From contig CM022673.1 of assembly GCA_012295275.1 (NCBI GenBank), forward strand, positions 24,180,001-24,244,000: DNA of 64,000 nt. The letters are read 5' to 3'. Made by a program: the position numbers and the translations under genes. Below the pieces are notes generated by a model, which did no database searches, was not told the DNA's origin, and saw nothing but the letters and a program-made list of their open reading frames with translations. Positions 1 through 64,000 of the stretch are shown one piece after another (positions within the stretch are counted from its first letter, which is position 1; each line of letters starts with the position of its first letter). Origin of the DNA: Chrysomallon squamiferum (taxonomy: Eukaryota; Animalia; Mollusca).

Positions 1-70
1 TTGTGATTTATTTTTCTGTTCGAATTATTCACCTTGTTTGGTTCAATTGTTAAACAATATCCGGACGGTA

Positions 71-133
71 GTCTAGTGGTTAGGATTTCGCGCTCTCACC
101 GCGACGGCCGGGGTTCGATTCCCCGTTTGGGAA
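71..133 (+). pseudogene. tRNA-Glu(CTC) copy lacking the 5' 9 nt (acceptor stem 5' strand deleted)
   Basis: GTCTAGTGGTTAGGATTTCGCGCTCTCACCGCGACGGCCGGGGTTCGATTCCCCGTTTGGGAA; relative to the copy at 2821 the segment TTTGTAACTTCCCAAGTG is missing. Confidence 0.85.
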
Positions 134-407
134 AATGTTTATTTTGGTTTTTCCTTCTTTCTTTCGATACTTTTGAATTGTTATTTCAATATATTAAAGA
201 AAGAAATTGATAAGAAGTAACATTAATTTATCTGTTTTATAAATAAAAATATAAAAATGGTGCCAATGTTCTAAAGTTTAATAGCAACAAATTAATTTAG
301 TAATATATTTAATTTTACTTTTTTTATATTAAAGAATGAAATTATAAGAAGCAACAATAATGAATATTTTATAAATAAAATTATATCTATCTATCTTTCT
401 ACAATCA

Positions 408-1327
408 TATCGATTAGACTTATCTCCCTATAGTGATATGTGTTCACAAACATAGATTATAGTTAGGCCCTTACATGAGATGTACTCACTAAGCAAAGTA
501 AAAATTATATCGATTAGACTTATCTCCCTTTAGTGATAAGTGTTCACAAACATAGATTAGAGTTAGGTCCCTTACGTGAGATGTACTCACTAAGCAAATT
601 AATTTTTTTATCGATTAGACTTATCTCCCTTTAGTGATATGTGTTCACAAACATAGATTAGAGTTAGGTCCCTTACGTGAGATGTACTCACTAAGCCTAT
701 TAAAAATTATCGATTAGACTTATCTCCCTTTAGTGAGATGTGTTCACAAACACAGATTAGAGTTATGTCCCTTACGTGAGATGTACTCACTAAGCTTACG
801 TACGCTAATTATCCGATAAATGGAACCTCCAAAAACATCGAGCTTCGATCGTTTTAAAGTTTCAGTGTGGTTATTTATTTGTTTACTTATTTATTTATTT
901 ATTCTATCCTGTCTACTTTCCTTATTGTTGTGATAATAAAAAAAATCAGTAAATATAATAATTTATTGTATCATTTGGTATCAGAATTTATTACTTCTTT
1001 TTGGATTTTATTAATATTCTGAAGTTTATTTGTTTTTAAATTTTCTGGCAATTTTCAGTTAATTGAATTTTGTTTCTTTCAGAATTGTATATGCATTCAG
1101 TACCATCATATCGAGTAGACTTATCTCGCTTTAGTGATATGTGCTCACAAACATAGATTAGAGTTATGATGTGCTCACAAACATAGATTAGAGTTAGGTC
1201 CCTTACGTGAGATGTACTCACTAAGCAAAGTAAAAATTATATCGAATAGACTTCTCTCCCTTCAGTGATATGTGTTAACAAACATTGATTAGAGTTAGGT
1301 CCCTTACGTGAGATGTACTCACTAAGC
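408..1327 (+). repeat. ~100-bp tandem repeat clusters (4 + 2 units), each followed by a ~130-bp tail
   Basis: Unit ATCGATTAGACTTATCTCCCTTTAGTGATATGTGTTCACAAACATAGATTAGAGTTAGGTCCCTTACGTGAGATGTACTCACTAAGC... starts at ~409, 509, 611, 709, 1109, 1241. Confidence 0.9.
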
Positions 1328-2089
1328 TTACGTACGTTCATTATCCGATAAATGAAACCTCCAAAAGGCCGAGCTTCGATCATTTTAAAGTTTCAAAGTG
1401 GTTCTTTATTTATTTATAATCTCCTGTCTACTTTGCTTATTGTTGTTATAATAAAATAAGAAGTAAATAAAATAAAATATAAATATTATTATTAATTAAA
1501 TTCTTCAGGCTACAGAATAAAATATTAATCATTTTTACTCGAATATGAGGAACCAACAAACAAAATAAAAGTTACAGTTATTTTTTCTGTGAAGAGCCCA
1601 AACCTTTTTATTGTCTTAATCGAATAACAAATATATGTTCACACTGTGCAAGATATTCCAAGATATAATAATGTCTTCATCAAAGAACAGTTGAAGACAA
1701 TTTTAATATACAGAGTAGAAAGAGTTTGAAACAGAAACCGTTAGACAACAACAAACGTTTACCAGAAAACTGATCATATAGTACAATTACATATCAACAG
1801 ATTTCAGTTTTATACATGTCAAACACATATATTTATATTGATAACCCAAAAGAGTTTTAATCCACTTCCCAGCGTTTATCAATGCCCTAGTAAATGCAAT
1901 CCATCTGAAAATAGATATATCAAGTTTGTGGACATGTGATCAACGTTAAAGTGAAATCAGAATATGTTTCTTTCTAAATTATTTGTGATGTTACTTGAGT
2001 GTAATATATAAAATTTATTTTTCTGTTCGAAGTATTTACTTTGCTTGCATTTCAGTTATTAAATAGGATCCAGAACAGCATTTGTAACT

Positions 2090-2161
2090 TCCCAAGTGGT
2101 CTAGTGGTTAGGATTTCGCGCTCTCACCGCGACGTCCGGGGTTCGATTGACCGCTTGGGAA
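2090..2161 (+). tRNA. tRNA-Glu(CTC) variant 'B' with T-stem mismatches (CGGGG/GACCG), possibly non-functional
   Basis: 72-nt cloverleaf, anticodon loop CTCTCAC; T arm CGGGG-TTCGATT-GACCG has two G-A/G-G mispairs. Confidence 0.75.
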
Positions 2162-2820
2162 AATGGTTGATTTACTTTTGTTTTTTCTTTTTCGATACTT
2201 TTGAATTGTTATTTCAATATATTAAAGAATGAAATTGATAAGAAGGCACAATAAATTATCTGTTTTATAAATAAAAATATAAAAATGGTGCCAGTGTTCT
2301 ACAGTTTAGTGTCAAAAAATTAATTTAGTAACATATTTAGCTTTACTTTTTTCTATTTATTAACAATATTAACATCACATAATAACGCTAGTTTTAAAAT
2401 TTTATGTAATATATCTTTCTAAAACAATACGAAATTGTGATTATCAATAATTTGCCAACGATAATAATGCAGCAAACTATTCACATATCACAATTATATA
2501 CCAACAGATTTGAGTTTTAAACATGTGAACCATATATTCAATATTGATAACCCGAAAAGCTTTTAATCCAGTTATAAGCGTTTATCAATGCCCTAGAAAA
2601 CAGAATCCACCTGTCGGTAGTCATATCAAGTTTCTCGACCTGTGATCAACGTTAAACTGAAATAACAATATGTTTCTTTCTTAATTATTTGTGATGTTAC
2701 TTGAGTGCACTATATACACACTGTCTATAACAATATAATTGTTGTGATTTATTTTTCTGTTCGAATTATTCACCTTGTTTGGTTCAATTGTTAAACAATA
2801 TCCAGACGGTATTTGTAACT

Positions 2821-2892
2821 TCCCAAGTGGTCTAGTGGTTAGGATTTCGCGCTCTCACCGCGACGGCCGGGGTTCGATTCCCCGTTTGGGAA
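2821..2892 (+). tRNA. tRNA-Glu(CTC), intact 'A' type
   Basis: Acceptor TCCCAAG/TTTGGGA, D arm GTCT/GGAT, anticodon stem TCGCG/CGCGA with CTC, T stem CGGGG/CCCCG, A box TGGTCTAGTGG, B box GGTTCGATTCC, T4 terminator shortly downstream. Confidence 0.95.
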
Positions 2893-3166
2893 AATGTTTA
2901 TTTTGGTTTTTCCTTCTTTCTTTCGATACTTTTGAATTGTTATTTCAACATATTAAAGAAAGAAATTGATAAGAAGTAACATTAATTTATCTGTTTTATA
3001 AATAAAAATATAAAAATGGTGCCAATGTTCTAAAGTTTAATAGCAACAAATTAATTTAGTAATATATTTAATTTTACTTTTTTTATATTAAAGAATGAAA
3101 TTATAAGAAGCAACAATAATGAATATTTTATAAATAAAATTATATCTATCTATCTTTCTACAATCA

Positions 3167-4083
3167 TATCGATTAGACTTATCTCCCTATAGTGATATGT
3201 GTTCACAAACATAGATTATAGTTAGGCCCTTACATGAGATGTACTCACTAAGCAAAGTAAAAATTATATCGATTAGACTTATCTCCCTTTAGTGATTTGT
3301 GTTCACAAACATAGATTAGAGTTAGGTCCCTTACGTGAGATGTACTCACTAAGCAAATTAATTTTTTTATCGATTAGACTTATCTCCCTTTAGTGATATG
3401 TGTTCACAAACATAGATTAGAGTTAGGTCCCTTACGTGAGATGTACTCACTAAGCCTATTAAAAATTATCGATTAGACTTATCTCCCTTTAGTGAGATGT
3501 GTTCTCAAACACAGATTAGAGTTATGTCCCTTACGTGAGATGTACTCACTAAGCTTACGTACGCTAATTATCCGATAAATGGAACCTCCAAAAACATCGA
3601 GCTTCGATCGTTTTAAAGTTTCAATGTGGTTATTTATTTTTTTATTTTTTTATTTTTTTATTTTTTTATTTATTTATTTATTTATTCTATCCTGTCTACT
3701 TTCCTTATTGTTGTGATAATTAAAAAATAAATCAGTAAATATAATAATTTATTGTATCATTTGGTATCAGAATTTATTACTTCTTTTTGGATTTTATTAA
3801 TATTCTGAAGTTTATTTGTTTTTAAATTTTCTGGCAATTTTCAATTAATTGAATTTTGTTTCTTTCAGAATTGTATATGCATTCAGTACCATCATATCGA
3901 GTAGACTTATCTCGCTTTAGTGATATGTTGTCACAAACATAGATTAGAGTTAGGTCCCTTACGTGAGATGTACTCACTAAGCAAAGTAAAAATTATATCG
4001 AATAGACTTCTCTCCCTTCAGTGATATGTGTTAACAAACATTGATTAGAGTTAGGTCCCTTACGTGAGATGTACTCACTAAGC
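3167..4083 (+). repeat. ~100-bp tandem repeat clusters (4 + 2 units)
   Basis: Same unit as 408-1327, offset by ~2759. Confidence 0.9.
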
Positions 4084-5376
4084 TTACGTACGTTCATTAT
4101 CCGATAAATGAAACCTCCAAAAACGCCGAGCTTCGATAGTTTTAAAGTTTCAACGTGGTTGTTTTTTTATTTATACTCTCCTGTCTACTTTGCTTATTGT
4201 TGTTATAATAAAATTATAAGGAAATAAAATAAAATATAAATATTATTGTTAATTAAATTGTTCAGTCTACAGAATAAAATATTAATCATTTTTACTCGAA
4301 TATAAGGAACCAACCAACCGCAAACTGATCAAATAGTATAATTATATATCTGTTTTATCTTGTTTTGTTTTTTTAGTGTTATTGGTGTTTTAGTGTTTGA
4401 GAGCCTCTCTCTGTCTGTCTATCTCTGTGTCTGTGTGTTGTGTTTTTGTCTTAATGGTGTCTGTGTGTTTGAGTATGTCTGTTTGTCTATCTATCTGTGA
4501 GTCTGTGTGTTGTGGTTTTGTGTTAATGGTGTTTGAGTGTGTCTGTTTGTTTGCCTATTTGTATGTCTGTGTGTTGTGTTTTTGTGTTAGTGGTGTCTGT
4601 GTGTTTGAGTGTATCAGTCTGTCTATCTGTGTATTTGTTTGGATGTTTGTAGAAATTTCTCCAATGTGCACAGAATTCTCTTTCTTTTTCTCAGATTTTC
4701 TGAGATTTATTTTGAATTCTTATTTTTCTATTTGTGTAAGAGAATTTGACAGAAACTCAGAAGTTGTGTTTTGAAGTTTGGTGAATTTTGGAAGGTTTGT
4801 TTTTATGTCTGATTTTTGCTTTAATAAATTGAGTTATTATTCGATTAAATTCATTAGTCATTATTACACTTCTGAATTAAGATATTACATAACTATCGAT
4901 GAAAATTAATTTAAGCGTAACTAATAGAATCCGATCTCAATTTCATTCTATATCACATATTACTTAACAAAAAAACGTTGATCCAGTCACTCATCTGTAT
5001 TCTTTTTTCAATTAAAATTATACATAAGTAGTTACAGCTCCGATACAATAATTTCTTACCATAACATTTGCAGTGTATTTTTCCATTTATTTTCTATTGG
5101 GATAATATCAGTAACTATTTAAAATTAACGATGCACTTTATTGGGCTTATTTCTATGGCTAACTTGAGTTTCCTGCCACCAAAATAGCGAAAATACCGCA
5201 ATATGAACATTAAGAATAATTCAGGTATATTAATATTTCTCTCATAAAATAAACTGATAAGTAGACAGACAGACAGACAGACACACACACACACACACAC
5301 ACACAGACAGACAGACAGAGAGACAGACAGATAGATAGATAGATAAATCGATAGATAAATCGAATCATTGTCACAC

Positions 5377-5407
5377 CGCGAAATCCTAACCACTAGACCA
5401 CTTGGGA
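5377..5407 (-). pseudogene. tRNA-Glu 5' half (nt 1-31) joined to unrelated sequence
   Basis: Minus strand reads TCCCAAGTGGTCTAGTGGTTAGGATTTCGCG then GTGTGACAATG; normal upstream flank present. Confidence 0.9.
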
Positions 5408-5568
5408 AGTTACAAATACCGTCTGGATACTGTTTAACAATTGAACCAAACAAGGTGAATAATTCGAACAGAAAAATAAAAACAATACAATTATATTGTT
5501 ATAGATAGAGTGTATATACTAAACTCCAGTAACATCACAAATATTTAAGAAAGAAACATATTGTCATT

Positions 5569-5592
5569 TCCTAACCACTAGACCACTTGGGA
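5569..5592 (-). pseudogene. tRNA-Glu 5' fragment (nt 1-24) in a ~185-bp tandem duplication of the upstream flank
   Basis: TCCTAACCACTAGACCACTTGGGA plus flank repeats 5384-5570. Confidence 0.8.
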
Positions 5593-6380
5593 AGTTACAA
5601 AAACCGTCTGGATACTGTTTAACAATTGAACCAAACAAGGTGAATAATTCGAACAGAAAAATAAATCACAACAATTATATTGTTATAGACAGAGTGTATA
5701 TATATTACATTCAAGTAACATCACAAATAATTAAGAAAGAAACATATTGTTATTTCACTTTAACGTTGATCACAGGTCGAGAAACTTGATATATCTATTT
5801 ACAGATGGATTACATTTACTAGGGCATTGATAAACGCTGGGAAGTGGATTAAAAGTCTTTTGGGATATCAATATAAATATATGTGTTTGACATGTATAAA
5901 ACTGAAATCTGTTGATATGTAATTGTACTATATGATCAGTTTTCTGGTAAACGTTTGCTGTCTAACGGTTTCTGTTTCAAACTCTTTCTACTCTGTATAT
6001 TAAAAAATGTCTTCAATTATTCTTTGATGAAGATATTATTACATCTTGGAATATCTTGTACAGTCTGAACATATATTTGTTATTTGATTAAGACAATAAA
6101 AAGGTTTCGGCTCTTCACAGAAAAAATAACTGTAACTTCCATTTTGTTTGTTGGTTCCTCATATTCGAGTAAAAATGATTAATATTTTATTCTGTAGCCT
6201 GAAGAAATTAATTGATAATAATATTTATATTTTATTTTATTTACTTATTATTTTATTATAACAACAATAAGCAAAGTAGACAGGAGAGTATAAATAAAAA
6301 AACAACCACGTTGAAACTTTAAAACGATCGAAGCTCGGCGTTTTTGGATTTTTCATTTATCGGATAATTAACGTACGTAA

Positions 6381-6602
6381 GCTTAGTGAGTACATCTCAC
6401 ACGTAAGGAACCTAACTCTAATCTATGTTTGTGAACACATATCACTGAAGGAAGAGAAGTCTATTCGATATAATTTTTACTTTGCTTAGTGAGTACATCT
6501 CACGTAAGGGACCTAACTCTAATCTATGTTTGTGAGCACATATCACTATAGGGAGATAAGTCTAATCGATAAACAGTTTACTTTGCTTGGTAAACACACA
6601 CA

Positions 6603-6644
<42 letters not shown>

Positions 6645-7198
6645 ACACACACCCACACAGAGAAAGAGAGAAAAATCTCTGGTACTGAATGCATATACAA
6701 TTCTGAAAGAAACAAAATTCAATTAATTGAATATTGCCAGAAAATTTGAAAACAAATAAACTTCAGAATATTACTAAAATCCAAAAAGAAATAATAAATT
6801 CTGATATTAAAAAACAGACTCTATCAAATGATACAATAAATTATTATATTTACTGATTTTTTTATGATCACAACAATAAGGAAAGTAAACAGGATAGAAT
6901 AAATAAATAAATAAATAAGTAAACAAATAAATAACCACATTGAAACTTTAAAACGATCGAAGCTCGATGTTTTTGGAGGTTCCATTTATCGGATAATTAG
7001 CGTACGTAAGCTTAGTGAGTACATCTCACGTAAGGGACATAACTCTAATCAATGTTTGTTAACACATATCACTAAAGGGAGATAAGTCTAAGCGATAAAA
7101 AATTTACTTTGCTTAGTGAGTACATCTCACATAAGGGACCTAACTCTAATCCATGTTTGTGAGCACATATCACTATAGGGAGATAAGTCTAATCGATA
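6381..7198 (-). repeat. ~100-bp tandem repeat clusters (2 + 2 units) separated by (AC)n and tail
   Basis: Reverse complement of the unit, GCTTAGTGAGTACATCTCACGTAAGGGACC, at ~6381, 6484, 7010, 7111. Confidence 0.85.
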
Positions 7199-7205
7199 TG
7201 ATTGC

Positions 7206-7250
<45 letters not shown>

Positions 7251-7500
7251 TAATTTTATTTATAAAACATTCATTATTGTTGCTTCTTATAATTTCATTC
7301 TTTAATGTAAAAAAACTAAAATTAAATATATTACTAAATTAATTTGTTGATATTAAACTTTAGAAAATTGGCACCATTTTTATATTTTTATTTATAAAAC
7401 AGATAAATTAATGTTACTTCTTATCAATTTCTTTCTTTCATATTTTGAAATAACAATTCAAAAGTATCGAAAGAAAGAAGGAAAAACCAAAATAAACTTT

Positions 7501-7572
7501 TTCCCAAACGGGGAATCGAACCCCGGCCGTCGCGGTGAGAGCGCGAAATCCTAACCACTAGACCACTTGGGA
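7501..7572 (-). tRNA. tRNA-Glu(CTC), intact
   Basis: Exact reverse complement of the 2821-2892 copy. Confidence 0.95.
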
Positions 7573-8584
7573 AGTTACAAATACCGTCTGGATACTGTTT
7601 AACAATTGAACCAAACAAGGTGAATAATTCGAACAGAAAAATAAAAACAATACAATTATATTGTTATAGATAGAGTGTATATACTACACTCCAGTAACAT
7701 CACAAATATTTAACAAAGAAACATATTGTTATTTCAGTTTAACGTTGATCACAGGTCGAGAAACTTGATATGACTACCTACAGGTGGATTCTATTTTCTA
7801 GCGCATTGATAAACGCTTATAACTGGATTAAAAGTTTTTGGGGTTATCAATATTGAATATATGGTTCACGTGTTTAAAACTGAAATCTGTTGGTATATAA
7901 TTGTACTATATGAATAGTTTGTGGCATTATTATTGTTGGGAAATTATTCACAATCACAATTTCATATTGTTTTAGAAATTTTAAAAATAACAATTATAAA
8001 ATTAATTTTTTTTAAAACTAACAATATTATGTGATATTAATATTGCTAATAAATATATTAATAAATTAATTTATTGACACTAAACTTTAGAACATTGGCA
8101 CCATTTTTATTTTTTCATGTATAAAACAGACAAATTATTGTTACTTCTTATTTGTTTCTTCCATTAATATATTGAAATAAGAATTGAAAAGTATCGAGAA
8201 AGAAGAAGTAATTTACCTTGCATAAAATAAGTACGATACACATCGACAGTAGATAAAAATATTAACATGTTCTTACTGTCGTGTAAAATAAGTGCATTGT
8301 AAACTCAATATTTTGCTGATATTTGCTGATGACTTTATTGACTGTACGATTCAAATTCTAGGATATTTCTACGAATTTCGAATACAGTGATTGTTTTTTT
8401 TTCTTATGATTAGCTGGGTTTTATTTTTTTTTATTTTTTTTTTCTTGCTTCAAAATTCGACTGTCAATTTAAAAATGAGAACAGAATGTCACAGGCAATC
8501 AATGAAAAACATTATATTTATTAAATATATTAGCATTCTTCTATAGAACAATGCTGCAAGTTTTGAATTCGTACTTGTTTTCTT

Positions 8585-9170
8585 CTAGCAAATGCGACCA
8601 TTGCAGCACTTGTGGTATTTTGCATCATAACCTTGCTTTCCACAACATGCAGGACGATATCCTGTTATGAAGACGACGTTTCCCCCGCAGCACATTTTTA
8701 ATGACGCATCGTAACTTCGTGGTCCACAACAGGCAAAACTTATTCCTGTTGTGTTCGCAACGTTTCCCCGGCAGCATATTTGGTACGTTCCGTCATAACT
8801 TCGTGTGCCACAACATCCAGAAGTTATTCTTGTCCTGGGGACAACGTTTCCAGCGCAGCACATGCTGAACCTTGGATTGTAGGTGCTCTGACCGCATAAA
8901 GCTGTATTTCAACATTAACATATAAACATATATATATATTATCTATCGATCCATGCATTTACCTGATTTGTAGGTGTGTACACGTAACAATATTAATACA
9001 ATCATCTGTAAGGGTTCAGAAATGCGTGTAGGCTGTCTATTTGTGTAATCAAAGCTATACTTCATAAGAAAAAAGAAATAAATACCTGGCGAAGACGTCG
9101 ATATTACCAAAGACTGAATTCGTGTTACTAATACAGCGACAACAAAAGCCAAAAGAGAAACGTTCTTCAT
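8585..9170 (-). CDS. Galaxin-like secreted Cys-rich protein G1, 133 aa; exons 9170-9086 and 8901-8585
   Basis: Exon 1 encodes hydrophobic signal-like MKNVSLLAFVVAVLVTRIQS; phase-1 intron CAG|GTATTT...AATACAG|CT; 85+317 nt = 134 codons; CG..Y....CC.G.V......CCG..YD repeats, 16 Cys. Confidence 0.85.
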
Positions 9171-9574
9171 TTGTTTCTTTTCTTCTTTTTTTCTTTTTTT
9201 TAATGGTCTGGAGAAAAATAAATGACATTATTTATAACATTAATAATACAATACACAAAAAAATAAATTAATATAACTGTGCAGAATACCAGTCAATCGC
9301 AAATATTTAAAATTGTAATAGTTTAATATTACAACACTATAATATTATTAGTTTTATAAATAAAATATAACATGAAAAGATAAAATCGGAAACATCCAAG
9401 TCCAAAATATTAAAAATTGAAGAAAGAGACGCCATTGTAGGTTTATAGAAAATAGAAAGTTTTAAAGTCGTAATTCTTTTCAGTCTCTCTCTAATGTATA
9501 ATCCTACATAATACTAACAACAACAACAATAACAACAATAACAATATTAATAATAATAAAATAAAAACAACAGT

Positions 9575-9607
<33 letters not shown>

Positions 9608-10502
9608 AATAATAATAATGATTTAAAACACATACATGCAAAAAACATATCACATCTGACAATTTTAGAATAACGATGTAAGAAAATGGATAATATAAAC
9701 ACTTATAAATGTTCTGTTGCTGAACTATGCAGATTAGACAGTTTTACTTACTACTAACCTGAATACCGTGGATCTGTTATTACAGAGGTGGAGAATTCGA
9801 TCGAATACTTTAACTCTGTTAAAGCAAAACCAAACCAACGTTCACCAACCGAAGATAAAGAAAACTTATTATTTTCAGTTTTCGATAGCTCATCAAATGA
9901 ATCTAAAATTGTAAAACGATTAACATTTCTAAGTAAAAAAATGATCTAATTTCTTTCTTAGGCACAGTCGCGAATTAGGCCAGCTTATGTCATTTATATG
10001 TTCATCTGGGTTCCAAAGTTTCACACTTTGTTAACACATCTGAGTATTATAACGGTAATGGCCAATGGAAAATTTTCAGCACTCCAATAGGTTGACAGAT
10101 TTTGCGCATCTGCACGTGCCTACACATGTACGCCATTAAATATATCCACAATTTAGTTTGATATACAGCTATCGAATCACAAGTGTAGATATGTATCAAG
10201 CCAGTCTAACATACCTTCAGTGACGATTTTTAGTTTTATAAATTTGTTTAATTTTTTAATTTTTTAATTTTTTTTCTTTTATACAAAGATTTTATTCCAA
10301 AAAATATAAACCATAAATTTATAATCCGACTGAAACGATATCCACTGAACGAATTCGTTTATGTCTACGGTTACCGTTTGATGTCTACCAACATCGTCGC
10401 GATGAATGACAAAACTGACTTCAAAGCCATCAACATCAGACATCATACAGGTTTTTGTCTCATTTGAGAGTTCAGTTACAGCCATGTATATACATAATAT
10501 AC

Positions 10503-10575
<73 letters not shown>

Positions 10576-10720
10576 CTTTTTTTTTGATCTAGAAAAAAAT
10601 ATATACATTTGTCAATTACAAATAAATTGTTATTCCATCTTACCAATTTCTTTCTTTAATATATTGAAGTAACAACTCATAGGTATCGAAAAACATGAAC
10701 GAAAAAGTAAAACATACGCT

Positions 10721-10792
10721 TTACCAAGGGGGTAATCGAACCCCGGCAGTCGCGGTGAGAGCGCGAAATCCTAACCACTAGACCACTTGGGA
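10721..10792 (-). pseudogene. Degenerate tRNA-Glu(CTC)
   Basis: Full length but T stem (CGGGG/ACCCC) and acceptor 3' strand (CTTGGTA) mismatched. Confidence 0.8.
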
Positions 10793-11737
10793 AGTTAAAA
10801 TGACTGCTCTGGATATTATTTAAGAACTGAAAAGCAAACAAGGTGAATACTTCGAACAGAAAAATAAATCACTACAACTATACCGTTATAGACAGTAGAT
10901 ACAGTGTATATATTACACTCAAGTAACATCAAATAATTAAGAAAAAAACATATTTTTATTTCAATTTAACATTGATCAAAGGTCGACAAACTTGATATGT
11001 CTATCTACAGGAGGATTCCATTTTCTAGGGCATGGATAAACGCTGGTAAATGGATTAAAAATGTTTGGGGTTATCAATATATGGTTGACATTTCTAAAAC
11101 TGACATCTGTACTGTATGAATAGTTTGTGACATTATTATTGTTGGGAAATTATTCATAATCACAATTTCGTATTGGTTTAGAAAGATATGTTACATAAAA
11201 TTTTAAAACTAACAATATTACGTGATGTTAATATTGCTAATAAATATCTTAAGAAGTTAATTTATTGGCACCATTTATATATTTTTATGTATAAAACAGA
11301 TAAATTATTGTTACTTATTATCAATTTACTTTCTTTAATATATTGAAATAAGAATTGAAATGTATCGAGAAAGAAGAAGTAATTTACCTTGCATAAAATA
11401 AGTACGATACACATCCACAGTAGATAAAAATATTAACATGTTCTTACTGTCGTGTAAAATAAGTGCATTGTAAACTCACTATTTTGCTGATATTTGCTAA
11501 TGACTTTATTGACTGTATGATTCAAATTCTAGGATATTTCCACGAATTTCGAATAGAATAATTATATTTTGTTATTAGCTGTGTTTTTCTTTCTTTTCTT
11601 GCTTCAAAATTCGACTGTCAATATAAAAATGAGAACAGAATTTACAGGTAATCAATGAAAAACATTATATTTATTAATTATATTAGCATTCTTCTATAGA
11701 ACAATGCTGCAAGTTTTGAATTCGTACTTGTTTTCTT

Positions 11738-12313
11738 TTAGCAAATACGACCATTGCAGCACTTGCGGTATGTTGCATCATAACCTTGTTTTCCACAACA
11801 TGCAGGACGATTTCCTCTTATGAAGACGACGTTTCCCCTGCAGCACATTTTTAATGACGCATCGTAACTTCGTGGTCCACAACAGGCAAAACTTTGTCCT
11901 CTTCTGTCCGCAACGTTTCCCCCGCAGCACATTTGGTGCGTTACGTCATAACTTCGTTTGCCACAACATGCAGACAGTATTCCTGTCCAGGAGACAACGT
12001 TTCCAGCGCAGCACATGCTGAACCTTGGACTGTAGGTGCTCTGACCGCAAAAAGCTGTATTTCAACATTAACATATATATATCATCTATCGATCTATGCA
12101 TTTACCTGATTCCTATGAGTGTACACGTAACAGTATTAAAACAATCATCTGTAAGGGTTCAGAAATGCGTGTAGGCTGTTTATTTGTGTAATCAAAGCTA
12201 TACCTCATAAGAAAAAAGAAATAAATACCTGGTGAAGACGTCGATATTACCAAAGAATGAATTCGTGTAACTAATACAGCGACAACAAAAGGCAAAAGAG
12301 AAATATTCTTCAT
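11738..12313 (-). CDS. Galaxin-like protein G2, 133 aa; exons 12313-12229 and 12054-11738
   Basis: Same 85+317 nt exon structure, GT-AG intron, open frame, 16 Cys. Confidence 0.85.
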
Positions 12314-13832
12314 TTGTTTCTTTTCTTCTTTTTTTCTTTTTTTTAATGGTCTGGAGAAAAATAAATGACATTATTTATAACATTAATAATACAATACACC
12401 AAAAAATAAATTAATATAACTGTGCAGAATCCCAGTCAATCGCAAATAGTTTAATATTACAACATTATAATATTATTAGTTTTATAAATAAAATATAACA
12501 TGAAAAGATAAAATCGGAAACATCCAAGTCCAAAATATTAAAAATTGAGGAAAGAGACACCATTCTAGGTTTATAGAAAATAGAAAGTTTTAAAGTCGTA
12601 ATTCTTTTCAGTCTCTCTCTAATGTATAATACTACATAATACTAACAACAACAACAACAATAACAACAATAACAATACTACTAATAATAAAATGAAAACA
12701 ACAGTAATAATAACAACAACAACAACAACAATAATAATAATAATGATTTAAAACAAATACATGCAAAAAAAACATATCACATCTGACAATTTTAAAATAA
12801 CGAGGTAAGAAAATGGATAATATAAACATTTATAAATGTTCTGTTGCTAAACTATGCAGATTAACAGTTTTACTTACTACTAACCTGAATACCGTGGATC
12901 TGTTATTACAGAGGTGGAGAATTCGATCGAATACTTTAACACTGTTAAAGCAAAACCAAACCAACGTTCACCAACCGAAGATAAAGAAAACTTATTATTT
13001 TCAGTTTTCGATAGCTCATCAAATGAATCTAAAATTGTAAAACGATTAACATTTCTAAGTAAAAAAATGATCTAATTTCTTTCTTAGGCACAGTCGCGAA
13101 TTAGGCCAGCTTATGTCATTTATATGTTCATCTGGGTTCCAAAGTTTCACACTTTGTTAACACATCTGAGTATTATAACGGTAATGGCCAATGGAAAATT
13201 TTCAGCACTCCAATAGGTTGACAGATTTTGGGCATCTGCACGTGCCTACACATGTACGCCATTAAATATATCCACAATTTAGTTTGATATACAGCTATCG
13301 AATCACAAGTGTAGATATGTATCAAGCCAGTCTAACATACCTTCAGTGACGATTTTTAGTTTTATTAATTTGTTTAATTTTTTAATTTTTTAATTTTTTT
13401 TCTTTTATACAAAGATTTTATTCCAAAAAATATAAACCATAAATTTATAATCCGACTGAAACGATATCCACTGAACGAATTCGTTTATGTCTACGGTTAC
13501 CGTTTGATGTCTACCAACATCGTCGCGATGAATGACAAAACTGACTTCAAAGCCATCAACATCAGACATCATACAGGTTTTTGTCTCATTTGAGAGTTCA
13601 GTTACAGCCATGTATATACATAATATACATATATACATATGTGTGTGTGTGTGTGTGTGTGTCTGTGTGTGTGTGTGTGTGTGTGTTCTTTTCTTTTGAG
13701 CTAGAAAAAAATATATACATTTGTCAAACACAGATAAATTGTTATTCCATCTTACCAATTTCTTTCTTTAATGTATTGAAGTAACAACTCATAGGTATCG
13801 AAAAAGATGAAAGAAAAAGTAAATCAAACATT

Positions 13833-13904
13833 TTCCCGAGCGGGGAATCGAACACCGGCCGTCGTGGTGAAAGCGCGAAATCCTAACCACTAGAGCATTT
13901 GGGA
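13833..13904 (-). pseudogene. Degenerate tRNA-Glu with anticodon TTC
   Basis: Minus strand loop CTTTCAC; additional mismatches in acceptor, D, anticodon and T stems. Confidence 0.8.
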
Positions 13905-14843
13905 AGTTAAAATGACTGCTCTGGATATTATTTAAGAACTGAAAAGCAAACAAGGTGAATACTTCGAACAGAAAAATAAATCACTACAATTATACTGTTA
14001 TAGACAGTAGACACAGTGTATATATTACACTCAAGTAACATCAAATAATTAAGAAAAAAACATATTTTTATTTCAATTTAACATTGATCAAAGGTCGACA
14101 AACTTCATATGTCTATCTACAGGAGGATTCCATTTTCTAGTTCATGGATAAACGCTTGTAAATGGATTAAAAATGTTTGGGGTTATCAATATATGATTGA
14201 CATTTCTAAAACTGACATCTGTACTGTATGAATAGTTTGTGACATTATTATTGTTGGGAAATTATTCATAATCACAATTTCGTATTGGTTTAGAAAGATA
14301 TGTTACATAAAATTTTAAAACTAACAATATTACGTGATGTTAATATTGCTAATAAATATCTTAAGAAGTTAATTTATTGGCACCATTTATATATTTTTGT
14401 GTATAAAACAGATAAATTATTGTTATTTATTATCAATTGCTTTCTTTAATATATTGAAATAAGAATTGAAATGTATCGAGAAAGAAAGTTAATTTACCTT
14501 GCATAAAATAAGTACGATACACATCGACAGTAGATAAAAATATTAACATGTTACTGTCGTGTAAAATAAGTGCATTGTAAACTCACTATTTTGCTGATAT
14601 TTGCTAATGACTTCATTGACTGTATGATTCAAATTCTAGGATATTTCCTCGAATTTCGAATAGAATGATTATATTTTGTTATTAGCTGTATTTTTCTTTC
14701 TTTTCTTGCTTCGAAATTCGATGTGAATTTAAAAATGAGAACAGAATTTACAGGTAATCAATGAAAAACATTATATTTATTAATTATATTAGCATTCTTC
14801 TATAGAACAATGCTGCAAGTTTTGAATTCGTACTTGTTTTCTT

Positions 14844-15427
14844 CTAGCAAATACGACCATTGCAGCACTTGTGGTATGTTGCATCATAACCTTGTTTTCC
14901 ACAACATGCAGGACGATATCCTGTTATGAAGACGACGTTTCCCCCGCAGCACATTTTTAATGACGCATCGTAACTTCGTGGTCCACAACAGGCAAAACGT
15001 ATTCCTCTTCTGTCCGCAACGTTTCCCCCGCAGCACATTTGGTGCGTTACGTCATAACCTTCGTGTACCACAACATCCAGAAGCTATTCCTGTCCTGGGG
15101 ACAACGTTTCCAGCGCAGCACATGCTGAACCTTGGACTGTAGGTCCTCTGACCGCATACAGCTGTATTTCAACATTAACATATATATATATATATTATCT
15201 ATCGATCCATGCATTTACCTGATTCCTATCTGTGTACACGTAACAATATTAAAACAATCATCTGTAAGGGGTTCAGAAATGCATGTAGGCTGTTTATTTG
15301 TGTAATCAAAGCTATACTTCATAGGAAAAAAGAAATAAATACCTGGTGAAGACGTCGATATTAGCCAAGACTGAATTCGTGTAACTAATACAGCGACAAC
15401 AAAAGCCAAAATAGAAATATTCTTCAT
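14844..15427 (-). pseudogene. Galaxin-like G3, +1 frameshift in exon 2 (exons 15427-15343, 15161-14844)
   Basis: Exon 2 is 318 nt; GTCATAACCTTCGTG at 15051-15065 versus GTCATAACTTCGTG in paralogs; could be a base-calling error. Confidence 0.75.
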
Positions 15428-16771
15428 TTGTTTCTTTTCTTCTTTTTTTCTTTTTTTAATGGTCTGGAGAAAAATAAATGACATTATTTATAACATTAAT
15501 AATACAATACACCAAAAAATAAATTAATATAACTGTGCAGAATCCCAGTCAATCGCAAATATTTAAAATTGTAATAGTTTAATATTACAACACTATAATA
15601 TTATTAGTTTTATAAATAAAATATAACATGAAAAGATAAAATCGGAAACATCCAAGTTCAAAATATTAAAAATTGAAGAAAGAGACACCATTGTAGGTTT
15701 ATAGAAAATAGAAAGTTTTAAAGTCGTAATTCTTTTCAGTCTCTCTCTAATGTATAATCCTACATAATTCTAACAACAACAACAACAATAACAACAATAA
15801 CAATATTAATAATAATAAAATAAAAACAACAGTAATAACAACAACAATAACAACAACAACAACAACAATAATAATAATGATTTAAGACACATACATGCAA
15901 AAAACATATCACATCTGACAATTTTAGAATAACGATGTAAGAAAATGGATAATATAAACATTTATAAATGTTCTGTTGCTAAACTATGCAGATTAGGCAG
16001 TTTTACTTACTACTAACCTGAATACCGTGGATCTGTTATTACAGAGGTGGAGAATTCGATCGAATACTTTAACACTGTTAAAGCAAAACCAAACCAACGT
16101 TCACCAACCGAAGATAAAGAAAACTTATTATTTTCAGTTTTCGATAGCTCATCAAATGAATCTAAAATTGTAAAACGATTAACATTTCTAAGTAAAAAAA
16201 TGATCTAATTTCTTTGTTAGGCACAGTCGCGAATTAGGCCAGCTTATGTCATTTATATGTTCATCTGGGTTCCAAAGTTTCACACTTTGTTAACACATCT
16301 GAGTATTATAACGGTAATGGCCAACGGAAAATTTTCAGCACTCCAATAGGTGGACAGATTTTGCGCATCTGCACGTGCCTACACATGTACGCCATTATAT
16401 ATATCCACAATTTAGTTTGATATACAGCTATCGAATCACAAGTGTAGATATGTATCAAGCCAGTCTAATATACCTTCACTGACGATTTTTAGTTCTATAA
16501 ATTTGTTTAAGATTTTAATTTTTTATAATTTTTTTTTTTTTATACAAAGATTTTATTCTAAAAAACATAAACTATAAATTTATAATCCGATTGAAACGAT
16601 ATTCACTGAATTAATTCGTTTATGTGTACGCTTACCGTTTGATGTCTACCAACTCCGTCGCGATGAATGACAAAACTGACTTCAAAACCATCAACATCAG
16701 ACATCAAACAGGTTTTTGTCTCATTTCAGAGTTCAGTTACAGCCATGTATATACATAATATACATATATAC

Positions 16772-16820
<49 letters not shown>

Positions 16821-16965
16821 GTTTTCTTTTGAGGTAGAAAAAAATATATACACATGTCAAACACAGATAAATTGTTATTCCATCTTACCAATTTCTTTCT
16901 TTAATGTACTGAAGTAACAACTCATAGGTATCAAAAAAGATGAAAGAAAAAGTAAAACAGACGTT

Positions 16966-17019
16966 TTTCCAAGGGGGTAATCGAACCCCAGCCGTCGTGG
17001 TGAGAGCGCGAAATCCTAA
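16966..17019 (-). pseudogene. Degenerate, 5'-truncated tRNA-Glu
   Basis: TTCCAAGGGGGTAATCGAACCCCAGCCGTCGTGGTGAGAGCGCGAAATCCTAA; 5' ~18 nt absent. Confidence 0.8.
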
Positions 17020-17945
17020 TCAATTATATTATTTAAGAACTGAAAAGCAAACAAGGTGAGTACTTCGAACAGAAAAATAAATCCCTACAATTATACTGTT
17101 ATAGACAGTAGACACAGTGTATATATTACACTCAAGTAACATCAAATAATTAAGAAAAAAACATATTTTTATTTCACTTTAACATTGATCAAAGGTCGAC
17201 AAACTTGATATGTCTATCTACAGGAGGATTCCATTTTCTAGGGCATGGATAAACGCTTGTAAATGGATTAAAAATGTTTGGGGTTATCAATATATGGTTG
17301 ACATTTCTAAAACTGACATCTGTACTGTATGAATAGTTTGTGACATTATTATTGTTGGGAAATTATTCATAATCACAATTTCGTATTGTTTTAGAAAGAT
17401 ATGTTACATAAAATTTTAAAACTAACAATATTATGTGATGTTAATATTGCTAATAAATATCTTAAGAAGTTAATTTATTGGCACCATTTATATATTTTTG
17501 TGTATAAAACAGATAAATTATTGTTATTTATTATCAATTCCTTTCTTTAATAGATTGAAATAAGAATTGAAATGTATCGAGAAAGAAGAAGTAATTTACC
17601 TTGCATAAAATAAGTACGATACACATCGACAGTAGATAAAAATATTAACATGTTACTGTCGTGTAAAATAAGTGCATTGTAAACTCACTATTTTGCTGAT
17701 ATTTGCTAATGACTTCATTGACTGTATGATTCAAATTCTAGGATATTTCCTCGAATTTCGAATAGAATGATTATATTTTGTTATTAGCTGTATTTTTCTT
17801 TCTTTTCTTGCTTCGAAATTCGATGTGAATTTAAAAATGAGAACAGAATTTACAGGTAATCAATGAAAAACATTATATTTATTAATTATATTAGCATTCT
17901 TCTATAGAACAATGCTGCAAGTTTTGAATTCGTACTTGTTTTCTT

Positions 17946-18529
17946 CTAGCAAATACGACCATTGCAGCACTTGTGGTATGTTGCATCATAACCTTGTTTT
18001 CCACAACATGCAGGACGATATCCTGTTATGAAGACGACGTTTCCCCCGCAGCACATTTTTAATGACGCATCGTAACTTCGTGGTCCACAACAGGCAAAAC
18101 GTATTCCTCTTCTGTCCGCAACGTTTCCCCCGCAGCACATTTGGTGCGTTACGTCATAACTTCGTGTACCACAACATCCAGAAGCTATTCCTGTCCTGGG
18201 GACAACGTTTCCAGCGCAGCACATGCTGAACCTTGGACTGTAGGTCCTCTGACCGCATACAGCTGTATTTCAACATTAACATATATATATATATATATAT
18301 CTATCGATCCATGCATTTACCTGATTCCTATCTGTGTACACGTAACAATATTAAAACAATCATCTGTAAGGGGTTCAGAAATGCATGTAGGCTGTTTATT
18401 TGTGTAATCAAAGCTATACTTCATAAGAAAAAAGAAATAAATACCTGGTGAAGACGTCGATATTAGCCAAGACTGAATTCGTGTAACTAATACAGCGACA
18501 ACAAAAGCCAAAATAGAAATATTCTTCAT
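17946..18529 (-). CDS. Galaxin-like protein G4, 133 aa; exons 18529-18445 and 18262-17946
   Basis: 85+317 nt, GT-AG intron, open frame. Confidence 0.85.
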
Positions 18530-18938
18530 TTGTTTCTTTTCTTCTTTTTTTCTTTTTTTAATGGTCTGGAGAAAAATAAATGACATTATTTATAACATTA
18601 ATAATACAATACACCAAAAAATAAATTAATATAACTGTGCAGAATCCCAGTCAATCGCAAATATTTAAAATTGTAATAGTTTAATATTACAACACTATAA
18701 TATTATTAGTTTTATAAATAAAATATAACATGAAAAGATAAAATCGGAAACATCCAAGTTCAAAATATTAAAAATTGAAGAAAGAGACACCATTGTAGGT
18801 TTATAGAAAATAGAAAGTTTTAAAGTCGTAATTCTTTTCAGTCTCTCTCTAATGTATAATCCTACATAATTCTAACAACAACAACAACAATAACAACAAT
18901 AACAATATTAATAATAATAAAATAAAAACAACAGTAAT

Positions 18939-18971
<33 letters not shown>

Positions 18972-19876
18972 AATAATAATAATTTTAAGACACATACATG
19001 CAAAAAACATATCACATCTGACAATTTTAGAATAACGATGTAAGAAAATGGATAATATAAACATTTATAAATGTTCTGTTGCTAAACTATGCAGATTAGG
19101 CAGTTTTACTTACTACTAACCTGAATACCGTGGATCTGTTATTACAGAGGTGGAGAATTCGATCGAATACTTTAACACTGTTAAAGCAAAACCAAACCAA
19201 CGTTCACCAACCGAAGATAAAGAAAACTTATTATTTTCAGTTTTCGATAGCTCATCAAATGAATCTAAAATTGTAAAACGATTAACGTTTCTCAATAAAA
19301 AATGATCTAATTTCTTTGTTAGGCACAGTCGCGAATTAGGCCAGCTTATGTCATTTATATGTTCATCTGGGTTCCAAAGTTTCACACTTTGTTAACACAT
19401 CTGAGTATTATAACGGTAATGGCCAACGGAAAATTTTCAGCACTCCAATAGGTGGACAGATTTTGCGCATCTGCACGTGCCTACACATGTACGCCATTAA
19501 ATATATCCACAATTTAGTTTGATATACAGCTATCGAATCACAAGTGTAGATATGTATCAAGCCAGTCTAATATACCTTCAGTGACGATTTTTAGTTTTAT
19601 AAATTTGTTTAAGATTTTAATTTTTATAATTTTTTTTTTTTTATACAAAGATTTTATTCTAAAAAAATAAACTATAAATTTATAATCCGATTGAAACGAT
19701 ATTCACTGAATTAATTCGTTTATGTGTACGCTTACCGTTTGATGTCTACCAACATCGTCGCGATGAATGACGAAACTGACTTCAAAACCATCAACATCAG
19801 ACATCAAACAGGTTTTTGTCTCATTTCAGAGTTCAGTTACAGCCATGTATATACATAATATACATATATATATATA

Positions 19877-19924
<48 letters not shown>

Positions 19925-20067
19925 TTTTCTTTTGAGGTAGAAAAAATATATACACATGTCAAACACAGATAAATTGTTATTCCATCTTACCAATTTCTTT
20001 CTTTAATGTACTGAAGTAACAACTCATAGGTATCAAAAAAGATGAAAGAAAAAGTAAAACAGACATT

Positions 20068-20138
20068 TTTCCAAGGGGGTAATCGAACCCCAGCCGTCGT
20101 GGTGAGAGCGCGAAATCCTAACCACTAATTATTTGGGA
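20068..20138 (-). pseudogene. Degenerate tRNA-Glu
   Basis: Shares stem mutations with the 16966 copy; A box disrupted. Confidence 0.8.
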
Positions 20139-21065
20139 ATTAAAATGAACTGAAAAAGAACTGAAAAAAGCAAACAAGGTGAATTTCGAACAGAAAAATA
20201 AATCCCTACAATTATACTGTTATAGACAGTAGACACAGTGTATATATTACACTCAAGTAACATCAAATAATTAAGAAAAAACATATTTTTATTTCAATTT
20301 AACATTGATCAAAGGTCGACAAACTTGATATGTCTATCTACAGGAGGATTCCATTTTCTAGGGCATGGATAAACGCTTGTAAATGGATTAAAAATGTTTG
20401 GGGTTATCAATATATGGTTGACATTTCTAAAACTGACATCTGTACTGTATGAATAGTTTGTGACATTATTATTGTTGGGAAATTATTCATAATCACAATT
20501 TCGTATTGTTTTAGAAAGATATGTTACATAAAATTTTAAAACTAACAATATTATGTGATGTTAATATTGCTAATAAATATCTTAAGAAGTTAATTTATTG
20601 GCACCATTTATATATTTTTGTGTATAAAACAGATAAATTATTGTTATTTATTATCAATTGCTTTCTTTAATAGATTGAAATAAGAATTGAAATGTATCGA
20701 GAAAGAAGAAGTAATTTACCTTGCATAAAATAAGTACGATACACATCGACAGTAGATAAAAATATTAACATGTTACTGTCGTGTAAAATAAGTGCATTGT
20801 AAACTCACTATTTTGCTGATATTTGCTAATGACTTCATTGACTGTATGATTCAAATTCTAGGATATTTCCTCGAATTTCGAATAGAATGATTATATTTTG
20901 TTATTAGCTGTATTTTTCTTTCTTTTCTTGCTTCGAAATTCGATGTGAATTTAAAAATGAGAACAGAATTTACAGGTAATCAATGAAAAACATTATATTT
21001 ATTAATTATATTAGCATTCTTCTATAGAACAATGCTGCAAGTTTTGAATTCGTACTTGTTTTCTT

Positions 21066-21654
21066 CTAGCAAATACGACCATTGCAGCACTTGTGGTATG
21101 TTGCATCATAACCTTGTTTTCCACAACATGCAGGACGATATCCTGTTATGAAGACGACGTTTCCCCCGCAGCACATTTTTAATGACGCATCGTAACTTCG
21201 TTGTCCACAACAGGCAAAACGTATTCCTCTTCTGTCCGCAACGTTTCCCCCGCAGCACATTTGGTGCGTTACGTCATAACTTCGTGTACCACAACATCCA
21301 GAAGCTATTCCTGTCCTGGGGACAACGTTTCCAGCGCAGCACATGCTGAACCTTGGACTGTAGGTGCTCTGACCGCATACAGCTGAATTTCAACATTAAC
21401 ATATAAATATATATATATATTATCTATCGATCCATGCATTTACCTGATTCCTATCTGTGTACACGTAACAATATTAAAACAATCATCTGTAAGGGGTTCA
21501 GAAATGCATGTAGGCTGTTTATTTGTGTAATCAAAGCTATACTTCATAGGAAAAAAGAAATAAATACCTGGTGAAGACGTCGATATTAGCCAAGACTGAA
21601 TTCGTGTAACTAATACAGCGACAACAAAAAAGCCAAAATAGAAATATTCTTCAT
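21066..21654 (-). pseudogene. Galaxin-like G5, +2 frameshift in exon 1 homopolymer (exons 21654-21568, 21382-21066)
   Basis: Exon 1 is 87 nt: A6 at 21626-21631 versus A4 in paralogs; exon 2 intact; possible sequencing error. Confidence 0.75.
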
Positions 21655-22078
21655 TTGTTTCTTTTCTTTTTTTTTCTTTTTTAATGGTCTGGAGAAAAAT
21701 AAATGACATTATTTATAACATTAATAATACAATACACCAAAAAAATAAATTAATATAACTGTGCAGAATCCCAGTCAATCGCAAATATTTAAAATTGTAA
21801 TAGTTTAATATTACAACACTATAATATTATTAGTTTTATAAATAAAATATAACATGAAAAGATAAAATCGGAAACATCCAAGTTCAAAATATTAAAAATT
21901 GAAGAAAGAGACACCATTGTAGGTTTATAGAAAATAGAAAGTTTTAAAGTCGTAATTCTTTTCAGTCTCTCTCTAATGTATAATCCTACATAATTCTAAC
22001 AACAACAACAACAATAACAACAATAACAACAACAACAATAATAATAAAAAAAATAATAACAATAAAAACAACAACAAT

Positions 22079-22111
<33 letters not shown>

Positions 22112-23034
22112 AATAATAATAATGATTTAAGACACATACATGCAAAAAACATATCACATCTGACAATTTTAGAATAACGATGTAAGAAAATGGATAATAT
22201 AAACATTTATAAATGTTCTGTTGCTAAACTATGCAGATTAGGCAGTTTTACTTACTACTAACCTGAATACCGTGGATCTGTTATTACAGAGGTGGAGAAT
22301 TCGATCGAATACTTTAACACTGTTAAAGCAAAACCAAACCAACGTTCACCAACCGAAGATAAAGAAAACTTATTATTTTCAGTTTTCGATAGCTCATCAA
22401 ATGAATCTAAAATTGTAAAACGATTAACATTTCTAAGTAAAAAAATGATCTAATTTCTTTGTTAGGCACAGTCGCGAATTAGGCCAGCTTATGACATTTA
22501 TATGTTCATCTGGGTTCCAAAGTTTCACACTTTGTTAACACATCTGAGTATTATAACGGTAATGGCCAATGGAAAATTTTCAGCACTCCAATAGGTGGAC
22601 AGATTTTGCGCATCTGCACGTGCCTACACATGTACGCCATTAAATATATCCACAATTTAGTTTGATATACAGCTATCGAATCACAAGTGTAGATATGTAT
22701 CAAGCCAGTCTAATATACCTTCACTGACGATTTTTAGTTCTATAAATTTGTTTAAGATTTTAATTTTTTATAATTTTTTTTATTTTATACAAAGATTTTA
22801 TTCTAAAAAACATAAACTATAAATTTATAATCCGATTGAAACGATATTCACTGAATTAATTCGTTTATGTGTACGCTTACCGTTTGATGTCTACCAACTC
22901 CGTCGCGATGAATGACAAAACTGACTTCAAAACCATCAACATCAGACATCAAACAGGTTTTTGTCTCATTTCAGAGTTCAGTTACAGCCATGTATATACA
23001 TAATATACATATATACATATGTGTGTGTGTGTGT

Positions 23035-23068
<34 letters not shown>

Positions 23069-23214
23069 TGTTTTCTTTTGAGGTAGAAAAAAATATATAC
23101 ACATGTCAAACACAGATAAATTGTTATTCCATCTTACCAATTTCTTTCTTTAATGTACTGAAGTAACAACTCATAGGTATCAAAAAAGATGAAAGAAAAA
23201 GTAAAACAGACGTT

Positions 23215-23283
23215 TTTCCAAGGGGGTAATCGAACCCCAGCCGTCGTGGTGAGAGCGCGAAATCCTAATCACTAGACCACTTG
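23215..23283 (-). pseudogene. Degenerate tRNA-Glu lacking the first nucleotides
   Basis: Plus strand ends CACTTGAAATTCG instead of CACTTGGGAAGTT; stem mismatches. Confidence 0.8.
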
Positions 23284-24222
23284 AAATTCGAACTGGATAT
23301 TATTTAAAACTGAAAAGGTGACAAGGTGAATACTTCGAACAGAAAAAAATAAATCCCTACAATTATACTGTTATAGACAGTAGACACAGTGTATATATTA
23401 CACTCAAGTAACATCAAATAATTAAGAAAAAAACATATTTTTATTTCACTTTAACATTGATCAAAGGTCGACAAACTTGATATGTCTATCTACAGGAGGA
23501 TTCCATTTTCTAGGGCATGGATAAACGCTTGTAAATGGATTAAAAATGTTTGGGGTTATCAATATATGGTTGACATTTCTAAAACTGACATCTGTACTGT
23601 ATGAATAGTTTGTGACATTATTATTGTTGGGAAATTATTCATAATCACAATTTCGTATTGTTTTAGAAAGATATGTTACATAAAATTTTAAAACTAACAA
23701 TATTATGTGATGTTAATATTGCTAATAAATATCTTAAGAAGTTAATTTATTGGCACCATTTATATATTTTTATGTATAAAACAGATAAATTATTGTTACT
23801 TATTATCAATTGCTTTCTTTAATAGATTGAAATAAGAATTGAAATGTATCGAGAAAGAAGAAGTAATTTACCTTGCATAAAATAAGTACGATACACATCG
23901 ACAGTAGATAAAAATATTAACATGTTCTTACTGTCGTGTAAAATAAGTGCATTGTAAACTCACTATTTTGCTGATATTTGCTAATGACTTCATTGAGTGT
24001 ATGATTCAAATTCAAATATATTTCCACGAACTTCGAATAGAATGATTATATTTTGTTATTAGCTGTGTTTATCTTTCTTTTCTTGCTTCAAAATTCGACT
24101 GTCAATTTAAAAATGAGAACACAATGTCACAGGCAATCAATGAAAAACATTATATTTATTAAATATATTAGCATTCTTCTATAGAACAATTCTGCAAGTT
24201 TTGAATTCGTACTTGTTTTCTT

Positions 24223-24816
24223 CTAGCAAATACGACCATTGCAGCACTTGTGGTATGTTGCATCATAACCTTGTTTTCCACAACATGCAGGACGATATCC
24301 TGTTATGAAGACGACGTTTCCCCCCGCAGCACATTTTTAATGACACATCGTAACTTCGTGGTCCACAACAGGCAAAACTTATTCCTGTTGTGTCCGCAAC
24401 GTTTCCTTCGCACCATATTTGGTGCGTTACGTCATAACCTCGTGTGCCACAACATCCAGAACGTATTCCTGTCCTGGGGACAACGTTTCCAGCGCAGCAC
24501 ATGCTGAACCTTGGACTGTAGGTCCTCTGACCGCATACAGCTGTATTTCAACATTAACATATATATATATATATATATATATATTATCCATTGATCCATG
24601 CATTTACCTGATTCCTATCTGTGTACACGTAACAATATTAAAACAATCATCTGTAATGGTTTCAGAAATGCGTGTAGGCTGTTTATTTGTGTAATCAAAG
24701 CTATACTTCATAAGAAAAAAGAAATAAATACCTGGTGAAGACGTCGATATTAGCCAAGACTGAATTCGTGTAACTAATACAGCGACAACAAAAGCCAAAA
24801 TAGAAATATTCTTCAT
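24223..24816 (-). pseudogene. Galaxin-like G6, +1 frameshift (C6 run at 24320-24325) and a Cys-to-Trp change (exons 24816-24732, 24540-24223)
   Basis: Exon 2 is 318 nt; QIWCEG replaces QMCCGG. Confidence 0.75.
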
Positions 24817-26107
24817 TTGTCACTTTTCTTCTTTTTTTCTTATTTTAATGGTCTGGAGAAAAATAAATGACATTATTTATAACATTAATAATACAATACA
24901 CAAAAAAATAAATTAATGGAACTGTGCAGAAGCCCAGTCAATCGGAAATATTTAAAATTGTAATAGTTTAATATTACAACACTATAATATTATTAGTTTT
25001 ATAAATAAAATATAACATTAAAAGATAAAATCGGAAACATCCAACTCCAAAATATTAAAAATTGAAGAAAGAGACGCCATTGTTGGCTAATAGAAAATAG
25101 AAAGTTTTAAAGTCGTAATTCTTTTCAGTCTCTCTCTAATCCTACGTAATACTAATACAACTAATAATAATAACAACAACAACAACAACAATAACAATAA
25201 AAATAATAATAAAATAAAAACAACAGCAATAATAACAACAACAACAACAACAACAACAATAATAATAATAATGATTTAAGACACATACATGCAAAAAACC
25301 TATCACATCTGACAATTTTAGAATAACGATGTAAGAAAATGGATAATATAAACATTTATAAATGTTCTGCTGCTAAAGTATGCAGATTAGACAGTTTTAC
25401 TTACTACTAACCTGAATACTGTGGATCTGTTATTACAGAGGTGGAGAATTCGATCGAATACTTTAATGCAGTTAAAGCAAAACCAAACCAACGTTCACCA
25501 ACCGAAGATAAAGAAAACTTATTATTTACAGTTTTCGATAGCTCATCAAATGAATCTAAAATTGTAAAACGATTAACATTTCTAAGTAAAAAAATGATCT
25601 AATTTCTTTCTTTGGCACAGTCGGGAATTAGGCCAGCTTATGTCATTTATATGTTCATCTGGGTTCCAAAGTTTCACACTTTGTTAACACATCTGAGTAT
25701 TATAACGGTAATGGCCAATAGAAAATGTACGCCATTAAATATATCCATAATTTAGTTTGATATACAGCTATCGAATCACAAGTGTAGATATGTATCTAGC
25801 CAGTCTAATATACCTTCAGTGACAACTTTTAGTTTTATAAATTTGTTTAAGATTTTAATTTTTTATAATTTTTTTCTTTTATACAAAGATTTTATTGAAA
25901 AAAATATAAACTATAAATTTATAATCCGACTGAAACGATATCCACTGAATGAATTCGTTTATGTGTACGGTTACCGTTTGATGTCTACCAACATCGTCGC
26001 GATGAATGACAAAACTGACTTCAAAACCATCAATATCAGACATACAGGTTTTTGCCTCATTTCAGAGTTCAGTTACAGCCATACGTATACATAATATACA
26101 TATATAC

Positions 26108-26199
<92 letters not shown>

Positions 26200-26352
26200 G
26201 TATATGTTCTTTTCTTTTCAGCTAGACAATATTTATACATTTGTCAAACGCAGATAAATTGTTATTCCATCTTATCAATTTCTTTCTTTAATATACTGAA
26301 GTAACGACTCAAAGGTATCGAAAAAGATGAAAGAGAAAGTAAAAGATACATT

Positions 26353-26424
26353 TTCCCAAGCGGGGAATCGAACCCCGGTCGTCGCGGTGAGAGCGCGAAA
26401 TCCTAACCACTAGAGCACTTGGGA
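26353..26424 (-). tRNA. tRNA-Glu(CTC), near intact (G10C in D stem/A box)
   Basis: Acceptor, anticodon and T stems fully paired; TGCTCTAG instead of TGGTCTAG. Confidence 0.75.
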
Positions 26425-27129
26425 AGTTACAAATACTGTTTTGGATACTGTTTAAGAACTGAAAAGCAAACACGATAAATAGTTCAAACAAAAATAAACC
26501 ACAGTAATTATATTGTTATAGACAGAGTCAAGTAAACATATTCTTATTTCACTTTAACCTTAATCACAGACCGACAAACTTGATGTGTCTACCTACAGGT
26601 GGATTCCATTTTCTAAGGCAGTGATAAACGCTTAGAACTGGATTAAAAGTTTTTTGGGTCGAAAATCAAAAAGCATGGATTATCGATATATGTTCGACAT
26701 GGTTAAAACTGAAAACTGTTGGTGTATAATTGTTCTATGTGAATAGTTTGCTGTATTATTATTGTTGGGAAATTACTGATGATCACAATTTCATATTGTT
26801 TTAAAAAGATATGTTACATAAAATTTTAAAACTAACTATATCATATGATGTTAATATTGTTAATAAATAGATAAATTTAAATATATTACTAAATTAATTT
26901 ACTGACACTAAATTTTAGAAGACTGGCACCATTTTTATATTATGTATTGATTAATGTAAAAAAATATATTATGTGACATTAGAAACATAAATGTTCTTTT
27001 CCTTAGAAGTAGAACAAAATATATTCATTTCTCAAACACAGATCATTTATTCTTACATCTTATCAATTTCTTTCTTTAATATATTGAAGTAACAATTCAA
27101 AAGTATCGAATAAGAAGAATTTTGTTTTT

Positions 27130-28225
27130 CTTAAAATTTATGCTTGTCAGTTTATTTTCGGCAATGAACGCAAGAAGCTGAACAAAGATACTACAGCGCT
27201 CTCTTTATAATCATATTAACTTTCATGTTTTTGTCTTTATGTGTCATTTCTTCTTGTTCACAAAAACTCTTGTCTTTCTTCATCTGCAAAACTAGTCTGA
27301 TAAGCGTTTTTTCTTTCTCTCTGCACGCAAGCTATGATTTCTCCATCTCTGAATTTCGATGAAATAAACTCAGTTAGCTCCCTTGCTTTTACTGCTTCTC
27401 AATAATTGGAAAGGCTGATAAAGGAGGTCTTAAATTGGTCAAATATTGACTTGAGAAACCAAGCTTTTAGATTAAAATGGTGAGAAATGTTCGTGTTATC
27501 ATAAATGTAAATCTATATGGAAAAACTTACTCACTAATTTTCTTTTACGATACAGCAACACGAAAATGTATTTATTATAAAACATGTCAAATATCTAGTT
27601 TATGCTGAATTGTTATTAGCATTTAACAATATAAGTGAAATTAGAAGACTTATGTCGACTACAATAGAACAAATACTAATGTATCCATTGTTTATTAATG
27701 ATTTAATGAGGTTAACTGATTTTTGACAGAAAATATTGAACACTGATTTTTAGACTTCCGTAGAATGATTCCCTTATTTAACTTTATCATGTTTCTTTGG
27801 AAAGAAAGGTTTTAGTACTTAAGAATTAAGACTGCGAACATAATTTATTTTTATTTTATTTTTTTTTTTTTCTGTTTTAAGCTGTAAGAGTGACCATTAT
27901 AACCGTAGACATTTTAGTCGTGTAAAAGGTATATTATTAGTCTGCGTTATTTTGTTATACAAACTATTATTTAATGACATGTTAAACAGTGTTTAGATAT
28001 AGTGTTCTTCATAAAATAAAGAAACTTTATTCATTAAGGATTGTGCAACAGTTTCAGAAACTAAAGGCTGAGTTATAATAGTTATACTTTTAACGTGTGT
28101 ATAAATATTTTCTTCTGTTTGTTTGCTTTTCTTATCGATCGTATTTAATAGTTTTTAACTCTTAGAATTTAATAATTAACTACACTTAACCAATCTGATT
28201 CTGTTGTATAAATATAAGAATTTAT
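27130..28225. mobile_element. Old, divergent Tx1/L1-clade relic: ORF1 fragment on minus strand (~27130-27398), ORF2 3' region on plus strand (~27400-28150)
   Basis: Manual translation with frameshifts: minus ELTEFISSKFRDGEIIACV resembles ORF1 DMIDFVSGQVGDVIKACV; plus IIGKADKGGL..IDLRNQAFRLKW resembles IIGNKMSGGL..ISLKKMAFRIKM; YAELLLAFNNI..TIEQILMYPLFIN resembles YAEMLSAWDTV..DTDEILFQPLFQN. Confidence 0.75.
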
Positions 28226-28229
28226 GACA

Positions 28230-28262
28230 GCGATGGCCGGGATTCGATGTCCCGCTTGGGAA
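28230..28262 (+). pseudogene. Degenerate tRNA-Glu 3' fragment
   Basis: GCGATGGCCGGGATTCGATGTCCCGCTTGGGAA aligns to nt 40-72 of the array tRNA. Confidence 0.75.
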
Positions 28263-30100
28263 TAATTTTTCAAAATTAAAAAATTTACCTATATATTTAT
28301 ATAAATTAATAAATAAATAAATATTGTTTATTATACATTCTACAGAGCCCAGTTATCACGGTTCCTGTCGACCCTTTTCTACTGTATCAGTAGTCAGAAG
28401 ACCGTCACAATTACTGAGTCCATCTGGATGTTTTTATTCTGATCGCCTTTTCTATAGTATGTACGATATGTAATGTTTATTTTCAGACCTGTAAAGCATA
28501 AAAGCTAAACTTTATTTTTAATTAACTCAAATAGATCATCGTCTTTTCTATTTCTGTTCTCTTATGTGAAGCACAAACCAATCTCTTTTCTTGTTTGTCA
28601 AAACTGACACGAACAAATTTCATTGACTTATTTATTTGTGACTGAATTAAACTGAACTATAAATGTGTGTATCTGATGTTACGTAAGCTAATGTGTAGTG
28701 TATGAGTTACTCCGTCCTGCCACGAAACGACCAAGTGTTGTTAGCGTCAAGTTAATATTTGAGCTAAACATAGTTAATCAAGGTGTTCATTTTTTTAAAC
28801 AGGGCACCTTTCATCCTTGAATGTATGAGGTTTTCACTCTGTATATTTAAAATGTTAGCTACTAATACATTATTTTCTCAGTACAGAGCTGTTTTTCTAA
28901 CTGGAGACTGTTGTATTAGATCCTGAAATGAACGGGTGGAGTAAAACATACATCTTCCTGTAAGTTATAACTACTATACGTTTCAGTAAGGGCATTTTTG
29001 GAATTATTTAATTTTAATGTCTTTATTCTTCTTTCTGTCTTTCGTTTTTGAAATTTATTTTAACTTTAAGATCGTTTTAATAAAGAAAGTAAATGACAGT
29101 TAATTTTTGTTTTTGAAAAGTTTGTTGTAAATTTGTGTTGCCCGTATCAAATAGATACAAAAAAATCCTGCACACTTTTTGATGCCAACTATTAATTTCA
29201 AAAAGCAATAATTTCGCTTCCCCCACAGTTCAGTACGTTTTGTACTATTATAACAATTACATTTTGCAGTTTCTAAATAACTTAAACTAAGAAAATGTCC
29301 CTTACATATTTTTAGCGAAGCTTTGTCACATGTTAAGATATTAGAATAATTAATGTTTATTTCTGAAATCTAATGATCATGATATCGAACTCCAGGATGG
29401 GATTGACTGGTCCGGTCCTACAAGCCGTCGAATGCACGTGTTTTTCCATGATGCCATTCATGACCCACAGTTGTTGGTTTTGTAGACAGACTGTATAGTT
29501 AACTGATTAATAAGTTACAACAGAAAAGGAAAAAACAAAAAAAAAAAGAAAAGAAAGAGAGAAAATTAAAACAGAATACGTTGCCTTTTACTTTGAGTAA
29601 ACCTGGCGTCAGTCATTCTTATTTTCATTCATTGTAACATCACCACAGATAAATGACCTAGTCATTACAGATCTAACTATTAGTATTATATATATATATA
29701 CTATTTGCCTTGCATAAGTCTGTGTTATTTTGTTAGACAAAATATTTAATGACATGTTAAACACTGTTTAGATACACATCGACAGTAGATAAAAATATTA
29801 ATATGTTCTTATTGTAGTGTAAACTAAGTCCATTGCAAACTCATTATTTTGTTCATTGATATTTGATGATGACTTTATTAACTATATTATTCAAATTCTA
29901 GGATATTTCCACGAATTTCGGAATAGAATGTTTTAAATTTTGTTATTAGCTGTATTTTTTCTTTTCTTCCTTCAAAATTCGTCGGTTCAGTTTAAGAATA
30001 AAAACAGAATATAATCAATGAAAAGACTATATGTATTAATTATGTTAGTATTCTTGTTACAGAACTATGACGCAAGTTTTGAATTCGTATTTGTTTTCTT

Positions 30101-30510
30101 CTAGCAAATACGGCCATTGCAGCAGCTGTCGAATGCTGCATCATAACTTTGTGTTCCACAACATGCAGGACTTATTCCTCTTCTAGGGACAACGTTTCTC
30201 CAACAGCACATTTCGGTTGCATCATCATAGCCTTGCCTTCCACAACATGCAGGAGTTATTCCTCTTCTGGGGACAACGTTTCTCCAACAGCACATTTCGG
30301 TTGCATCATCATAGCCTTGCCTTCCACAACATGCAGGAGTTATTCCTCTTCTAGGGACAACGTTTCTCCAACAGCACATGCTGAAGCTTGGATTGTAGCT
30401 GTTGTAACCGCATACAGCTGTATTTCAGAATTAATATAAGAACTTCTACATATCTTCATTACTATTATCTGCTTATCTCTCTGTTAGTCTGTCCATATAA
30501 GTTAATCTGT

Positions 30511-30577
<67 letters not shown>

Positions 30578-30855
30578 ACATTCATATACACGAATCATAG
30601 CTATAGATACATTATCTATCGATCTATGCGTTTACCTGATTCCTCTCTGTACATGTAAAACTATTAAAACAGTCACCTCGAAGAGTTCAGAAATGCATGT
30701 AGGCTATTTATTTGTGTAATCAAAGCTGAATGTTGAATGTAGCTTTTGTAGTCGCATACAGCTGTATTTCAAAATACATATTATAACTTTTGTATATTTC
30801 CATTACTATTATCTACTTGTCTCTTCGTCTGTTTGTCTATATCAGTCAACTGTTT

Positions 30856-30902
<47 letters not shown>

Positions 30903-31085
30903 ATAATAAATCAATCATCTGTAAGTGTTCAGAAAAGCAGGTAGGCTGTTTTTTTTTTGTGTAATCAAAGCTATACTTCATAAGAAAAAAAAAATACCTT
31001 GTGAAGACGCCGATGTTCCCCACGACTGAATGCATGTAATTGTTAATACAGCAACATAAAAAGCCAAAACAGAAATAAACTTCAT
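30101..31085 (-). CDS. Galaxin-like protein G7 (subfamily B), 134 aa, three near-identical 28-aa repeats; exons 31085-30998 and 30417-30101
   Basis: Exon 1 MKFISVLAFYVAVLTITCIQSWGTSASSQ (88 nt), AAG|GTA donor, TACAG|CT acceptor, exon 2 317 nt open. Confidence 0.85.
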
Positions 31086-31632
31086 TTTTGTTTTTCTCTT
31101 TTTTCTGATCTAGAGAAAAAAAATGACATTATTTAAAATATCAATAAAAGAATATACATTACAAAATATTTATATAAAGGTGCAGAATCCCATTAATTGG
31201 CAAATATTTTAATAGTTTAATAGTTTAATAATAAAATATAACATGGAAAGATTAAATCGGAAACATCCAAGTTCGAAATATTAAAAACTGAAGAAAGAGA
31301 CGCCGTTGTTGGCTAATAGAAAATAGAAAATTTTAAACTCGTAATTCTAGTCAGTCTCTCTAATCCATAATCCTTCGTAATACTAATACTACTACTACTA
31401 CTACTACTAATAATAATAATGATTTAAAACACATACATGCAAAAAACCTATCACATCTGACAATTTTAGAATAACGATGTAAGAAAATAGATAATATAAA
31501 CATTTATAAATGTTCTGCTGCTAAACTATGCAGATTAGACAGTTTTACTTACTACTAACCTGAATACCGTGGATCTGTTATTACAGAGGTGGAGAATTCG
31601 ATCGAATACTTTAATGCAGTTAAATCAAAACC

Positions 31633-34600
31633 AAACCAAGCTCATTCCATTTTTCTTCACAAGTTGGTGCTTTAAAGTTGTTTAAAATTAAAATAGAATA
31701 AATTATTTTAACTGTAAATTTACTGACATTTATCATTTCATTATTCTGAAACAAAAATAAATCTTTATTAGATGTTAATTTTTTAGCATTTCTGTTAATA
31801 GAACTTTTCCATTCATCTGGAAGTGATTTCTTAATAACATTGTAAGCTATATAAATTTGGTTTTTGGATAATTCTGGAGATTTTTCATGAATAATTTCTA
31901 CAATAGCTGTAAAAGGAAGAAAACCTGATATTACTTCATAAGCAATATCAGCCACTTTGACTATTCCACTTTTTATAAAAGAACTAAATAATAATAATTT
32001 GTTTTTATATTTAATGAATGGATTTTGAAAAAGTGGCTGAAATAATATTTCGTCTGTATCAAGTGGGAAATTACCTTCTCCATTGTTAACAGTGTCCCAA
32101 GCTGATAACATTTCAGCATAAAAAGGATTGATAACTTTTAAAGCTTCTTTATTGTATACTATTTTAAAAATGTCACAATTTAGATTCATATTCATATATT
32201 TTTCAAGAAATATTGACATTGTATATTTCCATACATTTTTAAAATTATTATCAAAATATTTCTTTAACATTTTTATTCGAAAAGCCATTTTCTTTAATGA
32301 AATATCTTGAATATTTAGTCCACCCGACATTTTATTTCCAATTATTGTTGAATATTTTATTAAATGCGTTTTTCCTTCCCACATAAATTTATAAAATAAT
32401 TTATGAATTTCATTTTCTACCCAATTCGGTACATTTATTGCGCTAATGATATACCACAGTCTAGATGTTAATAAAGTATTCCATACTTCAGCTTTTTCGT
32501 GTAAAGTGAGTTTTCTTTGACTCCATAAGTTAATTAAATTAGACATTTTATCTAATTTATTTTTCCAGTTCAATCTTTCACATAATGGTTTATTTGGTCC
32601 TAAATATATACCTAGAATTTTAACATAGTTTTTATTTATTGATATTGGAATGTTAAAAGATAAGTTTTCAATCATGGTTTTACCAAGATAAAGTACTTCT
32701 GACTTATCTACATTGACTTTTGCCCCTGTAGCACTGCAATACATATTTATTGTATTAAAAACATTTTCTACTGACTGAGCATCACAGACAGTTACTGTAG
32801 TATCATCTGCATGCTGAAATAATAAAGAATTAAGTTCATTTGTTATTCTAATTCCATTCATGCTATGTCTTTTTTTAATTAAATTATTTAAGGGTTCAGC
32901 TACAATAACATAAAGCATCATTGATATTGGACATCCTTGTCTAACCCCTCTTGTAATATTGAAAAAAGGTGTTAAATGTCCATTAATTTTTACACAACTT
33001 TTTATATTATTATATAGTATTTTAATCCACTTCATAAAATTATCACCAAAATTGAATTTTTTCAAAACTTTTAAAATAAAACTATGTGATACTCTATCAA
33101 ATGCTTTCTCTTGATCTATTTTAACTATATACCCTTCTGTATTATTTAACTCGACAATATCTATAATATCTCTTACTGACATAATATTGTCAGCAATATC
33201 TCTTCCTTTACACAACAGGTTTGTTCTGATGAAATAATAGTTGACATTACTTGTTTAAGACGATTTGCAAAAACTTTAGCAATAATTTTATAATCTACAT
33301 TTAAAAGGCTGATAGGTCTGAAATTTTTTAGGTCTGCTTTATCTCCTTTTTTCTTGTAAAACAAACTAATTACTCCTTTTTTCATACTACGTGACAACAT
33401 TTCTTCTTTCTGAATTGACATAACTACTTTATGAAAGAAATGTTTTAAATTTTCCCGGAGTTTAACATAAAATTCTACTGTTAGACCGTCCAAACCAGGT
33501 GATTTATTTCTATTCATTTCTTTTAAAGCTTCAGTTAATTCTTCAATTGTAATGTCTTTCTCACAGTTTTCACTTTCAGATTCCTTTAGTTTATTTGTTA
33601 TTAAATTTATTATTTCTTCCTGTTTAATAATATCTACATTTTCTTGTGTAAATAATTTTGAATAAAAGTCATAAGCATATTGTAATATATCTTCCGTTCT
33701 TCTTGTTAATCCATTTACTGTCTTTAGCTCTTTAATAGAATTTGATTCTTGTTTTGATTTTTCTAAACTGAGAAAAAGCGTGGTATTTCTATCCATATCT
33801 AGATTCCAATGAGTTTTAGATCTTAAAATAGCACCATTACATTTAGATCTCTCAATTAATTTTAATTTTTCTTCTAAAATTTGTATGTTACTCAAATCAT
33901 GATGCTTATTTACAGCTAGTTTAGCATATTCTCGTTTCAAAGCATTTTGTATATTATAATATTTTTCGTTATCTGATTTTCTCTTTTTTATTGCAAAATT
34001 TCTTGCACATGTTTTCATTTTATATTTTAAGTTGTCCCACCAAACACTAGGCTCAGTCTGTAACAAAGGACACTCAGAAGCTTTATTAATAACTTCAATA
34101 ATAGCTTTACAAAAACTTTCATCTTTCAACAATTCATTATTAAAGATCCAAATACCTTGACCTCTCTCTACATGAGAAAAATCTATTTTAAGTGATAAAA
34201 AATTGTGATCACTAACCGAGGTATAGGATATGTATACATTACTTATAAACTGTAATAAATTTCTAGAAATTAAGAATAAATCAATTCTTGACTGTTTTAT
34301 AGTGTTTTCAACTATTTGAGATCTAGTAAACTGCCTTTTATCTGGATTTCTGTGTCGCCAAATATCAACTAAATTATAATTATAAATAACTGACTGTAAT
34401 TCATTACTACTTTTCATATTGAAAGTTTTATTATTAATGCCTAAATCTAAGTTAGGATTTAAAATTTCATTAAAATCTCCTGCCATTATTGTATTTTTTA
34501 AATACACAAATTTACATAATCCTTTAAAAAATAAAATTCTTTCTTCAATATTATTTGGTGCATATACATTTATAAAACTGTATTCTTCTTCATCTATTTT

Positions 34601-34921
34601 CGTATTAATTTTTAAAATCCTGCCTTCAGTGTCGCAACTATTAAATGTAAACTTATAAGGACATTCTTTTGATACCAGTATTGCTACACCCCTTCTTTTC
34701 TTATTTGGACAATTATTATAAAATATATTTCCTTCCCATAAATGTTTATATCTCTCAATGAAGTCATTATCCCAAAATGTTTCCTGTAGGAAAATAATAT
34801 TTGCATGTTTACTTTTAATAGTTGCAAAAACTGAATTTAATTTCTCAATATCTCTCAGTCCGTTTACATTTATAGACAAAATCATAATTAGAATTAGAAA
34901 ATTTATAAAACTATTATTCAT
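31633..34921 (-). pseudogene. Tx1 ORF2 (AP endonuclease + reverse transcriptase), one frameshift at ~33208, C-terminus truncated
   Basis: APE motifs SINVNGL, LQET, NVYAPN, GDFN, SRID, SDH; RT motifs KSPGLDG, RPISLLNVDYK, DQEKAFDRV, GVRQGCP, HADD; adding one A to GTAAAGGA restores CCVKGRDI. Confidence 0.92.
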
Positions 34922-34933
34922 TTTTAAAATGTT

Positions 34934-36103
34934 CTATATCTTGTCTATATTCCCCTCACAATGCTCGTTGATCACCCTGTCAAAACTTTCTCTCACACTT
35001 TTCATGCGCGCTGCATGTCTCTTTTTTTGTTTTCTATTTTCTACCAAGCTCCACAGTTTTTCTTCTGATGGACGCTTGATCAATCTCGTTCGACGCGTTG
35101 TTTTACTCTGCTTACTATTTTCTGCTTCGATGGTTTCAGCTTCCTTGTTAGTAATTTTCACTGTGGTGTTTTTATCAGGGTTTTTTTCTTGTTTTTCTCC
35201 ATTTTCCGATTTTTGTTTTTCCTTATTGATTTTCATTTCTGTTGTATTTATCCTCTGGATACTTTCTGCTTCACTTTCTTTTTTCTCCTTTGATTTTACA
35301 TTATCTGTAGTATATTCCATACCATCACTGTCACTGTCGCTGTTTTTATGTTCGTCGCTGTCATACTCTGTCCAACACTCACATTCATCCTCTTTGTTTC
35401 CACACTTTTCACACAGAAATATGTTCGGGCAGTTTCTAGCAAAATGTCCTTTTTGTTTACAGTTATGACACCTTATATTTGGACAGTCTTTCAACAAATG
35501 ATTATCCGCCACACAGTTGTAACAGACTTTTATTTGATTGTCATGTAATACTCTAAAATATTTTATTCCTTCGTAAGTCCGAAATTTCATTGAGTACGGT
35601 AAACTTTTTATTCCGGGTGGAAATTTCACTCTCACATATCTTGTTCCATCTGCAATTTTTGTCCCTTTGTATAGTCTTCTATAAATAGGTGATAAAATTT
35701 CTACTTTCATTTCTTTCAATTTCTCTTCAATTTCTTCATCTTCAATGTAGGCAGGCAAGTGTAAAAAGGAAACGACTACAGTTTCAGATTTTAAAATTCT
35801 CGCCTTTATTTTTAGACCTTTCAATTCTGTTTCATCAATTTCCGTAATCATTCTCGCTTGTATAAAATCTTCTAGTGTTATTTCATAAGAGTCGGATTCT
35901 TTCGGTACACAAGCTTTTATCACATCACCCACCTGGCCACTTACAAAATCTATCATATCGCCTGCTGAAATGTTCTTGTTATCTTCTACATTTACAATCA
36001 CGGTGCATTCTTTTTTAAAAATATTTTTTCTCAACACCTCTTTTTTTAAATTCATATCTTTCATTTTATCTTCATACTTTTCAGATTCTTCTGCCCAACA
36101 CAT
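34934..36103 (-). CDS. Tx1 ORF1 protein (gag-like, zinc knuckles), 389 aa from MCWAEE
   Basis: CYNCVADNHLLKDC and CHNCKQKGHFARNC (CX2CX4HX4C); DGTRYVRVKF motif; ATG position conserved in the second copy (MSWAEE). Confidence 0.88.
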   Translation of the reverse strand: MCWAEESEKYEDKMKDMNLKKEVLRKNIFKKECTVIVNVEDNKNISAGDMIDFVSGQVGDVIKACVPKESDSYEITLEDFIQARMITEIDETELKGLKIKARILKSETVVVSFLHLPAYIEDEEIEEKLKEMKVEILSPIYRRLYKGTKIADGTRYVRVKFPPGIKSLPYSMKFRTYEGIKYFRVLHDNQIKVCYNCVADNHLLKDCPNIRCHNCKQKGHFARNCPNIFLCEKCGNKEDECECWTEYDSDEHKNSDSDSDGMEYTTDNVKSKEKKESEAESIQRINTTEMKINKEKQKSENGEKQEKNPDKNTTVKITNKEAETIEAENSKQSKTTRRTRLIKRPSEEKLWSLVENRKQKKRHAARMKSVRESFDRVINEHCEGNIDKI

Positions 36104-36405
36104 AATACTTAGTTTACAACAAGAAGCGAGAGCCGATGTGAAACGCGTCCACACCCGACGCCAACCTAACCGGAAGTCTAACATCACAAATTATTAAGAA
36201 AGAAACATATTGTTATTTCAGTTTAACGTTGATCACAGGTCGAGAAACTTGATATGACTACCTACAGGTGGATTCTGTTTTCTAGGGCATTGATAAACGC
36301 TTATAACTGGATTAAAAGCTTTTCGGATTATCAATATTGAATATATGGTTCACATGTTTAAAACTCAAATCTGTTGGTATGTCATATCTAAATTAATAAA
36401 TGTAA

Positions 36406-36442
36406 TGAGAGCCCGAAATCCTAACCACTAGACCACTTGGGA
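36406..36442 (-). pseudogene. tRNA-Glu 5' half (nt 1-37)
   Basis: TGAGAGCCCGAAATCCTAACCACTAGACCACTTGGGA with B-type upstream flank; 3' half missing. Confidence 0.85.
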
Positions 36443-37208
36443 AGTTACAAATGCTGTTCTGGATCCTATTTAATAACTGAAATGCAAGCAAAGTAAATAC
36501 TTCGAACAGAAAAATAAATTTTATATATTACACTCAAGTAACATCACAAATAATTAAGAAAGAAACATATTGTTATTTCACTTTAACGTTGATCACAGGT
36601 CCACAAACTTGATATATCTATTTTCAGATGGATTGCATTTACTAGGGCATTGATAAACGCTGGGAAGTGGATTAAAACTCTTCTGGGTTATCAATATAAA
36701 TATATGTGTTTGACATGTATAAAACTGAAATCTGTTGATATGTAATTGTACTATATGATCAGTTTTCTGGTAAACGTTTGTTGTTGTGTCTAACGGTTTT
36801 TGTTTCAACCTCTTTCTACTCTGTATATTACAAATTGTCTTCAACTGTTCTTTGATGAAGACATTATTATATCTTGGAATATCTTGCACAGTGTGAACAT
36901 ATATTTGTTATTCGATTAAGACAATAAAAAGGTTTGGGCTCTTCACAGAAAAAATAACTGTAACTTTTATTTTGTTTGTTGGTTCCTCATATTTGAGTAA
37001 AAATGATTAATATTTTATTCTGTAGCCTGAAGAATTTAATTAATAATAATACTTATATTTTATTTTATTTACTTCTTATTTTATTATAACAACAATAAGC
37101 AAAGTAGACAGGAGATTATAAATAAATAAAGAACCACTTTGAAACTTTAAAATGATCGAAGCTCGGCCTTTTTGGAGGTTTCATTTATCGGATAATGAAC
37201 GTACGTAA

Positions 37209-37497
37209 GCTTAGTGAGTACATCTCACGTAAGGGACCTAACTCTAATCAATGTTTGTTAACACATATCACTGAAGGGAGAGAAGTCTATTCGATATAAT
37301 TTTTACTTTGCTTAGTGAGTACATCTCACGTAAGGGACCTAACTCTAATCTATGTTTGTGAACACAAATCACTAAAGGGAGATAAGTCTAATCGATATAA
37401 TTTTTACTTTGCTTAGTGAGTACATCTCATGTAAGGGCCTAACTGTAATCTATGTTTGTGAGCACGTATCACTATAGGGAGATAAGTCTAATCGATA
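37209..37497 (-). repeat. ~100-bp tandem repeat cluster (3 units; the two usual clusters collapsed into one)
   Basis: GCTTAGTGAGTACATCTCA at ~37209, 37310, 37411. Confidence 0.85.
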
Positions 37498-37779
37498 TGA
37501 TTGTAGAAAGATAGATAGATAGATAGATATAATTTTATTTATAAAATATTCATTATTGTTGCTTCTTATAATTTCATTCTTTAATGTAAAAAAAGTAAAA
37601 TTAAATATATTACTAAATTAATTTGTTGATATTAAACTTTAGAACATTGGCACCATTTTTATATTTTTATTTATAAAACAGATAAATTAATGTTACTTCT
37701 TATCAATTTCTTTCTTTAATATATTGAAACAACAATTCAAAAGTATCGAAAGAAAGAAGGAAAAACCAAAATAAACCTT

Positions 37780-37851
37780 TTCCCAAACGGGGAATCGAAC
37801 CCCGGCCGTCGCGGTGAGAGCGCGAAATCCTAACCACTAGACCACTTGGGA
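37780..37851 (-). tRNA. tRNA-Glu(CTC), intact
   Basis: Exact reverse complement of the A-type copy. Confidence 0.95.
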
Positions 37852-38398
37852 AGTTACAACTACCGTCTGGATATTGTTTAACAATTGAACCAAACAAGGT
37901 GAATAATTCGAACAGAAAAATAAATCACAACAATTATATTGTTATAGACAGAGTGTATATATTACACTCAAGTAACATCACAAATAAGAAAGAAACATAT
38001 TCTTATTTCACTTCAACGTTGATCACAGGTCGAGAAACTTGATATGACTACCTACAGGTGGATTCTATATTCTAGGGGATTGATAGAACTGGATTGAAAG
38101 TTTTTGGGTTATCAATACCGAATATATGGTTTACATGTTTAAAACTGAAATGTGTTGGTATATAATTGTTCTATGTGAATAGTTTGTTGCATTATTATTG
38201 TTGGGAAATTATTGATAATCACAATTTCGTATTGTTTTAGAAAGATAGATGAAATAAAATTTTAAAACTAGCATTATTATGTGATGTTAATATAGTTAAT
38301 AAATAGAAAAATGTAAAATTAAATATATTACTAAATTAATTTGTTGATATTAAACTTTAGAACATTGGCACCATTTTTATATTTTTATTTATAAAACA

Positions 38399-38633
38399 GA
38401 TAAATTAATGTTACTTCTTATCAATTTCTTTCTTTAATATATTGAAATAACAATTCAAAAGTATCGAAAGAAAGAAGGATAAATTAATGTTACTTCTTAT
38501 CAATTTCTTTCTTAAATATATTGAAATAACTATTCAAAAGTATCGAAAGAAAGAAGGATAAATTAATGTTACTTCTTATCAATTTCTTTCTTTAATATAT
38601 TGAATTATTTCAAAAGTATCGAAAGAAAGAAGG
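38399..38633. repeat. Tandem triplication of the ~78-bp tRNA 3' flank
   Basis: GATAAATTAATGTTACTTCTTATCAATTTC...AAGTATCGAAAGAAAGAAG at ~38399, 38478, 38557. Confidence 0.9.
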
Positions 38634-38652
38634 AAAAACCAAAATAAACGTT

Positions 38653-38704
38653 TTCCCAAACGGGGAATCGAACCCCGGCCGTCGCGGTGAGAGCGCGAAA
38701 TCCT
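38653..38704 (-). pseudogene. 3' part (nt 21-72) of the tRNA-Glu interrupted by Tx1
   Basis: Directly follows the element poly(A); begins with the TSD AGGATTTCGCG. Confidence 0.93.
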
Positions 38705-40956
38705 TTTTTTTTAAATCTTTATTAGTATAATCACCAGTTGTACACAATTAAAATAACATTAAAACTGTAAATAACAATAATAAAAACTGTTTCCTCTCAC
38801 ACACTCAGTCACACTCACATGCATGCATACTTATTTATTCGGAATATTCATATATATATACAGTATTTTATAGTATTAATTCTTTTATCCATTTCCATGA
38901 TATATGTATATTGATTATTTGTAGCTTTCCAAAGGATATTTGAAAATAAGTATGTCATCTTTTAGTTCTAGGAAAATATTGTTCTTAACATATTTGTTAA
39001 TAAAAATTGAAAGTTTGTTTTGAATACGATATTGATTTAGAATGATTTTAAAGCACTGATACATATAATTTCTAAAAAAATGTATTATATTGATATTTGT
39101 TCCTTTTATTTGAGCTATTAGACGCCTTTTGAACACTGTTATTCTATAAATTGAAAGAATAATGTTAATAAATTCTATTGTACTATTTTCAGTTTTGACA
39201 TAACATCCAAATATTAATAATCTTTTTAATTGTTCTAGGGAAAACCCTGTTTTCTTAAATATATAAATACATATTTCATGAAAGATTGATATTAATTCCT
39301 TCAATTCTTCACAATACAAAAATAAATGGCACAAATCTTCATCATCCTTTAAACACACTGGACATACACTAGATGAGATTTTGCCATATTTATATAATTT
39401 GTTATATGTATATATTATATGATGAACTGTTTTAAAATCTAAGTCTATAAATTCAGTAAATTTATCACTATAGTGTATCCATTTCCAAACTGGTCTCCAG
39501 AATATATTAAAACCAAGCTCATTCCATTTTTCTTCACAAGTTGGTGCTTTAAAGTTTTTTAATACTAAAATAGAATAAATTATTTTAACTGTAAATTTAC
39601 TGACATTTATCATTTCATTATTCTGAAACAAAAATAAATCTTTATTAGATGTTAATTTTTTAGCATTTCTGTTAATAGAACTTTTCCATTCATCTGGAAG
39701 TGATTTCTTAATAACATTGTAAGCTATATAAATTTGGTTTTTGGATAATTCTGGAGATTTTTCATGAATAATTTCTACAATAGCTGTAAAAGGAAGAAAA
39801 CCTGATATTACTTCATAAGCAATATCAGCCACTTTGACTATTCCACTTTTTATAAAAGAACTAAATAATAATAATTTGTTTTTATATTTAATGAATGGAT
39901 TTTGAAAAAGTGGCTGAAACAATATTTCGTCTGTATCAAGTGGGAAATTACGTTCTCCATTGTTAACATAGTCCCAAGCTGATAACATTTCAGCATAAAA
40001 AGGATTGATAACTTTTAAAGCTTCTTTACTGTATACTATTTTAAAAATGTCATAATTTAGATTCATATTCATATATTTTTCAAGAAATATCATCACTGTC
40101 ACTGTCGCTGTTTTTTTGTTCGTCGCTGTCATACTCTGTCCAACACTCACATTCATCCTCTTTGTTTCCACACTTTTCACACAGAAATATGTTCGGGCAG
40201 TTTCTAGCAAAATGTCCTTTTTGTTTACAGTTATGTCACCTTATATTTGGACAGTCTTTCAACAAATGATTATCCGCCATACAGTTGTAACAGACTTTTA
40301 TTTGATTGTCATGTAATACTCTAAAATATTTTATTCCTTCGTAAGTCCGAAATTTCATTGAGTATGGTAAACTTTTTATTCCGGGTGGAAATTTCTCTCT
40401 CACATATCTTGTTCCATCTGCAATTTTTGTCCCTTTGTATAGTTTTCTATAAATTGGTGATAGAATTTCTATTTCCATTTGTTTCAATTTTTCTTCAATT
40501 TCTTCATCTTCAATGTAGGCAGGCAAGTGCAAAAAGGAAACTACTACAGTTTCAGATTTCAAAATTCTCGCCTTTATTTTTAGACCTTTCAGTTCTGTTT
40601 CATCAATTTCCGTAATCATTCTCGCTTGTATAATATCTTCTAGTGTTATTTCATAAGAGTCGGATTCTTTCGGTACGCACGCTTTTATCACATCACCCAC
40701 CTGGCCACTTACAAAATCTATCATGTCGCCTGCTGAAATTTTCTTGTTATCTTCTACATTTACAATCACGGTGCATTCTTTTTTAAAAACATTTTTTCTC
40801 ATTACTTCTTTTTTTAAATTCATGTCTTTGATCTTTTCCTCGTAATTTTCAGATTCTTCCGCCCAAGACATAACACTTAGTTTACAACGAAACCTTTCCG
40901 AAGCGAGAGCCGATGTGAAACGCGTCCACACTCGACGCCACCATAACCGGAAGTCT
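38705..40956 (-). mobile_element. Tx1 copy with both ends intact and a ~3.1-kb internal deletion, inserted in tRNA-Glu
   Basis: TSD CGCGAAATCCT at 38694-38704 and 40957-40967; AATAAA (38718-38723) plus A8-9 tail; ORF1 N-terminus (ATG 40871, TGA at 40236) joined at ~40090 to the ORF2 C-terminus with CPVC...HLFLYC zinc finger. Confidence 0.95.
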
Positions 40957-40987
40957 CGCGAAATCCTAACCACTAGTCCACTTGGGA
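40957..40987 (-). pseudogene. 5' part (nt 1-31) of the tRNA-Glu interrupted by Tx1
   Basis: TCCCAAGTGGACTAGTGGTTAGGATTTCGCG immediately followed by the element 5' end AGACTTCC. Confidence 0.93.
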
Positions 40988-41501
40988 AGTTGCAAAGACA
41001 GTTCTGGATACCGTTTATGAAGTGAATAGCAAACACGGTAAACAGTTCAAACACAAAAATAAATCGCAGCCAATGTATTGTTATAGACAGAGTCTAAACG
41101 TTTCCAGTCGAGAAAGGGTTTTGGTGGAAGCTTTACTTAAATAGTAACAGAACTGTTATTTCATAATCCTTTTTTCAAGCATGAAAATATTTTTGATGAA
41201 ATGTTTAATTTATTGTGGAATAACAACTGTTGCTAATATTACACATGCTTTTATTACAGGATTCATTAATATATCATTTCGCATCATTAATGCTCGAGTG
41301 TTGTTCCTTTCTTTATTATTATTATCGAAAATAAAGCATAAATAATGTGACAGCCTCAGAGAACGTGACAAACTCAGGCGTGCTTCACAACAGCTTGCTC
41401 TGATAAGTCATTTTTAATTTTTCTCTTTTATCGGCAGTGGGAAGGCAGTCAAGTCATGGGTAAAATTAAATAGATGACTTTGTGATGATATATTAGTGAC
41501 T

Positions 41502-41665
41502 GCAGGGTAGCTAGAGGGGGAGCAAGGGACCTTTCACTACCCATGAACACATTCTTAGAAACTGGCGCTTTTTTTCAACAATAATTAAGTTTTAATTATG
41601 CGATAAAAATTCGAACCTTTTTTTTAATAGTTTTCGCTCCCCTTAATTTTAAAACCTGGCTACTG
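41502..41665. mobile_element. Short MITE-like insertion
   Basis: 10-bp direct repeat ATTAGTGACT at 41492-41501 and 41666-41675; imperfect inverted ends CAGGGTAGCTAG / CTGGCTACTG. Confidence 0.6.
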
Positions 41666-43151
41666 ATTAGTGACTAACATTTTAAGTGTACAGAATGAAA
41701 ATCGCGTTTATTGACGAATGAAAATACTTCTGTTTTATAAAATTTGCACTTAACTAAGAAACTACTGGTACAGAGATGTTTTAGTTTTTAATTCAATTGT
41801 CGATATATAATATGAATGGTGAATTTAGTATTTTTCTATTGAACATGCTGTTGTTCATCTGGTCTGGAAAAAAAAAAAAATTGGCTGCGATGGTACGTAT
41901 GAAACTGGAAAATGTATCTCGAAACTCGAAATGAAATCAAACTTGAGTATCACTTCTGTTAATTAAACCACACACAACACTTGACCGATCTTAGGAACTT
42001 CACGTGACAAGATAAATCAATTGAAATTTCTTAAATACTCTGGATCCTATCAGGACCTACAACAAGTAGCTCGAAAGATGTTATAAAAATAATTTTAAAC
42101 TGTATAGATGTGTTTTGTTTTAAAATTATCTGTAATATTAAAACTGCACTAAGACAATTTACTATTATAATAATAACTACAACCAGTGTGCTGACAACAA
42201 CACCTGCAGCACTGACACTTTTTGACGTGCACACCTCGCTAATATCATCAGTAGCGTAAATATTATTATATATCTCATGTTACTAGATTTATTTCCCGAT
42301 GGCGCAGAATAAATGGCACAGCATTACATTTCAAACGTAACGTACTGTCCTATCAATATAAATTTAACAATTATTTTTTTTTCAGACTCTGCTTGTTCCG
42401 CAGAAGTTATATATATATATATTTATTTATTTTACTTTAAAAGATAAACGATTAATAATTACTTTTTTCTCTTAAAATAAATAAGAAAACGAAGAAAGAA
42501 CAATTTAAACATGGCCGAATAGATAAATAAATAAATAAATAAATATATATATATATATGTATACAAACACACATACACACACAACACACTCATACACATA
42601 GACATATAAACATACATGTGTGTGTGTATATGTGTTGTGTTGTGTGTCAGTCAACACATAAAACATAATATATTGTTGACTACACGTACAACTGCATTAA
42701 ACTGGAAACATTAGACTGGCTAGATACGTATCTAAACTTATGCCTCCATAGATCTATGTCAGTTAATCAAACTAAATAGGTCGATATATTTAATAAAATG
42801 CAGATTTCCCAACACATTTATGTCATCTTTCACCTGATGTTGTTCATCACTAAGACGGATGTGCAAAATCTGTCCACCTATTGGAGTGCTGAAAATTTTC
42901 CATTGGCCATTACCGTTATAATACTCAGATGTGTTAACAAAGTGTGAAACTTTGGAACCCAGATGAATATATAAATGACATAAGCTAGCCTAGTTCGCGA
43001 CTGTGCCTAAGAAAGAAATCAGATCATTTTCTATTTAGAAATGTTAATCGTTTCATAATTTTAGATTCATTTGACGAGCTACAGAAAACTGTAAATAATA
43101 AGTTTTCTTTATCTTCGGTTGGTGAACGTTGGTTGCGTTTTGCTTTAACAG

Positions 43152-43208
43152 TATAAAAGTATTCGATCGAATTCTCCATCTCTGTAATAACAGATCCACG
43201 GTATTCAG
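43152..43208 (+). promoter_or_regulatory. Possible TATA box and short non-coding first exon of G8
   Basis: TATAAAA at 43152; TCAG|GTTAGT donor conserved in all units; polypyrimidine acceptor (TTTTTCTAG or TTTCTCCAG) ~25-30 nt before each ATG; TATA is imperfect in the other copies. Confidence 0.4.
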
Positions 43209-43368
43209 GTTAGTAGTACGTAAAACTGCCTAATCTGCATAGTTTAGCAACAGAACATTTATAAATGTTTATATTATCCATTTTCATACATCGTTATTCT
43301 CAAAATTGTCAGATGTGATATGTTTTTTGCATATATGTGTTTTAAAATTTTATTATTATTATTATTAT

Positions 43369-43400
<32 letters not shown>

Positions 43401-43727
43401 TTAGTATTAGTATTACATAGGATTATCCATTAGAGAGACTGACAAGAATTACGAGTTTAAAACTTTCTATTTTCTATTAACCAACAATGGCGTCTCTTTC
43501 TTCAATTTTTAATATTTCGGACTTGGATGTTTCCGATTTAATCTTTTTATGTTATATTTTATTATTAAAATTAATAATATTGTAATATTAAACTATTAAA
43601 CTATTAAAATATTTGCCATTTAATGGGATTCTGCACCTTTATATAAATATTTTGTAATGTATATTGTTTTATTGATATTTTAAATAATGTCATTTTTTTC
43701 TAGATCAGAAAAAAGAGAAAAACAAAA

Positions 43728-43907
43728 ATGAAGTTTATTTCTGTTTTGGCTTTTGTGTCGCTGTATTAACAATTACATGCATTCAGTCGTGGGGAACATC
43801 GGCGTCTTCAGAAGGTATTTTTTTTTTTTCTCATTAGGTATAGCTTTGATTACACAAAAAAACAGCCTACCTGCATTTCTGAACACTTACAGATGATTGT
43901 TTTATTA

Positions 43908-43949
<42 letters not shown>

Positions 43950-45077
43950 ACAGTTGACTGATATAGACAAACAGACGAAGAGACAAGTAGATAATAGTTA
44001 TGGAAATATACAAAAGTTATTATATGTATTTTGAAATACAACTGTATGCGACCACACAAGCTACAATTCAACATTTAGCTTTGATTACACAAATAAACAG
44101 CCTACATGCATTTCTGAACACTTCCAGGTGATTGTTTTAATAGTTTTATGTGTACAGATAGGAATCAGGTAAATGCATAGATCGATAGATAATATATCTA
44201 TAACAATGATTTCTGCGTATAAATGTATGTGTGTGTATGTATGTATGTATAACAGATTAACTGATATAGACAAACAGAGATTTAAGCAGATAATTGTAAT
44301 GAAGATATGTAGAAGTTCTTATATTAATTTTGAAACACAGCTGTATGCGGTTACAACAGCTACAATCCAAGCTTCAGCATGTGCTGCAGTGGAAACGTTG
44401 TCCCTAGAAGAGGCATAACTCCTGCATGTTGTGGAAGGCAAGGCTATGATGATGCAACCGACATGTGCTGCGGGGGAAACGTTGTCCCTAGAAGAGGCAT
44501 AACTCCTGCATGTTGTGGAAGGCAAGGCTATGATGATGCAACCGACATGTGTTGCTGGAGAAACGTTGTCCCCAGAAGAGGCATAACTCCTGCATGTTGT
44601 GGAAGGCAAGGCTATGATGATGCAACCGACATGTGCTGCGGGGGACACGTTGTCCCCAGAAGAGGCATAACTCCTGCATGTTGTGGAAGGCAAGGCTATG
44701 ATGATGCAACCGACATGTGCTGTTGGAGAAACGTTGTCCCCAGAAGAGGAATAAGTCCTGCATGTTGTGGAAGGCAAGGTTATGATGATGCAACCGACAT
44801 GTGCTGCGGGGGAAACGTTGTCCCCAGAAGAGGAATAAGTCCTGCATGTTGTGGAAGGCAAGGTTATGATGATGCAACCGACATGTGCTGTTGGAGAAAC
44901 GTTGTCCCCAGAAGAGGAATAAGTCCTGCATGTTGTGGAAGGCAAGGTTATGATGATGCAACCGACATGTGCTGCGGGGGAAACGTTGTCCGCAGAAGTG
45001 GAATAAGTCCTGCATGTTGTGGAACACAAAGTTATGATGCAGCATTCGACAGCTGCTGCAATGGCCGTATTTGCTAG
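43728..45077 (+). pseudogene. Galaxin-like G8 (subfamily B), eight 28-aa repeats; exons 43728-43814 and 44341-45077; exon 1 is 1 nt short
   Basis: Exon 2 fully open (232 aa from MCC); T4 at 43751-43754 versus T5 in G7 shifts the frame to TAA; may be an intact gene with a homopolymer error. Confidence 0.75.
44379..45050 (+). repeat. Coding minisatellite, 8 x 84 bp
   Basis: MCCxxNVVPRRGI(T/S)PACCGRQGYDDATD repeated. Confidence 0.95.
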
Positions 45078-47060
45078 AAGAAAACAAATACGAATTCAAA
45101 ACTTGCGTCATAGTTCTGTAACAAGAATATTAACATAATTAATACATAGAGTTTTTTCATTGATTACATTCTGTTTTTATTCTTAAACTGATCCGACGAA
45201 TTTTGAAGGAAGAAAAGAAAAAATACAGCTAATAACAAAATTTATAACATTCTATTCCGAAATTCGTGGAAATATCCTAGAATTTGAATAATATAGTCAA
45301 TAAAGTCATCATCAAATATCAATCAACAAAATAATGAGTTTGCAATGGACTTAGTTTAGACGACAATAAGAACATCTTAATATTTTTATCTACTGTCGAT
45401 GTGTATCTAAACAGTGTTTAACATGTCATTAAATATTTTGTCTAACAAAATAACACAGACTTATGCAAGGCAAATAGTACATATATATATATAATACTAA
45501 CAGTTAGATCTGTAATGACTAGGTAATTTATCTGTGTGATGTTACAATGAATGAAAATAAGAATGACTGACGCCAGGTTTACTCAAAGTAAAAGGCAACG
45601 TATTCTGTTTTAATTTTCTCTCTTTCTTTTCTTTTCTTTTTTGTTTTTTCCTTTTCTGTTGTAACTTATTAATCAGTTAACTATACAGTCTGTCTACAAA
45701 ACCAACAACTGTGGGTCATGAATGACATCATGGAAAAACACGTGCATTCGACGGCTTGTAGGACCGGACCAGTCAATCCCATCCTGGAGTTCGATATCAT
45801 CATCATAAGATTTCAGAAATAAACATTAATTATACTCATATCTTAACATGTGACACAGCTTCGCTAAAAATATGTAAGGGACATTTTCTTAGTTTAAGTT
45901 ATTTAGAAACTGCAAAATGTAATTGTTATAATAGTACAAAACGTACTGAACTGTGAGGGCAGCGAAATTATTGGTTTTTGAAATTAATATTTGGCATTAA
46001 AAAGTGTGCAGGATTTTCTTTTTTTTATCTATTTGATATCGACAAGACAAATTTACAACAAACTTTTCAAAAACAAAAATTAACTGTCATTTACTTTGTT
46101 TGTTAAAACGATCTTAAAAGTTAAAATAAATTTCAGAAACGAAAGAGAGAAAGAAGAATAAAGACATTAAAATTAAACAATTCCAAAAATGCCCTTACTG
46201 AAACGTATAGTAGTTATAACTTACAGGAAGACGTATGTTTTACGCCACCCGTTCATTTCAGGATCTAATACAACAGTCTCCAGTTAGGAAAACAACTCTG
46301 TACTGAGAAAATAATGTATTAGTAGGTAACATTTTAAATATACAGAGTGAAAACCTCATACATTCACGGATAAAAGGTGCCCTCTTTAAAAAATGAATAC
46401 CTTGATTAACTCTGTTTAGCACAAATATTAACTTTGGTCGTTTCGTGGCAGGACGGAGTAAATCATACACTACACATTAGCTTACGTAACATCTGATACA
46501 CACATTTACAGTTCAGTTTAATTCAGTCACAAATAAATAAGTGAATGAAAGGTGTTCATGTCAGTTTTGAAAAATCAGAAAAGAGATTGGTTTGTACTTC
46601 ATATAAGACAACAGAAATAGGAACGAGGATGGTCTATTTGAGTTAATTAAAAATAAAGTTTAGCCTTTATGCTTTACAGTCTGAAAATAAATATTACACA
46701 TCGTACATATTATAGAAAAGGCGATCAAAATAAAAACATCCAGATGGACTGTCAGTAATTGTGACTGTTTTCTGTCTACTGACACAGTAGCGTAATATAT
46801 TAAAGAATGAAAATGATAAGAAGGCACCATAAATTACCTGTTTTATAAATAAAAATATAAAAATGGTGCCAATGTTCTAAAGTTTAGTGTCAAAAAATTA
46901 ATTTAGTAACATATTTAGTTTTACTTTTTTCCATTTATTAACAATATTAACATCACATAATAATGCTAGTTTTAAAATTTTATATACTATGTCTTTCTAA
47001 AACAATACGAAATTGTGATTATCAATAATTTCCCAACAATAATAATGTAACAAACTATTC

Positions 47061-47260
47061 NNNNNNNNNNNNNNNNNNNNNNNNNNNNNNNNNNNNNNNN
47101 NNNNNNNNNNNNNNNNNNNNNNNNNNNNNNNNNNNNNNNNNNNNNNNNNNNNNNNNNNNNNNNNNNNNNNNNNNNNNNNNNNNNNNNNNNNNNNNNNNNN
47201 NNNNNNNNNNNNNNNNNNNNNNNNNNNNNNNNNNNNNNNNNNNNNNNNNNNNNNNNNNNN
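47061..47260. other. Assembly gap (200 N)
   Basis: Run of N. Confidence 1.
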
Positions 47261-48598
47261 AATTAACTGTCATTTACTTTCTTTGTTAAAATGATCTTAA
47301 AAGGTAAAATAAATTTCAAAAACAAAAGAGAGAAAGAGGAATAAAGACATTAAAATTAAATATTTCTAAAAATGTCCATATTGAAACGTGTAGTAGTTAT
47401 AACTTACAGGAAGATGTATGTTTTACTCCACCCGTTCATTTCAGGATCTAAGTCAACAGTTTCCAGTTAGAAAAACAGCTCTGTACTGAGAAAATAATGT
47501 ATTAGTAGCTAAACTTTTTAAATATACAGAGCGAAAACCTCATACATTCACGGATAAAAGGTGCCCTCTTTAAAAAATAACACCTTGATTAACTCTGTTT
47601 AGCTCAAATATTAACTGGACGCTAACAACACTTGGTCGTTTCGTGGCAAGACGGAGTAACTCATACACTACACATTAGCTTACGTAACATCTGATACACA
47701 CATTTACAGTTCAGTTTAATTCAGTCACAAATAAATAAGTGAATGAAAGGTGTTCATGTCAGTTTTGAAAAATCAGAAAAGAGATTGGTTTGTACTTCAT
47801 ATAAGACAACAGAAATAGGAACGAGGATGGTCTATTTGAGTTAATTAAAAATAAAGTTTAGCTTTTATGCTTTACAGTCTGAAAATAAACATTACACATC
47901 GTACATATTATAGAAAAGGTGATCAGAATAAAAACATCCAGATGGACTGTCAGTAATTGTGACGGTTTTCTGTCTACTGACACAGTAGCGTAATATATTA
48001 AAGAATGAAATTGATAAAAAGGCACCATAAATTACCTGTTTTATAAATAAAAATATAAAAATGGTGCCAATGTTCTAAAGTTTAGTGTCAAAAAATTAAT
48101 TTAGTAACATATTTAGTTTTACTTTTTTCCATTTATTAACAATATTAACATCACATAATAATGCTAGTTTTAAAATTTTATCTAATATGTCTTTCTAAAA
48201 CAATACGAAATTGTGATTATCAATAATTTCCCAACAATAATAATGTAACAAAGTATTCACATAGAACAATTATATACCAACAGATTTCAGTTTTAAACAT
48301 GTGAACCATATATTCAATATTGATAACCCCAAAAACTTTTAATCCAGTCATAAGCGTTTATCAATGCCCTAGAAAATAGAATCCAACTGTAGGTAGTCAT
48401 ATCAAGTTTCTCGACCTGTGATCAATGTTAAAAACTGAAATAACGATATGTTTCTTTCTTAATTATTTGTGATGTTACTAGAGTGTAATATATACACACT
48501 GTCTATAACAATATAATTGTTGTGATTTATTTTTCTGTTCGAATTATTCACCTTGTTTGGTTCAATTGTTAAACAGTATCCAGACAGTATTTGTAACT

Positions 48599-48670
48599 TT
48601 CCAAGTGGTCTAGTGGTTAGAATTTCGCGCTCTCACCGCGACGGCCGGGGTTCGATTCCCCGTTTGGGAA
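48599..48670 (+). tRNA. tRNA-Glu(CTC), two substitutions (C2T, G23A)
   Basis: TTCCAAG...TTAGAATTTCGCG; anticodon and T arms intact. Confidence 0.75.
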
Positions 48671-50613
48671 AACGTTTATTTTGGTTTTTCCTTCTTTCTT
48701 TCGATACTTTTGAATTGTTATTTCAATATATTAAAGAATGAAATTGATAAGAAGTAACATTAATTTATCTGTTTTATAAATAAAAATTTAAAAATGGTGC
48801 CAATGTTCTAAAATTAATTTAGTAATATATTTAATTTTAGTTTTTTTACCTTAAAGAATGAAATTATAAGAAACAACAATAATGAATGTTTTATAAATAA
48901 AATCATATCTATCTATCTATCTATCTTTCTACAATCATATCGATTAGACTTATCTCCCTATAGTGATATGTGCTCACAAACATGGATTAGAGTTAGGTAC
49001 GTTACGTGAAATGTATTCACTAAGTAAAGTAAAAAAAAAAAAATCGATTAGACTTATCTCCCTTTAGTGATATGTGTTCACAAACATAGATTAGAGTTAG
49101 GTCCCTTACGTGAGATGTACTCACTAAGCCTATTAAAAATTACATCGATTAGACTTATCTCCCTTTAGTGAGATGTGTTCACAAACATAGATTAGAGTTA
49201 TGTCCATTACGTGAGATGTACTCACCAAGCTTACGTACGCTAATTATCCGATAAATGGAACCTCCAAAAACATCGAGCTTCGATCGTTTTAAAGTTTCAA
49301 TGTGGTTATTTATTTATTTATTTGTTTACTTGTTTATTTATTTATTCTATCCTGTCTACTTTCCTTATTGTTGTGATAATAAAAAAAATCAGTAAATATA
49401 ATAATTTATTGTATCATTTGATAGATTCGGTTTTTTAATATCAGAATTTATTATTTGTATTTGGATTTTATTAATATTCTGAAGTTTATTTGTTTTCAAA
49501 TTTTCTGGCAATTTTCAATTAAATGAATTTTGTTTCTTTCAGAATTGTATATGCATTCAGTACAAGAGTTTTTTCTCTCTTTCTCTGTGTGTGTCTGTGT
49601 GTGTGTGTGTGCGTGTGTGTGTGTGTGTGTTTGTGTGTGTGTGTATACCAAGCAAAGTAAAAATCATATCGAGTAGACCTCTCTCCCTTTAGTGATATGT
49701 GTTAACAAACATTGATTAGAGTTAGGTCCCTTACGTGAGATGTACTCACTAAGCAAAGTAAAAATTATATCGAATAGACTTATCTCCCTTTAGTGATATG
49801 TGTTAACAAACATTGATTAGAGTTAGGTCCATTACGTGAGATGTACTCACTAAGCTTACGTACTTTAATTATCCGATAAATGAAAAATCCAAAAACGCCG
49901 AGCTTCGATCGTTTTAAAATTTCAACGTGGTTCTTTTTTTATTTATACTCACCTGTCTACTTTGCTTATTATAATAAAATAATAAGTAAATAAAACAAAA
50001 TATAAATATTATTATTAATTTGATTCTTCAGCCTACAGAATAAAATATTAATCATTTTTACTCGAATATGAGGAACCAAGAAACAAAATAAAAGTTACAG
50101 TTATTTTTTCTGTGAAGAGCCCAAACCTTTTTATTGTCTTAATCAAGTAACAAATATATGTTCAGACTGTACAAGATATTCCAAGATATAATAATATCTT
50201 CATCAAAGAATAGTTAAAGACATTGTTTAATATACAGAGTAGAAAGAGTTTCAAACAGAAACCGTTAGACAACAACAAACGTTTACCAGAAAACTGATCA
50301 TATAGTACAATTACATATCAACAGATTTCAGTTTTATACACGTCAAACACATATATTTATATTGATAACCCAAAAGAGTTTTAATCCACTTCCCAGCGTT
50401 TATCAATGCCCTTGTAAATGTAGTCCATCTGTAAATAGATATATCAAGTTTGTGGACGTGTGATCAACGTTAAAGTGAAATCAGAATATGTTTCTTTCTT
50501 AATTATTTGTGATGTTACTTGAGTGTAATATATATAATTTATTTTTCTGTTCGATGTGTTTACATTGTTTGCATTTCAGTTATTAAATAGGATCCAGAAC
50601 GACATTTCTAACT

Positions 50614-50685
50614 TCCCAAGTGGTCTAGTGGTTAGGATTTCGCGCTCTCGCCGTGACGTCCGGTGTTCGATTTCCCGCTTGGGAA
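50614..50685 (+). pseudogene. Degenerate tRNA-Glu (B type)
   Basis: Loop CTCTCGC, T stem CGGTG/TCCCG mismatched. Confidence 0.8.
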
Positions 50686-52596
50686 AATGGTAGATTTACT
50701 TTTTGTTTTTTCTTTTTCGATACTTTTGAATTGTTATTTCAATATATTAAAGAATGAAATTGATAAGAAGGCACAATAAATTATCTGTTTTATAAATAAA
50801 AATATAAAAATGGTGCCAAAGTTCTAAAGTTTAGTGTCAAAAAATTAATTTAGTAACATATTTAGTTTTACTTTTTTCTATTTATTAACAATATTAACAT
50901 CACATAATAATGTTAGTTTTAAAATTTTATGTAATATATCTTTCAAAAACAATACGAAATTGTGATTATCAATAATAATGCAACAAACTATTCACATAGA
51001 ACAGTTATACACCAACAGATTTCAGTTTTAAACATGTGAACCATATATTGAATATTGATAACCCCAAAAACTTTGAATCCAGTTATAAGCGTTTATCAAT
51101 GCCCTAGAAAATAGTATCCAACTGTAGGTAGTCATATCAAGTTTCTCGACCTGTGATCAATGTTAAACTTATTAACTTTTAAAGTTTCAATGTGGTTATT
51201 TATTTATTTATTTGTTTACTTATTTATTTATTTATTCTATCCTGTCTACTTTCCTTATTGTTGTGATAATAAAAAAAATCAGTAAATATAATAATTTATT
51301 GTATCATTTGATAGATTCGGTTTTTTAATATCAGAATTTATTATTTGTATTTGGATTTTATTAATATTCTGAAGTTTATTTGTTTTCAAATTTTCTGGCA
51401 ATTTTCAATTAAATGAATTTTGTTTCTTTCAGAATTGTATATGCATTCAGTACCAGAGTTTTTTCTCTCTTTCTCTGTGTGTGTGCGTGTGTGTGTGTGT
51501 GTATACGAAGCAAAGTAAAAATCATATCGAGTAGACCTCTCTCCCTTCAGTGATATGTGTTTACAAACATTGATCAGAGTTAGGTCCCTTACGTGAGATG
51601 TACTCACTAAGCAAAGTAAAAATTATATCGAATAGACTTATCTCCCTTCAGTGATATGTGTTAACAAACATTGATTAGAGTTAGGTCCATTACGTGATAG
51701 TAAATTAGAAATGACAAAGAACTACAGGATGGAAATAGAATCTAGAGATGTCCTGGATGTTTTGGACAAAGCACTGATCCCCTACAGACTTATTCCTTCA
51801 GTGATATGTGTTTGAGCGTGAGATGTACTCACTAAGCTTACGTACTTTAATTATCCGATAAATGAAAAATCCAAAAACGCCGAGCGTCGATCGTTTTAAA
51901 ATTTCAACGTGGTTTTTTTTTTATTTATACTCACCTGTCTACTTTGCTTATTATAATAAAATAATAAGTAAATAAAATAAAATCAAAATATTATTATGAA
52001 TTAGATTCTTCAGCCTACAGAAAAAAATATTAATCATTTTTACTCGAATATGAGGAACCAACAAACAAAATAAAAGTTACAGTTATTTTTTCTGTGAAGA
52101 GCCCAAACCTTTTTATTGTCTTAATCAAGTAACAAATATATGTTCAGACTGTACAAGATATTCCAAGATATAATAATATCTTCATCAAAGAATAGTTGAA
52201 GACATTTTTTAATATACAGAGTAGAAAGAGTTTGAAACAGAAACCGTTAGACAACAACAAACGTTTACCAGAAACCTTATCATATAGTACAATTACATAT
52301 CAACAGATTTCAGTTTTATACACGTCAAACACATATATTTATATTGATAACCCAAAAGACTTTTAATCCACTTCCCAGCGTTTATCAATGCCCTAGTAAA
52401 TGCAATCCATCTGAAAATAGATATATCAAGTTTGTGGACGTGTGATCAACCTTAAAGTGAAATCAGAATATGTTTCTTTCTTAATTATTTGTGATGTTAC
52501 TTGAGTGTAATATATATAATTTATTTTTCTGTTCGAAGTATTTACATTGTTTGCATTTCACTTATTAAATAGGATCCAGAACGACTTTTTGTAACT

Positions 52597-52672
52597 TCCC
52601 AAGTGGTCTAGTGGTTAGATTTTTCGCGCTCTCACCGTGACGTCCATGGGGTTCGATTTCATAATTTGGGAA
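52597..52672 (+). pseudogene. Degenerate tRNA-Glu with indels
   Basis: TCCCAAGTGGTCTAGTGGTTAGATTTTTCGCGCTCTCACC... T stem destroyed. Confidence 0.8.
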
Positions 52673-53351
52673 AATGGTAGATTTAATTTTTTTTTTATTT
52701 TTCGATACTTTTGAATTGTTATTTCAATATATTTAAAGAATGAAATTGATAAGAAGGCACAATAAATTATCTGTTTTATAAATAAAAATATAAAAATGGT
52801 GCCAATAATTTACATATTCTAAAGTTTAGTGAAAAAAAAAAATTAATTTAGTAACATATTTAGTTTTATTTTTTTCTATTTATTAACAATATTAACATCA
52901 CATAAGAATGTTAGATTTAAAATTTTATGTAATATATCTTTCTAAAACAATACGAAATTGTGATTATCAATTAATTTCCCAACAATAATAATGCAACAAA
53001 CTACTCACATAGAACAATTATATAGCAACAGATTTCAGTTTTAAAGACGTGAACCATATATTGAATATTGATAACCCGATTTGGAAAAAACTTTTAATCC
53101 AGTTATAAGCGTTTATCAATGCCCTAGAAAATAGAATCCAACTGTAGGTAGTCATATCAAGTTTCTCGACCTGTGATCAATGTTAAACTGAAATAACAAT
53201 ATGTTTCTTTCTTAATTATTTGTGATGTTACTTGAGTGTAATATATAAACTCTGTCTATAACAATATAATTGTTGTGATTTATTTTTCTGTTCGAATTAT
53301 TCACCTTGTTTGGTTCAATTGTTAAACAGTATCCAGACGGTATTTGTAACT

Positions 53352-53423
53352 TCCCAAGTGGTCTAGTGGTTAGGATTTCGCGCTCTCACCGCGACGGCCG
53401 GGGTTCGATTCCCCGTTTGGGAA
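53352..53423 (+). tRNA. tRNA-Glu(CTC), intact
   Basis: Identical to 2821-2892. Confidence 0.95.
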
Positions 53424-54068
53424 AACGTTTATTTTGGTTTTTCCTTCTTTCTTTCGATACTTTTGAATTGTTATTTCAATATATTAAAGAAAGAAATTGA
53501 TAAGAAGTAACATTAATTTATCTGTTTTATAAATAAAAATATAAAAATGGTGCCAATGTTCTAAAGTTTAATATCAACAAATTAATTTAGTAATATATTT
53601 AATTTTAGCTTTTTTTACATTAAAGAATGAAATTATAAGAAGCAACAATAATGAATGTTTTATAAATAAAATTATATCTATCTATCTATCTATCTTTCTA
53701 CAATCATATCGATTAGACTTATCTCCCTATAGTGATATGTGCTCACAAACATGGATTATAGTTAGGCCCTTACATGAGATGTACTCACTAAGCAAAGTAA
53801 AAATTATATCGATTAGACTTATCTCCCTTTAGTGATTTGTGTTCACAAACATAGATTAGAGTTAGGTCCCTTACGTGAGATGTACTCACTAAGCCTATTA
53901 AAAATTATCGATTAGACTTATCTCCCTTTAGTGAGATGTGTTCACAAACATAGATTAGAGTTATGTCCCTTACGTGAGATGTACTCACTAAGCTTACGTA
54001 CGCTAATTATCCGATAAATGGAACCTCCAAAAACATCGAGCTTCGATCGTTTTAAAGTTTCAATGTGG

Positions 54069-54099
<31 letters not shown>

Positions 54100-55433
54100 T
54101 TCTATCCTGTCTACTTTCCTTATTGTTGTGATAATAAAAAAAATCAGTAAATATAATAATTTATTGTATCATTTGATAGATTCGATTTTTTAATATCAGA
54201 ATTTATTATTTCTTTTTGGATTTTATTAATATTCTGAAGTTTATTTGTTTTCAAATTTTCTGGCAATTTTCAATTAAATGAATTTTGTTTCTTTCAGAAT
54301 TGTATATGCATTCAGTACCAGAGTTTTTTCTCTCTTTCTCTGTGTGTGTGTGTCCGTATACGAAGCAAAATAAAAATCATATCGAGTAGACTTATCTCGC
54401 TTTAGTGATGTGTGCTCACAAACATAGATTAGAGTTAGGTCCCTTACGTGAGATGTACTCACTAAGAAAAGTAAAAATAATATCGAATAGACTTCTCTCC
54501 CTTTAGTGATATGTGTTAACAAACATTGATTAGAGTTAGGTCCCTTACGTGAGATGTACTCACTAAGCAAAGTAAAAATTATATCGAATAGACTTATCTC
54601 CCTTCAGTGATATGTGTTAACAAACATTGATTAGAGTTAGGTCCCTTACGTGAGATGTACTCACTAAGCTTACGTACTTTAATTATCCGATAAATGAAAC
54701 CTCCAAAAACGCCGAGCTTCGATCATTTTAAAGTTTCAACGTGGTTCTTTTTTTATTTATACTCACCTGTCTACTTTGCTTATTGTTGTTATAATAAAAT
54801 AATAAGTAAATAAAATAAAATATAAATATTATTATTAATTAAATTCTTCAGCCTACAGAATAAAATATTAATCATTTTTACTCAAATATGAGGAACCAAC
54901 AAACAAAATAAAAGTTACAGTTATTTTTTCTGTGAAGAGCCCAAACCTTTTTATTGTCTTAATCAAATAACAAATATATGTTCAGACTGTACAAGATATT
55001 CCAAGATATAATAATATCTTCATCAAAGAATAGTTGAAGACATTTTTTAATATACAGAGTAGAAAGAGTTTGAAACAGAAACCGTTAGACAACAACAAAC
55101 GTTTACCAGAAAACTGATCATATAGTACAATTACATATCAACAGATTTCAGTTTTATACATGTCAAACACATATATTTATATTGATAACCCAAAAGACTT
55201 TTAATCCATTTCCCAGCGTTTATCAATGCCCTAGTAAATGCAATCCATCTGTAAATAGATATATCAAGTTTGTGGACGTGTGATCAACCTTAAAGTGAAA
55301 TCAGAATATGTTTCTTTCTTAATTATTTGTGATGTTACTTGAGTGTAATATATATAATTTATTTTTCTGTTCGAAGTATTTACATTGTTTGCATTTCAGT
55401 TATTAAATAGGATCCAGAACAACATTTGTAACT

Positions 55434-55505
55434 TCCCAAGTGGTCTAGTGGTTAGGATTTCGCGCTCTCACCGCGACGTCCGGGGTTCGATTGACCGCTT
55501 GGGAA
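55434..55505 (+). tRNA. tRNA-Glu(CTC) variant 'B'
   Basis: Identical to 2090-2161 including the GACCG T-stem change. Confidence 0.75.
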
Positions 55506-56150
55506 AATGGTAGATTTACTTTTTGTTTTTTCTTTTTCGATACTTTTGAATTGTTATTTCAATATATTAAAGAATGAAATTGATAAGAAGGCACAATAAA
55601 TTATCTGTTTTATAAATAAAAATATAAAAATGGTGCCAATGTTCTAAAGTTTAGTGTCAAAAAATTAATTTAGTAACATATTTAGTTTTACTTTTTTCTA
55701 TTTATTAACAATATTAACATCACATAATAATGTTAGTTTTAAAATTTTATGTAATATATCTTTCTAAAACAATACGAAATTGTGATTATCAATAATAATG
55801 CAACAAACTATTCACATAGAACAATTATATACCAACAGATTTCAGTTTTAAACATGTGAACCATATATTCAATATTGATAACCCCAAAAACTTTGAATCC
55901 AGTTATAAGCGTTTATCAATGCCCTAGAAAATAGAATCCAACTGTAGGTAGTCATATCAAGTTTCTCGACTGTGATCAATGTTAAACTGAAAGAGCAATA
56001 TGTTTCTTTCTTAATTATTTGTGATGTTACTTGAGTGTACTATATACACACTGTCTATAATAATATAATTGTTGTGATTTATTTTTCTGTTCGAATTATT
56101 CACCTTGTTTGGTTCAATTGTTAAACAGTATCCAGACGGTATTTGTAACT

Positions 56151-56222
56151 TCCCAAGTGGTCTAGTGGTTAGGATTTCGCGCTCTCACCGCGACGGCCGG
56201 GGTTCGATTCCCCGTTTGGGAA
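56151..56222 (+). tRNA. tRNA-Glu(CTC), intact
   Basis: Identical to the A type. Confidence 0.95.
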
Positions 56223-56946
56223 AACGTTTATTTTGGTTTTTCCTTCTTTCTTTCGATACCTTTGAATTGTTATTTCAATATATTAAAGAAAGAAATTGAT
56301 AAGATGGTATAACAATTTACCTGTGTTTCACAAATGTATAAATATTGTCTAGCTGAAAAGTAAAGAACATATACATATATATATATTTATATACACACAA
56401 ACAGAATGCCTTAGAAAATAAAAATATAAAAATGGTGCCAATGTTCTAAAGTTTAGTTTCAAAAAATTAATTTAGTAACATATTTAGTTTTACTTTTTTC
56501 TATTTATTAACAATATTAACATCACATAATAATGTTAGTTTTAAAATTTTATGTAATATATCTTTCTAAAACAATACGAAATTGTGATTATCAATAATAA
56601 TGCAACAAACTATTCACATAGAACAGTTATACACCAACAGATTTCAGTTTTAAACATGTGAACCATATATTGATAACCCCAAAAACTTTGAATCCAGTTA
56701 TAAGCGTTTATCAATGCCCTAGAAAATAGAATCCAACTGTAGGTAGTCATATCAAGTTTCTCGACCTGTGATCAATGTTAAACTGAAATAACAATATGTT
56801 TCTTTCTTAATTATTTGTGATGTTACTTGAGTGTAATATATACACTCTGTCTATAACAATATAATTGTTGTGATTTATTTTTCTGTTCGAATTATTCACC
56901 TTGTTTGGTTCAATTGTTAAACAGTATCCAGACGGTATTTGTAACT

Positions 56947-57018
56947 TCCCAAGTGGTCTAGTGGTTAGGATTTCGCGCTCTCACCGCGACGGCCGGGGTT
57001 CGATTCCCCGTTTGGGAA
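56947..57018 (+). tRNA. tRNA-Glu(CTC), intact
   Basis: Identical to the A type. Confidence 0.95.
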
Positions 57019-58057
57019 AACGTTTATTTTGGTTTTTCCTTCTTTCTTTCGATACTTTTGAATTTTTATTTCAATATATTAAAGAAAGAAATTGATAAGA
57101 TGGTATAACAATTTATCTGAGTTTGACAAATGTATAAATATCGTCTAGCTGAAAAGAAAAGAACATATACATATATATATATTTATATACACACAAACAC
57201 ACACACACACACACATAGGTATATATGTATATTATGTATGCGCATGGCTGTAACTGAACTCTGAAATGAGGCAAAATCCTGTATGATGTCTGATGTTGAT
57301 GGTTATGAAGTCAGTTTTGTCATTCATCGCGACGATGTTGGTAGACATCAAACGGTAACCGTACACATAAACGAATTCATTCAGTGGATATCGTTTCAGT
57401 CGGATTATAAATTTATAGTTCATGTTTTTTCGAATAAAATCTTTGTATAAAATAAAAAAAAATAAAAAATTAAACAAATTTATAAAATTAAAAATTGTCA
57501 CTGAAGGTATATTAGACTGGCTAGATACTTATCTACACTTGTGATTCGGTAGCTGTATATCAAACTAAATTATGGATATATTTAATGGCGTCCATTTTCC
57601 ATTGGCCATTACCGTTATAATACTCAGATGTGTTAACAAAGTGTGAAACTTTGGAACCCAGATGAACATATAAATGTCATAAGCTGGCCTAATTTGCGAC
57701 TGTGCCTAACAAAGAAATTAAATCATTTTTTATTGAGAAACGTTATTCGTTTTACAATTTTAGATTCATTTGATGAGCTATCGAAAACTGTAAATAATAA
57801 GTTTTCTTTATCTTCCGTTGGTGAACGTTGGTTTGGTTTTCCTTTAACTGCATTAAAGTATTCGATCGAATTCTCCACCTCTGTAATAACAGATCCACGG
57901 TATTCAGGTTAGTAGTAAGTAAAACTGTCTAATCTGCATACTTTAGCAACAGAACATTTATAAATATTTATATTATCCATTTTCTTACATCGTCATTCTC
58001 AAATTGTCAGATGTTTTTTGCATGTATCTGTTTTAAATCATTATTATTATTATTATT

Positions 58058-58102
<45 letters not shown>

Positions 58103-58524
58103 ATTGCTGTTGTTTTTATTTTATTATTATTATTATTGTTATTGTTGTTGTTGTTGTTGTTATTATTATTAGTTGTATTAGTATTACGTAGGATTATACA
58201 TCAGAGAGAGACTGAAAAGAATTACGACTTTAAAACTTTCTATTTTCTATTAGCCAAAAATGGCGTCTCTTTCATCAATTTTTAATATTTTGGACTTGGA
58301 TGTTTCCGATTTTATCTTTTCATGTTATATTTTATTTATAAAACTAATAATATTATAGTGTTGTAATATTAAACTATTACAATTTTAAATATTTGCGACT
58401 GACTGGGATTCTGCACAGTTATGTTAATTTATTTCTTTGTGTATTGTATTATTAATGTTATAAATAATGTCATTTATTTTTCTCCAGACCATTAAAATAA
58501 GAAAAAAAAGAAGAAAAGAAACAA

Positions 58525-59117
58525 ATGAACAACATTTCTCTTTTGGCTTTTGTTATCGCTGTATTAGTAACACGAATTCAGTCTTGGCTAATATCGACGT
58601 CTTCACCAGGTATTTATTTCTTTTTTCTTATGAAGTATAGCTTTGATTACACAAATAAACAGCCTACACACATTTCTGAACCCCTTACCGATGATTGTTT
58701 TAATATTGTTACGTGTACACAGATAGGAATCAGGTAAATGCATGGATCGATAGATAATATATATATATATATATATATATATGTTAATGTTGAAATACAG
58801 CTGTATGCGGTCAGAGCACCTACAATCCAAGGTACAGCATGTGGTGCGCTGGAAACGTTGTCCCCAGGACAGGAATAACTTCTGCATGTTGTGGCAAACG
58901 AAGTTATGACGGAACGTACCAAATATGCTGCGGGGGAAACGTTGCGGAAACAACAGGAATAAGTTTTGCCTGTTGTGGACCATGAAGTTACGATGCGTCA
59001 TTAAAAATGTGCTGCGGGGGAAACGTCTTCTTCATAAGAGGATATCGTCCTGCATGTTGTGGAAAGCAAGGTTATGATGCAACATACCACAAGTGCTGCA
59101 ATGGTCGTATTTGCTAG
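58525..59117 (+). pseudogene. Galaxin-like G9, premature stop (exons 58525-58609, 58801-59117)
   Basis: CGA-to-TGA at 58983-58985 (CpG transition) and MWC replacing MCC; exon lengths normal. Confidence 0.85.
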
Positions 59118-60058
59118 AAGAAGACAAGTACGAATTCAAAACTTGCAGAATTGTTCTATAGAAGAATGCTAATATATTAAAATAAGTATAATGTTTTTCA
59201 TTGATTGCCTGTGACATTCTGTTCTCATTTTCAAATTGACAGTCGAATTTTGAAGCAAGAAAAGAAAGAAAAACACAGCTAATAACAAAATATAATTATT
59301 CTATTCGAAGTTCGTGGAAATATATTTGAATTTGAATCATACAGTCAATGACGTCATTAGCAAATATCAGCAAAATAGTGAGTTTACAATGCACTTATTT
59401 TACAACACAGTAAGAACATGTTAATATTTTTATATACTGTCGATGTGTATATTACTTATCTTATGCAAGGTAAACTACTTCTTCTTTCTCGATACATTTC
59501 AATTCTTATTTCAATCTATTAAAGAAAGCAATTGATAATAAATAACAATAATTTATCTGTTTTATACACAAAAATATATAAATGGTGCCAATAAATTAAC
59601 TTCTTAAGATATTTATTAGCAATATTAACATCACGTAATATTGTTAGTTTTAAAATTTTATGTAACATATCTTTCTAAAACAATACGAAATTGTGATTAT
59701 GAATAATTTCCCAACAATAATAATGTCACAAACTATTCATACAGTACAGATGTCAGTTTTAGAAATGTCAACCATATACTGATAACCCCAAACACTTTTA
59801 GTCCATTTCCAAGCGTTTATCCATGCCCTAGAAAATGGAATCCTCCTGTAGATAGACATATCAAGTTTGTCGACCTTTGATCAATGTTAAAGTGAAATAA
59901 AAATAAGTTTTTTTCTTAATAATTTGATGTTACTTGAGTGTAATATATACACTGTGTCTACTGTCTATAACAGTATAATTGTAGTGATTTATTTTTCTGT
60001 TCGAAGTATTCACCTTGTTTGCTTTTCAGTTCTTAAATAATATCCAGAGCACGAATTT

Positions 60059-60122
60059 CAAGTGGTCTAGTGATTAGGATTTCTCGCTCTCACCACGACG
60101 GCTGGGGTTCGATTACCCCCTT
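60059..60122 (+). pseudogene. Degenerate tRNA-Glu
   Basis: Mirror of the 23215 copy (CGAATTTCAAGTGG start, GTGATTAGG); 3' end lost. Confidence 0.8.
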
Positions 60123-60261
60123 TGTTTTACTTTTTCTTTCATCTTTTTTGATACCTATGAGTTGTTACTTCAGTATATTAAAGAAAGAAATTGGTAAGAT
60201 GGAATAACAATTTATCTGTGTTTGACATGTGTATATATTTTTTTCTACCTCAAAAGAAAAC

Positions 60262-60310
<49 letters not shown>

Positions 60311-61634
60311 GTATATATGTATATTATGTATATACATGGCTGTAACTGAACTCTGAAATGAGACAAAAACCTGTTTGATGTCTGATGTTGATGGTTTTGA
60401 AATCAGTTTCGTCATTCATCGCCACGATGTTGGTGGATATCAAACGCTAATCGTACACATAAACGAATTCATTCAGTGGATATCGTTTCAATCGGATTAT
60501 AAATTTATAGTTTATGTTTTTTGGAATAAAATCTTTGTATAAAAGAAAAAAATTATAAAAAATTAAAAAATTAAACAAATTTATAAAACTAAAAATCGTC
60601 ACTGAAGGTATGTTAGACTGGCTTGATACATATCTACACTTGTGATTCGATAGCTGTATATCAAACTAAATTGTGGACATATTTAATGGCGTACATGTGT
60701 AGGCACGTGCAGATGCGCAAAATTTGTCCACCTATTGGAGTGCTGAAAATTTTCCATTGGCCATTACCGTTATAATACTCAGATGTGTTAACAAAGTGGT
60801 TTTGAACCCAGTTGAATATATAAATGTCATAAGCTGGACTAATTCGCGACTGTGCCTAAGAAAGAAATTAGATCATTTTTTACTTAGAAATGTTAATCGT
60901 TTTACAATTTTAGATTCATTTGATGAGCTATCGAAAACTGAAAAGAATAAGTTTTCTTTTTCTTCGGTTGGTGAACGTTGGTTTGGTTTTGCTTTAACAG
61001 TGTTAAAGTATTCGATCGAATTCTCCACCTCTGTAATAACAGATCCACGGTATTCAGGTTAGTAGTAAGTAAAACTGTCTAATCTGCATAGTTTAGCAAC
61101 AGAACATTTATAAATGTTTATATTATCCATTTTCTTACCTCGTTATTCTAAAATTGTCAGATGTGATATGTTTTTTGCATGTATTTGTTTTAAATCATTA
61201 TTATTATTGTTGTTGTTGTTGTTGTTGTTGTTATTACTGTTGTTTTTGTTTTATTATTATTAATATTGTTATTGTTGTTATTGTTGTTGCTGTTGTTAGT
61301 ATTATGTAGGATTATACATTATAGAGAGACTGAAAAGGATTACGACTTTAAAACTTTCTATTTTCTATAAACCTACAATGGTGTCTCTTTCTTCAATTTT
61401 TAATATTTTGGACTTGGATGTTTCCGATTTTATCTTTTCATGTTATATTTTATTTATAAAACTAATAATATTATAGTGTTGTAATATTAAACTATTACAA
61501 TTTTAAATATTTGCGATTGACTGGGATTCTGCACAGTTATGTTAATTTATTTCTTTGTGTATTGTATTATTAATGTTATAAATAATGTCATTTATTTTTC
61601 TCCAGACCATTAAAAAAAAGAAGAAAAGAAACAA

Positions 61635-62223
61635 ATGAAGAATATTTCTCTTTTGGCTTTTGTTGTCGCTGTATTAGTAACACGAATTCAGTCTTGGCTA
61701 ATATCGACGTCTTCACCAGGTATTTATTTGTTTTTTCTTATGAAGTATAGCTTTGATTACACAAATAAACAGCCTACACGCATTTCTGAACCCTTACAGA
61801 TGATTGTTTTAATATTGTTACGTGTACACAGATAGGAATCAGGTAAATGCATGGATCGATAGATATATATATATATATATATATATATGTTAATGTTGAA
61901 ATACAGCTGTATGCGGTCAGAGCACCTACAGTCCAAGGTTCAGCATGTGCTGCGCTGGAAACGTTGTCCCCAGGACAGGAATAGCTTCTGGATGTTGTGG
62001 TACACGAAGTTATGACGTAACGCACCAAATGTGCTGCGGGGGAAACGTTGCGAACAGAAGAGGAATACGTTTTGCCTGTTGTGGACCACGAAGTTACGAT
62101 GCGTCATTAAAAATGTGCTGCGGGGGAAACGTCGTCTTCATAACAGGATATCGTCCTGCATGTTGTGGAAAGCAAGGTTATGATGCAACATACCACAAGT
62201 GCTGCAATGGTCGTATTTGCTAG
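61635..62223 (+). CDS. Galaxin-like protein G10, 133 aa; exons 61635-61719 and 61907-62223
   Basis: 85+317 nt, CAG|GTATTT and TACAG|CT, open frame, AATAAA at 62286. Confidence 0.87.
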
Positions 62224-63168
62224 AAGAAAACAAGTACGAATTCAAAACTTGCAGCATTGTTCTATAGAAGAATGCTAATATAATTAATAAATATAATGTT
62301 TTTCATTGATTACCTGTAAATTCTGTTCTCATTTTTATATTGACAGTCGAATTTTGAAGCAAGAAAAGAAAGAAAAACACAGCTAATAACAAAATATAAT
62401 TATTCTATTCGAAATTCGAGGAAATATCCTAGAATTTGAATCATACAGTCAATAAAGTCATTAGCAAATATCAGCAAAATAGTGATTTTACAATGCACTT
62501 ATTTTACACCACAGTAAGAACATGTTAATATTTTTATCTACTGTGGATGTGTATCGTACTTATTTTATGCAAGGTAAATTACTTCTTCTTTCTCGATACA
62601 TTTCAATTCTTATTTCAATATATTAAAGAAAGGAATTGATAATAAGTAACAATAATGTATCTGTTTTATACATTAAAAATATATAAATGGTGCCAATAAA
62701 TTAACTTCTTAAGATATTTATTAGCAATATTAACATCACATAATATTGTTAGTTTTAAAATTTTATGTAACATATCTTTCTAAACCAATGCGAAATTGTG
62801 ATTATGAATAATTTCCCAACAATAATAATGTCACAAACTATTCATACAGTACAGATGTCAGTTTTAGAAATGTCAACCATATATTGATAACCCCAAACAT
62901 TTTTAATCCATTTACAAGCGTTTATCCATGCCCTAGAAAATGGAATCCTCCTGTAGATAGACATATCAAGTTTGTCGACCTTTGATCAATGTTAAATTGA
63001 AATAAAAATATGTTTTTTTCTTAATTATTTGATGTTACTTGAGTGTAATATATACACTGTGTCTACTGTCTATAACAGTATAATTGTAGTGATTTATTTT
63101 TCTGTTCGAAGTATTCACCTTGTTTGCTTTTCAGTTCTTAAATAATATCCAGACCAGGAATTTTAACT

Positions 63169-63227
63169 TCCCAAGTGGACTAGTGGTTAGGATTTCGCGG
63201 GCCGGGGTTCGATTACCCGCTTGGGAA
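63169..63227 (+). pseudogene. tRNA-Glu with nt 32-44 (anticodon loop and 3' stem) deleted
   Basis: ...GGATTTCGCG|GGCCGGGG...; CTCTCACCGCGAC missing; followed by the upstream region of an 11th galaxin-like unit running off the window. Confidence 0.88.
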
Positions 63228-63395
63228 AATGTTTGATTTACTTTTTCTTTCATCTTTTTCGATACCTATGAGTCGTTACTTCAGTATATTAAAGAAAGAA
63301 ATTGATAAGATGGAATAACAATTTATCTGTGTTTGACAAATGTATAAATATTGTCTAGCTAAAAAGAAAAGAACATATACATATATATATATATT

Positions 63396-63448
<53 letters not shown>

Positions 63449-64000
63449 GTATATATGTATATTATGTATACGTATGGCTGTAACTGAACTCTGAAATGAG
63501 GCAAAAACCTGTATGATGTCTGATGTTGATGGCTTTGAAGTCAGTTTTGTCATTCATCGCGACGATGTTGGTAGACATCAAACGGTAAGCGTACACATAA
63601 ACGAATTCATTCAGTGGATATCGTTTCAATCGGATTGTAAATTTATAGTTTATGTTTTTTGAATAAAATCTTTGTATAAAAGAAAAAAGTTTTAAAAAAT
63701 TAAAAAATTAAACAAATTTATAAAATTAAAATCGTCACTGAAGGTATGTTAGACTGGCTTGATACATATCTACACTTGTGATTCGATAGCTGTATATCAA
63801 ACTAAATTGTGGATATATTTAATGGCGTACATGTGTAGGCACGTGCAGATGCGCAAAATCTGTCCACCTATTGGAGTGCTGAACATTTTCCATTGGCCAT
63901 TACCGTTATAATACTCAGATGTGTTAACAAAGTGTGAAACTTTGGAACCCAGATGAACATATAAATGACATAAGCTGGCCTAATTCGTGACTGTGCCTAA

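Follow-up and report, generated by a model that had tools for sequence, protein, structure and literature searches.

We found that a lineage of Tx1-type LINEs probably targets A21, immediately downstream of the A box, in tRNA gene arrays of several isotypes and not of Glu alone; the endonuclease likely nicks the template strand, and target-primed reverse transcription then follows. The same 3′ junction was observed in tRNA genes for Glu, Asp, Tyr, and Thr. The Glu case lies in the window, the 64,000-nt stretch of Chrysomallon squamiferum DNA analyzed here (CM022673.1, positions 24,180,001 to 24,244,000). This window contains a tRNA-Glu array in which ARAGORN identified 16 genes, with further fragments present, and a 2,252-bp copy of a Tx1-type LINE interrupts one tRNA-Glu(CTC) gene on the minus strand, co-oriented with the tRNA. 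This focal copy is a dead, internally deleted element inside the tRNA gene.

The insertion can be followed along the minus strand. Nucleotides 1-31 of the tRNA-Glu(CTC) gene (40987-40957), which carry one change, T12A, are followed by the element body (40956-38705) and then by tRNA nt 21-72 (38704-38653), which contain the B box and are identical to an intact tRNA-Glu gene at 52/52 positions. Near the 3′ end of the element, an AATAAA (38723-38718) precedes a short tail of nine A (38712-38704), the last of which is A21 of the tRNA. The target duplication AGGATTTCGCG flanks the element, with its 5′ copy forming the last 11 nt of the first tRNA portion (40967-40957) and its 3′ copy at 38704-38694; it is 11 bp long counting the A, or 10 bp if that A belongs to the tail. 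An earlier, sequence-only reading of this DNA had described a true insertion into tRNA-Glu with a target duplication, co-oriented with the tRNA and with AATAAA plus poly(A) before nt 21, and this description stands. Both the upstream and the downstream flank of the element resemble spacers of the tRNA-Glu array, which implies that a genomic tRNA gene was the target. One could instead imagine that no tRNA gene was hit and that a tRNA-LINE chimera arose by template switching and was retrocopied. This is highly improbable, and the flanks largely refute it: behind the poly(A) come the tRNA 3′ half and the downstream spacer of the array, more than 100 nt of upstream spacer of the array type remain before the 5′ half, and the duplication is internal to the tRNA.

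The focal copy (all parts on the minus strand) consists of an 85-nt 5′ UTR (40872-40956), which begins at the same nucleotide as that of a second copy in the window, an ORF1 (40236-40871) that stops after 211 aa, an internal deletion junction (40087-40090), the C-terminal third of ORF2 (38915-40086), and a 210-nt 3′ UTR (38705-38914) that includes the AATAAA and the short A tail. The ORF2 remnant corresponds approximately to residues 904-1281 of the relative P0001 and gives a weak zf-RVT match, a domain that scores above the cut-off in P0001. Over its first 870 bp the focal copy is 94.4% identical to the second copy, whereas the 581 bp that come next match the far end of that copy at 98.5%. 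Since these two parts match separated parts of the second copy, about 3.1 kb is missing from the focal copy, namely the rest of ORF1, the APE, and the RT, leaving ORF1 joined directly to the last third of ORF2. A full-length element would be about 5.35 kb (hand sum). Microhomology at the deletion junction is short and imperfect only, and the middle of the copy was likely lost during or after insertion. The sequence-only reading had missed both the deletion and the early stop in ORF1, and the APE that it invoked is absent from this copy. A spreading non-autonomous family of internally deleted elements was also considered and is unsupported: host-species contigs stop at 40087/40090 and continue as full-length sequence, and no piece among the 32 matches listed bridges the junction.

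The second, longer copy (31633-36179, minus strand) lies in the same tRNA-Glu array, 2.5 kb from the focal copy. It is broken, with one frameshift near 33200 and its 3′ end lost, and it contains a full ORF1, APE, and RT. ORF1 of Tx1 elements carries CCHC zinc knuckles instead of the ORF1 domain of animal L1. The 389-aa ORF1 of the second copy has zf-CCHC matches in two stretches and no match to an L1 ORF1 family, and its ORF2 matches PF03372 (APE, catalytic motifs intact) and PF00078 (RT). Its closest relatives of solved structure are L1 ORF2p, and the APE of the element scored 90.1 bits against 2V0R, an L1/Tx1L loop chimera, and 80.6 bits against L1-EN. Together with the poly(A) tail and the duplicated target site of the focal copy, these features agree with the Tx1-type identity proposed earlier. 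The 5′ UTR of the second copy measures 76 nt by hand count; the sequence-only reading had given about 75-85 nt.

Relatives were retrieved by protein similarity alone, using a 24-protein alignment as query, and comprised the best 80 of 552 confirmed metagenome loci, from 29 of the 64 parts of the collection, plus 3 loci on genome contigs. Among these 83 loci, 27 end before the end of ORF2, 32 are without a tail call, and 24 have one (22 with flank behind it). In all three close relatives with a readable 3′ flank (40-66% ORF2 identity), poly(A) is followed by tRNA nt 22 onward, a junction (A21|22) just past the A box. The junction of L081 (66% ORF2 identity) lies in tRNA-Asp, within an array of 35 tRNA-Asp genes; that of L001 (40%) lies in an intron-bearing tRNA-Tyr and that of L002 (40%) in tRNA-Thr, both isotypes being read by eye from the 3′ half. 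For the L002 flank, the Rfam score as tRNA fell slightly below threshold. L001 and L002 are closely related to each other. Once a 72-nt gene is hit, the chance that two independent lineages match the site to within one base and in strand is ∼(2/144)^2, or 2e-4, by hand calculation. Three other close loci, L003, L082, and L083, are without a 3′ end. A B box was found behind the tail in none of the 19 out-of-clade tail calls with flank, and some tail calls of distant relatives are likely spurious. Several distant relatives (28-33% ORF2 identity) have U2-, U5-, or 5S-like flanks instead, which indicates that the tail and flank method recovers other Tx1 targets. Named protein relatives come from Mytilus, at ∼41-42% identity; Mytilus proteins among the relatives include CAG2235175.1, CAG2242715.1, and CAG2243758.1.

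Several further observations were made in these collections. L081 (CBDCGX010000035.1), L082, and L083 are animal LINEs on contigs filed in bacterial MAGs; these contigs are likely host contamination, since that of L081 carries 35 tRNA-Asp genes, and the three MAGs yielded no additional readable 3′ junction. No relative turned up in viral contigs. The pattern of poly(A) plus B box occurred in seven stretches of viral contigs, and all six listed (leaving aside L105, on the same contig as L100) were unrelated to LINEs. Distant Tx1-type elements at L006, L016, L017, and L075 adjoin U1, U2, or U5 snRNA genes, with L006 having a full U2 upstream and U1 downstream.

At the 5′ end, the joins vary: they fall at nt 31 in the focal copy, at nt 10 in the truncated L081 copy, at nt 36-38 of tRNA-Lys in L001, at about nt 31 of a tRNA-Val-like half on a host-species contig, and, in the second copy of the window, in array spacer, some 123 nt before a tRNA position and without a tRNA half. 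L001 combines a half of tRNA-Lys, 5′ of the element, with tRNA-Tyr on the 3′ side, and is likely a collapsed contig. The sequence-only reading had placed nicks near nt 20/21 and 31/32. The first of these is supported as the first-strand site by the three relatives, whereas the second is not fixed.

Nine sequencing runs of the host species (35-54% of sampled words) contributed contigs that represent several subfamilies, with full-length ORFs beyond the deletion point. Their 5′ flanks, from four DNA runs and one RNA run, are mixed. DNA contigs have several non-tRNA flanks at element 5′ ends, one at depth 639.5 (run X1), and an RNA-library contig joins a related 5′ end to the tRNA-Val-like half (isotype by eye). 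The junction between tRNA nt 31 and the element is bridged by none of the 32 matches listed, and one 3′ junction of the family was seen in the host, the focal one in tRNA-Glu. These mixed 5′ flanks are the main result against strict targeting, though L081 also has an imprecise 5′ join. They could mean that the element has a weak preference only and that the tRNA insertion is one of many sites, chosen because it is conspicuous; the 5′ end of the second copy, away from the site, points the same way. However, three of three relatives, which were retrieved without regard to their flanks, sit at the same nucleotide, and the 5′ join of L081 is imprecise even though its 3′ junction is exact, so we consider a mere preference improbable. 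A high-depth X1 contig carries a 33-nt flank at the element 5′ end (window 40955) that is absent from the window and may represent a second target or a longer 5′ UTR.

In runs X1, X2, and X6, contigs that lack the element have nt 31 directly followed by nt 45, as in the array unit at 63169, and over 54 nt the X1 contig of equal depth is identical to the focal upstream side. Because these contigs lack the element and one of them matches the focal upstream side, it is likely that the element is absent at the focal locus in these samples or that the focal locus is recombinant. In the latter case, two array units would have recombined, and the duplication or the deletion would not stem from one insertion event. 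This would agree with the flanks, since the upstream one reaches no more than 81% identity with any of 20 other array units and the downstream one up to 98%, and with the differing identity of the 5′ and 3′ parts to the second copy (94.4% and 98.5%). On the other hand, edge units of arrays can diverge upstream without any element. We regard recombination as possible, if on balance unlikely; a crossover in the tRNA 5′ half would leave the junction between nt 31 and the element unchanged, and the assignment of the site stands regardless.

Broken tRNA-Glu units occur elsewhere in the array. The unit at 63169-63227 (plus strand) carries T12A, lacks nt 32-44, and resumes at nt 45, while those at 5377-5407, 5569-5592, and 36406-36442 end at nt 31, 24, and 37, respectively. 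Two of the broken units, those interrupted at nt 31, have the same breakpoint as the 5′ junction of the element. These breaks, in the units at 5377 and 63199, may be scars; we did not take them as evidence because nt 27-43 form the anticodon hairpin with repeated CGCG.

The targets of the relatives also bear on whether each family is confined to one isotype, this one to Glu and its sister to Asp, so that the shared position would reflect ancestry with read-out after nt 21. Such an arrangement would resemble Dada transposons, whose families are described as isotype-specific (PMC3706591, in part). It is in keeping with the Glu identity of the only 3′ junction seen for the focal family, with the occurrence of the L081 family in the Asp array only, and with an APE loop whose sequence differs between the Glu/Asp pair and the Tyr/Thr pair. 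Against it are the L001 contig, with its Lys and Tyr halves, and the host contig with the tRNA-Val-like half at about nt 31 (by eye). We judge confinement to one isotype unlikely. The tRNA-Glu-specific family of the sequence-only reading is not supported: members of the lineage use this site in genes for Asp, Tyr, and Thr, L001 has a Lys half, and related 5′ ends in host contigs adjoin tRNA-Val-like and non-tRNA sequences.

For targeting of A21 across isotypes, we propose that the APE of ORF2p would nick the strand opposite nt 20/21 (or 21/22), and that the freed DNA end would prime on the poly(A) tail, from where the element RNA would be copied. The 5′ end would then be joined imprecisely, giving the 10-11-bp duplication at the focal copy and loss of target sequence in other copies. 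What is read may be chiefly the GG-T-(T/G)-A stretch that closes the A box. This motif, at nt 17-21, is common to intact Glu, Asp, and Lys genes, to which the comparison extends, and the bases after nt 22 differ. Because nt 17-21 agree among these genes while later bases differ, the simplest explanation is that the A-box end is what the element reads. Alternatively, the element could be tethered to the Pol III machinery through TFIIIC or TFIIIB, with a loosely specific APE cutting an accessible bond by the A box. The site indeed keeps its distance from the A box although the targets diverge over nt 22-31, and L003 has a 5′ flank that resembles 5S rRNA, another Pol III gene, and ends near nt 31. 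Yet the common A-box end explains the site without tethering, and the Tx1L endonuclease, in work by Christensen from 2000, is said to be target-specific by itself, which counts against it. TRE5-A and Ty3 are described as using TFIIIB (PMC5006619), but in the available parts of the sources tethered elements land in windows beside tRNA genes and not at one internal base (PMC3706591, PMC5006619). Tethering is, in our view, quite doubtful.

To place the lineage, we used a midpoint-rooted tree of 40 rows chosen from the 138 of a first tree, in which the U2-, U5-, and 5S-like-flanked relatives served as stand-ins for named Tx1 families. The window copy, L081, L082, L001, L002, and L003 fall in one 21-row group (support 99/95). 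Its four tRNA-flanked rows (window copy, L081, L001, and L002) form two separate pairs and not an exclusive clade, and the target is readable for only 5 of the 21 rows, the fifth being L003. Targeting of tRNA genes may have had one origin or more than one within the group. L003, the closest relative with a flank other than tRNA (36% identity), has a 5S rRNA-like 5′ half that ends near nt 31 directly before the element (L003:70-100); this flank was seen by eye and has no Rfam score. The U2-flanked loci form a separate tree group, and by target the focal element is not Keno; its 3′ junction inside tRNA-Glu is neither in the tRNA-Leu spacer of Dewa nor in the 5S rRNA of Mutsu. The APE hairpin loop of the 21-row group has 11 residues, two more than in the U2-, U5-, and 5S-like-flanked outgroup rows, and its alignment with the grafted Tx1L loop of PDB 2V0R is ungapped. 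This loop is described as sitting in the minor groove and affecting specificity, although it does not alone set it (PMC1950540, in part). A wider proposal can be put forward only tentatively, and as a whole we think it unlikely: an old, uncatalogued Tx1 lineage of marine invertebrates would have settled on a single structural position within Pol III genes, namely A21 next to the A box of tRNA genes whatever their isotype, while a sister targets 5S rRNA genes; it would find its site via the A box or bound TFIIIC, and would have had its 11-residue APE loop retuned between isotypes.

The element likely uses a promoter in its own 5′ UTR, which starts with an ETS-like motif typical of internal LINE promoters. 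The sequence-only reading had suggested reliance on the host tRNA flank and A box. Transcription from the host tRNA promoter is unlikely because the only B box lies 2.3 kb away and T-runs would stop Pol III, and because the second copy, although it has no tRNA half, begins with the same nucleotide. The first T5 run occurs at nt 199, and the two copies have 10 and 15 runs of at least five T. No B-box match was found in the first 300 nt of the element, even allowing two mismatches; together with the T-runs, this argues against Pol III read-through. The element is covered by contigs from RNA libraries, which do not show strand, start, or level; one of these contigs ends in additional A's.

The lineage shares with the sequence-specific Tx1 families Keno (U2 snRNA), Mutsu (5S rRNA), Dewa (tRNA-Leu spacer), and Tx1L an ORF1 with CCHC knuckles, an ORF2 with APE, RT, and zinc finger, a poly(A) tail, and a probably fixed 3′ junction in a multicopy RNA gene with co-orientation; the 11-residue APE loop is shared with Tx1L. 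The targets described for Tx1 elements in the portions of the literature at hand are U2, U5, 5S, satellites, microsatellites, transposons, and the tRNA-Leu spacer (PMC4494074, PMC3706591, PMC5340908). Unlike these, the lineage here inserts inside tRNA coding sequence at A21 in several isotypes, whereas Dewa is in the spacer. NeSL-related LINEs also target tRNA genes, as described in part of PMC4640811: LIN25_SM (tRNA-Glu), LIN15_SM (tRNA-Arg), and NeSL-1_TV (tRNA-Pro). By our own count from that source, the 3′ junction of LIN15_SM is ∼2-3 nt from the A21 site, in at least two Arg isoacceptors, while LIN25_SM joins tRNA-Glu near nt 5, another site. The likeness to these elements is convergence and not kinship. 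The NeSL-related group encodes a restriction-like endonuclease, not an APE. Dada DNA transposons are described as inserting at or near tRNA A boxes, with different families in different isotypes; unlike the lineage here, they use a DDE transposase and a 6-7-bp duplication and have no RNA intermediate (PMC3706591, PMC8869645, both in part). TRE5/TRE3, which are APE LINEs of Dictyostelium, and the LTR element Ty3 are also tied to tRNA genes, but the accessible text has them land at a distance via Pol III factors and leave the tRNA intact (PMC5006619).

Targeting of tRNA genes by NeSL-type LINEs and by Dada is therefore known already, and a Tx1-type lineage inside tRNA genes would be the new element here. 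The accessible portions of the literature (including PMC5035012, PMC10294476, and PMC12719977) mention no Tx1 family inside tRNA genes; this search did not extend to Repbase entries. It is quite possible that the family is already catalogued in Repbase or the literature, and for C. gigas 14 L1-Tx1 entries are reported as catalogued (PMC10294476, in part). A lineage that retains one tRNA nucleotide at 40-66% protein identity, although the bases behind it vary, provides matched endonuclease-target pairs (Glu, Asp, Tyr/Lys, and Thr), in which APE specificity by sequence, DNA shape, or Pol III tethering is directly testable. That a NeSL-related LINE and Dada insert within a few bases of the same spot suggests that the A-box edge is a recurrent vulnerable site. 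If a lineage fixed on A21 in any isotype does exist, it would offer a natural series for APE target change and a landing system for tRNA arrays.

The remainder of the window has features of its own. In the array unit at 13832-13905 the anticodon has switched to TTC. A tandem unit of ∼3.1 kb (7396-26869 and 56501-64000) carries a decaying tRNA-Glu and sequence resembling the galaxin-like repeat ORF found at 44334-45077 (PF24748, E 1.5e-62). The cluster is organized as inverted duplications, and a 200-base assembly gap (47061-47260) lies within a duplicated segment.
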